A stretch of 64,000 nucleotides of DNA from positions 12,278,001 to 12,342,000 of the forward strand of contig OZ076409.1 in NCBI GenBank assembly GCA_964187785.1, read 5' to 3'. The number at the start of each line of letters is the position of its first letter. Within the stretch, counting starts at the first letter, position 1. The notes under the pieces are model-generated. The model worked only from the letters and a program-made list of their open reading frames with translations. It ran no database searches and had not been told where the DNA came from. Origin of the DNA: Amphiscolops sp. MND2022 (Eukaryota). Positions 1-64,000 of the stretch are shown here, in pieces. The position numbers and the translations under genes are program-made.

Positions 1-225
1 AATACCAATAAACCTTCTAATGCATTCAACGTTTCGGAAAAACCTCCCACAAATGTAAATGAAACTTGCACTGGTAATCGTAAATCTTTTGATGAACAAA
101 CACTTTACGTTTCTGGTACAATTGATGATGATGTTCTTTTTTCTAGTGTTTTACAAAAACGGAGGCTGTATACTCATTTCCCCGGTATCAAACTGGATTT
201 CACTTTTTCCAACAAGCTTGGGAAG

Positions 226-850
226 ATGGTACTATTGTTTAACAACAAAGACTGTTGCACTAGAGTGAAAAACAAATGGTGTTCGAATCTTCTCGGGACA
301 GACACTAGAGGTTTTTCACCGAATGAAAGCCGATCACATAGGGGTATAATCCGAGATGTGCCGGTTGAAATTTCCACTGACGACATCAAGAATGATTTAG
401 CTGGCGAAAAAGAGGAAGAAATTCAAGTGATCCGTTATATCAAAGGCGGAAAGGCCATACCTTTAGTGGAACTAATTTTCCAGAAAGAATGCACATTTAA
501 CTAATATCTTCAAAATGGAATTACGGTAGAGTATATGTACTTCAAGATGGACCCAGAACGTAACACCAAACGGATTATTCAATGTTTCAACTGTCAACAA
601 TGTGGAAGTCATGTATCCAAAACTTGTAAAACCCAATCGTGGTGTGCCATCTGTGGCTACGAGCATCCAACAAACCGTCATAAAGAATGACAAACCGTCA
701 ATGTATGCAAGAAAAAACATGAACATACAAAAGATTTTATACCATCAAATGAAATCTATTGCGTGAATTGCGCAGGGATCACACAGCTTTTGAAAAAAAC
801 TGCGAAATGTACCAGGAATTGTGGAAAAAGTTGAACAGAGTCAACTCGTG
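226..850 (+). pseudogene. LINE-A ORF1 (gag-like, three CCHC zinc knuckles), disrupted
   Basis: ORF 226-504 (HRGIIRDVPVEISTDDIKNDL) reads through a stop into QCFNCQQCGSHVSKTC, WCAICGYEH and YCVNCAG..H...C. This tandem knuckle pattern is typical of Jockey/I/R1-group ORF1. The 5' part probably starts upstream of 226. Confidence 0.8.
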
Positions 851-3085
851 ATGAAACAATTTCTCTTAGCCATGACTATAAACATTGCTGGACTCTCCGC
901 TCACTCGTGTATTGCTTTGGATGAATATAAAAACGACAACAACATAAAAGTTTTACCGATCTCTTAGAGTCAAGGAAAATTTCAGGGTTTTGGGAACTAC
1001 GACATCTACCGCGCCCATTCAAACAAACTTGGTTGCTCCTGGCTCATACACAAACAATTAAATTCCTATGGAGTGAAAATAACACCCAGAAAAGGCGTTG
1101 ATTGCTGTTTTGCAGCAATCTCTATTGAAATAAGAAAACTTTTGCTGGGATCAATATACGTACATTTGGGAAACACTGAAAACATCGAAAGCGCCACAGA
1201 TGTTCTGACTGAAGTGTATACGTTAAGCAAAAATGAAAATATAACCGGACCAATTATCTTCGGGGATCGGAATTCGAGGCATCCACTATGGGGCGATACA
1301 TTAGAAAATAAATATGGTTAATTAATCGCCGACTACTGTGCCGACAATAGTGTTTTCATAATAAACCCTCACTATCCCACTTTTGTCTCAGCAAGCAAGA
1401 AAGGTAGCAGCATAATCGATTTTTGCATCACTGAACAAAAGTGCTCTGATCTGGTACGCAATGCACGAGTGATCGAAGATACCGAATTCTTCTCTGGTGC
1501 TCCAGAGCAAAGTCATTGGCCTGTTCTTTTTGATACATATATTCCTGTGAAATTTGATAATCCTAAACGGTGTGTGCTATGGCAAATTGGGAAAAAATAA
1601 GAATACAACTGGAAATCTTTATGGTGGAAAACAAGGATAGCATGATAACGGAAGCACCTACGAAAGCTCTCCTAATATTTATGGGCCTAGTGAGAGGAGT
1701 TTGTGAAAATTCGATTCCACGGTAAACACTTTGTAAATACTCCAAACCATACTGGAGCAATAAATTGACTCACTTATCGAAAAAATTGAAGTTGCACGCA
1801 AAAAATATAGACTCCAATGTAACCCGAAAAACAAGAACATTGTTGAAATGGCTAAAATCGAATTCAAGAAGAAAATGAGAAAGAATAAGATCCGTTGGAC
1901 GCAAAATGACATCATGGAAATGAATGAGGGAAACTCTAAAACATTTTTTGATATTATCCGCAAATTCAATGGTTAAATGGACTTAAATAACATAGGAGTA
2001 CTTCGTCACAAGGGTAAGACACTGGAAATGGATTGCCATAAAACTGCGCTATTTCAACGTATTTTCTTCGATGGTGCCTACCGTACTGGTAAACAATTTG
2101 ACGACGCTTTTTATGAAAAAACAAAAGAAAAAATGAAAGAGAAGTTGTCCCACACCGTTATGGATTATTACAAAGAGGAGGTCAAGAATGATCTGAACAT
2201 GCGTCATACAATGGATGAACTTAAACAAGCCATAAAAAACGAAGACAAATAACAAGGGTGTGGATCCTTATGGCTTTCATCCTAAACTAATAAAGGAATT
2301 CAAATTTAACACCATTAGCATATGTTTGCTCTTGATAAACGGTGCATTTATCATGGGGATTTGGCCATTTGATAAAACCATAATCAAACTCTTGAATAAG
2401 TCTGGCAAAACTGATTATTCTAATCCATCTTCATGGAGATCTATTTCACTTACATCCCATTTAGTAAAGGTAGTTGAACGAGTGATAGATAGAAGACTAA
2501 GATCATCAGATATTCTCGACATTGATGAGCAACAATTTGGTTTTCAGCCAGGCAAATCAACTTTGCATTACTTATACAAATTATATCATGATATCTTAGC
2601 AATGAAAAATTTACCAAGAGCAACAGTATATGATCTAGAGAAAGCTTTTGATTCCGTAGATCAAACTTTATGGCTAAGCAAGCTAACAAACAGTGATTCA
2701 AAAGGTCCAATGTTAGCTACTATGAAATCTTTTTTATCGAATCAGAAAATCAGTATCCAAGTCAATGATTTTATCGACATGTCATTTGTCCCTCTTAATG
2801 GTTTACCTCAGAGTGCTGTACTGTCACCACTTTTGTTTATATTTAATATGAAGGGCTTCCTCCAAGATGCGTAATTAACATATAAATATGCAGATGACAG
2901 TACTTCTCTTTCAAGCACATCTTTAGAAAACTTCAGCACATCTTTAGAAAAGGCGGAAAACTATACATACAAATGGAGGCAGGTGCTGAATAAAGACAAA
3001 ACTGAACATATATATTTCTCAAAAGAAGTATTTCAGTCCGACTATAAATTTGTTGAGAGAAGAAAAATACTGGGCCTATGGTTTG
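851..3085 (+). pseudogene. LINE-A ORF2 segment 1: AP endonuclease + reverse transcriptase, many stops/frameshifts
   Basis: APE motifs IIFGDRNSRHPLWG (1073-1321), PTF..GSSIIDF and SHWPV. RT motifs WRSISLTS, QFGFQPGKST, DLEKAFDSV, GLPQSAVLSPLLF and YADD (2887-2898). It ends KILGLWF at the insertion point of LINE-B. Confidence 0.9.
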
Positions 3086-3122
3086 TTGTTGTTGTTGTTG
3101 TTGTTGTCGTTGATGTGGATTT

Positions 3123-5972
3123 TCAGCTATTCACTGATGGGATGGCTCCCAAATTCGTTCTAACACCTTTGTTCCATGTTTTTACATTGTCCACAGTCGG
3201 ACACCCGTAACCATGTACAAGAGTTGTCTTCGTCGAACTGGTTATTGTAGTGTCTCCACATATCGCAGAGAAGTCTGTCTTTGAGACTAACGTTCCGTTA
3301 CCAATGTCAAAGCAATTATTAACCTTGTTCACTGTCTGACAATTCCTAAAGAAAAATTCGCTACGGCTTCTCTCAGACCAGGGGAGTTTCATTTGATAGT
3401 TCATGGGTCTGCGTGCGCTGCAAGTCACTTTGGTGTGTAAGTTCAGAATGTTCGCCAGGTTTCCTCTAGTGAGCGATGAAAAAAGTAGGAGATCGTTCAT
3501 CTGCCCAAACATTGGTAGCGGCAAAAGATTCAGTAGTCTCAAACTGTTAGCATAGCAAGTCTGTTTGTTGCCCATTATCCATTTCACAGCTTTCTTTTGG
3601 AGCCTCTCTAGAGCGTTCATGGTGATTTTCGATTGTTTGGCACAAAAAAGTCCATAGGTGACGATAGAAAGTACCAGCGATTTGTACGGGCTCAGCTTTG
3701 TCTTAGGTTTAACATTGTACGCGATGTTCCGTCTGAGGGAGAACAAAACTTTATAGGCTTTTTTCAACCTTCTGCTAGCATGTGCTGACCAGTTTAGATC
3801 TTTTTTTTACAAAGATGCCTAGGTCTTTGACTTCTTCTGTGTCCTCAAAACTGAAGTTACCGACTTTATATTGACAATTTGTACCTCTGAGCTCAAGTTT
3901 GTAGCCTTTGTCCGGAGCCAAGCTCATTATTCCATTTGCTCTTGTGTCTTCGCGACAACTAAAATCTTTAGATCATCTGGAAATATATAGGGATCACTAA
4001 GTTTCAGTGCTTCGGGAAGGTCGTTTATGAAAATACAGAACAACAAGGGACCCGCGAGGGATCCTTGGGGCACTCCACTTGTAATTTCTAACTGCTGAGA
4101 TATAGTGTTCCTATCTCTAACGTGTTGGGTTTGTTGTTCCAAGTAGTCACAAAGAATATCGAGAAAGCAGCCTTCAACGCCAATTGCACTCACTTTCTTT
4201 AGCAGCTCATAATGCGGTACTCGGTCAAACGCTTTCGCAAAGTCGGTGTAAAAAGCGACTACTGTATTACTAGAACTTTCATCCAAGGCTTCATGTATGT
4301 CTTTCAAGAATTTCAGCATGTTTGATTGAACTGATGATCCACGGACAAATCCGTGCTGGTTTCTGGAAAGAAAGAAAGAGAAAAGAAGGAAAAGAGGATC
4401 ATACAAGCACTTTTCAAAAACTTTACTGTCAATATTCAGAAGCGACACTGGCCTGTAGTTCTTTACTAATTGTTTATTGCCTTTCTTGTAGACAGGCACG
4501 ATAGTAGCATCTTTCCAACATCTAGGAAGTGCTCGTAGCCTTTTAACATTCTTGAATAGTTTGTTCAGGGTACTACTCATTTCATTAGCTGCTGTTTCTT
4601 TGAAAAGTACTGGGGGAAATTTTTTAGGGCCTCTGGACTTGGCGATTTCTGGGTCTGTTAAATTACTTCGAATTTTGGACCTTGAAACGTCAAAGTTTGT
4701 AAGAACCGATCTTTCGCTTTGAATGTCTTGTAGTGGGTATGGTATTTCTGGAGAGTATCCCGAAAAAAAACTCGTTGAAGAAGCGGGCTGTTTTGTTTTC
4801 TGAACGACTGACCTCATCACCTTTGTACATCACTTTAGGAATGCAACTTGCTTTGTTGAGATAGTTCAAGTGCTTGAAAATTTTTTCGGTATTGCGTGAG
4901 CTGAGAAGTTCTTCTTGGTAATTCAAACGATCGATTTCACAGTTCTCTAATACCATGTTTTCTAGTTTAGATACGTTATATCTACGGTATGCAGTAAGTT
5001 TTTCAAGAAGCACTTTCTTCTGAGTTTTCAGTTTGTTTATGAGATTCGATGTACTTGGAGTTATCCAAGGAGGCATTTCTTGTCGATGTCTCATTCTCAG
5101 CGGAACACCCTCCTGTATTAAATTTTTATTGTATTGACACAAGTCAGAATCCATGTTGTCGATGTTTGTGCGACAAACTGGACTGAAAGGACGTGTGCTC
5201 CTAATGTCAATCATTTTTTGATAGTTAGTTCTCCCGTAACTCCGATACTTCTCAAAGATGGGTTTCTGTTGGTGGTGCGAGCATTCGAGTCTCGTTTTCA
5301 CTGCATGATGATTAGTGATGTTGTAGACCTTCGTGAAATCGTTATCCTTTTCAGCCAAGATAATACATTTCTTTTGTAAGACCAAGTCTATGGTGTTGTG
5401 TACGCAAGTGGAAAAACCAATTACTTGCCGAAGAATGTGGTGATCAATCAAATCAAAGACTCTTCGTTCAAATCAAAGACTCTTCGTTCATAGTCATCGG
5501 AGCTGCATAACGTGTTCCAGTCAATTGTAGGCAAGTTCGTGTCCCCGCAGACAATTAGTGGAGTTGTTTTTGGTAAAGAGTCGAATATTTGTTCAAAGTC
5601 TGAAATTTCATATCGGTATTTGCTGTCACCCGGTGGGTTTTACAGAGTACAGAGAACCATCTCTAAGTTGTCGAGAGTTTTTGAACAGGCTACACAGCAT
5701 TCAGGTAATACGATGTCTAGTTGTTTGGAAAGAAGCCTGCTTTTCACGACAATTAGAGAACCTCGATGAGTAGAGTAGTCTTTAGTAGACGGCCTGTCTG
5801 CTCGGTAAAGTTTGTTCTCTTTCAGTTGTAGTTCAGAGTCTGACACTACCCCATCCGACCAGGTCTCACACAAACAAATGATATTATACTGGCTCAAAAT
5901 TATTGCATTCCAAAATATTTCTCTTCTTTCTGCTTTCCAAAGGCATCGAGTATTCAGTAAAAGCATGTTCAT
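3123..5972 (-). pseudogene. LINE-B ORF2 (APE + RT), frameshifted
   Basis: MNMLLLNTRCL...ICLCETW (APE), PPWITP, NYRPVSLL, QHGFVRG, YTDFAKAFDRVPH, GVPQGSLAGPLLF and FPDD (degenerate YADD). Split over ORFs 5640-5972, 4690-5451, 3927-4820 and 3123-3767. A ~19-bp tandem duplication lies near 5450-5490. Confidence 0.92.
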
Positions 5973-5981
5973 GTAGAATAG

Positions 5982-6900
5982 TCAGTCAGTTTTTTCATTT
6001 TCACCAATCAGTACGACTGTTTTTCCATCGTTAAATAGTTCAAAGTTACGTATTTTCAGGTTGTCAGGTGGTATACTGTTGTTGATCAGTTCTCTCCGCT
6101 TCTTCAAACACAGATTGTTTTTCAAGACATCTTCTCTTGACAACATAGGCATCAGAAAAATATCCTCATCTTTGAGTTCAGTACGTTTCTCGTAGCTTTT
6201 TGCTAGCACCAAGCGTGCTTCGTGTTCCGTGTTGAAGTTAGTAAGGACAGTCCTGGACTTTTTTCTATCTTCGTCAATATTTCCAAGTCTTCTCAATTCT
6301 TTGACTTTTGTGTCAACGCCAATTTTTGTAAGTATTTCGTTGATTTTTCCGGTGGTTGGGACAAGATTTTCATTATTCTTTTTATCTAGATCCTCGGGGA
6401 TCCCATGTATTCTCAAACTTGATTAGATGTTGTGGTTCAGGATTTGTTTTTGATCTGATTCCAGCAAGGGTCTCCTCGTGGAAACTAATTCAACATTTTT
6501 TGCTGCTTTTTCACTATAGCTGTTTTGGATTTCTTCACAGGAGACTTTCAAGACTTCTTCTACTTTTTTGTCAATTAGGGAAGTTAGTTTCACCGCGAGC
6601 GATTCCAGTTTGTTTGCAATTTTGAGGGCTTCGACTTGTTCGTTCGCTTTGTGTATTGTCCAACTTTTGATGATGTTATCTCGTTCATTGTTTTCAATAC
6701 AGGTGTTACATAATAACATGCAACTGAGCCCAAGTTCTTTTACTCCATTTAAGGCTACATTCGTAAGGCCAGTACACGAAGTTTCAAGGTGCATGAAACA
6801 GCTGCATGCAATGCATTGATAGGTTTTTTAATTTTGATTATCTTGCGTTTGCAAGTTTTACAGTTCTTGTTCATTTTTGTAATCTGTTTGGTTTAGGCAT
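5982..6900 (-). pseudogene. LINE-B ORF1 (PHD-like finger, coiled coil, RRM/L1-transposase-like C-terminus)
   Basis: CIACSCFMHLETSC...LLCNTC PHD-like motif, a helical segment, then MRIHGIPED...RRLG...RTVL typical of CR1/L2 ORF1. Frameshifted. Confidence 0.75.
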
Positions 6901-6961
6901 ACCGAACTGAATCAATGACCCAAAAAAACCGTTACAAAATCAAAACGATTGAAAATTGGAC

Positions 6962-7544
6962 TCACTGGTTTTCTTGTTTGTTCTTCCTCGCTCGGCGTTT
7001 CGTAGATGATGGTTTCTTTTTCTTTTTGATGAGCTTCCTCAGTTGCCAATTATGTTTTCTGATGATGCTCAACGTTTTTATTTCGAAAGCTGGTTCTTGA
7101 TGAAGAGACTCGTATTCTGCTAAAAGTTTTCTGTCCTGTCGCTTCCTTTGTGACAAAAGTTCACGTGTGACGTGAAGCACAGGTATTTTCAACTTTTTCA
7201 GAAGGGTATATATTTGGGGAACTTTTCCGGGGACAGTATAACACACCTGGACAATTTTCTATTTTCGTGATCTGTTTCGTCAGTTCACTTCCACTTAGTG
7301 GGCAGTGGTAGTTTGATTTGTGGGGCGAGATGGAGTTGTTCACTACGTCGTGCCACAATAGAAACTTTTCGTTGTATAGAGAAACAAATTTTCTAAACAG
7401 AAAGTGAACAGTTTTTCTGGGGTTTGCTGCAACAGGGTTCAGACTAAGCACAGGGACTGCAATCACTTCTCTTCTGAGTCTTTTCTTTACGTTTTTCCAC
7501 TTCTCCAAAGAATGATGTAACGAGCTTGCTGCAATGACTAGCAT
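6962..7544 (-). pseudogene. LINE-B extra upstream ORF0, SGNH/GDSL esterase-like with basic tail
   Basis: MLVIAASSL (block I-like), PVLSL, LLWHDVVNNSIS (block III-like). After a frameshift near 7200 come ESLHQEPAFEIK (block V-like His) and KKKKKPSSTKRRARK. Confidence 0.6.
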
Positions 7545-7615
7545 TATTGGGATCACCACAGCTGTCCCTCAAATTTTAAACTCAATCTGAAACTATTTAA
7601 TACTATTTAATACTA

Positions 7616-7983
7616 TTGAGCGAGACTTGAGTTTCAAAACACATGCTGCCAATATCTCTGCCTCAGTGGTTATTTTCTGGAAAGAAACTAGTAAACTTTT
7701 AACGCAAGGATTAAATCCATTTTACGCTGTACGTATCTTTTATTCATATGTGAAACCACGAGTAACGTACTGTATGACTATATGGATTCATCAAAATATG
7801 ACATCTCAGGACAAGATGTGTTGGAGTGTTCATAAATCTATCTTTGGGATAAGAAACTACCAAGTTTCGAAACAAGTAGTTAAGTTAGTGTTTTAAGTAA
7901 TATTTGGCCTCCTTCTCTACTCTACACTAATCATGTATTATTGTTTCTATTCAACTGCTAGAAGTGCAGATATTTCAAACCCA
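7616..7983 (+). pseudogene. LINE-A ORF2 segment 2 (RT thumb region)
   Basis: ERDLSFKTHAAN...RIFYSYVKPRVTYCMTIW continues the LGLWF motif interrupted at 3085. Confidence 0.85.
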
Positions 7984-8694
7984 TGTAACGTCAAGCTAAC
8001 AGCTACATTCCAGAACCGGGACAATGCCCAGGTTGCCTTAACAAGAGACCAGTGTCTTACAACAACCTAAACATTAGTTTTTGGTCCCAAATGGTCTCTG
8101 TAGGGACTTTTCTAAGACGCCGAGGAGACTCCTCATATTAGAGCTCCGTGGCGACGTGCCGGCACACTCAAAGTCCGGACACGTCCCACAAGCACGTAAA
8201 AACGGTCCTAAAGGCTTCCTGCGATCCTACATACCTCCGAGGTCTGAAAACAGGGGTTTAGTCAGAGCACATCTCAATTAAGTGAATAACGTCTAAAATC
8301 AACACCTTCCAGGTTTACCATTAACAAACACCTGAAAATCTGCCAAAATACTACAAAACAGCACTGGGGAGGCATTCTGAACAGTTCTCAGCGAGTTTTG
8401 AGCTTTGGGTTCAACTCACGCAAAAATCGCACCTTCTTCTTCATCTCTTTTCCGGCTCATTCTTGCGATTTTCCGGTTTTGATGGCACAACACTGGGGTA
8501 TTGGCTAGTTTCTGCTTCTGAATATCTTCTTTCGCTGCTTTTCGGTCTTCTCTGTGGTCTGGGGGGGTCTTTTTGCGTTGTGTGTGCTTCCTTTTCGATT
8601 TCAACGACCTGCTAGGTCGGCCATTTTGATTCGCACACTTTTTGGGTATTCTTCGAATTTTTGAAATTTTTGACCTTGACTGGTGGACGTTACA
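7984..8694 (-). repeat. 3' LTR (711 bp)
   Basis: TGTAACGTC...GACGTTACA 9-bp terminal inverted repeats. Matches 22656-23366 with only two substitutions seen by eye. Confidence 0.97.
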
Positions 8695-8702
8695 TCCTCC
8701 CC
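8695..8702 (-). promoter_or_regulatory. Polypurine tract
   Basis: GGGGAGGA on the minus strand immediately precedes the 3' LTR. Confidence 0.8.
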
Positions 8703-9992
8703 GGGCCGTAGTTTGTCGTCCTCGGCAAACGAGAGAGAATGATACATACCCAGCGGGTCTTTTAGCAACATTATTTCAATTTTTTTTTACTGCTCCAAAT
8801 TTCTGCATCATTTTTACAGCACTTTTTTTTGACATTAGCACTTTTTCATCTTTTGAATTTAGCACTTTTTCAACATTCTAGAGGATAAAAACATTTTCTC
8901 TAAAAGAAAACTCTTTCCACTCGTTTCAATCTAGTTAAAACTTCTTTTAAGGGTGGTAATGTACGCGGCATTCCAAGAATTGCAAGAAAGCATAGTTGCA
9001 GGAATTTCAATTGCAAATTTTTTTTTGTTTTTGGGCAGGGAGGCACCAAGTTAGGACCCACCTACCAGGTAGGGTATTACAGAATGCACAAGAGCACTTG
9101 AATCGGGTGCGATGCCAAATAAATAGCTCCAATATAGAAACACAACATGTACCACGCCAAAGAAAATCACCACGTGAGAGTCCATTCAGTCCATTGTGTT
9201 CTCATGTTTGTTTGGGATCCATTTCAGGCACTGTGCTCAACTTGAGTTCCAAAAGTTCACTCATCGTCCATTCAAGTGTATGAAAGTCTGGCAGAACAAG
9301 CATTTCTGAAGTCAACAACCATGTGGCTTGAATGTATAACACTATTCAGACGACAAATACGTGATTGTATCTGGAACCGGTTCCGTATGGGGTGCTTCGC
9401 ACAAATCACAGGCTGAGTCAAATGTTTGGAGGCTGGTGGTTTGAAATTGACCACATATTCGTCTCTTATCATGTACGGTCTCACCATTCCATAGTTGATA
9501 ACAGCAGTTGGTCGACGGTGATCTCCGGACAATTATGTTGATTTCTTGTCGCTGTCAGTTGAATCCACATTGCTCGGACCGCTCTCTTATCCAAGTGAAA
9601 GGTTAATGCACTGTGTACAAACAAGAAATGACAGCATACTGCGTTGGTGTGTAGCACCTGGGGTATAATCTGAAGAAGTTGCGAGGATGTAACTGGGATT
9701 TATGATCTGATACCGTGCAGGTTCAGCGAAATAGGACACAACTGTAAAACAAGCAGTAGTTGTAGATTAAAACCTTTTTTGAATTGGAGCGAAATACAAT
9801 ATGATCAGACACAGACGAGACAGATAGTAAAACAATCCGCATTAAGAACCAGTTCGCCAATTAGTTAAAACGACACATAAGCTTAAAAGAAGGCGAGTGG
9901 CCTTTCGAATGGCTATTTCTGAGTGCCACAGGCTTTCAATCAAGCTTGTGCTTTACGTGGCTAGGGTGTGCTTTGACTGATGCAATCGACAC

Positions 9993-12900
9993 TTACACCC
10001 TGTCATGGAGAACTATGTCAACGTCTGAGTCAATGAAGTGATCTCTCAACATAGAATACCAAGTTGGTAGTATGTTGATTGACCTTTCAGGATCATAGAT
10101 AGGAAGGTGAACTCGGGCAATTTGAGCTTGGGCGAGCTTCTGCACCAGATCTGTCAGGCACAGATGTAGCACATCATGTAACGTGGGATGTTTGTTGGAG
10201 GCTCTTGTGAATAGTAGAAACATGTCGTTATTCCATGGCGCATCTGGTGATTTGGCGAGGTGTATGGCTTTTCCTACGGCTGGTCGTAGTTTGAAAATCT
10301 CTTCTTGGCCATATTCCCTGATGACGTAACGCGCCATTGCTGAGTATGACAGAAGATCAGCCGGACAGCATATCACCACAGTACCACGTGCTTGCAGTAT
10401 ATCGGTTTCATCGTAGGATATCCATGGTAGATAGTTCGGCTTGACTTTCGGGTGCGTTGTCAACAGTTTTCCCGTGACGGTGCTTTGATTGTCTTGACTT
10501 GGTTTGAGATGATCTAGAATGGCTTTACGGTCTTGCCACACTGTTCTGCGCAAAGGCCTGTCTCCCAAATTCGTGCAAGACCAATCATGAACTACGGAGA
10601 GTGCTTCTAGCACGGTCACTGGGTTCTCAAACGTATACGTGTGTTTGTCCAACAGGCGTATTTTGGCTTGGCGACAGAAAGTGATAGCTAGTAGCTGTAA
10701 CCAATGTTGACTAAGGAATTTCCCGCGATAGATATCTGCTAGATGAAAACAAAGTGTGTCCTCGAACTCTACAAGTGTACGCAAGTTCTCTAGACAAATC
10801 AATAGCGTTCCTGGGTTCACTGGTGATGTTTCGTCCAAGGAGGTGACTAATAGCCACCAACCAGCCGTTGGGTGATACACATCTCCAGGGGGGGAGGTCA
10901 CACCGTATTGTTGCCATAGCTTTTGCGCGGTGATACAGCGTACCATTGCTACTTTCGTGTCTTCTGGCTCTATTTTTCCAAACACCATCGATGGTGGGAG
11001 CGGGGGAATGATAGCGGCCAACGTAAACTCTAATCCGCTCTTGTCGTGCCACGTCCACTCCTTGAACCGATAGGTGGGACAGTCTGAGGGCGGTGTTCCT
11101 TGCATGGCCTTTAGCGTGGTTTCCAATGGTGGGACCACACCTGGTCCAATGCTCGAGTACGTCTTTTCTATTGAAATTACAACATGATGTACTTGTGGAA
11201 CATCCTGGTCCTTTGCGTGTATGGACCTGATCGTATGTTGTATATGGTCTTCGAATATTTCGGTGTCGGCTAAGTCAAGAGCAGGAGCGTCCACTCCCCG
11301 GGCCAATCGCTTGTCCGGTGTTCTCACTTCAACTAGGTTGACGCAACTACAGTTGCGGGAACCACAGGTTCCACACCTGTATCGTGGTGCTCTGTTACCT
11401 CGTAGCTGATAAGGTGGGGCTTGTGAAGGGGTTGGTTGCTCCGCTTCTCGTTGCTCTGGCGATATGCTTTCCGCTATGTTGGGTAATGTCATTGCACGTT
11501 CCAAAGTTTGAGACTGAGCTCTGGCTCTTACTCGGCCTCTCGCTCGCGTGTATGGTCTGTGCGCTCTTGTAAGTGTTCTGCTTGATGGAGTGGTACTTCC
11601 TCTTCTACGACCTGGAGGTCTGCCTCTTGGTCTGCCTCTTCTAGTTGCAGTTCTCCCTGATGAGGGTAACGTTTCCATGCTTTGACCGGGTTCTTGAATT
11701 TCTCTGTCAGTTCCTTCTTGGGGTTCGGCTTCCTCGGCAAGTTCTAGTCTTACCGAGCTACCAGCTCGAGAACTGAACAGTGGAAAATTACTCAATGTAT
11801 CAGTTAAAGCTGGGTTCGAGAGCAATGGTGCTGATGTTCCTGATGGTGAGGGTATCAGACTTGGTGCTGGTTCAGGCAAGACTACTTCTTGATCCGAATA
11901 CAGTGGTTCTAGGTCATCAATATCGGGAAAAACCACTGGTTGCTGTACTTCTTCAATAGGTTGACCCATTGGTTCTCGGTCAGATTCCGACTCAGACGGA
12001 TATCCAAAGTGACTGAACCGTCGACGTGGGATTCCTCGTTCCAAAGCAGACTGGGCACGTGTCTGAATGGTGCGCGGTGGGACAGGCGCGGTTGGTTCCA
12101 TTTCGAACGATGCCTCCGGCAGTTGTTCTGGAAGAAATGAGTCGCGCGATATGTCTGACGTTATCTCCTCATTACTCTCTTCCACGTACGGATCGGCAAT
12201 GATGGCTACATTCTGGTCCAACCCGAAGGGTTGATGTGCTGCCCAATCCCATGGCGCTGGCACATGCTTCTTCAGACGTTCAAAATGAACTTTTTGACCT
12301 GTATCTAGCACATATAATCTTCCATCTTGCAACACATCCGTGACCTTGTGAGGTCCACGCCAGGCACGCAGAAGTTTTCGGGTACCACCCTTGGGAATTA
12401 TATGGCAGAAGACCCAAACGGCATCACCCACGGCATGAGCTTTTGCCTTCAAGTGTCTGTCGAACTTCTGTTTTTGACGTACCTGCGCTTGATGAGTATT
12501 TCGACGAACGAGCTCGTGGATTTCTTGTTGTCTAGCAAGCAGGTGCTCTACGAATTCTTCTTTGGACTCAAACTCTCGCGCTGCGAATTCTGGGTATATA
12601 AACGAGAGCGGAATGGATTTTTCTGCGCCATGTTGAAGCATGTATGGAGAAAATCCGGTTGTCGCATGCCTGGTCGAATTGTAGGCACCCAAGACTCCGT
12701 CTACGTGCTCATCCCAGTCAAGCATCCTGCGTGACGTATAGACTCGGAGCAAGGTGAGCAATGTTCGGTTCTGGCGTTCCACTAAACCGTTGCCTCTAGG
12801 ATGAGCTGGAGTAGACGTTACCTTGGTTACTTGCGAAGCTTTCATCAATTCTTGAGCAATTTCGGCAGTGAAGTTGGTGGCATTATCTGACTGCATCCTG

Positions 12901-14603
12901 GCATGAGTGCCATGTCTCGCAAAGCATTTGTTCAGGATAATCTTTGCAGTCGTCTGTGCGTCATATTCATCGTGTGCACATGGGATTGCCTCTGCAAACT
13001 TGGTAAAATGGTCGATGATGACTAGCAATCCATTATTTCCTGACGTTGTCTTGCACAGTTTCAAATGGTCAAATTGCACTAGGTCATTAAAATTGCTGCT
13101 GTTAATACTCTGTAGGGGGTAACAGGGATTCCCAGCGGGATGTTTTGTCTGTTGGCACGTTAAGCAGTGCTTAATATGATTGACGACATCACGTTTGATG
13201 CCTGGCCAAGTGTGGCGCTCCTGGATTCTCGCCAACACTTTACCAACGCCTTGGTGTCCTGATTCATCATGTGCTCTGTACAAAATCTCGTGCTGGTACA
13301 GCTGGGGCATGACGATCATACACGGTCGTACGTGCATCGCGCGTTGCTGCGGAATGTAGTTGACACACAAAATGTCATTTTGGTTCAGGAACAGCAAATC
13401 TTTCTTCTGATGGAAGTACCGTTTGGCAAAGTCTTGCACATCCTCGGGGAACAAAGCGTCATCCAATGGCTCGTTCTTCATGAGCTTCTTCAGCGCTAGA
13501 AGGTGAACATCCCTGTTTTGAGCTAGATGTAAATCCTTTAATCCACGCATTGTCGACTGATGCTCGTGAAGCTCAGTCCCAACTAGCCTAAGGACATCAG
13601 CTTGTTCTTGACACTGCATTGGCAATCTACGCAACGCTGGGTCGCGTTTGGTGGTGTCAAGACGTGCCGCTGGCACTTTGGTTGTTACACTAAGGATACA
13701 ATTTGGTCTGTCGTTTTCGGTTGATGTCGGAGTGGTTTCCCATTGCACCTGTGGATACCACGGTATGGAGCTCGAAGACTGATCTGAGGCTAGATCCTCC
13801 TTTGGTGACTTCTTCAAAATGTACAGCACGGGGAATTGTGCTCGAGCTTCGGGCGGAAGCTCCGGATGGTTTCGGATGAATTTTCCGTGTTTGTCAATAT
13901 ATGGCACAGTGGGGAGTTCTTCGTAGTCTTTCTGGGACATGAAGCTGAATCCCTTACTCACTTCTGGTAGAGCTTCCACAATCTTTTCCCGATGCACGTA
14001 GTCATTGGTCCTTTTGCTAAGACCGTCTGCATTTCGGTGTTGCGTGCGTGGTCTGTGGATCGTCTTGAAGTGATATTGGTCGAGGCGCGCAATCCAGCGT
14101 CCAATCATGGCTTGATCCATTGAATATGTCTTTAGCCACGAGAGAGCCTGGTTGTCCACGCGCAGCGTGAATTCCCGACCTGCAAGGTAGGAATGAAACT
14201 TCTCGATGAAATAGAATACTGCATACATTTCCAGCTTCGGGGCACCATAATTCATTTGTGTTCGAGTCAGTGACTTGCTACCATAAACGATGGGACGAAG
14301 AATGGTCTTCCCATTGTACTCTTGTTCTTGGTGCAGTATGCCGGCTATAGCAACTGCACTGGCATCTGTGTCCAGAACAAAACGTCCTTCTTCGTTTGGC
14401 GCTGCCAAAGCTGTGACATCGGCTAATGCCTGTTTCACTGAATCAAACGCTTCTTGATGTTTTTCTTTCCAGTAGAAGTGTTGGTTCTTCCTTAACAACT
14501 CCTGCATAGGTTGCACCTTAGCGGCGTGAAAAGGAATGAAGTCTCGGTAGTAGTTCGCAAATCCGAGGAAGCTCTGAAGCTCTTCTTTATTTCTCGGGGG
14601 CAT
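9993..14603 (-). CDS. pol: Gypsy Pol C-terminal part: RT connection, RNase H, integrase, long extension with Cys cluster and two macrodomain-like modules
   Basis: RNase H LDTDAS/KLEMYAV/VDNQAL/NADGLS. Integrase HDESGH..CLTC, VQFDHL, MQSDNA, NGLVERQN and GPHKV. Separated from the upstream ORF by a single in-frame TAG (14604-14606, probable Trp codon). Confidence 0.93.
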   Translation of the reverse strand: MPPRNKEELQSFLGFANYYRDFIPFHAAKVQPMQELLRKNQHFYWKEKHQEAFDSVKQALADVTALAAPNEEGRFVLDTDASAVAIAGILHQEQEYNGKTILRPIVYGSKSLTRTQMNYGAPKLEMYAVFYFIEKFHSYLAGREFTLRVDNQALSWLKTYSMDQAMIGRWIARLDQYHFKTIHRPRTQHRNADGLSKRTNDYVHREKIVEALPEVSKGFSFMSQKDYEELPTVPYIDKHGKFIRNHPELPPEARAQFPVLYILKKSPKEDLASDQSSSSIPWYPQVQWETTPTSTENDRPNCILSVTTKVPAARLDTTKRDPALRRLPMQCQEQADVLRLVGTELHEHQSTMRGLKDLHLAQNRDVHLLALKKLMKNEPLDDALFPEDVQDFAKRYFHQKKDLLFLNQNDILCVNYIPQQRAMHVRPCMIVMPQLYQHEILYRAHDESGHQGVGKVLARIQERHTWPGIKRDVVNHIKHCLTCQQTKHPAGNPCYPLQSINSSNFNDLVQFDHLKLCKTTSGNNGLLVIIDHFTKFAEAIPCAHDEYDAQTTAKIILNKCFARHGTHARMQSDNATNFTAEIAQELMKASQVTKVTSTPAHPRGNGLVERQNRTLLTLLRVYTSRRMLDWDEHVDGVLGAYNSTRHATTGFSPYMLQHGAEKSIPLSFIYPEFAAREFESKEEFVEHLLARQQEIHELVRRNTHQAQVRQKQKFDRHLKAKAHAVGDAVWVFCHIIPKGGTRKLLRAWRGPHKVTDVLQDGRLYVLDTGQKVHFERLKKHVPAPWDWAAHQPFGLDQNVAIIADPYVEESNEEITSDISRDSFLPEQLPEASFEMEPTAPVPPRTIQTRAQSALERGIPRRRFSHFGYPSESESDREPMGQPIEEVQQPVVFPDIDDLEPLYSDQEVVLPEPAPSLIPSPSGTSAPLLSNPALTDTLSNFPLFSSRAGSSVRLELAEEAEPQEGTDREIQEPGQSMETLPSSGRTATRRGRPRGRPPGRRRGSTTPSSRTLTRAHRPYTRARGRVRARAQSQTLERAMTLPNIAESISPEQREAEQPTPSQAPPYQLRGNRAPRYRCGTCGSRNCSCVNLVEVRTPDKRLARGVDAPALDLADTEIFEDHIQHTIRSIHAKDQDVPQVHHVVISIEKTYSSIGPGVVPPLETTLKAMQGTPPSDCPTYRFKEWTWHDKSGLEFTLAAIIPPLPPSMVFGKIEPEDTKVAMVRCITAQKLWQQYGVTSPPGDVYHPTAGWWLLVTSLDETSPVNPGTLLICLENLRTLVEFEDTLCFHLADIYRGKFLSQHWLQLLAITFCRQAKIRLLDKHTYTFENPVTVLEALSVVHDWSCTNLGDRPLRRTVWQDRKAILDHLKPSQDNQSTVTGKLLTTHPKVKPNYLPWISYDETDILQARGTVVICCPADLLSYSAMARYVIREYGQEEIFKLRPAVGKAIHLAKSPDAPWNNDMFLLFTRASNKHPTLHDVLHLCLTDLVQKLAQAQIARVHLPIYDPERSINILPTWYSMLRDHFIDSDVDIVLHDRV

Positions 14604-17294
14604 CTATTCTTTGATTTTGCTAACAGCAGCCGGGTCTGGTTTTATGCCTTCGGCTGAGACTACTCTTCCGAGGTATTTGGTTTCGGTGCGCATAAAATCA
14701 CACTTCTCGGCTCGCATCTTGAAACCTGCCTCTCTGAGACATTCGAACACTTCTCTGATCCTCTCCAAGTGATCTTCAATAGTTTCGGTGGCAATTACTA
14801 TGTCGTCAATGTATGCCATGACAACACTTCCATGGCGTTGTTGAATCTTCTGAAGAGCTCTGGTGATCGATCGCTGAAATGTGGCCGATGCATTGCATAG
14901 CCCAAAGGGCATGCGCCGCCATTCGAACAGGCCAAGTTCACACGCAAACGCGGTTTTTCTGCGATCACGTTTCTTCAGTGGAATCTGCCAAAAGGCCCAC
15001 GCTAAGTCGATACTGGTGAAGATTTTCGCGTTTGCTATCCTTGAGAGGCTTTCATCTATTCTGGGCAATGGAAACGCATCTTTCACCGTTACATCGTTTA
15101 GCGGGCGGAAGTCACAGCAAAAGCGAAGCTCGCCTGATTTCTTTTTCACCATGACAATCCCACTAGCCCACGGCGAGTAAGAGGGTTGTATCAGACCAAG
15201 GGCCAGCAAATTGTGCACTTCTTGGTTTGCTTTGGCTGCTTTGTCGGGAGACATGCGCCTTGCCCCTTCTCTGTGTGGTATTGCCTGCGGCTCTAGCTCT
15301 ATGCGATGTTTTGCAATTCTGCATCGTCCTATGTCGGATTTATTTTTCATGAACAGGTCATCGTATTCACTCAAAACGCTCGCTAATTTGTCTCTCGCCT
15401 CTTCAGCCCATGAAGAAAGGACGGAAGAGAGATCAGGGCCTGGGATTGGCTTCAGCAATTGTGGATCTGTCCTTCTGCGTTTTTCATTTTCCGATAGTCC
15501 AATCTCTGATGGCTCAGTTGAAGACAAGAAGTTCTGTGCAAAGGAACTAAACTCTGAACTCGTGTCCAAATCTAAGTCTCTGTGCACTTGATTCACAAAT
15601 TCCGCTGAAAGCTTCGAAGCTTCACGACTGTCTTGAATGGGTACGGAGTTGAACACAAAGGTGGTGAGCACCGCTTTCCCAATTACGGTTTGTTCCTTGA
15701 TTCTTACCCCTTCTTTAGCAGTTTGGTTTTTTAGGGCTAAGAAAACTACACCGTCTTCTCCCACGGAGGTTAGTGTATCTTCAGAAACAAATACTGCATT
15801 GGACTTAACATTACACGGGTTCACCATTACATTTCGGAAATGAAACACGTTAGGTTGCTGCGTTATGATCTTCGCGCGCACAACTTTTCGTTCGAAAGGC
15901 CCTAAAGTAACCTCCTCGGCAGAAACAACGAATGATGGCTCTTGGTCACTGACCTCGTGAACTGCTTTGAAGATCCTAGGCGTTTCCGGGTCACGGATGG
16001 TTACTTTCATGGCTGCCAGGTCCACCAACACGTTGTATGTGCGCAAGAAGTTTCGGCCCAAGAGAAAGTCCTCTGAACCAATGTGGTCGGCTATGACTAC
16101 GAAATTGGTCTTCAGCGTATGTCCGCCGAGCTGAAAGCTTACATCCTCGGCTATGCCAACGGTGGTGATGCTTTTGCCATTGGCAGCGAAAAGTTCAATG
16201 TCACATGGTGATAGACTCAGCTCATGCTGGGAAGCGATTTTCTTGTACGCGCTCAATGAGAGGATGGAGACTCCCGAACCGGTGTCTATCATGCCGAAGA
16301 GTGGTATCGGCTTTTGCAAAGGAGTTCCGAATGCTACCATTAGTGAGGCTCGCTCATCAATCTGGGCCTCTCCATGTGCATCCTGCATTCCGATGTTATA
16401 ACAGCGCAGTTCTTGCCTGCCCAAGTACAGTCCCTGCGGAAAGTGTCCTTCCAGGACAACAATCGCGTCGAATTTCATGTCGACACCATCAACCGTGATT
16501 GCCATGGGGACTGGCGCGATGGTTTTGACCTTGTGTATTTGGGCTAGCTTGGTCTCGTTATCTCTAGTAAAATGCGGTAAGGGTCTCGAAGCTATCGTGA
16601 GACTGGTATTGCGGCAAAGTTCCTCTTTTAGTTGTTCCAACGTGAGGTTTGGACGTGCTTTTTGTTCTGCTGATAATAGCAAGTGGATAGAAATTAAAGT
16701 CCCAGTACAATCAGGTGCTGGGGCTTCAAGCGTCGTCAAGATTTGTTTTTCACCGCAGGTCACAACCACAGGACGTGAGGGGCCTCCTTCTTCTGAAATT
16801 GAGATCACCCGTATTTGATCATCAGTATCAACAATGTCCGCGGAATTCGCGAAAGGGGCGTACCACGCCCCTTTCACTTGTTCTTCTGTTGCTGCATTCC
16901 CAGGCACCATGCATTCGGATGCAGTGTTGCCCGTGCAATCAAAAGTGACGCGTAGTGTGGGCGGTGCTTGTGCTGGTAGTGCCGCAAGCACAACGTCGTT
17001 ATTCATGCCCTGAGAGTTAGAAGGACAAGACCATTCACCAGCTGGGTTTGTTCGACATGAAGTAACTAGTTGAGGCACTGGTTTGCGTGCGCGATCTTTC
17101 AAAGTGCAATCGGCAACAAAATGTGACGGGTCGCCACAATTGACACACGCTCTAGATGGCTTCGGTGGTTGCTGTCGAACAGCCACTGGCTGTGGAGGTA
17201 GCTGCCCATTAGGCGCTTGAGGAGCCGCTGCCAGTATCGGGTTTTGTTGTCTTGCAAGTAAAGGCTGTTGCTGTTGCTGAGGCGCTGGATAGTT
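14604..17294 (-). CDS. pol: Gypsy Gag C-terminus/Pol N-terminal part: CCHC knuckle, protease(s), dUTPase-like segment, RT
   Basis: CVNCGDPSHFVADC; MIDTGSGVS and FLLGRNFL (retropepsin); SPWASGIVMV, RFCCDFRPLN, IDLAWAFWQI, MPFGLCNA and YIDD (RT). Confidence 0.93.
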   Translation of the reverse strand, partial: NYPAPQQQQQPLLARQQNPILAAAPQAPNGQLPPQPVAVRQQPPKPSRACVNCGDPSHFVADCTLKDRARKPVPQLVTSCRTNPAGEWSCPSNSQGMNNDVVLAALPAQAPPTLRVTFDCTGNTASECMVPGNAATEEQVKGAWYAPFANSADIVDTDDQIRVISISEEGGPSRPVVVTCGEKQILTTLEAPAPDCTGTLISIHLLLSAEQKARPNLTLEQLKEELCRNTSLTIASRPLPHFTRDNETKLAQIHKVKTIAPVPMAITVDGVDMKFDAIVVLEGHFPQGLYLGRQELRCYNIGMQDAHGEAQIDERASLMVAFGTPLQKPIPLFGMIDTGSGVSILSLSAYKKIASQHELSLSPCDIELFAANGKSITTVGIAEDVSFQLGGHTLKTNFVVIADHIGSEDFLLGRNFLRTYNVLVDLAAMKVTIRDPETPRIFKAVHEVSDQEPSFVVSAEEVTLGPFERKVVRAKIITQQPNVFHFRNVMVNPCNVKSNAVFVSEDTLTSVGEDGVVFLALKNQTAKEGVRIKEQTVIGKAVLTTFVFNSVPIQDSREASKLSAEFVNQVHRDLDLDTSSEFSSFAQNFLSSTEPSEIGLSENEKRRRTDPQLLKPIPGPDLSSVLSSWAEEARDKLASVLSEYDDLFMKNKSDIGRCRIAKHRIELEPQAIPHREGARRMSPDKAAKANQEVHNLLALGLIQPSYSPWASGIVMVKKKSGELRFCCDFRPLNDVTVKDAFPLPRIDESLSRIANAKIFTSIDLAWAFWQIPLKKRDRRKTAFACELGLFEWRRMPFGLCNASATFQRSITRALQKIQQRHGSVVMAYIDDIVIATETIEDHLERIREVFECLREAGFKMRAEKCDFMRTETKYLGRVVSAEGIKPDPAAVSKIKE

Positions 17295-17297
17295 CTA

Positions 17298-19274
17298 CTA
17301 GCGGATAGGGCCGCGCATGTGCAAGTATTGTTGTACCGTGAACCGTAGTGCTTCCACTGTTGGAGGAGTATCCACGTACTGTTCTTGTGCGTACAGGAGA
17401 TTTCGCTTCAACTCAAAGCTGCGTACCCCTTCGATGAACCTCTGCATGATTTCGTAGCGCCTTACAGTAACTTCTTCGTTAGGAAAACCTTGGCTGCGCA
17501 AACCTTCAAGAGCGTCAAGATACTGCATGTGGTCTTCGTCGTCGGACTGATTGCGTGTACGGAACTGCTGTTGTATTTGGAACTTGCTAGATCCCGTTCC
17601 AAATCGACGCGCTAGTAGCGCAATGACTTTTTCATCCGTGTCGCGCTCAGCCTCGGACTTGTTCGTAATATAGTCTCGTGCCTCATTCTCTAGGAATTCA
17701 ACGATGGTCCATGCTCTGTCCAGTTGAGTATCCTTTGCGTGTGCTTTCTCCAAATAACGTTTCATGAGCATTAGCCAACCATCTATTATCCCGTCGCGCG
17801 CACCGCGGTATTTCGTTGGTATATTCTTGGCTTCTTTTGCTGCTAGCAATGGTTCCAAACTTTTGGACATCGCGCTTGTTATTGCTTCGGCTAACGCTTG
17901 TCCATGTATGGTGTTCGGTGTATTGCCTTTTGCAGCCTCTTCTACTGTTTCTGGATTCAAATTTCTTTGATCGCACTTCGTCCCACTCTGGCACTGAAAT
18001 ACTTCTCTATTGGTGGGTTGCTGAATTGAAGATTCATTAGTGGATGGTACGTTCGCAGGGTTTAGTGCCACCGGCACAGGTGAAGGACGACTTGGTACCG
18101 TCGCCATTACAGCTTTTACACCTAGGGTTAAATCTTGAACTGTAGTCATGAGGTCCACCATGCGCTTGTCGACATCTATTTCTCTGCGATGCATCGTTTC
18201 GGACATGAGCGTCAGTCTTTCATCGGCTTGTTGATCTCTTTGCGCCATTATCGCCGTCATTTCCGATATGCGCTGTTCAGTTAGACCCTTGACTGATGCC
18301 ATTGTCGTTTCCATTTTGTCCTGATTGATGCGCCCTTCCGTCTTCATTTCAAGCACTCCTCTTCTCAGTTCCTCCACTTCTTTCATCAAAACTTCAGCTC
18401 GCTGAGCATGGTCACTATTCTCTTGGGATAGTTCTGCCTGGACTTGTTTCAACTGTGCCATGCTCCGTCCCAAGTCTTCGTTTATGGCTTCAGTTTCCTT
18501 GATGCCTCTAGTAATGGTAGAACTTGAAGATGCAACGCTACCTGAGCCTGAATCTTGGGGAGTTGCCGTGCATTCTAGTCGGAAGGTGCTAAGATCTAGC
18601 AGAGGTGGTGTGGTAAAGGTATAGTTCTGGTTCACCTCTTTTGCAGTCTCCCGCTTTCCCAGCTGGTTTCCTGGAGGAGTACTTGCGGTGTCAGCAACAG
18701 CGTTCCTACTAGCAGCAAACAAAGGAACTCCGGAACCCAGCGGGTCCACATCCAGACTCACTTGTGGTGTAATCTCTCCAAAGGCCGTGCCTGCATTCAT
18801 GTTCTCTACCCATTTGCTAATGTCCGAGCTAGTAGCTTGTTCTACATTCGAATTTGGCCAATCTGCCCAGGCAATCGCAGAGTTATTCACGGGAGGCCAG
18901 ACGCTGCCACAGTTCATGGCAGTGCCATTTACAAAGTAAGCGCTATCCGAAGATGCTCGAGAGGAGTTTAGTTGGCTGATGTATGCCATTTGCGAGTTTT
19001 GCTCGGCATTTGACATGTTATTTGACATGACGTCGTACAAAAACATGTTTGCAATCATGTCATCCGCTGCTATCTCAGCACGTGCACTAAGCCCAGACAA
19101 CTCCTCTACCTCGCTTGCAAATGGATTCGTAACATGGAAGCTACTAGACTGCCTATTCGATTCATTCAAAGACTTCAGATGCTCAATCTCGCCTGAGTTC
19201 ATGCTCGATGGACTGCTCGGACTACTGTTTCCTCTGGTAACCCAGCTTTTGAACAGGGCTTTGGCTTTTCTCAT
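17298..19274 (-). CDS. gag: Gypsy Gag (coiled coil + capsid-like domain)
   Basis: 658-aa ORF. KYRGARDGIIDGWL..FLENEARDY..LARRFG..QQQFRTRNQSDDEDHMQYLDALEGL is retrotransposon Gag-like. In frame with pol but followed by TAG TAG. Confidence 0.88.
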   Translation of the reverse strand: MRKAKALFKSWVTRGNSSPSSPSSMNSGEIEHLKSLNESNRQSSSFHVTNPFASEVEELSGLSARAEIAADDMIANMFLYDVMSNNMSNAEQNSQMAYISQLNSSRASSDSAYFVNGTAMNCGSVWPPVNNSAIAWADWPNSNVEQATSSDISKWVENMNAGTAFGEITPQVSLDVDPLGSGVPLFAASRNAVADTASTPPGNQLGKRETAKEVNQNYTFTTPPLLDLSTFRLECTATPQDSGSGSVASSSSTITRGIKETEAINEDLGRSMAQLKQVQAELSQENSDHAQRAEVLMKEVEELRRGVLEMKTEGRINQDKMETTMASVKGLTEQRISEMTAIMAQRDQQADERLTLMSETMHRREIDVDKRMVDLMTTVQDLTLGVKAVMATVPSRPSPVPVALNPANVPSTNESSIQQPTNREVFQCQSGTKCDQRNLNPETVEEAAKGNTPNTIHGQALAEAITSAMSKSLEPLLAAKEAKNIPTKYRGARDGIIDGWLMLMKRYLEKAHAKDTQLDRAWTIVEFLENEARDYITNKSEAERDTDEKVIALLARRFGTGSSKFQIQQQFRTRNQSDDEDHMQYLDALEGLRSQGFPNEEVTVRRYEIMQRFIEGVRSFELKRNLLYAQEQYVDTPPTVEALRFTVQQYLHMRGPIR

Positions 19275-21480
19275 TACTCACTTCTTGCTTCTTTGTGTAA
19301 AGTCAAATACAAGGCAAACAAGATTTGGGAGTTTTGACGTACTCCTTCACTATTAAGCAAATTAAACTATGGGACCACTACGTTCTGGGGCTTGCAGCTC
19401 GCAATTGCCTGCTATGTTCTAAGTCAAATGAAGCTGGCTTACAAACTACAGTCTCCAGATTACATGTACTGGTGCTAATCACCACTAATCAGAACAGAAA
19501 TGTTTGCTACCCCACTAACTGGAGATAGTTTTCCTACGAAAAGTTAAAGATGAGTTTTTTTAATTTTTTTTTGAAGTACTTTAGAGGTTACTCACACTAA
19601 ACTACGCTTTACCCAGCCACAGGCTATGCGGTTGGAATGAACAGAAAGGTTTTGGCACGCTAACAGAGCTTTATGGAGATTTATTCAAGAAATCTCCGCA
19701 CTTTATTCTGTGAGCGCACTCTATGTTACTCGCACTGCCCTTTATGAGGAGAGCACAAGTAGGGTTACTACAAATAGGGAACTCGGGGATAGACCTTGGG
19801 GGTGAGTAGGTGCTAAGAGACTAACAAACAAGAGAGTTTTACTAATCTGATGATTACAAGATCAATGGAGACACGGTTCTTCACACTTTCAGATGCTACT
19901 GTACTTAATGTACTTTGGCGAGACGCAGCGCGTCCTAAGTCTAAGTCTCGTGGGAAACTCCTAAATGCGTTCTGATTCTTACACTATGCTTCGCATTCGA
20001 AGTATGCGTGGCTACAACTGTCAGTTCGCACTTAGGTGACTCTGGTGGCTGTTAACAGAGAAAACACGATTTTGGTGTTTTTCGCTTCTACGTCTCGTTG
20101 ACAATCTTTCCACGAACCCAAGATCTTAGGGTTGAGCTAGCTCTATATTGATTGCCTCAACAAGACGTGCTATGGGTGCCTGGTGTAGAACTAGGGTCGT
20201 TGGAGCACTCACGTGCGACTATACCTACGAAAAATACGTAATTTTTCGCAAAATTTCTCAAAATCAGCAACTTTTTCGCCAATATGCACGCCTGGAACAG
20301 GTGGAAATCACTTCTAGAGCTAGTAGCGACCTGAAAATTTAACACGGTATACTACTGTGGCCAAATCGTGGGAAAATCACCATCGATTGCGCTAAAATTA
20401 ATTGCACGTGACTTGGGGTCGTTCAACAATGTTATTGCAAAATTTTACAATGTTGTGAAATTCACACAAGTCTGTCAAACTCGCCTTCTAGGCTTCCTAG
20501 CTACCTGAAATTTTGTATGCGAGCGTGAATTATGCCCACGTAACAGAAAAATAAGTTAGCAGGGTGCCCAGGTCAATATTCCGCAATCCGAGTCGACAAA
20601 ACTATGATGTACCCTGTATGTCACTCTCAGGGGTTAAAATTCACAAAATTGTCAATTTCTCTAAGTTGGGCAGTAGCAAGCTGCTCAAAATGCACAAATC
20701 GTCGGAATCGAGTGCCGTATGCACGAAAATGCAAGAATTTTAGTGCTGGGATACCTGCAAGGTATTGCACTATGCTCAACTAAAATTCAATTTTTTCGAC
20801 ATTTCCATACGGTTTTTGAGCAAAACTGCGGCTAAGATTTCTCAATCACTAGTAATGGTAGCGCTACGAAAATTACACCACTAACGTAACTTTTTGCGGT
20901 CTACACGATGGTGCAATCCGTTTTGGGCTACTCCTGCTAGGAGAGATTTCGACCTGTCTTGGGTACACTACTCCAGTGTTCCGAAAATGTCGCAAAAATA
21001 ACACGTTTTTGGCTATTTCTCGGCAACTACAGGTTGGAATCACTCGCGGTTTTCTGCGTTTGCAACGTTATGCTTTATACTAACAGAAAATAGGCAAGCG
21101 AAACCTGGCAAGTTCCAAATAAGGTCTCTCAAAATAAACTTCAAGTTACACCTCTGACACTCTGGGAACAATGTGAAAAGTACGTATTTTCCCTAGGAAC
21201 TTTTTATTTCTTGGTTCCCAGATGTTCGGGATAGTTCTAAACGTAACGTAATAAGGTGTAATAACTTTATTCACGGGACTGGGGTTGTTTCAATTATTAG
21301 TTTTGATGTTATAACTCTCAGGTCTATGGGGTCCTCTAGTCAGGTCTATGTATAACAAAAGAAAGTAAAGGGTTAAACTATCAATTTATATTGGGGAAGG
21401 GTGAAAAACGTCTTGGCAGTAGTGTTTTGTACCACCAAGCTCGGGAACAGTGTTTTTGAGCAGCTCTGAAAGCTTTGGAA

Positions 21481-22050
21481 CAAACGCTCAAGGCTTCGCC
21501 CTCACCACATTTGGTCTGTTAGGCCAATTTTGGGTCTTCACAAACAAAAATCGCTAATTTTTTTGTTTTCAAGTAAATTAGCGGGTTAAAAAATTTTGTT
21601 CCTAGCCTGATAGGTCTAGTGGAACGTTTTTCTTGTATTGCCACTGGCCGTACCCTCTTCTGAAAAATTTTGGCTTTTGTAACTAATGATGACCGATAAA
21701 TGGCTATTGTATTAAAATGAAAATTGGCTGGTAACTTATTCAATATTTCGTTGGAGGGCCTCAAAAAACTGTTTGACGATAACGTTTTCTGATATCTGGC
21801 TCGGGAAAAAGAATTTTAGGTGGCTCGCAATGCTCTGAGAAAAACGAACAGGGCTTCGCCCTCACCAAATTTCGTCTCAAAGTCCAAATTTGACGATTTC
21901 AAACAAAAATCGCCAAATTTTTTGATGTTTTTGGTAATTTAGCTAAACAAATCGTTCTGTTCCTGACCTGACAGGTCTGATAGAACGTTTTTATTGTATT
22001 CCCATTGGTCGTACTATCTTCTGAAAAATTTCGACTTTTAAAAGTAACCA
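21481..22050. repeat. Diverged ~360-bp-period duplication in the Gypsy 5' leader
   Basis: GGCTTCGCCCTCACCA..AAACAAAAATCGC..GGTCT..GAACGTTTT..GTAC..TCTTCTGAAAAATTT recurs at ~21492 and ~21852. Confidence 0.75.
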
Positions 22051-22621
22051 AATCGAAATTAGAGCTATATAGGGTGTTATGGCTAGCTCGCTATATTTTT
22101 TCAGAAAACAATCGGAATACCCAGTGGGTATTTTTCTCAGTTCTTACTAATGGGAGTACGCTTGGGAATAGGCTTTTAAAGCCACAAAAACAAAAAAGGA
22201 GATTGTAACCCAGCCGATTCGTAGTGGTCCACCAGTGGGTCAAGAGGGTGTTGCCGTGAAGGACGTCCCACCGTCGTCACAGCTAGTGGAGGCGCTCACA
22301 TCACGTCCCTGCAGTCCCAATACATTACAACTAAGCTGAAATGAGACTACAAAACCCTTTAAAACAGAATCCGGTTAAGCCGGATGGTTAATCTCGGTAA
22401 GCAGAAACGGTGTCAAAACGGTACTTTGCCGTAAATCAGTTATTTCTCTTTCCAGACCCCGGAAACATGCAGGAAACGCAGGAATTCAGCTAGAAGAAAA
22501 CCTAAAAGGTTTGATTAAGGCAATAAAAAAAATCTAGGACTCTCCAAAATGTTTTCCTAGATCTGGACCCTTCGGGGCCGGAAAGCAGAAGTTGCTCCTA
22601 CGTGTACGCAATATGAAAAAT

Positions 22622-22639
22622 ATCCCTTGTGGGGCGCCA
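22622..22639 (-). promoter_or_regulatory. Primer-binding-site-like sequence (tRNA-Lys-like)
   Basis: TGGCGCCCCACAAGGGAT, similar to the Lys-type PBS TGGCGCCCGAACAGGGAC, but 16 nt inside the 5' LTR edge. Confidence 0.65.
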
Positions 22640-22655
22640 TAAAAACTATCCTAGA

Positions 22656-23366
22656 TGTAACGTCAAGCTAACAGCTACATTCCAGAACCGGGACAATGCC
22701 CAGGTTGCCTTAACAAGAGACCAGTGTCTTACAACAACCTAAACATTAGTTTTTGGTCCCAAATGGTCTCTGTAGGGACTTTTCCAAGACGCCGAGGAGA
22801 CTCCTCATATTAGAGCTCCGTGGCGACGTGCCGGCACACTCAAAGTCCGGACACGTCCCACAAGCACGTAAAAACGGTCCTAAAGGCTTCCTGCGATCCT
22901 ACATACCTCCGAGGTCTGAAAACAGGGGTTTAGTCAGAGCACATCTCAATTAAATGAATAACGTCTAAAATCAACACCTTCCAGGTTTACCATTAACAAA
23001 CACCTGAAAATCTGCCAAAATACTACAAAACAGCACTGGGGAGGCATTCTGAACAGTTCTCAGCGAGTTTTGAGCTTTGGGTTCAACTCACGCAAAAATC
23101 GCACCTTCTTCTTCATCTCTTTTCCGGCTCATTCTTGCGATTTTCCGGTTTTGATGGCACAACACTGGGGTATTGGCTAGTTTCTGCTTCTGAATATCTT
23201 CTTTCGCTGCTTTTCGGTCTTCTCTGTGGTCTGGGGGGGTCTTTTTGCGTTGTGTGTGCTTCCTTTTCGATTTCAACGACCTGCTAGGTCGGCCATTTTG
23301 ATTCGCACACTTTTTGGGTATTCTTCGAATTTTTGAAATTTTTGACCTTGACTGGTGGACGTTACA
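22656..23366 (-). repeat. 5' LTR (711 bp)
   Basis: Direct repeat of 7984-8694 (offset 14672) with TG...CA ends. Confidence 0.97.
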
Positions 23367-23711
23367 CCAGGTAATTTAGCAATCATACCCCAACATATTG
23401 ATATGGTGAGAATATTTTTGGTACACAAACTTCCAATTGTAAATCGTGATCCCGATGAAATTAGGGCAATATACATACAATATGCTAGACAATCCTCAGT
23501 CAGTACTTTTAAGAAGGAGGTGGATGAGTATTGCAGGCACTTATGGCAACGAGAAATAAAGCAAGTTCTTATGTACTCAAATTACTCAGGGCTTAAAGTA
23601 AGAAACAGCATCATGAAAATGCTTGCACCATATCCTAGGAAAATTTCTGTCAAAACGCTACGTGTTGTAATGAAATATTTTGGGCTTCGGGCAATAAGTT
23701 TGATTTACTAA
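23367..23711 (+). pseudogene. Probable LINE-A ORF2 segment 3 (post-RT region)
   Basis: The reading frame ...DISNP before the left LTR continues PGNLAIIPQHIDMVRIFL...CRHLWQREI after the right LTR. Confidence 0.6.
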
Positions 23712-23724
23712 GTTCGAATTTGAA

Positions 23725-24099
23725 CTAGTGCCATAAGTTCGAATGGAATAGCTGTAAATAGGTCGATTTTTTCTGGTCGAAAGGACAGAGGTCGAACCTT
23801 TTGATCGAATTGCAGGGATCGAATGGAATGCGGTCGAATTTTATCGTATTTGTTGTCGCTTCGCTCCCTTCGCCAAGTAGCAACATTGAGACATGGTCAT
23901 ATGGCACGTCGCTCCGCTTCGCTTGGCTCCTGCATTCAGGGCACTAGGGGTATGTGAACATATCTGACTACGTTATAGAAATTTCGATCCGATTTGTTTC
24001 GATTCCATTCAAAAATTTGGTATGTCGACCTGAGGACTAACTCTGATTTTCGACCCCGTTCCTTCGTCCTATTTCCGCCCACCCCCTGTGTCTCATACC
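23725..24099. repeat. Two adjacent small MITE-like elements
   Basis: CTAGTGCC (23725-32)/GGCACTAG (23940-47) inverted ends with internal GTCGAA/TCGA repeats, then GGTATGTGA...TCTCATACC (23949-24099). Confidence 0.4.
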
Positions 24100-24394
24100 A
24101 ACAACACCGAAGGAGTTTCATTAAGGAGCTTCAAAATCAAAACATTGACGAAACGCTAGTTGGTTTGCTAAATTGCGAAAACAAGCATGTTATAAACGCG
24201 TTGACTGGCTTTATTGCAAGCATCGATTAATTCTTATAACCCTGCAATCCTCACTTGCCTTTCTTCTGCGTCAATTCTATTTATGCTATTTACTTTGTTC
24301 TGAAATCAATGATAGAAAGTCATTTGTACTGCCGAAGGTTAATTGATCTCTTCTTCTTGCCGAAGCATGTGGGGATCAAATAAATCAATGACTG

Positions 24395-24460
24395 TTTGTA
24401 GTCGTCAGAGCTGCAAAACGTGTTCCAGTCAACTGTAGGCAGGTTCATGTCCCCACACTT
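24395..24460 (-). pseudogene. Relic APE fragment of the LINE-B family
   Basis: TAGTCGTCAGAGCTGCAAAACGTGTTCCAGTCAACTGTAGGCAGGTTCATGTCCCC closely matches 5491-5547 (GDxNLPTxDW motif). The relic probably extends further. Confidence 0.7.
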
Positions 24461-25413
24461 TCGAATCACTCGGAAATTTCGCGAAAGTGAAATCAATTCT
24501 TCCCACCAATTTACAGAACATACCAGATCTGAATGTTTCTAGAGTTTTTTCTAGAAGTTTCTAAAGTTTTTGTAGAAAGTAAACTGAGGCTGAACAATTT
24601 CGGACGACGTTCATTTATATGGGACAGTGATAACGCAGACTATCAGTTTCAACAATCTGGAAAAACGAAAGACTGTCAGAAAAGATATTGTCAAGATTCT
24701 TACCATAACGATGAGTTCATTAAACTCTATACAAGGACAACAAGGACAAGGTACTGAAGTCGGCAAATCCACAATGGACGCTAACAATTTTGTCGAGTTT
24801 ATCCCTATATTGCACATTCTGATATGTTTCAGATATCGCGGTTCCATTCTATTTCAGACTTTGGACGATCTTGTTCGAAATTTGAATAGTCCTAATCAAT
24901 CTGAATGGGTATTAATTGCTTCATCTATGAGTTCATGCTTCAACGATGAGTTCATTGGTTTTAAATAAGCGGTGACAGTCCATACTCATAAAATGGATTG
25001 AAAAATTTGTTGAGTTCGAAAGCTGCTTCTGTACATTAATTCCCATAGTTCCCATGCGTAATTCCCATAGTTCCCATGCGGTTTCCCGAGAAGTCGTTTG
25101 ATACATGCGGGAACATCAATTTCACTTCTAATTGTACGTTTACCTGTAAAACTACGTTTTTATTTGTACGTTAACCTGCAATCAAGCTGATGTATTTCAT
25201 TTTTCATGTTACGTTTTCACCTTGTGGATGAAATTATTGCCACTTACGGGTACGAGAATAAATGCTGATGAGTCAGAATGTTTTCCATTTTTTGATTGAT
25301 GAATAAAGGCAAAGTTCGTTGCAACATCTGTCATCTCTAAAGGTATTGATGCTAAATTGTTTTCAGAGAGCCTGTAGTTTAAAACTATATGAAGGAAGCA
25401 GGGTTGAGGTTGC

Positions 25414-25665
25414 ATGACAGACCATTTGCGTAACCGCTTTGCAAATGTTGCTGAACGATTGACTCATAGCTTCACAGAATTAACATCCGAAAGTGGCCCA
25501 GTGCCGGACGGTCCGAATGACTATTTCCTGAGCGAACGCCATCCACAGTCTTCTACTGATTTCCCCAAATCGGAGGAAATCGAAGCAGATAACCGTCCCG
25601 TGATGACTTTCCGCGATAGATCATCCGAGTTCTCCTCGGCTGTTAAAAGTCTGCAAAGTCGTCAG
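25414..25665 (+). CDS. STX5: Syntaxin-5 exon 1
   Basis: MTDHLRNRF...MTFRDRSSEFSSAVKSLQSRQ|GT. Confidence 0.9.
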
Positions 25666-28600
25666 GTATTTTGACATTATTTTGAAGTCGCCTCATTGTG
25701 GTAGCATGTTTCTGATAAACGGCGCAATGGCCGCATCTTTACTGCATGCCAACTGGCTAAAATTCGTGTACCATTGAATGTGCAAAATATTTCATCACAT
25801 TTTTTCTGCTTTAAACAAGCATGAATGTTGAATAATTACTATTTCACGTCACTTAGGTGTGGAGTATCTGACGATAAAACTTTTTTTACTTCCAATTTTT
25901 TTACGATATTTTTATTTCTATAAAACATTCAAAGTTTAGATGTTGAATGGCACAACTCGGGGGAATGGAGCCGCTCGAACTATTCAGGAGCGAACACATT
26001 TCACCAAACTAGCGAAGTGAGTTGATATTTATGCGTAATGATTATTTTTCTTTTTCTGATAGGTACTAGAATACTTCTCTTCTCTAGAAAAGTGGGTAAA
26101 GACTTGGCAAGTACATGCGTCAAACTGGAGAAACTAACAATGTGTAAGTTGCTTTTGGGTTTAATCAATTTATTGCCAATTTGATTGGATCAATTTTCAG
26201 TTTTTGTGTTTTTCAGTGGCCAAGAGAAAAACCCTTTTCGACGACAAGCCTTTGGAAATTCAAGAGCTTACGTACATCATCAAACAGGTTAGTTATGAAA
26301 ACCACTATATAACTTTCGGACAACTTTCGTGTGATGAAATGCACTGGCAGTAAAGGCGCTTTTCTACTTTGATTGAAGTTTTTGGTTCCAGACTTGGGCT
26401 ATGTGCGTTGAATGAAACTAGTTCTCCTAAATTTCACTTGCAAAAGACTCGTATATGAGGACAAAAACGGTTACTGGATACTCTCGAAAGGAAAAATAGT
26501 TTAATGCAAACTTAAGTGCATCGCAGGAAAGACAATATGTTGAACAGATATGAGCGACAGATAACGAGTAATTTCTAAAAATGTTCCATTCGTCTGAAAG
26601 TTCAGAGAATGGGACTTTCTCCTCTTCTCTTTATCTATCCTCGCATTACTATGGACCGTGCCCATCGAAACCAGAAAGGGCAATGATTTAACCCTAATGA
26701 ACCTAGTAGTACTTTTTTGCAATTTCGGTTTCCTTTTGCCATCAGCCTATATTCTCTAGCACAGTTTTTTTTCAACAATTCATTGGTACCCATCTTGATT
26801 TGAATGGCACAAGCATTATAAAAGTGAATAATTCCAAAGCCGAGAAAAATGAGTTTTTTGCACAAAATATGGTTATATTGTTCCAAATTTCAGTTTTTGG
26901 CGAAATCCAGTTTTCTCAGAAGTCTTTGACCAATAGAAAAAAGCATACCATTCCACAAGTCCTTGTGCAACAAACCCCAATAATATCCTGTTGTTACTAC
27001 AAGCCCTCGTGCAGCTCACCTGACCAAAATTGAAGCCCAATACCAGACCTTTTCAACTACTTTAATTTAAAGAAAAGAAAATATTATCAAGAGATAAACT
27101 AAAGCGGATATTATTTTGAAATAATGCTATAATTATTTTATACCATTCTTTTGATCTTCGTATTTTGCTCTTCCTCGGCGTCATACCTGTAAAACAAATA
27201 CATAGATGAGGGTGGTGTCGATACGCTGCAAGGTATAGAGCCTCTCCTCACTGTCAGTTCTGAATGGATAAATTGCTAAACCTCGACAAATGGAGGGCAA
27301 ATTTATGGAATGAAACACCTAAATAAATGCTTGTCTGTAAATAGAGTATCGGAATTATATTGCTCATCAAAATAATGGGAGTTTGAGAGCCTCCCCTCTT
27401 CGACAATTGCGTTCATGGGCGACTCGGGCTATCTACTTTCTCTGATACACAAAATCGAACCGAACAGAATCTCTGAATTCCGATCTGGTGTGGGTGAAGT
27501 CATATTTCTGTAAGGAGAGCGCATTGAGCAAACTAGGAGCACGTTTTCCGGATGGCAGCTTCGTGGCGTATATATCGCTTCAGTTAATACTTCTTTCGGG
27601 TGTTCCATTTTCGTTGTTTTTGTTTTGTGAAGTCGCGCATGATTCGGTACTGGGAGTTTTCCGCGGCACTAGGAGTTCCATTTCTTTCAGACACTTGCTC
27701 AACGGTACCGATCGTGAGTAGTCTCCTGTGCGGTTATCGGGAGAGAAGATGTTGAGGTCGCCGTTCTTAAGATGGAGAAAAAGCAGTCGCTCCTGTTCGG
27801 GAAAATGCCCATTTTCCGAGATTGTCGTCTCTGCCTTGTAAGAATGGCACCAAGTTTGGGAACCAAAGTTTTTTTTACACCTTGTGTGAAAGTCGTATAC
27901 GTTGCGCGGAACCTTTCTCACGTGAATCACTAAACACCTAGCGGTGAAAGCAGTGGGGTATACGCGAATTTAAAAAATGAATTTTGTGATATAGAGTTTA
28001 TGATGATCGCGTAAGGAGTTATGGTTGAAATGCCAGTATAAACTTTCTGGATTATTACAAATACAACTTGTTAATGTATAAGTTTAACTCGATTTTCTAG
28101 AAGAGATTTTAGACACTATTTCGGGATGTTACGAAAGATATAACCAATTTCTTACGTTCTTTTCAAAGTTGATCCCATTTTAGAAATTATTAAGAACTGA
28201 CATTGCAGTAAAGAAGCGAAAGACCTAACCAATTTTTAGGAGTCGGAAAAAATTTTCGACTATTATGCAATCGTGCTGTTTTTTTTGTTTTTTTTTCTCC
28301 CGACCTTTTCATGAAAATTTCAAATTTCTCAAAAACTGTCCATACGATTTTCACGAAATTTTGCACAGTCATTCTACACCCAAAGGGGCCCCTGCGTGTG
28401 CAAAGGCATCAAAATCGTATGGCTTGGATGTGAGAAACATAGCCAAAATTAGCCCAAAAATGGCCAAAAAACAGCCATTTTTCGACTTTTTTCGATTTTC
28501 TCAAAAACTGTCCATAAGATTCGAACCAAATTTTCTACAGTTATTCTACACCATATTAGAGTCCTATATGTGCAATGGCATCAAAATCGTATGGCTGGGA

Positions 28601-31600
28601 TGTGAGAAACATAGCCAAAATTAGCCCAAAAATGGCCAAAAAACAGCCATTTTTCGACTTTTTTCGATTTTCTCAAAAACTGTCCATACGATTCGAACGA
28701 AATTTTCTACACTTATTCTACAGCATATTAGAGTCCTTTATGTGCAATGGCATCCAAATCGTATGGCTGGGATGTGAGAAACATAGCCAAAATTAGCCCA
28801 AAAATGTCCAAAAAAAGTCATTTTTCGATTTTTTTCGATTTTCTCAAAAACTGTCCATACGATTCGAACGAAATTTTCTACAGTCATTCTACACCATATT
28901 ATGGTCCTTTATGTGCAATTTCATTAAATTCGTATGGCTGGGATGTGAGAAACATAGCCAAATTTAGCTCAAAAATGGCCAAAAAAACAGTCATTTTTCG
29001 ATTTTCTCACAAAAACTGTTCATACGATTCGAACGAAAGCGAGTCAGAAGGAAAAAGACTTAAGCCGACTCCTTTACCGCATATGCGGCTCTGGTTTACA
29101 ATCTATTCAAAGTAGTTTCGAATCTATTCATTTTAGAAATAATGAAGAACTGACATTGCAGTGAAGAAGAAACAAGCAAAATAGCTTAAATTGAGGACAA
29201 TCATCATCCGTAACGTGAATAATACCATATATCAAAAAGTCAAAGAACAATATGATGTCCAGATGCAAAATCATTAATAAAATTAGAATGTTTCAAACAA
29301 GAAAAGTAATACGTCCTCAGCAAAAATGTTCAGTTTGATGGGCCGCAACTTGGCAGACCTTTTTATACATGGCAATAGTTGATTGCGGACATGATCTCAA
29401 GCTCATTCTAATGGCAGTTTTGTTCCCGTTAATCCTTCTTGGTAGCCTCGCCAGTGTTAGCATCAGGTACAGGGATAGCAGCGTTAGAATTGTTAGCAAC
29501 TCCGTTGGAAGTGTCAGATGCTCCTGTAGTAGTACCGGTCGCTGATGTTCGTGTGCCAGCGCTATTGTTAGATGATCCTGAAACGGTTCCCCTAGCGGTG
29601 GCCTGTTGGAAGGAAGTTCGTGCTGGTGATTGAGGCCGGGGAACAACATAACCAGCTTGGACTGTCCCGGGAGTATCGTGAACAACAGAGCGCTGATGTG
29701 CTTTGTATTGCAATTCTTTATAACTTTCTCGCTGCAAGATGGATGGTTGGATGACACCTATTGATAAAACATGAAACGGCGAGTTGTTGGACCCAATTGC
29801 AACAGCAGCTGTGGAAGGCTTCAGCCAACCATGAATTCGGAAACAGCCATTATCATTTATGAAGTTGACACATTTTATAACTGCATCCTCGAAGTCGAAC
29901 TCATCAAAAGTGTCAGTATCTGGGACGAGAGAGTTGTAACCGTCAGTGAAAACTGTAACGACTCGTTTTGATGTGAAATATACACTAAGGAAGCCGACAC
30001 GCTCTCCTTTCAGCTCATCACAAAAACCAATTCTAATGTGACACCTCAAGAATGTTTTTTCAAGTCCGTTTCTTTGCAGCCACATAAATCCTTCAATGTT
30101 TGACCGTCACAAAACTTACCGCTTTATTACTGAGACACGGTACAAACTGAAAGGATTTGAAGGGTTACCGTATTAAAGCAAAAATGTTGGAAATCTGCCA
30201 TTTTGGGAGAGTATTTTGGCAGAACTGCTGAACAATCTTCCAGGAATATAGGGACTACGGGCTCGGCAGTAGTCAATAGAGGATTGTCAGAGTCTTGCAG
30301 AAGTTTTTCGTCTCCGTGACGCGGAATCAGTAGTAGACATGTTGCACCTGGGTGTAGATTGGGCGAGAAACGTAACAATTGGCAAGTTTCGGCGTCGTTG
30401 GAAGTGAACATCCCGAAAACTCTGTCACTACCTGCCTCAGCAAAAAGCAAGAAACGATGAAAAGCTGCTTCCATAGTTTTTGCTTTCTCTCGTATGCGAT
30501 ACATTCTTACTGGTGTCGATGTCTTCTTCACGTGAAGAAGAATGCTTGGGAGCTTTGTCCTTTGAAATCCTTCTTTGGGACTAATAATATCTTCTAAGGT
30601 CACTCCTGAGAATCTGGAGCTCGCCAAATTCATGACACGTTCCAACGACAAATTTGCAGAAATCAGCGGCATTTTGTACAAATCTGAAGCTAAAGTAGAC
30701 GATCAGATACGATAATTGATGAAACTTGTTGAAGCAAATTCAAATAAAAATCGATGCAACCTTTATATTTTTTATTCAGTCATCAACAATGTTAAAAATT
30801 CGTTTTGAAGGCTATCAGAGGAAATGGTATCTATTATAAACAGTATGTTTACGATTCAGTAATTTATTGAATCTATTGTAAAACTTTATAAGATTTAAAT
30901 TTTGAAAGTAATGTATTGAATTCCGTGAGAGTACAATGAACTATGGAGCATAACTTATGGGCATCTTGAAAAGTGATAATGTATATGAAAAAAACTAAGG
31001 AAAAGAGGTTAACGAATCATTGAATTGCACATTATACTACAAACAACAACCAATTTGAGGTGAATATTGCAACGAAAGTGAAGTCTCATCAAAATAATTG
31101 GATCACAAAAATTACATATGATCGTTTCCGAGTAACAACATAAAAAAAGCTCAAAAAGTAGTTTGAAAGAATTTTATAAAGTAATCATTCCGCTATAACT
31201 TACATGACAACTAAAGAGTTGTTTGATGGGGCAGGAGAAAAAATATCAGTTTATGAAAATTGTTGCAGGCCGCTAGTTGCATGCCATAACGGAGACATAA
31301 ATTTTCCATATAACAGGATTCAACAGGCCGAGAAAATTCTCACACCAGTTAGCTAAGTACCTTGTACGAACCAGGTTAGTTTGTAGATCAAATAAATTGG
31401 CACATGTCGAATATGGTAGAGATAAATATAGCTGTTCTTTTGTTATTCATGGTCGATGTCTTCTTCACGTGAAGAAGAATGCTTGGGAGCTTTGTCCTTT
31501 GAAATCCTTCTTTGGGACTAATAATATCTTCTAAGGTCACTCCTGAGAATCTGGAGCGGCTGTTCGCAGCATGGGATATAAAGACAGGTAACTGAGGCTG

Positions 31601-34600
31601 AGATATCTCAGACCAGACTGTTGAAAGAGAAAATCAATTTAATACGGGAGCTCCTGTATCACGTTGTTCACCGGTCGCTCCCGCATCGAGAACTTTCAAC
31701 ATTTGTGATTTTTCCCACCACAACGATTCGCAGCATAAGTTCTTGATTATTAGGAAAAGCGTTTTGAATAGATTGGTGAGCAATATTGACAACGTCATCA
31801 GGGCTTGCAGATCTTCTGTTTGTCCTGACATAAAAGGCGACATCTGAGTGTATTTGTTGTTCTAATTGTCTGCGCTGTCGTTCGTTATTGGACATGTCGG
31901 CTGTATCGAATCCTGTAATGTAAGCAAATACACCCCAAGGACGTCGTTGAATTGGTTTTGTAAATAATGCTCCTTGCCCTGCATTATGTTCATACAAAGG
32001 TCGTGACAGACATTGTGTTTCTCCGACGTAAACCAATGATGGATAAGGACAACTAACAAGAATATACACATAGCCGAGCTTGGAAGTGGGTAGACATCGG
32101 AAAAAAGTTTGAAATGTAATGTTTCACAATGAATAAATTGGACACGAGTGGGGCCTGATTCTGACATCAACATTTTCAGGAAGCTGTCAATGTAAGAAGT
32201 TTGATGGGAAATTCGAGCAATTGCGAGCTTAATGGTAGCCATCACGTCATCTTTTGGACCAACGAATGTTATGTTACTCAGATTTGGTACACGACTCAGC
32301 AAGACAAGTAGTTGTTCTCGATGCCAAATGGATTAACTGCGGTCAGTCGGTGAGATTTTAGTCTGAATTGATGGTAGAGTACAACCTATTGCTTTGTGAA
32401 TTGTACTAGAAATATAATTTTTCAAAGGAAATTGAGTTCGTCTGATATGAAGATAGGAAATCACATTCCCAGTTCGTCTGTTATGACAACTGGTCTCCAG
32501 CCAAGTGGGTTCTGTTTTAGGCATTGGTATGTTGCGAACACCTGGTGGTGCAACCCTAACAGTAAAAGATGCAGCCGAAGGAATAGGTAAGTGTAATAAC
32601 ACCGCTAATGTTCCTTGTGCAACACCAATTGCCTTAATGTTCGCAGTGACACGCATAACTGCACCGGTGTATAATATTAGTTCTTCAGGTTCAAGACATT
32701 TGTAAGACAAGTGATCAGTAGCTTGTCGACTGGTTTGTTTCCAAACAGATGAACCACTTACACTTTCTTCGTCGCGTGCTGACATTTTTACGAAGGGAGT
32801 GTCTGTTAACGCAACTCCAACCAGGTGTCGATTGAGAGCAGCAGTCTCAGCGAATCTTGTACTGACGATCTTGATATCGGTGTTTGATATAGAGTCGTCC
32901 CAGTCATTACTGAAGGAGCAATTATCATTTATCAAGTCACATAAAGTATTTATATCGTCGCTGTCTATGTGGGTTTTGTCTAAAATCTCCAACAGTTGAC
33001 GTAGAGGCCCGGGACTTGTGCGGACATATTCAGCAAAATAAAAGAAATTGTAGTTTGTTAGCATTGAAGGATTTATTAATATTTCTGCTTTAGCAGGAAT
33101 ATTATTGAAATCTGGAAACGTCTACTTTTTTTCAGAACAATTTTTCGGACGATCTGAATAATTCAGATATTTTGTTCGGCAGTGAGTGTAAGCGACAGAG
33201 CTGTCGAAGACAATTCAATTCTAGTGCGATGGAACGAGCGAGTGGTAATTATCCATTCGTATGCTGACGTCATTGAGATGAAGCGAGCGAATGTTCGTAA
33301 TTGTGCTTTCGTTGCCCCGAGTTATTGAGATGAAGCGAATGAGTGTTAATTATTCGTTCGTTGAGAGCTTCGCCTGCATTCAAATGCGAATGCGAAACTT
33401 CGTCTACGCTTAGTAGTTATATTTTCTTTAGTCCGAGAAGAATTAAAGGCGGTGTAAACTTGTACAGTGATTAATTGTGCCGTAAGTAATGATTAAACAG
33501 AAGTGTATTGGTATTCCCGATATGATTCTTTTATTAATGATTTTTTTGTTTCAAAAAAAAGATTAAAGCAGAAATAGTACTGAGCCCCGGAGGGGCCTAT
33601 TTTCCAAACTGAAGTTCCTTCAGGAGGCGGTAGTTGATTGGGGTCACCGGATAGCAAACACAAAATGCCACCAAACGGAAGGTTGTTGCCCTTTACCCAC
33701 TGCATAACTTTGTCAAAGGCAGACCAAAGTTCAGCATTGAGCATGCCAAACTCGTCAAATAGAATTACATCCATCTGTTCCAAGAAAGATAAACGCTTTC
33801 TATTATTCAGCAATCCACTGATGGATTTTTCAAGAACGTTGACGTTGAGATTTTTCTATACAGGTAGACATGCCAAGTGATGCAAATGTTCTCCGAGCGA
33901 TTGTGCTCTTTCCCCATAAGTTAGAGCAACTAACAGAACACTTGTTTTTCCACTGCCGGGTCTTCCTATAACTAATTGGTGCCTAGTGAACATGTTAGAA
34001 CCTTGTGCAAAATTATCGATTTCATTTTGTACAACTTCCAGTGTTTGGACTTGTTTTTGATACGAGGTTGAGGTTTGTCCGGTTGTATGCAATACTACTG
34101 GTTGCCACGCAATCGGGTCAGTTTTGGAACAACAGACAAGATCTATCACACTGGGAAAGTTGTTTACTTTTCCAGTCTGGAGCTCAAGTGCGTTAAATTT
34201 TTCTTTTCAACAAGGTGTATTGCAACTTCTTCGCCTAAAACATCGACAATGTCTCGTTCCAGAACAGTTGGTGGATGATTTAGGTACAAGTCGTTGTCGA
34301 TCAGCAGACTTTTTAGTATCCTGTAAGCTGAGAGCAAGTACTTGTCGAACGACCTTGTTGCTCCGTGAAGAAACATAAGAACCTTCAACGCGTATTCTCT
34401 CGTGATGGCATTATCCTCGCTCAACGACACATTTGATGCGTTTCTAATTAGACCAGCGACCTGAAAGGACTGCTTCAATGATGACTGGGTGAACAAATCA
34501 TACTCTGTAGCGAAACGTCCCATTGTAAAAAGAATGTGGACACAAAATTTTAGAGGATTCAGTGGAAGAACATTTGATGTTACTATTTCAACAGTTTGTA

Positions 34601-37600
34601 CATTGTCTATGAGATGTTCATCGTTGACCCCGTGGTCAAGGTAGTTTTGAGCAATTTGCATGACTTTATTCAACTTGTGAATATCACTCACTGTTGATAA
34701 CCTTGCATTACAATACTTAACAAAGTCGTAAGCACATTGGCTTCTGAGGTAAACTGATCTGTTAAGACCGTCTATCCAACCATTGGTCGAAATACTTTTC
34801 TTAGAACTTCGGTAAAAAAAACCTGAAGTATTCGAGAGGCGAGTCTATTATAAGCAAATCCGGGGGGCGTATACCAAAAATTGAGAGTTTATCCGCGTGG
34901 AATTTGCTTGTCTTCAGATCCATAATGAGTAATTTTTGTGACGCAGTAAAATCACCATGTAAAACGTTCATGTTACATATTGGATTTGAAACAAAACCAG
35001 GCCCTTCCTTCTCATTTCGTTGTACGATTCCACCTCTGCTGTGTCGTGGCAAAGTGGAACATCTAACAAATTCCTTTGAACAATATACGTGTGGATAATT
35101 GAGTACGAACCAAATGGACTCCGTTAGACAAATGGTTTGTGCTTCAACGTGTTTTTGTTGTCGCTTTTTCGAATTCTTCAGCGCAGCCTTGACTCCACTT
35201 ATTTTTTTGGTAAGGATTCGCTGAACGTTAACGGCTAAGGAGTCATCTGTGTTTGCAGACACTATCTTCGAAGTTGCACGTTCTTCGATACCAGCCGCAT
35301 ATTTGGCAATGTACCTCGCACAAAGATATCTGTCGCTAACTTGCACATTCATGCTAGACTTTGTCAAACGGAACAGGCTGATGTTCATGGGGGAAAGGTG
35401 CTCACCCATGTCAGCGGGGTAGAGAAATTTGCCATCCACCCTTCAAACTTTTGCAGACTTCAAAATCGTCATCAACGCCTATTCTGGGGAATGCCAAATC
35501 AAGTTGTTGCATTAGACGCAATGCTTCTGAACTATGGGGAGCACGAATTGGCATATAGGAGTACACATGCGATGCTGGGTATATTGGAACGCGATAGATG
35601 GGACTACCGTCGTCTTTGGTTTTCTTATGACATCTGAAGATAGCTTTAGAACAATCATGTGATTGTATAGCCATGGCCAGTTTGAAAATCCGATCTTGTT
35701 CGATCTGTGATAACGGCTTGGAAAACGCTTTAAGTTGACAAATTTCATTGTGTATGGCTTTTCCTGAACAAACAATTCGGCGTTGAACTGTGAAATCATG
35801 GTTATCTTCATCTGTCCAAATAACAGCATGAATATGAGGCAAATTACCAGTCGTTGTTTGAAATTCATAGCGATACCACATTTGAGTGACTTGGCCGAGC
35901 GGTTGCTCAGGCGATTTCTCAGTATATCGCATCAGTGCTTTTGAAGCCCGTTCCCAAGCTCTGGTTAAGATCACCATTTCTGCTTTAACGGCCGCTTGCC
36001 ATCTTTCTCGTGTCGGGATTTCAATGCTTTAAATATGGGAGCAACTCCGAAATGTTCATCCAGGTTACACGTGTGGGTTGTAAAATAATTTGGTGAATTA
36101 TTTGCAATCATTGCCGACCACTGATTCACACTTTTTCGAAAGTCGGCTTCGTCAAACTTCAGTACTGATTCCCCGGCAGTTTTACATTTGTTTTTCTTTG
36201 GGATTTCTTCTAGACCACGATCCACGATGAGAGAAGAATGGGCGTTTGCCAAATAGTAATTGTAGACAATATCGAACAACCATTGAATGTAACTTTCGTC
36301 AGTTGAGCACAGCAAGGAAACATTTTCAAACGAGTCATCATGTGATCCACCACAGTTGCGAAACCGAACTTTTTATTTTGATCATCTGAGAACAGACTAC
36401 TACAAAGAGAACCAGGGTAGTTACCGTCTTCCTCGCTTTTGTAGAATATTGTTGAAAATAGCATTGCATCGGGGTAAAGAAGAGGTACACTATTTCCTTT
36501 AGAGGTTGCTACAATGTTTTGAAGCATTCGGCGACTGTGATCATTGCCTGTAATAGGCTGACGATTCCGGCGCAGAAGATGGCAATCCGTATTAAGTAAC
36601 AGATGAGACGGTATTGACTTGTCGGACACATTAATATCGTAAATGGGCATTGGACCAGAATCAGTGATATCAACATTCGAAGGAAGATCCTCGTCTTCAA
36701 GAACAGCTCGCGGAAATTGCTCCAATGCGTCATTTTCAACATAAAAATCCCAAATATCTTCTTCGTCGGTGTCTGTATGTTCTGAAGTTGCCTCAAGTTT
36801 GTTAAATTCAGGTAAGTTCAACTCTTCAAAAATTTCCTTGTCAAATCCATCATCGAGTACAGTATTTTCTTCAACTTCGGATTGAATATCATTATTACGA
36901 ACTTGAGACAGTGCTTCGTTGTCATCTTGCTGAGTCGGTTGTTCAAACATTGAAAAATCATTTTGAATAGGATCTTGTTTAATTTTAAAGGTCTCACAAT
37001 TGGACAGCGATACTGTGTCAAAATGTTTTTTGCAAATGCTCACTGCACAATCATCGTTAGCACATCTAAACTTTCCAACTCGTTTGCAGTTTCTCCCAGA
37101 ACATTTAAAATTAGTTTTTCGTGGGTTTTTAGTGAGAAAGGAATTGTGTTTATCACCGACAATTGTGCTTTGTCCGCCCAAAAACTGCAAGTACTCGGCT
37201 CGACAACTCCAATATGATTAATTTGTGATATTAACGTACATGCAGAAATTCCAACGTTGGTGTGCTTCAAAAAAATCATTGTCGAAATCTTGACGAAATG
37301 GCCTCTTATTGTTGTAGTCGTATTTCCACGAACCCCATTTTTTCTTTCCGTGCCGTGTGTGAATGGAGAGAGATGATTCACTAAAAAAGGTTAACATACG
37401 AAGTTCTAACTTGGCGTCACCAACAACAATTTCAGTAGGAAGTAATTCAGCTGATACTTCACTTCGACTGATGCATTTGAAAACAACAGCTGGAACAATC
37501 TGTTGAAAGCCTTGCACATCATTCCTTGACAGAACGTCGACTATTGGTACTTGTGGAGTACATGAAACTAACAATTTTGTGACTTTCTCCACAAGATAAG

Positions 37601-40600
37601 CATCATGGAATGTTCCAAGGAAATGTGTAAGAAAAACCTCAGATTTGGTCCTTTGAGACGGTCTGATCGTTGGATTGTGATTGAAACAGCTACTAGCAAG
37701 TTTTGAGACGTGCTCACATAATGCGGTATCAGAAGCTGCATTTTCGTTGACTAAAGAACAATATTCGGGATTGAGGACCATGTTACATAATAAAAACCAC
37801 AATAAAGGCTCGATGTTTGTGGGAACGCTTGGGGGTTGACATCCGAAATCAGTATTTATTTGAGCAAAAAAAGCTTGATAAAATTTATTGTTAGCGTTGT
37901 TTTCTGCTTGACGTTTCATTCCCATAGCTATATTGAAAGGTACATTGGTAGCGGAATTCAGTGCTTGTTGAACCACGGCATCACTAGGACAAGGGTTAGA
38001 CACAATGGTGTTTTTAATTGATTCCTTTATCTCTCCAGTTGCGACTAAATCATCCAATAATTGTGCAACGTCAGATCTGTTTTTAGCAGTGAGACCTTCA
38101 GCACTAGGCATGGTGTCTTCTGCATGCACATCCCATTTCCTCTTGAGACCTTTTCGCTGAGAACTAGCTCCAGCATAACCCACGTCCTCTGCCACGATGC
38201 AGTATGTGTGAACAGAGTATTTCGCTTTCATAGGGTGTGCAACTTTAGACTGAATAACAGCGGGCGCAAGTCTATTAGAATATTTGAGAGGAAATGAGCC
38301 AGTAGCGGGATTTGTAGGAGGATGGACGTATTGGAGTTGAGACCCTTTGTTGTGGTCGGAACAAGTTACAATTAAAGGGCCGTGTTGGCTGCTAAGGTAA
38401 ATGAAAGGTTTTATTATGAAACAATTGTGTTCTTCTTCGTCTAACCAATCAGACCGAGCTCCATTTAGATGTTTCCTGTAATCTGCATTAAAAAATGTAA
38501 ACGAAGGAAAAAGATTATTAAGAAAATGTTGAAGTGAAATGTAACCAATATATTCTTTGTCCTTGAACGTGGTACATCCGAAGGGACATCTAACATCAGG
38601 AAAAGCAGTTTTATTACAGGATTCTTCAATTTCATCCATAATATTCATCTTTTTAACTTCTTATAAATGATCAACTTTAGCGGTAACATCAGCAAATTGA
38701 AAATGTGGTAAATTGGAAACGGCCGCGTATCGTAAAAAATGCTGCCAAAAAGTCTGTAACGACGGTGGTAATATGTACCAAAAATGTTTCCCACGTGTTG
38801 GTATTTCAACAGACACTAAACAAGTTAACAAAGCCGATGGCCAGCCGTATTCCCATCTGTCTGATGCAGTATCCCGGCGCAAATATGTATAACATAAGTC
38901 ACAAACGAGAACACTGACTCGTTTCAACTTTCGCACCAAGTCTTCTTTTAAGTATGGAGTTAACAGACACCTCTTGCAACGGACCACAATTAAGACGACG
39001 ACATTTACAACATTCTTCTTGATTTAACGGAATCTGATCTAATTGACTGAGGTCAGGAAATAATGATATTACACTACTGCTGGGAATGACTGTAACAATT
39101 GAACTTACTGTTGGTGATTCCACTGAGGCCGAGATCATTTCGTTCTCAGACCGTTGAATACTCACTTGTTGGGTGGTGTTGCAGTTGTTACATTCAGAGA
39201 GACTTTTAGCAAACATACCACAATTTAGGCATTTACTTACAGATCGTCTCTTTCGAGGAGGCATTTTGCAAATGACAAAAATCTGAAAGATAATAAAACC
39301 TTGTGAATGTAGTCAAATGAAATATCAAAAAGCCCATATGTTAAACGGTCCTAAGTAGACGAAGAAATCAATCAGAAAAATATTTTAAAGTTACCTATTT
39401 TTAAGAAAAGTTCATAAATTACGTAATTTACGTTTGCCATTGAGTAACACTTTTTGCAATGCGTTTCATTTAGATCTAAATTATTGTGAAAGTATTTTGA
39501 ATGTCGCATAATTTTAACAAAAGTTCATCAAAAAAATCTTCGTTAACCATTCTATAATTGTTGCAAAAGTGCTTGAATATCGTAATCTAAGTAAACCATT
39601 ATGAATCACTGTTTGAGATGAATTTCAAGTAGTATAAAAAGGCTGAAGAACTGGATCAGTTAATCAAAAGTTTTATAGAGTAGATAAACAGTTTTCAATT
39701 GACGAACTCAAAACTAATAAAATTCAACTCATCATCAGTATTTGAAACAATAAAACACAAGTCACAATGCGTAAAATAACTAACAATTGAGAGTTTAAAA
39801 GAAATGGATTCAATAGGTGATGACAAACCAGAAATCAAAATTCAAAGTTGCATAAAACAAGTGAACGCAACAACACCAAAACTATTGATTGTAATTCAAT
39901 TTTTCAAGATACTTTCGCTTTGACGGGCTATTTTTTCCGGCAATTCTTCGTTTTCCAGGGCCTTTCGTGAGTTCCATTAAACTCTCTCATTGTTGCAAAA
40001 TCTCGAAGCATTTAATTTCCAGGTTTTTGTTAGGATGCGCAACTGTAGTGTCGAAACATTTATACTCTGGCGGCAGATATCGTTTCATGTCCAGGTAAAT
40101 TATTCCTGGCGGAGAGACATCCGGGAGGCAGGAACCCAAATCAATTACAGAGTCATTCCTGCGGAAAAACAGGAAGGCAACAACTCCATAGGCTCTACAT
40201 TCGTCAAGCAAGTCTTTCAATCCTTTTTTTGTCAGTGCCGAACTCTCTTTGAAATTTGATAACGAATTGTTTATGGCATCGTGCCAAATGATGATAGGTC
40301 GGTTATTCTTAAAATCAGCGTTCTTTAGGGCGTACATCAAATTTTTGTTGGGATGTCCTGCAACATTACTGGTAAATGCCATCCCGGGTTCAGATTTAAT
40401 TTGCTTCAATTCGTCTTTTGTAACGCCCAAACTGTGCTTTATCCCGTCAAGCGAACTGGCACCAATAACATTGAATTTCAACATAGCGACTTGAAATAAA
40501 AGACAGATCATTTGGACTACGTACATGAAATCGCCTAACAAACCAGTTAAAGTATTGAACATTCGAAAAAACAAGCACGTACGTGAAAAAAAAAAACGAA

Positions 40601-43600
40601 AATAACTTAGTACGTAACTATCAATCCAAATCAGTAATTTAAAAAACTTTCCGGACAAATGAGGCCGAGTATAACTCATGCCGTAAAATGTTGTAAAATT
40701 CTTGAAAATTTAAAGCCGATTTAACGTACGTTGGAATCCTACTAAATATGTATATCAAAACTAAGGCCGAGCATAGCTCATGCCAAATAAAGAAGCAAAA
40801 ATTTAAAAGATCGAGGCCGAGTATTACTCATGCCAATTGAAATTAAAAATTATTTGCAGACCATAAAACGTTCACGTAATAAATTTCAATTTAAAACATT
40901 TAATTTAAAGAAAAGAAAATATTATCAAGAGATAAACTAAAGCGGATAATATTTTAAAATAATGCTATAATTATTTTATACCATTCTTTTGATCTTCGTA
41001 TTTTGCTCTTCCTCGGCGTCATACCTGTAAAACAAATACATAGATGAGGGTGGTGTCGATACGCTGCAAGATATAGAGCCTCCCCTCACTGTCAGTTCTG
41101 AATGGATAAATTGCTAAACTTCGACAAATGGAGGGCAAATTTATGGGATGAAACACCTAAATAAATGCTTGTCTGTAAATAGAGTATCGGAATTATATTG
41201 CTCATCAAAATAATGGGAGTTTGAGAGCCTCCCCTCTTCGACAATTGCGTTCATGGGCGACTCGAGATCTACTTTCTCTGATACACAAAATCGAACCGAA
41301 CAGAATCTCTGAATTCCGATCTGGTGTGGGTGAAGTCATATTTCTGTAAGGAGAGCGCATTGAGCAAACTAGGAGCACGTTTTCCGGATGACAGCTTCGT
41401 GGCGTATATATCGCTTCAGTTAATACTTCTTTCGGGTGTTCCATTTTCGTTGTTTTTGTTTTGTGAAATCGCGCATGATTCGGTACTGGGAGTTTTCCGC
41501 GGCACTAGGAGTTCCATTTCTTTCAGACATTTGCTCAACGGTACCGATCGTGAGTAGTCTCCTGTAAGGTTATCGGGAGAGAAGATGTTGAGGTCGCCGT
41601 TCTTAAGATGGAGAAAAAGCAGTCGCTCCTGTTCGGGAAAATGCCCATTTTCCGAGATTGTCGTCTCTGTCTCGTAAGAATGGCACCAAGTTTGGGAACC
41701 AAAGTTTTTTTACACTTTGTGTGAAAGTCGTATACGTTGTGCGGAACCTTTCTGACGTGAATGACTAAAGACCAAGAACTGTGCTAGTGAACAATCTGAA
41801 TATTATTCGGGACGAATAGAGGAGTATTAACTTTTTCGAGAAAATCTTTCTTGACAATAAGATTGCATGTTCGTTTGAAGCCAAAAGCAACCGTTTTTAG
41901 TCGGCGCATTTTAGTAAAAAATGAGCCCGACTATTACCGTGTCTAGTTTTTTTTTCGTCAGATAACAGAATGTCTGCGTAGTGGAATTTTTTTACAGAAG
42001 TACTGGATCGACAAGCGGAAACCGAAGTTATTTGCGTTTTACTGAAGAGGAGGCGTAGGATCGAAAAAAGCGCTAGCGTTTGTTTCACGGTTCGCTATAT
42101 CCCAACTTCTGAAGCGTATTCCGAGCACGAAAGGTACCCTTACGGGTTTCGAAATTGAGACATTCATTTAAAAAATGCCCTGAGCATATCCTAAAATCTT
42201 GGCGCTTTAGGTTCCTAAGGCGTTGCCGCCGATAGCGTACTAATTTGTCGTTTTTGACGTAATTGTTCAGTTTTTGGCGTTCCTGGAGTTGTTCCCTTTG
42301 AGAAACTATGACTCTCTCATTGACGAATAATAACGAGAACGATTTATTGGAGTTTCTGATCGCGTTGATTTGTGATTGTTTGGAATCGTTCCGATGTTCT
42401 GGAGCGCAGGTTTTTACTAGTTAGACTTGAATGTGTTTTTGGTATCGAGTAGAAGCATTGCTTCCGCTTGGGACGATTAAAAGAAATTTCGTAACGTGAA
42501 TAGCATGTCTAATACCCCATTTCTGTCCGATTGATCCTGGAGTTTTACGCACTTCAATTGGTCTGACACAGTTGGTTCTTGTCGATGGGTATTAAACGGC
42601 TGGCGTTATAGACAACCAATTCTTCTGTCTCGAAGTCACTTGTAGCTACGATAGAAGCTAACATGTCCAATGTTTCGCCGAGCTCAGCGGAAGACTCTGA
42701 AATTTGACAAAATCCGATGCCACTCATTGAACCATGGCGTACTCCTGGATGAACCGTCCAGTTAGTCAAAAATCCCGAGATATATTGCAATGTGTCTTCG
42801 TACTGATTTGAGACTGCGTGATTCTCAGAAGGTTCTGACTGTGCCGGGTGCTTGTCGGCGAGTATCTGGTACACAGCTCATGTTTTGATTCGATCGTCCA
42901 GGGCCAATACTTGTGTTTTTTGTGTTTTGCCGAGACATGGTAAAGCGTTTCAAATTTCACTAGCTGTCATAAAAGCTGGAAGAAAAACCATGTTGAAAAT
43001 GTCGATGTGTACTCTTCGGTGTCTTGATTTCGTTGGCCTGAAACCCCCAGTTGTCGTGGTTTTCCTCCAGTTAACCGCTTTACCATAGTACAGTAGTCTG
43101 TCATGAATGATTGGCATGTGTTAGAAAGACGTTGCCGTATGTTTGCTATATCATTTTTGAGCAAACAAAGTTAATTTTGATGGGATTGGCTATCGTTTAG
43201 GTCGAAAGTTAAAGCAATGCGAGAAAGTTTCTTCTCTTCGTTTTCAAATAAAGGAAGAAATTTGTTCTATGTTTTATGTTGAGCCTCAGACTTTTGACGT
43301 TATATCCGAACTATATTGAGTTTTAGTAAAGAGGAGGCGGATGTTCGAAGCAGGAGTTTTCCTTGAAAACATCATACGCATATTTTAAAAACTGCTTTTT
43401 GAGCCCTAGATATAGCGCCGACTTTAGACGTTCCCGTCTTGTTTAATTTTTCCTCGACTTCACCCTGAATAGAAGATTGTGAATAGATTTTTTATGTGCC
43501 CTGTCAATCACAGGTGAGCAAGGAGGTGCTGTGTTGTCAATAGTAATTTGTTGCAGGATCTGAATTCTCTGAATCAACAGATAGCGCAATTGGGAGAAAT

Positions 43601-46600
43601 CAACAGGAGTAGAAGTTCCACCAATTCAACGAACAACCACATCCAGAGTCATGCATCCACTGTGGTAGCCGCGCTCCAAACTAGATTAGCCAATTTATCC
43701 ACAGATTTCAAGTCAGCCCTCGATATCCGTACAGAGGTAACTAAAGCGCATTATAGCACAACACTTATTTGATTGATACAGCGCTCAAAGCACTAATCAG
43801 AAAAGCTGGCTTCGTAATTTTTTTTTCAATTTGCGGATTTTCGCAATAAGTAGGTTGTCTACATCAATCAATTGTCAATTTCATGCTTTGTCGTTTGCAG
43901 AGTTTTGAGACCGCTAATCGGCGAATTAGCGGCCGCGCAGAATTTTTTCAGCGATCTATTGGCGATTCAAATTAGCGGCAACACCAAAATTTCCTCGGAG
44001 TTTCAAGTTGAATTTCAAAAAATACCACTTCATCTGTAAAACCCACATTGTATGAAAAATTCCCATCTTTCAATTTTAAAACATCCTTGAAGTCAAGCAT
44101 TTGATAATTTGAAAAAAGTTCTTCAGCGAAATAGCGATTTTGAAATTTTAGCGGTTCATCGATTAGCGAAAAAAAATTAGCGATGTCAAAACTCAGGGTG
44201 TTTGGCTCCGAAAGAATATGAAGTTTGTATTTAGAATTTGAAAGCTTCCAAAACAAGAAAGGACAATTTCTCCCAATCCAATCCCAGTTCGAACAGTAGT
44301 GCCTCCGGTGGCATTGGCGACCGAAGCGTCCTTTTCAGAGACGAACAACTTGCAATTCAACAACGGAACAGTCCCACTTCATCTGCAATAAACATTCCCG
44401 CAGGTAACTCAATCGTCTTGTTCGAAAGTTGGATGACATTTTAAACAGCATTGTTTTTAGTCGGCGCTTTTCGTAGAAAAACGCAAACTATAGTAGTGAC
44501 TTTTCTTTTTTTTAAGACCAACGAAGTGACAGATTTTATAAGCTGGGTTCCGCTAACTGCCACACTAATGTAGCTTCTGCTTCTGATTTTTTGAGGTCTG
44601 CCAAGCAGAAGGACGTGGGTTCGAGTTCCGCCCTTGACCAAAAATTTTTTTGTGCATTGTATCTCGGCGTTGAGAATTTTTCGCAATTTTTTTTAATGGC
44701 TCTAAAGGGTCCCCCTTCATTTTTTTCTACTTTGCAAAAGAATGAATGTTCAAAAACTCCCAAAGGGACCCCTTTCACATTTTTCGGCACTATGCGACTT
44801 ACCGGAGACCAAAAAAATCGGAATTTTCAATTTTTTCCTCATACGGGTACTGTAGAAGAGAAAACTTGACACTTTGAAGTCCTTTTGCTATTTTTGAGCC
44901 TTAGATATGGCGCCGACTTGGTCCGTTCCCGGCTTGTTTTCTTCTTTGTTGCACTTTTTTAGGAAACTAAATTGAGGTTATAAGCATCAGTCGTAAATTC
45001 ACAATCACATCAGTACTAGAGTTTTCAGTTTTGTTTCGTGACCATTTGTGACTACCAAATGTTTTTTTGCTTGAATTTTCTTGATTTTTCCAAATTCCTG
45101 GAAACTTAATTCCTGGAAAGATGTTTCTGCATCATTCAATGCTTCTTGGCTCGGAGAAATGTTTTAGAGCTTTCATAAATCATGAAAGTGAACTGTGTTA
45201 GAAAAAAAATTAACCAGACTTATCTGTCATCTATGTCAAAACAAGTGGTATTTGGTTTTCAACAATTAGTGACGAGGCGTCCAATTGTTACGTCATTCAA
45301 CGCTGACGTGTGGTCAAAATATGCTTTAAAGCGTATTTAACCAACCAGTGCCAAAGTCATGAAGTACTTATCGAAGAGTAGCAGACAACTTTGAGCTGTT
45401 AGCTGAAGATGAGAAAACATTTGAAGGCTTCACAGAACAAGATTTCCATTCTTCTTTTGAAGTGTTAAAAGTTCAAATTAAAAATGAGTAGTTTGAGTAA
45501 AGAACTCGTTGATGATTAGTGTCGTTGAGTTTTGACACAGTTTCTGAAATTTCGCGTACGTACTTTAAAAGCTGGAGGCGTCCTTGTGAACTATGGGCAC
45601 GTAAAATGTTTCTGAGGATTCCGACCCATGGTTGGTTGAAAAACGTTCTAAAGTATTTTTATATGTTTTAAAACAGTTTACGAACTGAAAACGCAATTCA
45701 CTTCATTATCACAAAAACTATTCGGAAAATGAAGATGAATTCAGCAAGCGCATACAAAAGCGCCAGTTTACGGACTTTCTCAGGTTTCAGTCTATTTCGA
45801 ATTTCAGAATGTACGTGACCCATGGATGGAAAAACCCCTCTCGAGACCAGCTTGGGACGGTGTGAAAGGTCTGCGAAAATGAAAAGAAACAATAGCTGTT
45901 TTGAAACACCCCTGGAAAATGGAAGTTTTAAAACTTTTGAAGCACCCTGTTTTAAACATGCCAACTCTGTTCGGACCTGCTATTTCAGTATCTGTATTAT
46001 CAGATGAAATTATACTATTTTTGGAAGTGAAACGTCTCCATCAAACTATGAAATTGCATTGCAATAAGAAGAAACTTCATTTTTTAGTCGGCGCTTTTCC
46101 TTAAAAGAGCCGACTATAGTCATGGTTTTTCGTCAGTGTTTTTTTTAAACCACCTGAAGTGACCAAAATAGTTCTACCGAAAGTTCTACAAAATTTCAAA
46201 TTTCACCTGTTGGCCCAGGGAACTAAACCAAACGGTTTTTCTTTTTTTTCCGCGTAACATTACCGGGCGAGACTAAAGGGTCCCCCTTTCAATTTTTTTC
46301 GAGTGTTGCGACAAAATGGATGTTGAAAAATCCCAAAGGGTCCTCCCTTTCAGTTTTTTTTCGACATTGTGAGACTCATTTTTTTCATGAAAGGGTCCCC
46401 AATTCACCAATACTTTGACATTTTTAAGTCCTTTTGCTATTTTTGAGCCTTAGATATGGCGCCGACTTGGGCCGGTCCCTTGTTGAAATTTTCATGGAAC
46501 TCAAGGATATGTTCCCACTCGTGGTGAATCGAGATGAGCATAATACGTTTGAGAAAACTTACCTCCGAAAGTCCTCCACTGGACCACCAAACTATTGGAA

Positions 46601-48860
46601 ACAGCACTGAAACAATATCGACTCAACTATTTATTATCATTTCTGCGATAAAATATTATTGAAATTTGAATTATTGATCTTTTTTTCAGATCAATTTTTG
46701 TCGTGATAACGAGTAACTACTGAAAAAATCACATTTTGTTCGGCAGTGAGTATAAGCGTGAGATTTAAATTTCTCAAGCTGCCGGCAACAATTCGTTTCT
46801 CGTGCGATGGACGAGCTAGTGGTAATTGTGCTTTCGTACGCCGAGTTATTGAGATGAAGCTAAAGAGAGTTAATTATTCGTTCGCCGAGAGCTTAGCCTT
46901 CATTCAAATGCGAATGCGAAACTTCGTCTGCGCTTAGTAGTTATTTTCTTTAGTCCGAGAAGAATTAAAGGCGGTGTAAACTGGTAGTGATTAATTGTGC
47001 GCTTTATAAATGATTAAGATATGCTTCTATTATTGAACATTAAAGCCTAAAAGCAGAAATTATACTGCGCCCCGCATGTGCCATTTTGTAAACTGTGTGC
47101 ATGGTGCTAACAGACGCAGCCATCGGAATTTCCCTGCTTCGTTCAAGGACATAATGCGGAATTGCAGAGTCGAATTATGTAAGGTCGAAAAATTTGCAAT
47201 ACTATCCAGAATCGAATTGTGGCTTAATTTTATGTAGGATCGAAAGAGGTGAAAGTTTCATAACTTTAACACCCTACTTATAGTGCTCTAAATGTAGGAG
47301 TGAAGCCGAGCGATCTGCCACTAATAATAATAATCATAATAATTGATTTTATACTTGACCAGCGGCAGTTTCTGACGAACCCACTCTTTGGGCGACCTTT
47401 GAGAGGCGCAAAACGCCTCGGAAGGAAGAAGGCCAAGTCATACAACCAGTTTCGATTTCTAAATTTATCTTGAAAATATCATTTTCGATCCTGAATAATT
47501 CGAATCTGGATAATTTGATTGCAATTTTCGATTCTAAATAATTCGACTCTGGAGATTCAACTCGATGCTATACTACTCGTGTGGATAATGGGACAAAGTG
47601 CGCAATTGATATTGTTTCAGACTCAGAGAGTGACTTGCAGTCTTTGGGTTCTTCGGCAGGCGCCCCAGGAGGGGGGATGTTGCGGTCGCGGCACGTGCAG
47701 CAGATGGCGCTGATGGAGGAGACAGACTCCTACGTGAACGAGCGGGCGGCCGCCATGGAGAACATAGAGAGCACTGTGGTGGAGCTGGGCCACATCTTCT
47801 CACAGCTCGCCACCATGGTCAAGGAGCAGGACGAAATGATCGGCAGGTACTGCACACAACCCACCCCCCACATTTCTCTATCTCTTGTCCCGGCTTTTTT
47901 CTAACCCCCCACCGCCAATTTTTTGGAAAACAAGTAGAAGTGCTATAACAAAAAGATTTGAATACAAACCAGAAACCTTCAATTTTATATTTGTTTCCAT
48001 GGTTTGGAATTGAGATTGAGTTCTGACACCAGTAATTAGCGGCCGCGCACGAATTTTTGATTGATTCAAATCCGTTCGCGGTAACTAATGGAATGCCCCA
48101 ATTCAAAGTTTCCTCTGAGTATTCTCCCAGTTTTGAAATGAGTTTCAAAAATGCCGAGTCTTACCCCTTTAAAACCCCCACACAGTAAAGAAAATTCTCG
48201 CAAAACCAAATAGGTTATCATTCAATTTCGAAAGATACTTGAAGTCAAACATTTAATCGTTTGAAAAAAACTTTCAGCGAAATAGCTAAATTAGCGATTA
48301 GCGGGGAAAAAAGTAAGCGATGTCAAAACCCCTGGTTGTCATGAGCTGAATGTTTTACTTATGGAATTGGAAAATGTTGCTGTTGGCTGTGGAAATTCAA
48401 ATTATACCCTAACCCTATATAAATGCTTAATGATTGATTTTTTATGACTGAGTTTTTCCGTAACCGCTTCTCTTTCACCTAAGTACACATTTTCTGGTCA
48501 TTTTCAATCGCTTAACGTTTTCACGCATTCATGAGTTGTACATTTATTGATCCATTATCAATGTTATCTGCTTTTTGAATCCTACGAAACAATATCTCGT
48601 AACAAATGGATGACAAAAATAACAAATTGTTTGAAATAGTAATAAGTGTCTATCTGCAGTCTATCAAAGATTTTTGAATGTACTTTATTTTATGTTTTAG
48701 AATTGATCACAATGTTGAAGACAGCTTAATGAACGTGAATGCTGCCCATACAGAGATCCTCAAATACTTCCAATCAGTTTCGTCCAATCGATGGCTCATG
48801 ATCAAGGTTTTTGGGGTGCTAATTGTATTTTTCATCATTTTTGTCCTCTTTTTTGCATAA
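25414..48860 (+). CDS. STX5: Syntaxin-5 (Golgi/ER Qa-SNARE), 8 coding exons, 396 aa predicted
   Basis: Exons 25414-25665, 25940-26016, 26088-26143, 26217-26287, 43557-43736, 44235-44403, 47621-47846 and 48701-48860. All introns are GT-AG with consistent phases; total 1191 nt. Motifs RDRSSEF, KLEKLTMLAKRKTLFDDKPLEIQELTYIIKQDLNSLN, IESTVVELGHIFSQLATMVKEQ, AHTEILKYFQSVSSNRWLMIKVFG + TM tail. Confidence 0.96.
25940..26016 (+). CDS. STX5: Syntaxin-5 exon 2
   Basis: tttag|MLNGTTRGNGAARTIQERTHFTKLA(K)|gtgagt. Confidence 0.88.
26088..26143 (+). CDS. STX5: Syntaxin-5 exon 3
   Basis: ctctag|KVGKDLASTCVKLEKLTM|gtaagt. Confidence 0.92.
26217..26287 (+). CDS. STX5: Syntaxin-5 exon 4
   Basis: tttcag|(L)AKRKTLFDDKPLEIQELTYIIKQ|gttagt. 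Confidence 0.95.
27061..27941. repeat. Long direct repeat, left copy (~881 bp)
   Basis: Matches 40899-41776, with roughly 20 substitutions and 2 small indels counted by eye. Confidence 0.95.
28233..29097 (+). mobile_element. Non-autonomous Helentron-type (HINE/DINE-1-like) element with internal 172-bp tandem array
   Basis: T-run + subTIR AGGAGTCGG (28238-46)/CCGACTCCT (29065-73), 3' hairpin CCGCATATGCGG (29077-88) and TTT end. About 4-5 copies of a 172-bp unit. Confidence 0.8.
29429..30672 (-). pseudogene. Helitron-like element ORF3, unknown function (Cys cluster, Ser/Thr-rich tail)
   Basis: ORFs 30127-30681 and 29429-30085 are joined through a stop and frameshift containing FCDGQ..LCGC. 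The C-terminal part has VNFINDNGCFRIHGWLKP. Confidence 0.65.
31452..31557. repeat. 106-bp exact copy of 30515-30620
   Basis: Identical by eye; contains the perfect palindrome TCTTCTTCACGTGAAGAAGA. Confidence 0.9.
31668..39264 (-). pseudogene. Rep-helicase polyprotein: Cys-rich N-terminus, HUH Y2 Rep, Pif1-family SF1 helicase, C-terminal GIY-YIG nuclease
   Basis: Rep motif 1 PNYFTTHTCN, motif 2 YEFQTTTGNLPHIHAVIW, motif 3 RYIAKYAAG. Helicase GRPGSGKT, LFDEFGML, PFGGILCLLSGDPNQLPP, RRTQFPL, STIHKAIG, LSRV. GIY-YIG YILVS..VYVGET..L..HNAGQGALFT..RRPW. Broken by stops, frameshifts and one insertion. Confidence 0.92.
33077..33603 (+). mobile_element. HINE-like element (family B) inserted in the helicase
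   Basis: subTIR TATTTCTGCTTTA (33080-92)/TAAAGCAGAAATA (33564-76), 3' hairpin GCCCCGGAGGGGC, T-rich ends, no TSD. Excision restores the frame GTSVW-INPSML. Confidence 0.85.
39987..40484 (-). CDS. Helitron-like element ORF1, SGNH/GDSL esterase-like
   Basis: MLKFNVIGASSL, PGMAF, IIIWHDAINNSLS and TTVAHPNKNLEIK. A basic tail (GKRRIAGKNSPSKRK) follows the TGA, so the stop may be premature. Confidence 0.6.
   Translation of the reverse strand: MLKFNVIGASSLDGIKHSLGVTKDELKQIKSEPGMAFTSNVAGHPNKNLMYALKNADFKNNRPIIIWHDAINNSLSNFKESSALTKKGLKDLLDECRAYGVVAFLFFRRNDSVIDLGSCLPDVSPPGIIYLDMKRYLPPEYKCFDTTVAHPNKNLEIKCFEILQQ
40662..40834. repeat. Three 21-bp hairpin repeats AGGCCGAGYATWRCTCATGCC
   Basis: Copies at 40662-82, 40764-84 and 40814-34. 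Confidence 0.9.
40899..41776. repeat. Long direct repeat, right copy (~878 bp)
   Basis: Matches 27061-27941 (offset 13835-13838). Confidence 0.95.
41894..43444 (+). mobile_element. HINE-like element (family A), long 1.55-kb copy
   Basis: TTTTT-AGTCGGCGC (41899-907)...GCGCCGACT (43415-23), hairpin AGACG-TTCC-CGTCT and GTTT end. Confidence 0.8.
43557..43736 (+). CDS. STX5: Syntaxin-5 exon 5
   Basis: tgcag|DLNSLNQQIAQL...HASTVVAALQTRLANLSTDFKSALDIRTE|gtaa. Confidence 0.95.
43898..44196. mobile_element. hAT-like MITE
   Basis: Imperfect TIR CAGAGTTTTGAGACCGCTAAT / ATTAGCGATGTCAAAACTCAG. The 8-bp flanks GTCGTTTG/GGTGTTTG match at 6 of 8. A related copy lies at ~48018-48334. Confidence 0.65.
44235..44403 (+). 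CDS. STX5: Syntaxin-5 exon 6
   Basis: tttag|NLKASKTRKDNFS...AINIPA|gtaac. Confidence 0.9.
44454..44940 (+). mobile_element. HINE-like element (family A)
   Basis: TTTTTAGTCGGCGC...GAGCCTTAGATATGGCGCCGACTTGGTCCGTTCCCGGCTTGTTTT. Confidence 0.8.
46081..46484 (+). mobile_element. HINE-like element (family A)
   Basis: Same AGTCGGCGC/GCGCCGACT subTIRs; 3' hairpin partly deleted. Confidence 0.75.
46640..47088 (+). mobile_element. HINE-like element (family B)
   Basis: Shares TTTTGTTCGGCAGTGAG...CATTCAAATGCGAATGCGAAACTTCGTCT...AAAGCAGAAAT with 33077-33603. Left boundary approximate. Confidence 0.7.
47621..47846 (+). CDS. STX5: Syntaxin-5 exon 7 (SNARE motif)
   Basis: tttcag|...DSYVNERAAAMENIESTVVELGHIFSQLATMVKEQDEMIG|gtac. 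Confidence 0.93.
48018..48334. mobile_element. Second copy of the hAT-like MITE
   Basis: AATTAGCGGCCGCGCA and GCGATGTCAAAAC are shared with 43898-44196. Confidence 0.55.
48701..48860 (+). CDS. STX5: Syntaxin-5 exon 8 (SNARE end + TM anchor)
   Basis: ttttag|IDHNVEDSLMNVNAAHTEILKYFQSVSSNRWLMIKVFGVLIVFFIIFVLFFA*. Confidence 0.96.
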
Positions 48861-49336
48861 TTTAAAGGCAGCCATGCAACCCAGTAGCATCAGCGCCCAC
48901 AGTACTACTACCTCTCCTCAGGTGGCTTGACCTTTGACCCTTTGTGCTTCTGTTCTTCTGAGTTCCTTCGCTTGTGCGGGACGTGTGACGTAACAATGAC
49001 TCAATGTGCTGACGATCTGTCTTAAGAAACATTATCATGTACAGTCGAGAGATATTCATGTGCTTCAATTGCAATTTTATTTTTATCGAGTTTAAATTGA
49101 ATTGAATCTATTGGTGAAATGTATAAAGATTCAGAATAAATGTTATGGGAAACGTACATTTTTTCTTTCAAGTCATAAAAAGTATGATGTTCGAAGTTGA
49201 ACATATATGACTGCTTAGTTAAGGGCAGTTTGACATGGAAACAATTCCGGTCGATTTCTAATTGTGAAACAGTTTGAATTCAATGTGCTTGATGCCGAAC
49301 AAAACCAACATATTAGCCTGATTAATGCGTTGTTAG

Positions 49337-50640
49337 TTGACGTATTTGCGACCACAAATACACCCAAAACAATTTGGGTTTCAGTCAAAGAAGAATTCTG
49401 TCTTACAATTGATAGATTATATTGAACACGCCCATAAAATGAAGGGTCTAGTAACTTATACAGTGTATCTTGACTACGAAAAGGCTTTCGACAAAGTTCC
49501 CCATAATATCCTCTTGAGTAAGCTACGCAAATTTGGTTTGGATTTAAGTTTCGTTGCACTATTGTCGAGTTACCTAGATGGCAGAACTCAATCTGTCAAA
49601 ATTTACAATGATGTATCTGAATCCATCACCGTTGTTAGCGGAGTTCCCCAGGGATCAGTTCTCGGACCTTTGCTCTTTCTCCTTTTTATCAACGACTTAC
49701 CTTCTATTTTTCTGGATTCAATTCCGTGGTTGTTTGCCGATGATTTGAAATTATTATTTAATTCACTTCACTTAATTTTCATGATGATCTGGCAAGGCTT
49801 TCAAATTGGAATATTATGAATGGCATGATAGCAAATCAAATCAAAACCAAATGTTTAACTCTCGCTGGCAAACCGGTGGTTTACTTAAACTCACCACAGC
49901 CGTTGGAAAATGTGCAACTGCATAAAGACCTGGGTATTTTTATAGCTAGTGACTTGAAATGGCCCAATCATGTAAAGATTCAACTTGCTAAAGCACGCAA
50001 AGCATTCTATTCACTAAAGTATCGTATTCCTTTCAACACTCCCTCTAAAACCAAGTTGAACTTGTATTCTTCATTTGTTTTACCAATTCTTCTGTACGGA
50101 ATCCCTGCTTGGCATCCAGATATAACGCGAATGAAAGAATTAGAATTGTTCCAAAAATTCTGTTTCCCATTGGATTTTTGGCACCAAAGAAAGATATGAA
50201 CAACAATTGAAAAAGTACAAATTTCTCCCTCTCTGTTAGCGAATTGAGCTACTTACCTTTTCGATGATTTCCAAAATGATCTGCCAACAATATTTGTATG
50301 ACTTTGCTGCTCATTGACTTTCGTGTGTATGATCGTGATTTCAGATGTCAAGCTACTAGCCTATTCACCTGCAAATATTCCTCAGTGGCTCATCAGGAAT
50401 CATTCTTCTCCAGAGCGGCTGAAATTGCAAACTTTTTATATCGCCATAAGATAATTACTGGGTTTGATCCGGAAAATATACTTGTTGTGAAAGAATACTT
50501 GATGATGAAAAATTTCAACCTTGATGTCGTTTGCTCACATTATATTTGCTGTGCATGCTATTCATGTAAATATAGTAGGAGTGTTTGTTGACTATTTTGG
50601 TTTCTTTCAAGGAGAATTTAAGTCTTTCTCTCTCTCTATG
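49337..50640 (+). pseudogene. 5'-truncated CR1/L2-like LINE (RT to C-terminus)
   Basis: QFGF, YLDYEKAFDKVPH, GVPQGSVLGPLLF, FADD, KDLGIF and C-terminal CSHYICCACYSC. Frameshifted; short (CT)n at the 3' end. Confidence 0.9.
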
Positions 50641-52389
50641 TCTTGGAAATAGAAACTTTTTGACGGAAGAAACTTTAACAGAAACTTTTTGACGAGGTAA
50701 AAACCCAATGCAAATACTTTTAAAACATTTGAACGTTTTCTCTGCTTCAAAGTCTGGTATCAAGCTGAAAAAGTAAAACGAAATTCGTCATGCTCTGAGT
50801 CGAATGATTCGAACAGCAAATAAGAAGTATAGAAACTTTTGAATTGAGTTGAAAAGAAAAGCTCATAAGCATCGGAAGAACACTTCCACCACATTGCGTA
50901 GCAAAAATGGAAAAGGTTGATCGAATATCTTGGTTGTTGCATAAAGGCGACAAAGGACTCTGCGATTGAGAAAATCATGTCTAGCTAAACATGATGCTTT
51001 TAAAAATAGAAAACTGTAAATAATGAAGAAGCTATGGTTTCAAACCTACTTTTCTAAAAGCCGAGGCTAAAAAATACACGACTGAGAGAAAAAGAAAAAT
51101 CCGTCGAATATAGACTGGGATTCAATTTCGTGGTTTTTGATTGAAAAACTCATGCTTCACGCGTTATTGTTCGCCACACTTGTCGAAAAAACGTTTCTAG
51201 GTGTGCGATCAGGACTAATCATGCTAGAATGAAAAATTTGTGTGAAAATCAGTAATTTTGAAACCTTCATTGAAGCTTTTACACTAGCACGCTCATCAGT
51301 TTTTGAGAGCCCTAGAAAAAAATTACTGCCCAGGAATGTAGCTTAAAAAATGGTCTCGAATCATTTAAACGCAAAAAAAACTTTTTTGTCTCACTGCCCA
51401 AAAGCGTGTTTCCGGTTTATGGTTGGCTTAAAGTACAAAATGAATTAGCCTATTTTTAAATCCCTTCTTGGACTTCTCGGCTTTTAAGTTGCTGAAAAGA
51501 TGAATGAGCTTTGAACAGCTAAATGCCGGCGCCCTGCTAAAGCTCAGAAATTTTTTTAAAAAATTTCTAACGAAAGTTGCAGTAACGACGGTGATTTTGC
51601 GTCAAATCAACTTTTTCTAGCTTGAAAATCTTTCTGGGGCAACAATGACTGTTTCAGAAGGAAAAAATACAAAAGTAATTTACTACCGGGTCGAATAGTT
51701 TGTGGATAAATATCTCTTACAACTGAAACTTTGGAATAGCGCTGATTAAAAAACGAATTTTAGACCTTCAAACTGCATTGCTGAAAAACTTCAGAACAGA
51801 ATACTATAATTGAAAAAACTTCACAAAACTTGATTGTTTTCGAAGCAGGCCTGGAATCATGGACACCATAAAACAGGATGAACTACTTTAAGCGTAAAAA
51901 ACCAAATTGAACTCACAATGATCGAGGACTGTTCTCATAGAAAACAATCAGTTTCTTTAGCAAAAACTTCACTCTTCAAATGATAGTAATAGCAATAGCA
52001 AAAATCTCTACAAAGGAAATGAACAAGCAAATTATTTATGCAACCACACTTCTGCTGAAAAATCATACCAAAATTAGTCAAAAATATGTAATTTTTGATG
52101 GCCTCCAAAAAATTTGGAAGCCTGAGAAAATCATCAGAATACCAAGTAAGCACCAACGAAGGTTTGTCAATTTTCACAACAGTTTTCCCTCGTGCACGAT
52201 AACCATTGAAGCGAAAAGGCGTTTCGGCGTTTTCTGAGACACCACATAGAATTTCAAATGGGACCGATGGTATTTTCTTCGTACATAATTGGCATTGGAA
52301 TATTCATTTTGTATTTTCTTCCCAAAAATGAGCGGTAATCTTGACACCTATAATGGTTGTTACTTTGTCAGCGTAACACAACACCCGAC

Positions 52390-52924
52390 GAGATCAAGGG
52401 GTCCACTCCATTTTTTTTGGGACTGTGAAACTTTTTTTGAATTTTTTTTAATGTCTTCAAAGGCCACCCCTTCAATTTTTGTGATATTTTGCAACAGAAT
52501 GCATGCTTAACAAGACGCCCGCTAAGCACCGGGATATTTTCCGCGACACGCTTATTGCAAAAATGTATGGTGAAGGAGAGGATCGAACCCACGACCTACT
52601 GGCTGGGAAACACGAAAAAATTTGAAGCACCAGCCCGGGTTCGAACCCACGACGTACTGGCTGGGAAAGCAATGAGTGAAGTGCACTTCACTACATGGAG
52701 TGGAGATAAATTGGAGTTTTGGCAGAATTTGTAAAAAAAAACGCGTCACAGATCATGATTTTCCTCCCCCATTTATGTGGGCGGAAAATAAAAAGCCCAA
52801 ATGGTCCCCCCTTTCAGCGCGCCTGCTCGTTCATCCTTTGGATTTTTCGGGTACTGTGGAAGACAACTTGACACCTTTTGAGCTTCAAGCAGGGCGCCGA
52901 CGTATGATGTTCCCGGCTTGTTTT
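52390..52924 (+). mobile_element. Degenerate HINE-like element (family A) with tRNA-like inserts
   Basis: 3' end GGGCGCCGACGTATGATGTTCCCGGCTTGTTTT; 5' end not identified. Confidence 0.5.
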
Positions 52925-53115
52925 CATTCACCATCTTCTGGACGCAGTAGTCGTCGGGAATATTTTTCACCCATATAGGCTATATAAGTCGTCCTCGAGT
53001 GCCAGTCATTTGCATCACATTTGAAAACATGACGAATGAATAAATTTGATTCAGACTAGGCTAAGACCGCAGATAGTTTACGTGAAATTATAGAAAGCTG
53101 AAACGTTTCATACTT

Positions 53116-53541
53116 AACGAGACGGGAATGTCCAAAGTCGGCGCCATATCTCAAGCTCAAAAAGCGCAAATTTGAAATATGCGTAGGACGTTTTCATGAA
53201 AAACTCCTGTTATCAGACCGTTTATATCCGGATATTACGAGCGCGGACTTCAATAAAATCGAAGGGGGACCCTTTGAAAACAAAAAAATTAAAATTTTCG
53301 AAAAAAAGTCTCACAGCGCCGAAAAAATTGAAAGGGGGACCCTTTAGTCTCATCTGGTTTTCTATGTTACGTTTAAAAAGTAAAAACTGAAAGAGGGGAC
53401 CCTTTGCGATAGCTTAGATGCGTTTCCCAGGTATTCGTTTAGTTGAACAAACTGAACAAAAATTTCGTCGCTTCGAGTCTGTCTTAAATAAACGAGTGAC
53501 TGTTATAGTCGGGCTCTTTTAATAATAAAAGCGCCGACTAA
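53116..53541 (-). mobile_element. HINE-like element (family A)
   Basis: AACGAGACGGGAATGTCCAAAGTCGGCGCCATATC...GCGCCGACTAA. Confidence 0.75.
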
Positions 53542-54738
53542 CAACAAAAGTGGGTTTTAATGAAGCAAGACTCGGAACCTCATTCTACAGCTTAAATCAT
53601 CATTTTTAAGCAAACGTTGATTTAGTCTTCAGTTCCAAAAAAGCTCGAACAAATGAGAATCATTTTCCTCAAAACTTTATCTTGAAACTTTGATTTGATT
53701 TGAGTATCAGAACTTTATCGGCATACCATTTTTAAGTGCCATTTGCGATTTTGGGTTTTATTCAATGGTCCAAAAATGAAAGCTACCTTAGAACCAATTA
53801 GGTATTCTGAGAAGTCTTCAAAATGTGTTGTAACTTGTAACAACCATGTTAAAGAGTTAAGATGCTAATACTCAATTATGCTCGATAATGTATCAAACGT
53901 TAGCTGATCATCGTTATTATTACAGACCTGTGGTTAAAAAAATTGAACCCCTGTTTGGTAATGAAGTTTGGGAAGCCTAATGATTTTGGGTTTTTTGAAA
54001 AGTGTCAATTTCGTCAAAATATCATGATAGAACCAAAAGTTTCTTCAATTTTCGTCTAGTTTGCATTACTCTAATTTGGAAGTTTTGTCACCAGTATGAG
54101 ACAAGTTTGCAAATAAAAGTTTTCACATGAAATGTATTAGAAATCCTGTTGCAGAAATTAAAAAAGAAGCTAGTCATCACTTATAATGAGCTTGAACAGG
54201 TTAGCAGGTACTTAGCTGTTGGGCATTTCTAAAGTTTTACTCACAAATACAGTTTTCATTAGTTTATATTCATGATAAGTTGAACTTAATTTTTTTGACT
54301 TGATTTTGAACTGCTCGGCTTTGTATGATTGAAAATTTCCAGTGATCGATTTTCACTGGCGCCATTTTCAAACTTAAAACAACTTTCGTTAGTCCAAAAA
54401 CTGCCGCTTCCTTTCATCGCATTGTTATGACGCAAAATAATATAGATCTCAGCCTTATAGCGGTCATCGGACAATCGACTGACTGTTTTCAAAAATCTTT
54501 ATCGTAACTATTCAGTAATTACAATAGTATATCTCAGGAAACTTTTCCCGGTCACTAAGCTTAGTGTGATAATCATCATTAAAAAAGTTGTTTTTGAAAA
54601 TATAAATGATTCGAAAAAATAAATTTAAAAGCATTTTAGTGTTTCAAAACACATAATTATCTAATTTAATTTCTTCAAAAAGAAAACAGCACTTTTGGTT
54701 CATACAAGAAAAACATAGCAAAGTTGAATGAAAGTTTT

Positions 54739-56508
54739 TTACGATTGGTTTGAAAACCACAAAGCTAGCCATTCTTTACATTTTGTTATTGACTGCTCTC
54801 TGATTTGTCTCTGTGACTCATCAATAGGCTCCTCTTCTTCTTTACTGGACGTTGCGGATTTTGTGTCCTCCGGGTTCCAGGGTCGTTGCCACTCCCCTTC
54901 GAACCTGCTGTCGTAGAACCCTGATTGGACCCTGTTTTTGTGTTCAGTTTTTGAATTGCTACCACTTTTGTCAACATCGGTTTTGGTTTTCAACCGTTCG
55001 ATTTCTTTTAATTTGGCACTCGTTTTCTCAAGTTTCTGGCTATTCTGGGGATTTGACCTTTTGGCCGCGTTCCCATTCTGCTGTTGCTTAGCATCGTTGC
55101 CTTGAGAAGCAGAGTTTCTTCGTTTGTTTTTGGGGCTGTTTGTGACATTGGCAAGAGGAAGTTTGGGGATGACAATTGTACGGTTTTTGGAATCATGGAA
55201 CTTTGAGTTTGGAATCTGCGTATGGACACCTGAATGACTAAGAGGCTCAACTAGTTTGGTAGGAATGGGGGTTGCAGAGTTCATGCGGTTCCCGTTGGCA
55301 CGACTGAAGCTCTTGTCAATGTTGCGACTTTCTCGGGTAATGTTGTGAGAACCCGAAGTTTGTCGGTTTTTCGAGGCAAGATGCCGCATAGGTGACACCG
55401 ATTTTGGCCTCATTGGAGACGAGCGATCAGAATTGGCGTTGGCTACCCCATTGACGTCGATAAAGGACTTCCTCGGCGCACTAGTGTTGAATGCGAGGAC
55501 GTTTCTCTGTTGATTTAAATTCTTTATTCCAGGGTCCGGAGAAATCATGGGCTTGACAGTTCCATGTTTGCTATTTTGCAAACAGGAGGAAAAGTATCGT
55601 TGCCGGCACTTCGCGCATGATGGAAGATTAGCGTAAAGTTCATGGCTTGTGAAATTGAAAGTGGAATGTGACTTCGATTTTGATTGGCTCTTGTTTGATG
55701 ACGTCATTGCTTGTTTTGATGATTTTTTGTGGTGGTTGCAGTGAATGGCATGGATGGCATCCAGTTCAACTCCCATCCTGCTTGTAATTTTCCTCAGCTC
55801 CGATCTGTAGGAGGCCTCCAGAGGGTTGTATATTCTATCCCTATCAGATAAAAGTGGTCTCCCATCCATTCTTGGAGTATCGCCTTTGTGTGACGTCATA
55901 GACGCCTCAAACTTTGGTTTCGATTCCGACTCAGTTTTGAGGCTGAAACTGAGGTCTTGGTTGTCAGTTACACTGTTCGCGATTGGCAATTCTTCTTCAA
56001 AAGCACTTGATAGCCTTTCTTGAGACGTGGCGGCAAAAGAGTTTTGCAGAGCTCCGTTTACTTGAAGTAGGTGGCTTTCTTGGTTTCCGGACTTTTCCAG
56101 ACTAGTTCCATTTGCTGCGCCACCTGCGTTTGATGCAGTTTCGTCAGTAGCCAACCCCATATCCAGAAGTGCCATTTGGGCTTCCTGTGACATCTTCCGA
56201 CTGATGGCTGACTTTAATCTTGAATGGGGTCTTTCTGGCATACTACTAAGCTTGGTAGAATTTCGTCTTCCATTTACCTCTTTTTCATCTTCCACAACTT
56301 TGGATACTTCCAGGGACTCAGCGAACTGCTTGTTCTCAGATGACTTTCCATTCAAGTAACTTATCCAGGCATCCACGGACAAATTGGGTTTATCAGAAGT
56401 TGCACCCTGTTGCATGCTAGGCACACCGCAGACCCTGTTCCCAACGAATGACTCGCACCTTCGATAGATACCCAGGGGCCTAGTAGGTCTAGTAATACAA
56501 GTAAACAA
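54739..56508 (-). CDS. Uninterrupted 589-codon ORF, Ser/Asn/Lys-rich protein of unknown function (single-exon gene or large terminal exon)
   Basis: Long open frame in otherwise stop-rich DNA with no TE motifs. First ATG at ~56415. Short structured motifs PSCAKCRQRY and C-terminal ITKCKEWL. Confidence 0.75.
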   Translation of the reverse strand: MFTCITRPTRPLGIYRRCESFVGNRVCGVPSMQQGATSDKPNLSVDAWISYLNGKSSENKQFAESLEVSKVVEDEKEVNGRRNSTKLSSMPERPHSRLKSAISRKMSQEAQMALLDMGLATDETASNAGGAANGTSLEKSGNQESHLLQVNGALQNSFAATSQERLSSAFEEELPIANSVTDNQDLSFSLKTESESKPKFEASMTSHKGDTPRMDGRPLLSDRDRIYNPLEASYRSELRKITSRMGVELDAIHAIHCNHHKKSSKQAMTSSNKSQSKSKSHSTFNFTSHELYANLPSCAKCRQRYFSSCLQNSKHGTVKPMISPDPGIKNLNQQRNVLAFNTSAPRKSFIDVNGVANANSDRSSPMRPKSVSPMRHLASKNRQTSGSHNITRESRNIDKSFSRANGNRMNSATPIPTKLVEPLSHSGVHTQIPNSKFHDSKNRTIVIPKLPLANVTNSPKNKRRNSASQGNDAKQQQNGNAAKRSNPQNSQKLEKTSAKLKEIERLKTKTDVDKSGSNSKTEHKNRVQSGFYDSRFEGEWQRPWNPEDTKSATSSKEEEEPIDESQRQIREQSITKCKEWLALWFSNQS

Positions 56509-58280
56509 ACTAATCAGAAGTTTATAACTATAGCAATGTCCAATCGAATAGTCATTGAAACTGGCTAATTTCTGGCTGGCATAAACGTAACAGTAGATGA
56601 GTTGTGATCGTAAGAGCGAAAAAACATAATCGTATTTAAAAGCTAACTAAGTTTTCGAGTATGCTCGACTCTGGTTTCGGGCCGCGTGTTCATAATGTGA
56701 ACAAAAAGTGACCAAAGAAAACGTGCGGCCAGATGCTCATTCATGCGACCAGACTGTCATTTTTCAATCGTCCATCTAATTTTACACAAGTTTCTCAGTT
56801 TTTGCAGTTATGTGAACAAAACTTCAGTCATAAATTTATTGGACTTGGCGACAATAATTACTACACGTGTATACGTCATCGTCAATTATTTTTTGCAGCC
56901 AATTTGTAACTACCAAAAACAAAAAGCAAACACAGAACCGCGTTTTAAAACGGTTCAAGTGCTTCGATTTGGTTGAACGCGAGATTAATGATTTGAAAAT
57001 TGGATAATCGCTGACATCCGAACCAACATTTGGTTGTAACAGTGGAACGCTTTTAAGAATTTTGTGTTTTTTGCTATGTTTATGCTAGGTTGTTTATGTA
57101 ATTGCACAACATAGGTTCGATTGAGATGTAAGAGAATTTGATAAGAAATAAGAATGGTTTTCATTTCAATGAAGACCAGGTATTTTGGTCTGAGGTTTAA
57201 TCATCAGTCATCTGCTATGACTTACAATGCAGTTTTATGTACAGGGAAAGAGGAAGCCAGCTAAAGCAGAAGCAGTTTCGTCGTTTCTTTGTTCCTGCAT
57301 TTCTAAGATGCAATTCGAACGATGCCAAAACTGTTGTGCAAACACATGAGATTTTTTCCTAAAGCGCCTAATTACAAATTTATACGCCATGTGTCTTTTT
57401 TTCTGTCTCTTACGGAGACATCAATATTTGACATGTGTATTTCATCTTCTGTAATCACCAAGACCATTTCCAACGTCTGCTTTGGAACGATTAAACGTTA
57501 TTGATGTCCTGTGCTCGAATATTCATACAACTGCTCTAGCTAGTGCTTTTGAAAAACCAGGCAAAGTTGATTGCCAAAGAAAAACAAAGGAAAATATGCA
57601 TGATTCATGAGTAGGAAAGTTCAAAGTTGGAGCATTTTTCTTGATAATCTGAGAGATCAAGGAAACAGTTTGTCACGTTGTTAATTTATGATTTCTTTTG
57701 GTGTCTCAAATTTGACCAAATTTGGAACAGGAAAGATTGGTTTGTTTTCAAAAAAAATTGAAACGATTTTTAGTCAAACTAAAGAAAGGCTAAAATCAAA
57801 AATTGTCAATTTTTCAAACACATCACCACATTTGCAATAACTTGCATCGAATTTTTTAGAATTTGCTAACAAGTACTGTGCCCTTTTATCGAAATTTCAA
57901 TCCCTACAGATTTCATGAAGTTATGGAAAATTCTTGATGGTCCAATTGCTACAAATTTAGGAAGTTTTCGCGAAATCCGTGACGCAAAAAAAAAACGAAA
58001 AAAGCCATATCGAGGATACTCTAGTGGTTTTATTTGATTTTAAGATGGCCCGTTTTACTTATTCTTGATTTTTGTACAAACGTTTGGAATTTAACAACTG
58101 TTCCCAAAACTTTGTTCATTGGATTTTTTTTCGGAAATCCTGAACTCTACAAAACGTTATCGAATACAATGTTGATAACTTCTATAAGTGTTGAAACTTT
58201 TTCATAGAAACTGTAAAAAAAACTTGAATGTCAACTCTGTGAAACGTTATTCTTGGCATTACAGCAGTAGTTCAGGATAT

Positions 58281-58593
58281 ACAAGCCGGGAACGGCCCAA
58301 GTCGGCCCCATCTCTAAGGCTCGAAATTAGGAGAAGGACTTCAAAGAGCCAAAAAACGTTATATCCGAACTTGAAAACGTTATATCCGAACTTTGAAAAC
58401 GTTATATCAGAACTTTGAAAACGTTATATCCGAACTTTGAAAACATTACATGCGATCTTTGAAACGTTATATCCGATTTTTAAAAACGTCTGAACAAATG
58501 TACAGAAAAGTAGACATTCAGAGTGAACAGAAAAAAACTAATCACTGTAATAGTCGGGCGTTTTTCCTTAAGAGAAAAGGATCAGACTAAAAA
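58281..58593 (-). mobile_element. HINE-like element (family A) with 21-22-bp tandem repeat AAAACGTTATATCCGAACTT(T)G; duplicate at 61469-61765
   Basis: ACAAGCCGGGAACGGCCCAAGTCGGC end, central minisatellite and GACTAAAAA end. Confidence 0.75.
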
Positions 58594-58759
58594 CATTTTG
58601 GAGCAGTGAATCAAATTCCTTCTTCACTTTTTATGCTGTTTTTTCATCGCTAAAAATGATCCTATCTCCATTTCCCTGCTAAAGTTCATCATGGAAAACA
58701 CTTTTGTAGGCAAGTTTAAAATCCACGCAAGAAATTGAAGTGGTAATTTTCGAAATCAA

Positions 58760-59200
58760 ACCCCTGGGGGGCACAATAACTTTTCTGTTTTTGGGCTTTC
58801 ATATTCAATATTAGAAGCCTATCTTAATCATTTATATAGCGCACAGTTGATCACTCTACCAGTTTACACCGCCTTTAATTCCTCTCGGATTAAAGAAAAT
58901 ATAACTACTAAGCGTAGACGAAGTTTCGCATTCGCATTTGAATGCAGGCGGAGCTCTCGGCGAACGAATAAGTTACGCTCTTTCGCTTCATCCCATTAAC
59001 TCGGCGTACGGAAGCATAATTACCACTCGCTCGTTCCATCGCACGAGAAATGAATTAAAATCGGCAGCTTGAGAAATTTAAATCTGACGCTTATGCTCAC
59101 TGCCGAACAAAATATCTGAATTTTTTAGTAGGTACTCGGAATCACGACGAAAATTGAACTGGAAAAAAGTTGAATTCAAATTTCTATAATATTCCTGCTA
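58760..59200 (-). mobile_element. HINE-like element (family B); internally deleted duplicate at ~61930-62080
   Basis: Reverse complement of the 33077-33603 core (GACGAAGTTTCGCATTCGCATTTGAATG; CTCACTGCCGAACAAAA). Confidence 0.7.
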
Positions 59201-59507
59201 TCGAAGAAATGATAAAAACGCCGAATTTTCAGAAGCTAAAAGTGTTTGCTCAACGAGAGGCAAGAAAATGTGATAAATTGGACAGACTTTTTTTGTTTGG
59301 ATTTAAAGCTTTCTTCATCGAACCAAATATCTGAATCCATTTTTATCATAGTTCAAGCTGACAAATTACACAAGCTCGGTTTGTTGTCAACGCCCACGCC
59401 TGGGGGAACTGAAAGGTGAGTAGTTGGTGAAAAGTTTTCGAAAAAGGCGTACGACGACAAAAAATTTCAGGCGAGGTTATTCGGGGGAAAAAGATTTTCT
59501 GGGATTG

Positions 59508-59928
59508 AAAACAAGACGAGTACGTCTAAAGTCGGCGCTATATCTAAGGCTCCAAAAGCGCAAAACTTTGTTTTGGAAAAGAAAGCTTGAAATAGTGCCG
59601 AAAAATGAAAAAGAGGGGACTCTTCGGGATTTATTAACATACATTCTGTTGCAAAAGAACAAAGAACTCGAAGGGGGACCCTTTGAGGACATTTTAAAAA
59701 TTCGGAAAAAGTCGCACAGTGCTGAAAAAATCGAAAGGGGGCCCCTTTGTCTCGTCCGGTTTTGTAGGTCACATTAAAAAAGTAAAAAATGAAAAGGGGA
59801 CTCTTTGCAATAAGTTTGCATTGAACGGACTTGGCCTTAGGTGGTTTCAGGATGTAGTCTGAAGGAAGAAAAAGTCACTGCTATAGTCGGGCATTTTTCC
59901 TTAAAAGGAAAACGCGCCGACTAAAAAA
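59508..59928 (-). mobile_element. HINE-like element (family A); duplicate at 62380-62802
   Basis: AAACAAGACGAGTACGTCTAAAGTCGGCGC...GCGCCGACTAAAAAA. Confidence 0.8.
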
Positions 59929-60200
59929 TCAGCATTTGTAATTTTGTCTCATAGTTTTTTGTCAAAAAATGTCACATTGTCCAAATTATACAAACATGTG
60001 GGCCTTTAGGCTCGAAAAACACATTTTTTTACATCAAAAAAACTGAAACAGCGAACCTCTTGTGAAAAAACGTCGCACAGAGTCAAAAAAAGCCGTAGGT
60101 CTTGTTCTTATACTTAGGACCAACTGTTGTGAAAGTTCTCATTAGTTCCACAGTACCAAAAACAAATAGGTCATCCTCAGAAAAGACAACAGAAAACCTC

Positions 60201-60413
60201 AACAAGCCGGGAACGGCCCAAGTCGGCGCCATATCTAAGGCTCAAAAAAGAGCAAAAGGACTTCAAAATGTCAAAGTATTGGTGAATTGGGGACCCTTTT
60301 ATGAAAAAAAATGAAAGTCTCAATGCCGAAAAAAAACTGAAAGGGAGGACCCTTTGGGATTTTTCAACATCCATTTTGTCGCAACACTCGAAAAAAAACT
60401 GAAAAGGGGGACC
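60201..60413 (-). mobile_element. Truncated HINE-like element (family A) at the duplication junction
   Basis: AACAAGCCGGGAACGGCCCAAGTCGGCGCCATATC; stops abruptly where duplicate copy 2 begins. Confidence 0.75.
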
Positions 60414-63073
60414 TACAATGCAGTTTTATGTACAGGGAAAGAGGAAGCCAGCTAAAGCAGAAGCAGTTTCGTCGTTTTTTTGTTCCTGCATTTCTAAGCT
60501 GCAATTCGAACGATGCCAAAACTGTTGTGCAAACACATGAGATTTTTTCCTAAAGCGCCTAATTACAAATTTATACGCCATGTGTCTTTTTTTCTGTCTC
60601 TTACAGAGACATCAATATTTGACATGTGTATTTCATCTTCTCTAATCACCAAGACCATTTCCAACGTCTGCTTTGGAACGATTAAACGTCATTGATGTCC
60701 TGTGCTCGAAGATTCATACAACTGCTCTAGCTAGTGCTTTTGAGAAACCAGGCAAAGTTGATTGCCAAAGAAAAACAAAGGAAAATATGTATGATTCATC
60801 AGTAGGAAAAATCAAAGTTGGAGCATTTTTCTTGATAATCTGAGGGATCAAGCAAACAGCTTGTCACGTTGTTAATTTATGATTTCTTTTGGTGTCTCAA
60901 TATTGACCAAATTTGGAACAGGAACGATTGGTTTGTTTTCAAAAAAATTGAAACGATTTTTAGTCAAACTAAAGAAAGGCTAAAATCAAAAATTGTCAAT
61001 TTTTCAAACACATCACCACGTTTGCAATACCTTGCATCGTGTTTTTTAGAATTTGCTAACAAGTACTGTGCCCTTTTATCGAAATTTCAATCCCTACAGA
61101 TTCCATGAAGTTATGGAAAATTCTTGATGGTCCAATTGCTACAAATTTAGGAAGTTTTCGAGAAATCCGTGACGCAAAAAAAAACGAAAAAAGCCATATC
61201 GAAGATACTCTAGTGGTTTTATTTGATTTTAAGATGGCCCGTTTTACTTATTTTTGATTTTTGTACAAACGTTTGGAATTGAACAACTGTTCCCAAAACT
61301 TTGTTCATTGGATTTTTTTCGGAAATCCTGAACTCTACAAAACGTTATCGAATACAATGTTGATAACTTCTATAAGTGTTGAAAATTTTTTTGTAGAAAC
61401 TGTAAAAAAATTGAATTTGAAACTCTGTGAAGCGTTATTCTTGGCATTACCACAGTAGTTCAGGATATACAAGCCGGCCCCATCTCTAAAGCTCGAAATT
61501 AGGAAAAGGACTTCAAAGTGCCAAAAAAGTTATATCCGAACTTGAAAACGTTATATCGGAACGTTAAAAACGTTATATCAGAACTTTGAAAACGTTATAT
61601 CCGAACTTTGAAAACATTACATGCGATCTTTGAAACGTTAGATCCGATTTTTAAAAACGTCTGAACAAATGTACAGAAAAGTAGAACATTCAGAGTGAAC
61701 TGAAAAAAACTAATCACTGTAATAGTCGGGCGTTTTTCCTTAAGAGAAAAGGGGCCGACTAAAAACTTTTTGGAGCAGTGAATCAAATTCCTTCTTCACT
61801 TTTTATGCTGTTTGTCCATCGCTAAAAATGATCCTATCTCTATTTCCCTGCTTAAGTTCATCATGGAAAACACTTTTGTAGGCAAGTTTAAAATCCACGC
61901 AAGAAATTGAAGTGGTACTTTTCAAAATCAGACCCCTGCGGGGCACAATATCTTTTCTGCTTTTGGGCTTTCATATTCAATATTAGAAGCCTATCTTAAT
62001 CATTTATATAGCGCACAGTTGATCACTCTACCAGTTTACACCGCCTTTAATTCCTCTCGGATTAAAGAAAATATAACTACTATGATAAAAACGCCGAATT
62101 TTCAGAAGCTAAAAGTGTTTGCTCAACGAGAGGCAAGAAAATGTGATAAATTGGACAGACTTTTTTTGTTTGGATTTAAAGCTTTCTTCATCGAACCAAA
62201 TATCTGAATCCATTTTTATCATAGTTCAAGCTGACAAATTACACAAGCTCGGTTTGTTGTCAACGCCCACGCCTGGGGGAACTGAAAGGTGAGTAGTTGG
62301 TGAAAGGTTTTCGAAAAGGCGTACGACGACAAAAAATCTCAGGCGAGATTATTCGGGGGAAAAAGACTTTCTGGGATTGAAAACAAGACGAGGACGTCTA
62401 AAGTCGGCGCTATATCTAAGGCTCCAAAAGCGCAAAACATTGTTTTGGAAAAGAAAGCTTGAAATAGTGCCGAAAAATGTAAAAGGGGGGACCCTTCGGG
62501 ATTTATTAACATACATTCTGTTGCAAAAGAACAAAGAACTCGAAGGGGGACCCTTTGAGGACATTTAAAAAATTCGGAAAAAGTCGCACAGTGCTGAAAA
62601 AATCGAAAGGGGGCCCCTTTGTCTCGTCCGGTTTTGTAGGTCACGTTAAAAAAAAGTAAAAAATGAAAGGGGGACTCTTTGCAATAAGTTTGCATTGAAC
62701 GGACTTGGCCTTAGGTGGTTTCAGGATGTAGTCTGAAGGAAGAAAAAGTCACTGCTATAGTCAACATTTTTCCTTAAAAGGAAAACGCGCCGACTAAAAA
62801 AATCAGCATTTGTAATTTTTTCTCATAGTTTTTTGTCAAAAAATGTCACCTTGTCAAAATTATACAAACATGTGGGCCTTTAGGCTCGAAAAACACATTT
62901 TTTAACATCAAAAAAACTGAAACAGCGAACCTCTTGTGAAAAAACGTCGCACAGAGTCAAAAAAGCCGTAGGTCTTGTTCTCCTACTTAGGACCAACTGT
63001 TGTGAAAGTTCTCATTAGTTCCACAGTACCAAAAACAAATGGGTCATCCTCAGAAAAGACAACAGAAAACCTC

Positions 63074-63422
63074 AACAAGCCGGGAACGGCCCAAGTCGGC
63101 GCCATATCTAAGGCTCAAAAAAGAGCAAAAGGACTTCAAAGTGTCAAGTAATCTCTTCTACAGTACCCGCATGAGGAAAAAATTGAAAAATCGAAATTTT
63201 TTTTGGTCTCCCGATAAGTCACATAGTGCCGAAAAATGTAAACGGGGACCTCAAAAAAGCCTAATTAACATCTATCTCAAGTGCCAGTAGAAGTAGTGTG
63301 GCATTTAGTGTTAGTTTAAGTCAGTTTCTAAAGTTTATAAAATCTGTCACTTCGTTGGTCTTAAAAAAAGAAAAGTCACTACTATACTCTGCGTTTTTCT
63401 AGGAAAAGCGCCGACTAAAAAA
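63074..63422 (-). mobile_element. HINE-like element (family A)
   Basis: Both ends present; the interior resembles the reverse complement of 44454-44940. Confidence 0.8.
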
Positions 63423-64000
63423 GACAAGAAGTTGTGGAAAAGTTCACTGTGGAAAATTAATATTTGGCAGTGCACAGCGCCGAAAACCCCTATGGGTCTT
63501 CTATGCTGGGAGAACGTTTTTTTTTCTTGATGAAATGTAAAGGGGGACTTTCTGGTGAAAACACTTTTTCGACAAAAATCGCATAGTGCCGAAGAAAACC
63601 CAAAAGGGTGACCCTTTGGTCTTCCTTTTACATTTGCAACCATCAAACAACTTTGGTCCACTGTGGGATTTGATTTCATGTTTTCCTGCTCCTCAGGCCC
63701 CATCACTCGGCAGACACACTCTTGGTAACCTCTATTCCGAATAGAAAGTATTTTCAGCTTTCCACCAACATCTAGTAGATTTTGGCAGAAACTGGTAGAC
63801 TTTTTTTGTTTTCAAAGTCTCGAACCAGAACCAATATAAATTGCTTCTTAGGAAAACTAAAAAAATATTAGCGCTTTCTCACCGTATGATTGCGAATTTT
63901 TCTACGTTATTTCAAGTCAAGGACCATCCGACCATGGAATAACTGCAGCTTGTTCTAAAGGTACGGGCGGTGTTTCAAACGAAGTGTGCTTAAGTTACAA

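Follow-up and report, generated by a model that had tools for sequence, protein, structure and literature searches.

Chimeric direct repeats around a Helitron-like element of Amphiscolops sp. MND2022, possibly a product of over-length rolling-circle copying

Introduction

How does the gene set of a Helitron-like element come to lie between two long direct repeats? The question is raised by a 64,000-nucleotide stretch of contig OZ076409.1 of Amphiscolops sp. MND2022 (positions 12,278,001 to 12,342,000; hereafter the window, to which all coordinates refer), in which a minus-strand element runs from a 5' block at ~41040 to a 3' end at 27938. An earlier note on this DNA took the layout as a candidate for a separate class of HUH elements, in which a circle integrates with terminal redundancy. 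Here, we describe the genes, termini and repeats of this element, compare it with other copies in the same genome, and weigh the events that could have produced the arrangement. An N-terminal exon of Syntaxin-5 at 25408-25671 on the plus strand makes a location within an STX5 intron plausible.

Results

The window copy is an old, dead member of a low-copy family of Helitron-like rolling-circle transposons. Pfam placed Helitron_like_N at 35411-36028, PIF1 at 33493-33855 and GIY-YIG at 31668-32123 in the interior, bearing out the earlier description of an HUH element of the Helitron-like kind to which a GIY-YIG nuclease is fused. These domains belong to the remnant of ORF2 (31637..39204, minus strand), which comprises a Cys-rich N-terminal region, a Rep domain (HUH, two Tyr), a Pif1 helicase and a GIY-YIG domain of the SLX1/UPF0213 type. 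Among 16 family members, Helitron_like_N was found in 13, PIF1 in all 16 and GIY-YIG in 13, and AP endonuclease and DUF6570 in none (Pfam, E <= 0.01). In the alignment of these 16 proteins, H1144 and H1146 (PHIHA), Y1317 and Y1321, and the Walker A motif G1769-K1775 are invariant. PDB sequence searches returned Pif1 helicases at E 1e-9 to 3e-6; the matches were to helicases only, with neither Helraiser nor any other Rep structure among them. The C-terminal domain, with UPF0213 (1ywl, E 1.5e-4) and SLX1 (6seh, E 7.5e-3) as its best PDB matches, is by similarity over the GIY...YIG...R...E/N core a GIY-YIG domain of the SLX1/UPF0213 branch and a putative nuclease. The conserved N-terminal region of ORF2 spans 1000 residues, and 19 database proteins show conservation of the RepHel-GIY-YIG family from end to end. 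Relatives sit on JGI contigs of 10.7-11.6 kb; scans with one family protein gave one weak, unrelated match in metagenome contigs and no match in viral contigs.

The remnant of ORF3 (29429..30702, minus strand) was delimited by tblastn with an intact homologue. By sequence, a Pfam family was found in 0 of 36 relatives, and no PDB match scored below E 0.39. For the intact homologue, an AF2 model (pLDDT 79.9) has OB-fold ssDNA-binding proteins among its top Foldseek matches, including LEF-3, RPA, RADX and CST, and on this model ORF3 is predicted to be an RPA-like ssDNA-binding protein with tandem OB-folds. The remnant of ORF1 (39885..40797, minus strand, with a reading frame at 39987-40709), earlier labelled SGNH-like, has no Pfam match; language-model leads to GDSL/SGNH clusters are weak (ranks 8, 14 and 15, score 0.90), and its fold model was unusable (pLDDT 35.6).

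The termini were defined by comparison with four other genomic copies, referred to as C1b (C1:9.75 Mb), C8, C10 and C1675/C5, the last being present twice, on contigs C1675 and C5. Family homology ends at 27937/8 and at ~41040, i.e. inside the repeats. In all four copies that have a 3' end (window, C1b, C8, C10), homology stops at CTAG, which in the window copy occupies 27938-27941, where the left repeat meets the interior, contrary to the earlier note, which saw no convincing CTRR end. The conserved 3' end reads ...CACCGCTAG at 27938, and the terminal block aligned between these copies (27938..27968, minus strand) reads ...TCGTATAC.C.ACTGCTTTCACCGCTAG-3'. At the opposite side, a conserved block T(G/C)TAT.TGTTTTACAGGT... 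starts at ~41040, with TG in three of four copies and TC in one, the exact 5' end being uncertain. The bases preceding this block in the four copies are A, A, C and T, those following CTAG are G, G, A and G. No conserved hairpin was found in the last 80 nt of any of the four copies (DNA folds of -1.0 to -4.9 kcal/mol, with differing pairings), and the search for terminal inverted repeats gave as its best end-to-end inverted match one of 8-9 nt, AT-rich and non-terminal.

Upstream of the 5' block, C10 and C1b have ~40 nt in common (score reached by 0-1 of 1000 shuffles); for this reason, the element may in fact begin further upstream, and the foreign fragment found at this place in the window (X, described below) could be an insertion in the element's 5' end. 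Beyond the right repeat, a single-copy stretch that is unique in the genome (41774..41890) bears a weak likeness to these ~40 nt; the similarity to C10 is not significant (score reached by 118 of 2000 shuffles). Beyond the 5' end, a likeness between the flanks of the window copy and C1b at 42022-42232 is a dispersed repeat with thousands of candidates, and was rejected as part of the element.

The direct repeats (27061-27938 and 40899-41773) are 97.5% identical over 878 aligned columns, differing by 19 substitutions and two indel events, with 12,960 bp of unique element sequence between them. As had been noted, repeats of ~97% identity do flank a set of three minus-strand genes, one of which is Rep-Pif1-GIY-YIG. 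The two repeats are the sole direct-repeat pair of this kind in the region, where no inverted repeats were found, and a scan of 26000-43000 against Rfam gave 0 families at the gathering score, so that neither the repeats nor the 172-bp tandem units of the nested insertion described below match a hammerhead or another known RNA. The outer edges carry neither TG..CA ends nor a TSD, in agreement with the earlier note, and the interior encodes no reverse transcriptase (RT) or integrase.

The further reading of the repeats as LTR-like has to be abandoned, as each is a chimera of 140 bp from the element's 5' region and a 738-bp piece of an unrelated RT-encoding non-LTR retroelement (X). In the right repeat, positions 1-142 (40899..41040, minus strand) are the 5' region of the element at its native place, where homology with C1b, C1675/C5 and C10 ends, and the remainder (41041..41773, minus strand) is X, upstream of the 5' block. 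In the left repeat, positions 1-140 (27061..27200, minus strand) are a second copy of the element's first 140 bp, homologous to the 5' region of C1b, C1675/C5 and C10 and with 2 differences from 40899-41038, and positions 141-878 (27201..27938, minus strand) are a second copy of X, abutting the 3' CTAG. In element orientation, the locus therefore reads X - element - X - first 140 bp, a head-to-tail arrangement of 1.06 units with its inner junction exactly at the 3' CTAG nick site: the left repeat begins at the base following CTAG. On its outer side, the right repeat is preceded by CTTG. Because the right repeat continues seamlessly into the element, insertion of the interior between two pre-existing repeats was rejected.

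A search of the 1.07-Gb genome with the repeat returned just the two window copies at >=97%; the remaining matches, at <=77%, belong to the retroelement family, with the exception of a 71-nt match of 93% to the element-derived part. It follows that the genome holds neither solo repeats nor a second locus with the repeat-interior-repeat layout of this 880-bp sequence, both of which the earlier proposal had led one to look for. That proposal was also said to fall if other copies lacked the repeats; for the 880-bp sequence itself they do lack them, and in C10 both termini are present with no repeat adjoining them. Such repeats are thus no integral component of the element; those in the window stem from a one-off re-copy of front-end DNA, set directly behind the tail.

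Fragment X (repeat positions 141-878) shows 67-74% similarity to the 3' part of members of an RT-encoding family that is abundant, is 5'-truncating and has one constant and one variably truncated end, and it carries remnants of this family's ORF (residues 594-802 and 963-1001). Members of the related family end in a 3' tail of ~95 nt, which X lacks and which occurs in neither flank, so that X does not resemble a resident insertion. Insertion of the element into a resident retroelement copy was discarded on the same grounds, the tail being in neither flank. X was likewise rejected as a complete member of a family of its own, as its relatives extend ~95 nt further on one side and by kilobases on the other.

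Copy C10, on another contig, is an intact sister copy with the same termini and with ORF1, ORF2 and ORF3 intact (275, 2391 and 466 codons, stop to stop). It has neither X nor a repeat that abuts its termini; a 450-500-nt block occurs at +324 downstream and -455/-950 upstream, in satellite DNA. In C1b, the 281 nt after CTAG repeat this copy's own upstream flank (-354..-58) at 84%, which matches the window in topology with a different repeated sequence. C1b further contains a tandem array of the 5' 1.9 kb and a 296-nt spacer, with the 5' block in three tandem copies. A direct repeat thus abuts the 3' end in two of the three copies that have both ends (window, C1b, C10).

Stops and frame changes were counted relative to the intact sister copy. 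The three ORFs reported earlier are present in the window, but their frames are broken: ORF2 has 9 frame changes and 6 in-frame stops, ORF3 3 stops and 1 frameshift, and ORF1 1 stop. The divergence of the repeats predicts ~8 frameshifts and 2-4 stops for a 7.2-kb ORF of equal age, against the 9 and 6 observed in ORF2; at the time of the duplication, the window copy was therefore probably still intact. Three insertions are nested in it. The first (28217..29129), a high-copy repeat for which 40 genomic copies were scored (96-98%) out of 5887 candidates, contains internal tandem units of 172 bp and is flanked by a target duplication of 40-41 bp (28176-28216 = 29129-29169). The second is a 106-bp insertion in the ORF2-ORF3 spacer (31452..31557), 100% identical to part of ORF3 (30515-30620); both are absent from C1b. 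The third, a dispersed repeat in the helicase region (33277..33496), appears as a gap in the protein alignment and has further copies at 46822-47017 and 58824-59040.

Discussion

The explanation we favour, at somewhat less than even chances, is that the window arrangement is a more-than-unit-length product of the element's own rolling-circle copying. X would have been acquired when copying read through the 3' end, which has no hairpin; a template of element plus X, circular or in tandem, would then have been copied by the element's rolling-circle machinery from the CTAG nick site, with copying passing the CTAG site once and halting 878 nt further on, and this product would be what now occupies the locus. 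Read-through is made plausible by the missing 3' hairpin in all four copies together with data on Helraiser, for which the accessible text of PMC4778049 describes that without the 3' hairpin read-through increases and new ends arise, that CTAG-3' is the cleaved tetrad and CTTG-3', the tetrad also seen before the right repeat, an alternative end, and that circles form. Also counted in favour of this explanation are the composition of the repeats, their restriction to the window copy, the junction at CTAG, the probably intact state of the copy at duplication, and the missing tail of X. As the upstream flank of C1b is likewise re-copied directly after CTAG, rolling-circle overshoot with terminal redundancy, as first proposed, stays a live cause for the window copy, but the repeats do not define a class. 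Several observations weigh against the favoured explanation: of just three two-ended copies, C10 has no abutting repeat; copying would have to start at the 3' nick site and to stop arbitrarily, at a sequence unlike CTRR (...AAATTAAA at 27061); the ~40 nt common to C10 and C1b leave room for a 5' end further out, with X inserted into it; and the 106-bp insertion, at 100% identity, represents local templated switching without a link to the termini.

The same 106-bp insertion speaks for an in-situ templated insertion, which we consider possible, if less probable. Here, the element would have lain next to X, and a transposase nick at CTAG would have become a broken end at replication. This end would have invaded the DNA at a point 733 nt upstream of the 5' block and, after copying 878 nt, would have been joined to the downstream flank again, i.e. 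microhomology-led template switching of the break-induced-replication kind. The junction exactly at CTAG fits this sequence of events, as does the CTTG|G before the original X, whose resemblance to CTAG|G makes 1-4 nt of microhomology available; the topology of C1b, with another flank, would be expected if CTAG nicks recur. Such an insertion would have required an active transposase on the window copy, and it explains neither the loss of the 3' tail from X nor the lack of this tail in the flanks; the decay, whose extent suits a duplication that coincided with insertion or nearly so, is allowed by it, not predicted.

Improbable, in our judgement, is the prior formation of a full dimer of X plus element, by tandem insertion, unequal exchange or circle integration through homologous recombination, with later deletion of the second element from position 141 on. 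Head-to-tail arrangements have been reported for bat Helitrons (in the accessible text of PMC4778049), and the tandem array in C1b points the same way, but two events are needed, and nothing of the second element's remainder is left beyond 27061, where the flank has no matches to any of the copies.

The distinct class of HUH elements regularly carrying long terminal direct repeats is largely refuted and retains very little probability: the direct repeat that abuts the 3' end in two of three complete copies is set against repeated sequences that are unrelated between copies and stem from foreign or flanking DNA, conserved termini that lie inside the repeats, the intact C10 without an abutting repeat, and a genome without solo repeats. 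With this idea failing, the repeats give no ground for cataloguing the locus as a new class. An assembly artefact, e.g. two haplotypes of one junction both placed, is just as hard to credit, for although a divergence of 2.5% is within the range of haplotype differences and one other copy is present twice (C1675 and C5), the window contains no N, and no simple collapse or expansion error yields this order, with different neighbours on both sides of the repeats and 12,960 bp of unique element between them.

For the family as a whole, we regard it as a rather doubtful proposition that it is an undescribed Helitron-like branch, with a Rep-Pif1-SLX1-type GIY-YIG protein of ~2400 residues, a predicted RPA-like OB-fold protein, a third ORF and a CTAG 3' end with neither hairpin nor inverted repeats, which habitually lays down more-than-unit-length copies from one CTAG nick on a circular template. 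If true, each insertion would bear a terminal redundancy of the last-captured spacer and its own 5' end, and the GIY-YIG nuclease might resolve or integrate over-length products. Independently of this, Rep-Pif1 proteins with a terminal SLX1-type GIY-YIG domain and an accompanying OB-fold protein are barely described in print, the nearest report in the searchable literature on RepHel with an SLX1-like GIY-YIG being a single note on a 'captured GIY-YIG' in a moss Helentron (PMC11417382, accessible text). The genome examined here holds an intact three-gene copy of this family. Moreover, its two independent copies with their own upstream flank re-copied after the 3' CTAG constitute a natural footprint of rolling-circle nick-site events, usable for studying termination in Helitron-like elements. 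For annotation, the locus is a warning that where long direct repeats enclose a transposase, they may be no more than partial tandems built of foreign DNA.

Relation to known systems

End repeats that derive from a partial head-to-tail arrangement, not from an LTR mechanism, are found in the pseudo-LTRs of Penelope-like elements and in partial tandems of rolling-circle elements, such as the one-ended products of IS91. By analogy, the window repeats may be compared to these, unlike which they include foreign retroelement DNA and have an HUH nick site as the unit boundary; unlike Penelope-like elements, the window element has no reverse transcriptase of its own.

With HLE1 (Helraiser/Helibat), the family shares a Rep domain (HUH, two tyrosines) fused to a Pif1 helicase C-terminal to it, a 3' CTAG conforming to CTRR in four of four copies, and a predicted RPA-like OB-fold accessory gene; for Helraiser, there is documentation of read-through, of flank capture and of circles (PMC4778049, accessible text). 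It differs in its 3' end, which has no conserved hairpin upstream of CTRR, in its 5' end (TG in three of four copies, TC in one, with flanks other than A...T), in its C-terminal GIY-YIG domain and 1000-residue conserved N-terminal region, and in a protein length of ~2400 residues versus >1500 for RepHel, as given in the accessible text of PMC6431247. From HLE2 (Helentron/Helitron2), the family is set apart by a GIY-YIG domain of the SLX1/UPF0213 kind in place of the AP endonuclease of Helentrons, by the absence from all 16 members of DUF6570, described as an HLE2 marker in the accessible text of PMC11417382, and by ends without terminal inverted repeats of 12-16 nt and without T-T flanks. The two have in common extra ORFs and a nuclease domain fused C-terminal to RepHel, and in one HLE2 family from Sphagnum, HelenSM92, a GIY-YIG domain has itself been reported (PMC11417382).

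Direct repeats and the interrupted gene cassette

Genome searches covered a 1.07-Gb eukaryotic assembly, in which the window lies at C1:12278001-12342000. The ~880-bp direct repeats of about 97% identity described in an earlier note proved real: 27061-27938 and 40899-41773 align over 878 columns at 97.5% identity, with 19 substitutions and two indel events, two of these differences lying within repeat positions 1-140 and the others further on. As that note had stated, neither TG..CA ends nor a short target duplication are present at their outer edges, and the minus-strand Rep-Pif1-GIY-YIG gene (ORF2) between them was recovered by Pfam matches of the interior frames to Helitron_like_N (35411-36028), PIF1 (33493-33855) and GIY-YIG (31668-32123).

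Genomic copies and decay

With the interior between the repeats as query, the element proved to be a low-copy family. A near-complete copy, C10 (C10:36408230-36419946), is 73-89% identical to the window; C1b (C1:9.752-9.763 Mb, 80-88%) is rearranged, lacks the Rep-helicase and carries its 5' 1.9 kb in tandem; C1675/C5 (68-79%), found on contig C1675 and again on C5, is 3'-truncated; and C8 is a small fragment. The terminal 293 nt (3' end) and 391 nt (5' end) match nowhere else in the genome.

The C10 copy is intact, with both termini and, counted from stop to stop, 275, 2391 and 466 codons in ORF1, ORF2 and ORF3. Its ORF2, open into the neighbouring locus (the same protein is 2411 aa in the database), contains Helitron_like_N (1037-1149), PIF1 (1766-1898) and GIY-YIG (2246-2305). 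Judged against the intact C10 proteins, the window copy is dead: ORF2 has six in-frame stops and nine frame changes, its helicase region is interrupted by an inserted repeat (33277-33496), ORF3 has one frameshift and three stops, and ORF1 a single stop.

Satellites of about 0.9-1.06 kb surround C10. C1b (C1:9752400-9771000), a rearranged non-autonomous copy, has three tandem units, each made up of the 5' 1.9 kb and a 296-nt spacer, followed by seven or more units of a 1040-bp satellite, and is flanked by a dispersed repeat family also present in the window at 41891-42232 and 43292-43449 (3514 genomic candidates, of which 40 were scored, at 80-87%). The truncated copy on the small contig C1675 adjoins over 6 kb of a 113-bp satellite (C1675:38001-44408) and recurs with the same flank at C5:69.306 Mb, which makes C1675 a possible haplotig.

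Termini of the element

Termini were placed where BLAST homology between the window and the other copies ends. The left limit, at 27937/8 (minus strand ...TCGTATAC.C.ACTGCTTTCACCGCTAG), is common to all four copies that have a 3' end (window, C1b, C8, C10), and the right limit, at ~41040 (minus strand T(G/C)TAT.TGTTTTACAGGTACGACGCCGAG...), to the window, the three tandem copies of C1b, C1675/C5 and C10. The 3' end is CTAG in 4/4 copies and agrees with CTRR, so that a CTRR end, of which the earlier note saw no convincing example, is in fact present. No conserved hairpin was found in the last 80 nt of the copies, and the two ends form no inverted repeats. The exact 5' terminus is uncertain, because C10 and C1b share ~40 nt upstream of the 5' block (score reached by 0-1 of 1000 shuffles), to which the window flank beyond the right repeat bears a weak resemblance (118 of 2000 shuffles).

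Composition of the repeats

Since family homology stops at 27937/8 and ~41040, repeat positions 1-140 are assigned by sequence to the 5' region of the element, and positions 141-878 (termed X) are foreign to it. When the genome was searched with the repeat, only the two window copies matched at 97% or above; a 71-nt stretch of C1b matches the element-derived part at 93%, and the remaining scored matches, at 67-77%, all fall within X. The relatives of X form an abundant family with one constant and one variably truncated end, classed from its 1001-codon reading frame with RVT_1 (E 2.4e-9) as a non-LTR retroelement. X, oriented like the element, codes for remnants of this frame (residues 594-802 and 963-1001). 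Compared with the related family, it is missing an internal stretch of ~650 bp and the terminal ~95 nt, a tail that was sought in both flanks and not found.

Read in the direction of the element, the locus consists, in order, of flank B (beyond the right repeat), X, the element from 5' block to CTAG, X, the first 140 bp of the element, and flank A (beyond 27061). This corresponds to 1.06 head-to-tail units of [X + element], with the internal junction exactly at CTAG|G and the outer edge of the right repeat following CTTG|G. The repeats are accounted for as a copy-specific partial tandem of foreign DNA and the element 5' end.

Origin of the duplication

Whether the arrangement recurs in the family was checked in the three copies having both ends, by comparing the 1000 nt after CTAG with a stretch running from 2000 nt ahead of the 5' block to nucleotide 500 of the element. 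In the window, nucleotides 1-877 after CTAG match -733..+140 at 97.5%; in C1b, nucleotides 1-281 match -354..-58 at 84%, with a 238-nt core at 90.8%, and the repeated sequence is unrelated to X. In C10 nothing abuts CTAG, and a block at +324..+824 matching -1446..-950 and -900..-455 (83-86%) is not interpretable, as this copy sits among ~1-kb satellites. The same topology, in which a copy's own flank is re-copied after CTAG, is therefore seen in 2/3 copies, and what is repeated is flanking or foreign DNA rather than element.

In two copies, a boundary of the duplicated segment falls exactly on the 3' nick site. We tentatively favour a more-than-unit-length rolling-circle product, which would have been copied from a circular or tandem template of the element and captured X. 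In Helraiser, read-through increases when the 3' hairpin is lost and new ends arise, CTTG-3' among them; its ends also become joined in circles, which transpose (PMC4778049). From the repeat divergence, ORF2 would be expected to have ~8 frameshifts and 2-4 stops, and 9 and 6 are observed; at the time of duplication the window copy was thus probably still intact.

The main rival, possible though somewhat less probable, is a nick at CTAG repaired by template switching to the upstream flank. In its favour, the element contains a second templated insertion of 106 bp (30515-30620 to 31452-31557, 100% identity) that is absent from C1b; these duplicates lie 937 bp apart and look recent. That a full dimer formed first and was later reduced to 1.06 units by deletion seems unlikely. 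The class of HUH elements with LTR-like repeats proposed in the earlier note is very improbable, as the repeated DNA is unrelated between window and C1b; an assembly error at this locus is just as improbable. The repeated occurrence of flank re-copying at CTAG makes genomes rich in this family worth surveying; one 90%-identity cluster comprises 165 members.

Neighbouring repeats and genes

A minus-strand Ty3/gypsy LTR retrotransposon occupies 7983-23366, with 712-bp LTRs (7983-8694 and 22655-23366, 99.7% identity), long contiguous frames (9996-14603, 14607-17294, 17301-19277) for protease, RVT_1, RNase H and integrase, and a GC content of 0.46-0.50 against 0.38 in the surroundings. RVT_1 fragments of other retroelements lie at 2236-2871 (+), 3930-4829 (-) and 49337-49816 (+), with E 1e-17 to 7e-24. 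A high-copy repeat nested at 28217-29129 has four to five internal 172-bp tandem units and a 40-41-bp target duplication; of 5887 genomic candidates, the 40 scored are 96-98% identical, and as it matches no Rfam family, no hammerhead is assigned to it. Two ~3.2-kb tandem units (57219-63150, 95-97% identical) consist of dispersed repeats also found at 44677-47076 and in the element at 33277-33496. The element lies downstream of, and on the strand opposite to, a frame at 25408-25671 (+) that matches the N-terminal, Sly1p-binding motif of Syntaxin-5 (E 9e-5; 22 bits, the cut-off being 16.6).

Encoded proteins and comparison with known elements

ORF2 aligns over the searched region with 19 database proteins of 2160-2672 aa at 25-41% identity, most of which have the same three Pfam domains. 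Invariant in a 16-sequence alignment are the HUH residues H1144 and H1146, tyrosines Y1317 and Y1321, the Walker A motif, and numerous cysteines and histidines within the N-terminal 1000 residues. The GIY-YIG domain is nearest to UPF0213 (1ywl, E 1.5e-4) and SLX1 (6seh, E 7.5e-3). ORF3 has 158 relatives at E <= 0.001, and its model was predicted from a 36-sequence alignment (pLDDT 79.9). Among the closest PDB folds to that model are baculovirus LEF-3, RPA, RADX, CST and the Oxytricha telomere-end-binding protein, each of which binds single-stranded DNA through OB folds; Foldseek probabilities are 0.85-0.98 and TM-scores only 0.2-0.25, as expected for multi-domain chains. ORF1 matched no Pfam family.

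The bases flanking the copies agree neither with the A-T insertion sites of HLE1 nor with the T-T sites of HLE2, and AP endonuclease and DUF6570, the latter an HLE2 marker according to the HELIANO paper (PMC11417382), were absent from 16 family members in Pfam searches. Rotifer Terminons, according to a review, carry stand-alone GIY-YIG, GDSL esterase and Rep genes (PMC6431247). In the available portions of the literature on Helitrons or Helentrons with GIY-YIG, and on RepHel, SLX1 and URI, the sole relevant statement concerns a 'captured' GIY-YIG domain in the Sphagnum HLE2 family HelenSM92 (PMC11417382). Judged by that literature, the fused Rep-Pif1-GIY-YIG lineage would be undescribed; the family is a little-known variant of Helitron-like elements.

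Follow-up and report, generated by a model that had tools for sequence, protein, structure and literature searches.

An SLX1-type GIY-YIG nuclease domain fused to the Rep-Pif1 transposase in a group of Helitron-like elements

In the intact relatives of a broken transposase gene found in the window (the whole 64,000-nt stretch of DNA analysed), an HUH Rep, a Pif1 helicase and an SLX1-type GIY-YIG nuclease domain are encoded in a single reading frame and thus form one protein, as judged from their sequences. This layout is common to a large, barely described group of Helitron-like elements, whose transposases measure ~2,200-2,800 aa. The active-site residues of the nuclease have been lost repeatedly, in whole multi-member families included, which makes it likely that the nuclease is a non-essential accessory that cuts junctions or flaps.

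A broken transposase gene in the window

The gene occupies the minus strand (Table 1) and aligns colinearly with P0218, a relative of 2,411 aa, from 39264 to 31637, with 55-84% identity per block and 63-84% over the main blocks. The HUH Rep, with HxH and two tyrosines, precedes the Pif1 helicase, the order that characterizes the Helitron-like superfamily; the Rep fragment matches Pfam Helitron_like_N with E 8.6e-5, below the cut-off of that model. The nuclease domain is matched by Pfam PF01541 (E 3.9e-5, 24.3 bits; cut-off 22.6). In the six-frame translation, the peptide quoted in the first-pass annotation is held by the minus-strand ORF 31668-32123.

In the window, 224 nt lie between helicase motif VI and the codon of the first catalytic Tyr, where P0218 has 75 codons; contrary to the first-pass annotation, the nuclease does not follow motif VI directly. 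The frameshift between helicase and nuclease, previously placed at ~32070, lies near 32102-32107 inside a T run; this frameshift alone may be a homopolymer assembly error. Across the gene there are about eight frameshift points, four in-frame stops (38663, 37220, 33858 and 32335) and one foreign insertion of ~500 bp within the helicase, which resembles dispersed repeats at 58824-59218 and 46629-47017. Given this damage, the window copy is likely dead. Its nuclease retains the equivalents of Tyr14, Tyr26, His40 and Glu79, and the codon equivalent to Arg36 (32000-31998) encodes Pro, a residue that the profile alignment sets against Arg36 of Cg-Slx1. P0218 keeps RRL where the window reads RPL, a reading that the first-pass annotation took as consistent with decay.

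The window is eukaryotic in character. It also contains an LTR-retrotransposon pol region at 9996-17294 and a second RT fragment at 3930-4829; the RT matches (3930-4829 and 14607-17294) are far from the GIY-YIG domain.

Table 1 The transposase gene and neighbouring features in the window
Feature	Position	Strand	Basis
881-bp direct repeat, downstream copy	27061..27941		
172-bp tandem repeat, 4.2 copies; possible element part	28318..29038		
Perfect 12-bp palindrome beyond ORF2, candidate hairpin of the 3' end	29077..29088		sequence pattern
ORF2 (broken), homologous to conserved downstream gene	29429..30672	-	BLASTP to L001:4062-5099
106-bp exact copy of part of ORF2 (30515-30620), right after the transposase stop	31452..31557	-	
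Broken Rep-Pif1-GIY-YIG transposase gene	31634..39264	-	tblastn of P0218, colinear, residues 1-2411
SLX1-type GIY-YIG domain	31700..32090 (core 31836-32090)	-	Pfam, profile, AlphaFold/Foldseek
Pif1 helicase, C-terminal half, motif VI and linker	32102..33097	-	74% identity, P0218 residues 1919-2256
Foreign repeat, ~500 bp, within the helicase; ends approximate	33070..33600		tblastn gap
Pif1 helicase, N-terminal half, Walker A (33943-33966) and Walker B	33604..34206	-	Pfam PIF1 E 4e-10
Rep motif 3, two tyrosines (YxxKY)	35299..35313	-	
HUH Rep motif 2, longer spacer (7 residues between Q and first H)	35828..35866	-	
20-bp motif with internal palindrome, three copies, candidate 5' end or origin	40663..40834	-	
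881-bp direct repeat, upstream copy	40899..41776		

Fusion of the nuclease to Rep-Pif1 in relatives

Relatives were searched with the C-terminal half of the helicase only, against 1.84 billion representatives, so that the nuclease could not bias their choice. The search gave 481 matches, and the best 150 were used; 38 of them stop less than 140 aa past motif VI and were set aside, leaving 112 with tails of at least 140 aa. Among these 112 tailed relatives (best 150 of 481 matches), the GIY-YIG domain of the window is matched downstream of the helicase in 92, and the architecture that the first-pass annotation had proposed to look for is thus present. A GIY profile built from 73 of the same 112 tails matches 108 of them (best 150 of 481), starting 60-100 aa past motif VI with a median of 67. 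As a chance control, none of 112 shuffled tails reaches an iE of 1e-3 with this profile, the best value being 0.0035.

In 18 chosen long proteins, Pfam detects PIF1 in all 18, GIY-YIG in 16 and Helitron_like_N in 9; AP endonuclease (Exo_endo_phos) and RT are each found in 0 of the 18. An independent search with the Rep region of P0002 gives 56 proteins, 28 of them with precomputed PF01541 and none with Exo_endo_phos among their precomputed domains. P0218 (2 members on 2 contigs) comes from this Rep search. It reads through helicase, linker and nuclease without a break and carries the catalytic Arg. Since P0218 crosses the junction and intact relatives carry one ORF, the proposed fusion to the C-terminus of Rep-Pif1 is borne out, as is the expectation that intact copies are continuous across the frameshift. 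The ORF ends ahead of the nuclease domain in 6 of 77 long proteins, and 3 of these stop 13 aa past motif VI.

Near-identical intact ORFs (99% aa) are found on several contigs. We infer transposition of the group from multi-member clusters on different contigs, some members of which may be one locus in different assemblies. One member, from Perkinsus olseni, carries the database name ‘Slx4p interacting protein’. A metagenome scan gave 48 matches, which reduce to one locus (L001). A word-index search of the GIY domain alone against longer proteins returned no match, which is weak evidence, and leucine-rich-repeat matches were dismissed as repeat artefacts. In viral contigs, zero of 90 pattern matches were confirmed as relatives, which lends no support to a viral origin. 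A motif scan of viral contigs for canonical Helitrons picked out 37 stretches, and in each of them the matching ORF lacks a P-loop helicase.

The nuclease belongs to the SLX1 lineage

Profiles and a predicted fold both assign the nuclease to the SLX1 lineage of GIY-YIG enzymes, the window copy itself being without the Arg. In the AlphaFold model of 31671-32090 (pLDDT 92), the top 11 Foldseek matches are all SLX1 or At-HIGLE chains (best E 8.6e-6). When family profiles are compared with solved GIY-YIG chains, Slx1 is best (E 8.8e-14; E 4e-15) and HIGLE next, with UPF0213 far behind (1.4e-6). Together with the Pfam match above cut-off, these results confirm the nuclease and the branch proposed for it. 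A RING-like pattern after the domain is found in 0 of the 112 tails (best 150 of 481 matches). Arg36 and Glu79 are active-site residues of Slx1, which cuts splayed arms and flaps as well as Holliday junctions (PMC4407285), and At-HIGLE cleaves such substrates without SLX4 (PMC9071465).

Repeated loss of active-site residues

The six active-site residues (Y, Y, G, R, H and E) are all present in 73 of the 112 tails from the best 150 of 481 matches, and the scaffold residues N and P in 105 tails each. A FastTree phylogeny of 77 long proteins was computed from the Rep and helicase columns alone, with a midpoint root and SH-like support only. The active site is complete in 45 of the 77, Arg or Glu is missing in 25, the tail is absent in 6, and the remaining protein is ambiguous. 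The 70 labelled rows require at least seven active-site changes on this tree. On one side of the midpoint root, every one of the 16 rows has the complete site, and two deep clades of 7 rows each have dead sites, ‘dead’ being called from active-site residues only. The changes are read as losses, since the complete site is the one seen in Slx1 and occurs in all parts of the tree.

The HUH, YxxK(Y/F) and Walker A/B patterns are intact in 23 of the 25 proteins lacking Arg or Glu. Dead sites are shared by 11 of 11 full-length members tested in the P0215 cluster (13 members) and by 7 of 7 tested in the P0242 cluster (8 members). Many families are likely without cutting activity yet still spreading, to judge from these residues. 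The frequency of the complete site among the 112 tails (best 150 of 481) and its presence in every row on one root side suggest selection for catalysis. A role of the nuclease in processing rolling-circle or integration intermediates, put forward in the first-pass annotation, has to be stated more weakly, because its active-site residues have disappeared from many lineages in which the Rep and helicase motifs are intact. Active-site and dead-site families sit on equal-sized contigs, so that complementation in trans is possible.

A downstream gene with predicted OB folds

The broken ORF2 of the window matches L001:4062-5099 by BLASTP (E 4e-25 and 7e-6), with profile matches at 30651-30067 and 30073-29687. 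In the metagenome locus L001, a 346-aa ORF homologous to window ORF2 lies 1.4 kb beyond the transposase end on the same strand; this ORF has 13 relatives. In 6 of 6 ORF2 clusters examined (L001 included), a member lies on a contig exactly as large as that of a transposase relative, and in the P0169 ORF2 cluster 5 of 5 contigs are equal in size to P0007-cluster contigs. The linkage of ORF2 and transposase is direct in L001 and indirect, without distance, elsewhere.

As predicted, the ORF2 product would be an ssDNA-binding protein with OB folds in tandem. A language-model feature search places it near POT1 (0.94) and CTC1 (0.93), with MEIOB in the same 0.91-0.94 range. The ORF2 model (pLDDT 69) matches OB domains of CST, RPA, Teb1, HIN and MCM10 (Foldseek E 1.2e-5), and in VIA each half matches OB domains with Z of at most 6.6. 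Pfam and PDB sequence searches with ORF2 gave no significant match, and Atlas returned no usable match for the window fragment. Helitron-like elements are known to carry RPA, HIN and Ssb-like genes (PMC11417382, PMC4067079), with which the tandem-OB prediction accords.

Candidate ends of the element

The two copies of the 881-bp direct repeat, which may or may not be related to the element, are 97.4% identical and bracket the whole 13.8-kb unit. Between them lie the candidate ends, a 20-bp motif whose pattern was derived from its own three copies and a 12-bp palindrome that was chosen post hoc and is equalled in 5 of 100 shuffles. Inverted matches between the flanks are limited to three, each of 11 bp, in this single degraded copy, and 9 candidate end windows show no unusual hairpin (best z -1.5). 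Rfam and tRNA searches gave no match; neither ORF 39990-40484 nor the upstream frames have a significant Pfam or PDB sequence match. HLE1 elements have ends with 5' TC, 3' CTRR and a 3' hairpin at an A|T target, and HLE2 elements have asymmetric subterminal inverted repeats and hairpins at a T|T target.

Proposed role of the nuclease and alternatives

On balance we favour, with somewhat better than even confidence, that the nuclease is an accessory nicker of branched DNA (flaps and junctions) in rolling-circle transposition. Helraiser, whose described domains are N-terminal, Rep and helicase only, uses one donor strand, forms double-stranded circles and performs strand-specific cleavage and transfer (PMC5876387). 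By analogy, the HUH Rep would nick and attach to one element end, Pif1 would peel off one strand, and circles would form and then integrate. The predicted OB-fold product of ORF2 would coat and protect the displaced strand. Branched structures remaining at the donor, the circle or the target would be trimmed or resolved by the GIY-YIG domain. Its task could be taken over by structure-specific nucleases of the host or by active sister families, and this would account for the number of families whose domain is likely inactive. The continuous ORF, the fixed spacing, the SLX1-like sequence and predicted fold, the linked ORF2 and the repeated losses all argue for this role. Against it, no nuclease of this kind is needed for the transposition of Helraiser, Slx1 has little activity when Slx4 is missing, and the RING-like pattern is found in 0 of 112 tails (best 150 of 481).

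The main rival, which we regard as unlikely, is that insertion preference is set by the nuclease, through nicking of the target, and that the domain behaves as a homing-type add-on, disappearing when the available targets have been filled. Its C-terminal slot is that of the Helentron endonuclease, for which target nicking has been hypothesised (PMC4067079), and recurrent active-site decay suits a cycle of gain and loss. Identity within families also fits, at 99% or more in four families with an intact site against a mean of ~91% in three lacking Arg, few families being compared and one family without the domain in its ORF likewise being 99% identical. However, the closest solved relatives are structure-specific and not sequence-specific, and in the assays described for Cg-Slx1-Slx4, duplex, nicked and single-stranded DNA were left uncut (PMC4407285). 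An improbable alternative takes its model from the Ssn proteins, small enzymes of the GIY-YIG type whose cuts in ssDNA fall at hairpin repeats (PMC11893778). As a site-specific ssDNA nuclease, the domain would read the terminal hairpin of the displaced strand and help to end replication, consistent with the candidate hairpin-like motifs of the window (40663-40834 and 29077-29088) and with weak matches to small UPF0213 proteins. UPF0213 scores far below SLX1 and HIGLE, however, and the hairpins are only candidate ends, 0 of the 9 windows folding unusually well (best z -1.5). Termination in Helraiser, moreover, is a Rep function.

The lasting role of the domain could instead be structural or the binding of branched DNA, with catalysis secondary, which we judge still more improbable. 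Dead domains do retain their length, their spacing and the N, P and W scaffold residues, and this retention holds in both deep dead clades of 7 rows each. Most lineages nevertheless keep a complete active site, and dead domains diverge faster than the helicase: in one bin of identity, dead pairs show 28% in the domain vs 43% in the helicase and active pairs 42% vs 44%, the pairs being non-independent. Almost no weight is left for the reading that the nuclease came to lie behind the helicase by chance, as an unrelated insertion derived from a Penelope element or from a captured piece of a host SLX1 gene. The window alone could suggest it, as its nuclease is out of frame with the helicase and other insertions lie in the region. 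This reading is refuted by the nuclease downstream of the helicase in relatives, by the continuous frame of P0218 and by a spacing that is fixed in ~100 relatives (best 150 of 481). RT is found in 0 of 18 long relatives, in disagreement with the Penelope fragment considered in the first-pass annotation, and the RING-like pattern in 0 of 112 tails (best 150 of 481).

Significance

The resolution of strand-transfer intermediates in Helitrons, and the function of the extra nucleases that Helitrons have captured, are open questions. That a second, unrelated nuclease was recruited to this C-terminal slot points to convergent selection for a cutting step beyond Rep and helicase. This cutting step is testable, because intact complete-site and dead-site clusters coexist; P0218, P0007 and P0222 on one side and P0215 and P0242 on the other form natural paired controls. 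The group is probably under-annotated in eukaryotic genomes, since the standard Rep signature misses it and database misnaming is possible.

In the open-access papers found on Helitrons or Helentrons with GIY-YIG or SLX1, no description of the fusion turned up beyond one sentence. That sentence concerns HelenSM92, an HLE2 family of Sphagnum magellanicum, with a GIY-YIG ‘captured and transposed’ (PMC11417382, Suppl. Fig. S8). The available portions of PMC8788227 do not mention GIY and state the function of the Helentron AP endonuclease to be undetermined, and those of PMC6431247 mention GIY-YIG only for Penelope-like elements and Terminons. Added here are the predicted OB-fold partner, a Rep motif outside the HLE1 and HLE2 signatures, and the repeated loss of the nuclease active site.

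Comparison with known systems

SLX1 and At-HIGLE have the same fold and active-site layout as the nuclease of the group (PMC4407285, PMC9071465). Unlike them, the group domain follows the helicase of a transposase within the same protein, shows no RING-like pattern and in many cases has a degenerate catalytic site.

Canonical Helitrons (HLE1), Helraiser among them, share with the group an HUH Rep with two tyrosines and a Pif1 helicase, and the RPA gene of HLE1 is downstream, like the OB/RPA-type gene of the group. Helraiser has 1,496 aa without an extra nuclease as described (PMC5876387), whereas the larger group proteins carry one. A group profile matches Helraiser PDB 7LCC in a single helicase stretch, no better than bacterial Pif1. 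The published Rep motif, (V/I)ExQxRG(S/L)(P/L)HxH (PMC4067079), was tested on 104 proteins of at least 1,200 aa. Neither the HLE1 nor the HLE2 signature describes the group: the QxRG(S/L)PHxH type of motif 2, in its HLE1 or HLE2 version, matches 0 of the 104, the HLE1 motif (V/I)ExQxRGL(P/L)HxH likewise 0 of 104, and the RGSP of HLE2 is missing in 104 of 104. Motif 2 of the group instead has a 7-residue spacer without Arg in 76 of the 104, and 18 of the other 28 show GNx(P/S)HxH.

Helentrons/HLE2 resemble the group in a Rep-Pif1 ORF with an extra C-terminal nuclease and in a separate ORF for an ssDNA-binding protein, predicted in the group (PMC4067079, PMC11417382). OTU-like domains occur in some members of both (4 of 18 in the group), and both have an aromatic-x-R ahead of Rep motif 2, a partial resemblance only, as the F/Y-x-R triplet position of HLE2 is mostly W-x-R in the group. 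The group nuclease is an SLX1-type GIY-YIG, whereas that of Helentrons is an AP endonuclease; Exo_endo_phos in 0 of 18 long proteins speaks against a Helentron identity. A Penelope-like identity is not supported either, no RT being joined to GIY-YIG in the 18 long relatives. The OB gene of the group is downstream, in contrast to the upstream-enriched RPA of HLE2 (PMC11417382), and DUF6570 of HLE2 was not found by Pfam in the 18 long proteins.

HLE Paramecium, a third clade, consists of large (3,052-3,592 aa), divergent Rep-Pif1 proteins outside HLE1/HLE2 and its elements contain satellites (PMC13085455), a likeness to the group by description only. HelenSM92 resembles the group in having GIY-YIG besides RepHel, as compared from its one-sentence description (PMC11417382), and may be the same lineage or the same fusion. 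Compared by motifs, the group appears Helentron-like in layout, yet without the Helentron hallmarks. In conclusion, the chances are about even that it represents a separate, widespread rolling-circle lineage outside HLE1 and HLE2, which would have its own Rep signature, an ancestral SLX1-type junction nuclease as its own resolvase, an OB-fold ssDNA-binding gene, and recurrent nuclease-dead families that use host or sister enzymes.

Sequence context of the 13.8-kb unit

The 13.8-kb unit, which holds the broken Rep-Pif1-GIY-YIG transposase gene of the Helitron-like element together with ORF2, lies between direct repeats that could be the trace of a tandem or circle-derived insertion, or a separate repeat present twice. 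The three copies of the 20-bp motif are candidates for an origin or for Rep-binding sites. The 165-aa frame carries motifs that we take to be reminiscent of an SGNH/GDSL esterase, and Pfam and PDB searches with it returned nothing significant. Further upstream, a weak THAP-domain match (42088-42420, minus strand, E 0.034) is possibly a decayed DNA transposon. Elsewhere in the window, the pol frames of the LTR-retrotransposon-like element (9996-17294) encode protease, RT, RNase H and integrase by Pfam, and the direct repeats bounding it, starting at 7983 and 22655, are 99% identical; the 635-aa frame is without a Pfam match.

Features in the window around the transposase gene
Feature	Position	Strand	Remarks
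LTR-retrotransposon-like element	7983-22954		pol ORFs and direct repeats
881-bp direct repeat, two copies	27061-27941 and 40899-41776		97.4% identical; enclose entire 13.8-kb unit
165-aa ORF	39987-40484	-	upstream of transposase
20-bp motif with internal palindrome, three copies	40663-40834	-	immediately inside upstream direct repeat
635-aa open frame	54739-56646	-	

Variation among transposase relatives

Among the protein relatives recovered from databases, P0001, located on a different contig, has a helicase C-half 97% identical to that of the window and differs in reading frame near window position 32510; it is either a second copy or the same locus from another assembly. In one sub-lineage, P0014, P0015, P0036 and P0254 all end 13 aa past helicase motif VI, with three near-identical members of the P0015 cluster terminating at most 3 aa from that point, and this early stop represents either real loss of the nuclease or a common intron. 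Some relatives carry added protease domains in Pfam searches: P0110 has Ulp1/Peptidase_C48 C-terminal to its nuclease, and P0016, P0039, P0102 and P0009 have OTU-like domains.

Follow-up and report, generated by a model that had tools for sequence, protein, structure and literature searches.

Three near-identical bulged hairpins beside a terminal direct repeat in a Helitron-like element of Amphiscolops sp.: probable docking signals for a protein of the element

The stretch of DNA analysed here (the window, 64,000 nucleotides of contig OZ076409.1) carries a Helitron-like element of 14.7 kb, now broken, that sits in a host gene resembling syntaxin-5 (Table 1). Exon-like frames flank the element at 26219-26287 and 43560-43736; neither has a Pfam match, and we tentatively take them, from their likeness, to be syntaxin-5 exons. 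The element contains an SGNH-like gene and a RepHel-GIY-YIG transposase gene, and the three hairpins discussed below lie between the first of these genes and a long direct repeat. Another repeat family of the window, which is non-coding, likewise keeps a GC-rich triloop motif in about three copies at 55-70 nt spacing.

Table 1. Positions of the element, its hairpins and its surroundings in the window
Feature	Position	Strand	Remarks
Host exon, Syntaxin-5 N-terminal motif	25603..25665	+	PF11416, E 1e-5, above cut-off
Candidate subterminal inverted repeat, left arm	26752..26766	.	14/15 match to 41777-41791
Direct repeat, left copy	27061..27941	.	97.4% identical to right copy
172-bp tandem array, about 4 copies	28282..29038	.	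within element
Third ORF, broken	29429..30651	-	family unnamed; no Pfam family at cut-off, no usable Atlas match
RepHel transposase gene, broken	31668..39264	-	HUH motif, Y2 motif, Pif1 helicase, C-terminal GIY-YIG
SGNH/GDSL-like gene	39987..40484	-	165 codons to stop; from fold matches, family matches and alignment
AT-rich leader, direct repeat to first gene	40485..40898	-	holds hairpins and 8 ACGT cores
Hairpin copy 1	40662..40682	-	closest to gene, 177 nt upstream of SGNH-like ATG; kept in sister family P0010
Possible decayed fourth copy	40713..40732	-	weak; 51-nt register; shuffled-spacer scoring
Hairpin copy 2	40764..40784	-	compensatory change at loop-closing pair
Hairpin copy 3	40814..40834	-	single loop change; 64 nt from direct-repeat junction
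NANTATTAC match within copy 3	40819..40827	+	judged chance
Direct repeat, right copy	40899..41776	.	881-bp; outer end CAAG where left copy has CTAG
Candidate subterminal inverted repeat, right arm	41777..41791	.	abuts right direct-repeat copy

Helitron-like elements (the RepHel superfamily) are recognised by an HUH/Y2 Rep fused to a Pif1 helicase, and this fusion is found here. The gene's frame is broken at several points, a repeat is inserted at 33071-33496, and the gene is collinear with long intact relatives. Its Pfam matches are PF14214 (E 8.6e-5, below the cut-off) and PF05970 (E 4e-10). The Rep matches Helitron_like_N, with a weak match to REP_ORF2-G2P below the cut-off, and no circo- or geminivirus Rep family matched it. 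The GIY-YIG domain forms the C-terminus of a protein of 2,200-2,800 residues, and the element's GIY-YIG piece has weak structure matches to UPF0213 (E 0.0016) and SLX1 (E 0.0033). DUF6570 and AP-endonuclease were found in none of 13 RepHel relatives (E up to 0.001) and none of 17 window pieces, and Helraiser was not among the 22 matches of the intact relative P0022 in a PDB sequence search (E up to 1).

The SGNH-like gene has no Pfam match. Its S, G, N, and H blocks are visible in an alignment, and all ten of its best Atlas family matches belong to the GDSL family or clan. The top Foldseek rows for the predicted model (pLDDT 88) are SGNH hydrolases (best E 0.0036, probability 0.98, none at E<=0.001). 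Beyond the stop, the frame matches the Lys/Arg-rich tail of relatives, and in 6/9 relatives examined 9-11 Lys/Arg fall within a stretch of 20 residues close to the C-terminus.

The direct repeats set a unit length of 13,838 nt, and CTAG occurs three times in the 881 nt of the repeat. HLE1 elements are delimited by 5'-TC, by 3'-CTRR with a hairpin 10-12 nt upstream, and by an A|T target. This set of marks was not found at the candidate ends: there is no 5'-TC start at 27061 or 40899, there are no A|T flanks, and no hairpin of -4 kcal/mol or better lies just before the CTAG/CAAG at the outer repeat end. HLE2 elements are delimited by 11-18-nt subterminal inverted repeats, a terminal stem-loop, and a T|T target. 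The inverted repeat found here is a candidate spotted after the fact, and its score was reached by 15 of 1000 shuffles.

The three 21-nt copies are real. A reading made earlier from the letters of the window alone had placed them where they are, and they stand as it wrote them. With up to three mismatches allowed, the 21-nt pattern has three matches in 64 kb against 0.10 expected, and none of 100 shuffles reached three. The copies differ from one another at 1-3 of 21 positions (86-95% identity). The spacers are AT-rich (20-26% GC) and lack significant likeness (six flank pairs, p 0.47-0.93), and the triplet lies 64-237 nt from the direct-repeat junction; the sequence-only reading was thus right both about unrelated spacers and about a location just inside the repeat. 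If the direct repeat is a later insertion, the triplet would lie about 80-250 nt from the candidate subterminal inverted repeat. The copies are spaced about 50-51 nt or double that. The score of the possible fourth copy was reached by 279/5000 shuffled spacers (43/5000 also in register) and by 176/1574 real 81-nt windows. No degenerate copies were found elsewhere in the window, and the other end of the element yielded no matching hairpin.

On the minus strand, each copy folds into a 3-bp lower stem, a bulged A, a 5-bp upper stem with one T/U-G pair, and a triloop, so that one imperfect stem is common to all three. The stem exceeds the GAGY/RCTC core, being closed by GGC/GCC, and all eight pairs are kept in all three copies. 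The plus-strand loops are ATA, ATA, and ATT. As DNA the hairpins are weak and equal on both strands (-3.6 to -4.7 kcal/mol, z -1.15 to -2.64). They are stronger as RNA, and the sense strand is favoured (-8.4, -10.1, and -8.4 kcal/mol, against -5.4, -7.1, and -5.4 antisense). The copies had been called covarying on the strength of a T-A to C-G double change in copy 2. The change is present and preserves the stem, but it concerns a single pair, and 171/500 column shuffles equal the covariation score. Random substitution yields the pairing pattern in 0.6-0.9% of trials when all 21 positions are free and in 3-4% when only the central five are free. As evidence of structure, the lone compensatory change is suggestive only. 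An Rfam 15 scan of 39500-42500 gave one match at E up to 5, outside the hairpins and below the gathering score. Hammerhead, SECIS, K-turn, histone stem-loop, and IRE identities were dropped, as their core motifs are absent, and a possible parallel with the ISDra2 hairpin (G-T mismatch and extrahelical base) was set aside when a literature search gave it no support.

Conservation of the motif was followed in relatives of the SGNH-like gene. Among the SGNH-family proteins examined (P0005-P0010 and P0170-P0220), only P0009, identical in sequence to the window ORF, and P0010 extend across a hairpin. P0005-P0008 imply that there are at least four SGNH-linked subfamilies. In sister family P0010 the SGNH part is 80% identical, and the ORF reads through copy 1 with 12/12 residues kept, compared to 9/22 in the upstream spacer. 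The distance from hairpin to gene differs from that in the window. The leader directly before the ATG is also fairly conserved (19/25 residues), and at 90% background identity a run of 12 identical codons has a probability of 0.057. The region of the possible decayed fourth unit is poorly kept, unlike copy 1. Because the copies are near-identical while their spacers are unrelated, and because copy 1 is kept in P0010, the hairpins look to be under selection.

Searches of other DNA were made with the hairpin and with the proteins. The exact motif was found in no stretch of the viral contigs, and a two-copy pattern was found in none of the metagenome contigs. When the pattern was loosened and one copy sufficed, 25 viral stretches matched, each with a single copy and in DNA of 46-71% GC; these were taken as chance and served as a control, and 4/20 distinct matches of this kind have a Watson-Crick closing pair. 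Protein-guided locus searches confirmed 0/18, 0/46, and 0/25 candidates in viral contigs, 1/79 in metagenome contigs (L001), and 1/49 in genome contigs (L002, 2.5 kb around the Rep motif). By eye, no such hairpin is present in the approximately 280 nt available upstream of the ORF in L001.

The triplet adjoins the element boundary and precedes its first gene, so two parts of the original proposal, a Rep-binding site and an RNA leader, are live. The hairpins behave like a conserved, structured cis-element of an HUH-Rep element; nicking of the CRESS-virus type was not supported. They probably serve as docking signals for a protein that the element itself encodes. Our leading, still tentative reading is that they are strand-specific single-stranded-DNA recognition or pausing sites for the transposase near one end of the unit, and not its nick site. 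When the element is peeled off single-stranded, each hairpin would fold into a small imperfect stem-loop, and the fixed asymmetry of the hairpins would make only one strand readable. The RepHel(-GIY-YIG) transposase may bind or pause on them and thereby help loading or stopping, with the nick placed at the unit end, outside the hairpin. We infer that the 881-bp repeat may be the trace of copying past the end on a circular intermediate that halted at the next CTAG-like site, and the coincidence of the repeat's outer end with CTAG/CAAG supports such read-through.

Known HUH systems offer partial parallels. In the Helraiser terminator, a hairpin with the loop ATT, the loop and the closing pair outweigh the stem in importance, and read-through creates new CTAG-like ends (PMC4778049). 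Helraiser (HLE1) thus resembles the present element in its RepHel with HUH, Y2, and Pif1, in an AT-rich triloop hairpin near an end, and in read-through to CTAG-like ends. It differs in having one 19-bp palindrome 11 nt from CTAG, where three short bulged hairpins lie farther inside here, and the present element also has the GIY-YIG fusion and the SGNH-like gene and lacks 5'-TC and an A|T target. HLE2 elements (Helitron2/Helentron, HINE/DINE-1, Fusarium FoHeli) have terminal hairpins, short subterminal inverted repeats, and T-rich ends (PMC11417382, PMC4067079, PMC5148889). Some Helitron-like elements have ORFs reversed relative to their ends (PMC5148889, PMC4067079), a GIY-YIG domain is reported once in these HLE2 texts, from a Sphagnum family (PMC11417382, PMC4067079, PMC5148889), and fish Helitrons carry an SGNH gene, texim (PMC4021074). 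The element differs from HLE2 in having no DUF6570 or AP-endonuclease match and an inverted repeat that is only a candidate. No description of a directly repeated bulged-hairpin triplet with 881-bp terminal direct repeats was found in the available HLE2 text (PMC11417382, PMC4067079, PMC5148889). The REP/TnpA-REP and IS200/IS605 systems also have repeated imperfect hairpins with a conserved bulge, which the HUH transposase of REP hairpins requires, and one strand is read by an enzyme that cuts at a distance (PMC8266576); binding of this kind here is putative. These are bacterial Y1 transposases without a helicase (PMC8266576), and the GTAG guide motif is absent here.

Several observations count against reading of single-stranded DNA. 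The DNA folds are weak and strand-neutral and the RNA fold is stronger and sense-biased; no matching hairpin turned up at the other end; the candidate ends lack 5'-TC and A|T flanks; and the hairpins are surrounded by eight ACGT cores, which suggest a promoter. In the Helraiser layout, what determines cleavage lies no more than 40 nt from either end, and the single 19-bp palindrome lies 11 nt from the end (PMC4778049), whereas here the nearest of three copies is 64 nt off.

RNA leader elements are the next possibility, which we regard as unlikely although it is the strongest of the alternatives. Here the sense transcript would fold into the hairpins ahead of the SGNH-like gene, and they would be bound by the Lys/Arg-rich tail of that gene's protein or by another RNA-binding protein, in translation or splicing control or in ribonucleoprotein building. 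Folding of the sense strand is favoured in 3/3 copies through the conserved U-G pair and the single bulged A, features that recall phage coat-protein operators, and a U-G pair can serve as the intermediate between U-A and C-G. An SGNH-like fold is predicted for the downstream gene, and its relatives mostly have the basic stretch (6/9). Transposon esterases have been proposed, as speculation by the authors, to bind structured RNA by arginine-rich peptides (PMC3905857). However, half of the ACGT cores (4/8) are on the downstream side of the hairpins, so the transcript may begin past them, and splice-acceptor-like sites just ahead of the ATG would place the hairpins in an intron or outron. There is also no Rfam family match, and a DNA transposon has no need for RNA packaging.

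The hairpins may instead be repeated imperfect palindromes bound as duplex by a dimeric factor, among bZIP-type ACGT sites, in a promoter/enhancer or origin module; we consider this doubtful, and somewhat more so than the RNA leader. The cores are at 40519, 40577, 40581, 40612, 40724, 40728, 40868, and 40874. Eight in 414 nt is the window maximum (mean 1.46 per 414 nt) and was reached by none of 2000 dinucleotide shuffles. Some 150 nt ahead of the RepHel ATG there is also a 16-bp palindrome with ACGT at its centre, and the 50-51-nt spacing, or twice that, suits such a module. Duplex binding needs neither the compensatory change nor the one-sided wobble and bulge, and no factor with such a site was identified. 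Template switching in a quasi-palindrome could yield such a compensatory change in one step. Baculovirus homologous regions combine two to eight units of about 70 bp, each with an imperfect palindrome, with CRE/TRE motifs between them, and serve as origin and enhancer (PMC13513840). They are alike in having several spaced imperfect palindromes with bZIP-type motifs between, beside genes, but their palindromes are of about 30 bp with conserved units (PMC13513840), the sequence and replicon are unrelated, and no IE1-like protein was identified here.

Ssn nucleases are GIY-YIG enzymes that read an oriented NTS/SRM hairpin in single-stranded DNA (PMC11893778). By this parallel, the triplet could be what the transposase's fused GIY-YIG nuclease recognises as its cognate site in single-stranded DNA; as an Ssn-like second nuclease guided by the hairpins, that domain would stop or cut rolling-circle products to unit length, with the 881-bp repeat recording one missed cut; we hold this to be improbable. 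Ssn proteins are single-domain and bacterial, with palindromes of at least 6 bp (PMC11893778) and unrelated hairpin sequences, whereas here the domain is fused to RepHel.

As a neutral alternative, the hairpins would be functionless cores left from a decayed 51-bp minisatellite, their likeness owed to recent duplication or conversion. The 51/51/50 register with its possible decayed fourth unit fits this, and Helentron-type elements often have central tandem repeats (PMC4067079); the present element has its 172-bp array. Nevertheless, cores of 86-95% identity stand between spacers without likeness, and P0010 keeps copy 1 while the decayed-unit region is poorly kept, which makes a neutral origin quite improbable.

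CRESS-DNA virus origins join a stem-loop, a nonamer, and nearby repeats (PMC9872696). The first reading had seen such a nonamer in copy 3 and allowed that it could be chance. The word GAGTATTAC is present there, in a hairpin, in an intergenic region, and beside the unit junction of an HUH-Rep replicon, which are the likenesses to a CRESS origin. A virus-style nick site at this word is most likely chance, as had been allowed: 635/5000 shuffles of the 414-nt leader (13%) hold a match, and the window has nine occurrences of NANTATTAC and none of the strict TAATATTAC and TAGTATTAC. The CRESS nonamer is normally exposed in the loop of a long stem; here 6/9 of its bases are paired in the predicted copy-3 stem, and the loop is a triloop only. 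That a Rep nicks this nonamer, with copies 1 and 2 as iterons, is very improbable, given that the word is in 1/3 copies, the Rep is of Helitron_like_N type, the unit junction is about 70 nt away, the unit is 13.8 kb with no capsid gene identified, and a repeat divergence of 2.6% would predict about one of 63 hairpin bases changed since insertion. In the Helitron transposase that has been tested, cleavage is at TC and CTAG ends and not at a nonamer (PMC4778049).

Elements of the RepHel-GIY-YIG branch are widespread: a single N-terminal piece matches 321 cluster representatives (E up to 0.001), and a literature search found no paper combining Helitron, SLX1, and GIY-YIG. The conserved bulged-hairpin triplet by the unit junction offers a concrete 21-nt substrate with which one can ask which protein (Rep, GIY-YIG, or basic-tailed SGNH) reads which form of nucleic acid. 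If the hairpins act in RNA, they would be the first cognate target for the basic tail of a transposon esterase. If they are sites for the GIY-YIG domain, they would point to a new way of processing ends in a branch of eukaryotic rolling-circle transposons that is large and little described. If the transposase reads them in single-stranded DNA, they would show how the RepHel-GIY-YIG branch defines its ends.

Three copies of a 21-nt hairpin motif lie in the AT-rich leader of the broken Helitron-like element. The pattern AGGCCGAG-N5-CTCATGCC, with up to three mismatches, has 3 matches in 64 kb compared with 0.10 expected, and 0/100 shuffles reach three. The three repeated motifs described in the sequence-only reading are therefore present beyond chance, and its description of the spacers as otherwise unrelated and AT-rich also holds (GC 20-26%; 29-nt flanks no closer than shuffles in 6/6 pairs, p 0.47-0.93). 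Differences among the copies are confined to the central five bases, and start-to-start distances are 102 and 50 nt. A fuzzy search of the window allowing up to four edits found no further convincing copy. A fourth, weak copy may stand at ~40713, in a 51-nt register; its score was reached by 279/5000 shuffled spacers (43/5000 when also in register) and by 176/1574 real 81-nt windows.

The minus-strand fold, common to all copies, is a triloop on a 5-bp stem that includes a T/U-G pair, joined across a single bulged A to a 3-bp GC stem; the plus strand has a 1x2 internal loop at the bulge site. The stem first noted was confirmed but had been drawn too short. RNA folding energies for copies 1-3 are -8.4, -10.1, and -8.4 kcal/mol on the minus strand (z about -2.1) and -5.4, -7.1, and -5.4 on the plus strand, a 3 kcal/mol advantage for the minus strand in each copy. 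DNA folding gives -3.6 to -4.7 on both strands. All eight base pairs are kept in 3/3 copies (seven invariant, one altered on both sides). The copies had been called covarying; the label comes from a single compensatory double change with all pairs kept, which is not significant on column shuffles (171/500). Under random substitution, all pairs kept plus a compensatory double change occurred in 0.6-0.9% of trials with any of the 21 positions free, and in 3-4% with only the central five free. As a control, viral contigs were scanned for chance matches to the outer 15 bases, and 4 of 20 distinct ones have a Watson-Crick closing pair (25 stretches, five duplicates dropped). Hairpin structure is thus likely, on the basis of few events.

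Conservation in a sister family was seen for one family and one hairpin, at the protein level. The predicted SGNH protein P0010 (SGNH part 80% identical) extends across the leader in a related element copy, and it matches the window frame at 12/12 residues across copy 1 and at 9/22 in the upstream spacer, plus a 3-residue gap. By the codon table, the peptide fixes 10/21 bases of copy 1, including the bulged A. Twelve codons would all stay unchanged with a probability of 0.0005, 0.002, or 0.057 at background identities of 75, 80, or 90%, and this background is uncertain because the residues directly preceding the ATG are also well conserved (19/25). The hairpin lies ~95 nt from the ATG in the P0010 family, as inferred from peptide length, versus 177 in the window.

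Features of the locus, with parts of the element in minus-strand order
Feature	Position	Details
Direct repeat	41776-40899	
Leader with hairpins	40485-40898	
Hairpin copy 3	40814-40834	21 nt
Hairpin copy 2	40764-40784	21 nt
Hairpin copy 1	40662-40682	21 nt
SGNH-like ORF	40484-39987	
Broken RepHel	39264-31668	
Third broken ORF		
172-bp tandem array with flanking repeats	28193-29169	~24-nt direct repeat on either side (~28193 and 29146), resembling an insertion that made a long duplication
Direct repeat	27941-27061	
Exact 106-bp duplication	30515-30620, 31452-31557	3' part of element
~430-bp repeat family	33071-33496, 46629-47092, 58766-59218	one copy interrupts the RepHel gene in its helicase part
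HINE/DINE-like repeats	44454-44941, 46081-46490, 53116-53545, 59507-59930, 62379-62800, 41894-43446	last copy with cargo having a weak THAP match, E 0.034
Syntaxin-5 N-terminal motif	25603-25665	PF11416, E 1e-5
Second SGNH-like member	7161-7568 (minus)	upstream of non-LTR-retrotransposon-like ORF pair 6827-3123
Gypsy-like LTR retrotransposon	7983-23366	712-bp LTRs, 99.7% identical; long ORFs
Recent segmental duplications	57219-63147	1.7 kb and 1.1 kb, 95-97% identical; 21-22-bp minisatellite

The window is eukaryotic, probably animal, with retrotransposon-like ORFs and an intron-containing gene that has the Syntaxin-5 N-terminal motif. Exon-like frames at 26219-26287 and 43560-43736 have no Pfam match or useful PDB match, and by likeness we tentatively assign them to this Syntaxin-5-type host gene. 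If so, the element would lie within an intron of that gene, on the opposite strand. The flanking direct repeats (881 bp, 97.4% identical) differ by 15 transitions, 8 transversions, and 3 gap columns; one unit spans 13,838 nt. LTR-like repeats bounding the whole RepHel-GIY-YIG element (27061-41776) are unusual for a Helitron-like element.

Two readings of the ends remain. In the first, copying ran on around a circle beyond the unit end and produced the direct repeat; the junction 40898/40899 would then be an element end, with copy 3 at a distance of 64 nt. The outer end of the repeat falls on CTAG (left copy) or CAAG (right copy), and CTAG occurs three times in 881 nt. In Helraiser, a tested canonical Helitron, read-through makes new ends, which this outer end would resemble. 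In the second, a short element was inserted twice and an inverted repeat marks the element ends, placing the hairpins ~80-250 nt from one end. The candidate inverted repeat (26752-26766/41777-41791, 14/15 matches, 15/1000 shuffles) was found post hoc. Under either reading the hairpins are subterminal to putative ends. A TC start, an A|T target, and a strong hairpin before CTAG were absent from the candidate ends, which differ from those of canonical Helitrons (HLE1). The Helitron2/Helentron (HLE2) markers DUF6570 and AP-endonuclease were absent from 13 RepHel relatives scanned.

Pieces of the broken RepHel match Helitron_like_N (E 8.6e-5, below cut-off), PIF1 (E 4e-10), and GIY-YIG (E 3.9e-5, weakly like UPF0213 and SLX1), and they are collinear with relatives of 2,268-2,811 residues. 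Among 13 long relatives (E <=0.001), PIF1 was found in 12, Helitron_like_N in nine, and GIY-YIG in nine; one N-terminal piece matches 321 cluster representatives (E <=0.001). A Rep of the same branch (39% identical) is encoded at 1344-1922 of L002, a 2.5-kb contig assigned to a bacterial MAG into which a eukaryotic fragment was likely binned. The first ORF resembles SGNH/GDSL hydrolases in its Atlas features and motif blocks; its confident structure model (pLDDT 88) has SGNH hydrolases as top matches, none at E 0.001 or better. Six of nine SGNH relatives examined carry 9-11 Lys/Arg in a 20-residue stretch near the C-terminus. SGNH relative P0008 and RepHel fragments P0160 and P0181 each lie on a contig of size 614,715, which suggests linkage between SGNH and RepHel genes in another element copy. 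No comparable hairpin was found upstream of the second SGNH-like member in the window.

Of the two roles first proposed, Rep binding/nicking origin or RNA leader, transposase recognition and the RNA leader carry forward and CRESS-type nicking does not. We tentatively favor a role in which the transposase recognizes the hairpins, or pauses at them, as single-stranded DNA. In the Helraiser terminator the loop is ATT, and the stem is described as mattering less than the loop and closing pair (PMC4778049); on the plus strand, the loops of copies 1-3 read ATA, ATA, and ATT. REP hairpins have a conserved bulge that an HUH transposase is described as requiring, and this enzyme reads one strand (PMC8266576), and reversed ORF orientation is known among Helitron-like elements (PMC5148889, PMC4067079). 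The window also has another repeat family, apparently non-coding, that keeps about three triloop-motif copies, 55-70 nt apart. This HINE/DINE-like family has short subterminal inverted repeats, and its triloop motif is centered on GGGGACCC. However, DNA folding is weak and without strand preference, and the hairpins are farther from a putative end than in Helraiser, with three copies instead of one.

A less probable role is that of an RNA leader acting in the sense transcript. The sense-strand fold has the wobble pair and bulged A, and the downstream protein has a basic tail; binding by such a tail is speculation by the authors of the ZfL2-1 esterase structure (PMC3905857). Against this, splice-acceptor-like sites just before each ATG may put the hairpins in an intron. 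These sites lie 7-25 nt before the ATG of all three ORFs (~40490, 39285, 30660, minus strand), and several distant SGNH relatives have "FQ" translated directly before the start, together suggesting 5' introns or trans-splicing. Slightly less probable again is a duplex promoter/origin module, for which the 414-nt leader has eight ACGT cores (0/2000 shuffles; 2/636 overlapping windows reach eight) and baculovirus homologous regions (hrs) offer a parallel (PMC13513840). The RepHel ATG is preceded, at a distance of ~150 nt, by a perfect 16-bp ACGT-centered palindrome (~39410-39425); it and the ACGT cores are possible promoter sites. We consider it improbable that the fused GIY-YIG domain would read the hairpins as Ssn nucleases are described to read their cognate hairpins (PMC11893778).

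Neutral decay of repeats is unlikely, and a CRESS-type nick site is the least credible reading. CRESS nonamers stand in the loop; six of the nine nonamer bases in copy 3 are paired. NANTATTAC has nine matches in the window, 635/5000 shuffled leaders hold one, and the strict forms TAATATTAC and TAGTATTAC do not occur in the window, so with a Rep of Helitron type the copy 3 match is judged to be chance. CRESS origins combine stem-loop, nonamer, and iterons (PMC9872696); Helraiser is described as cleaved at its TC and CTAG ends (PMC4778049).

From its defining RepHel, the element is predicted to work like a Helitron. One Sphagnum HLE2 family is reported to have a GIY-YIG domain (PMC11417382); fish Helitrons carry an SGNH gene (PMC4021074), and a further Helitron clade is described from Paramecium (PMC13085455). 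A literature search outside most subscription journals and Repbase, judged in part by titles and abstracts, turned up no account of Helitron-like elements with an array of repeated bulged hairpins, and none joining Helitron, SLX1, and GIY-YIG. The hairpin triplet is real and belongs to a little-described Helitron-like branch, and it is probably selected.
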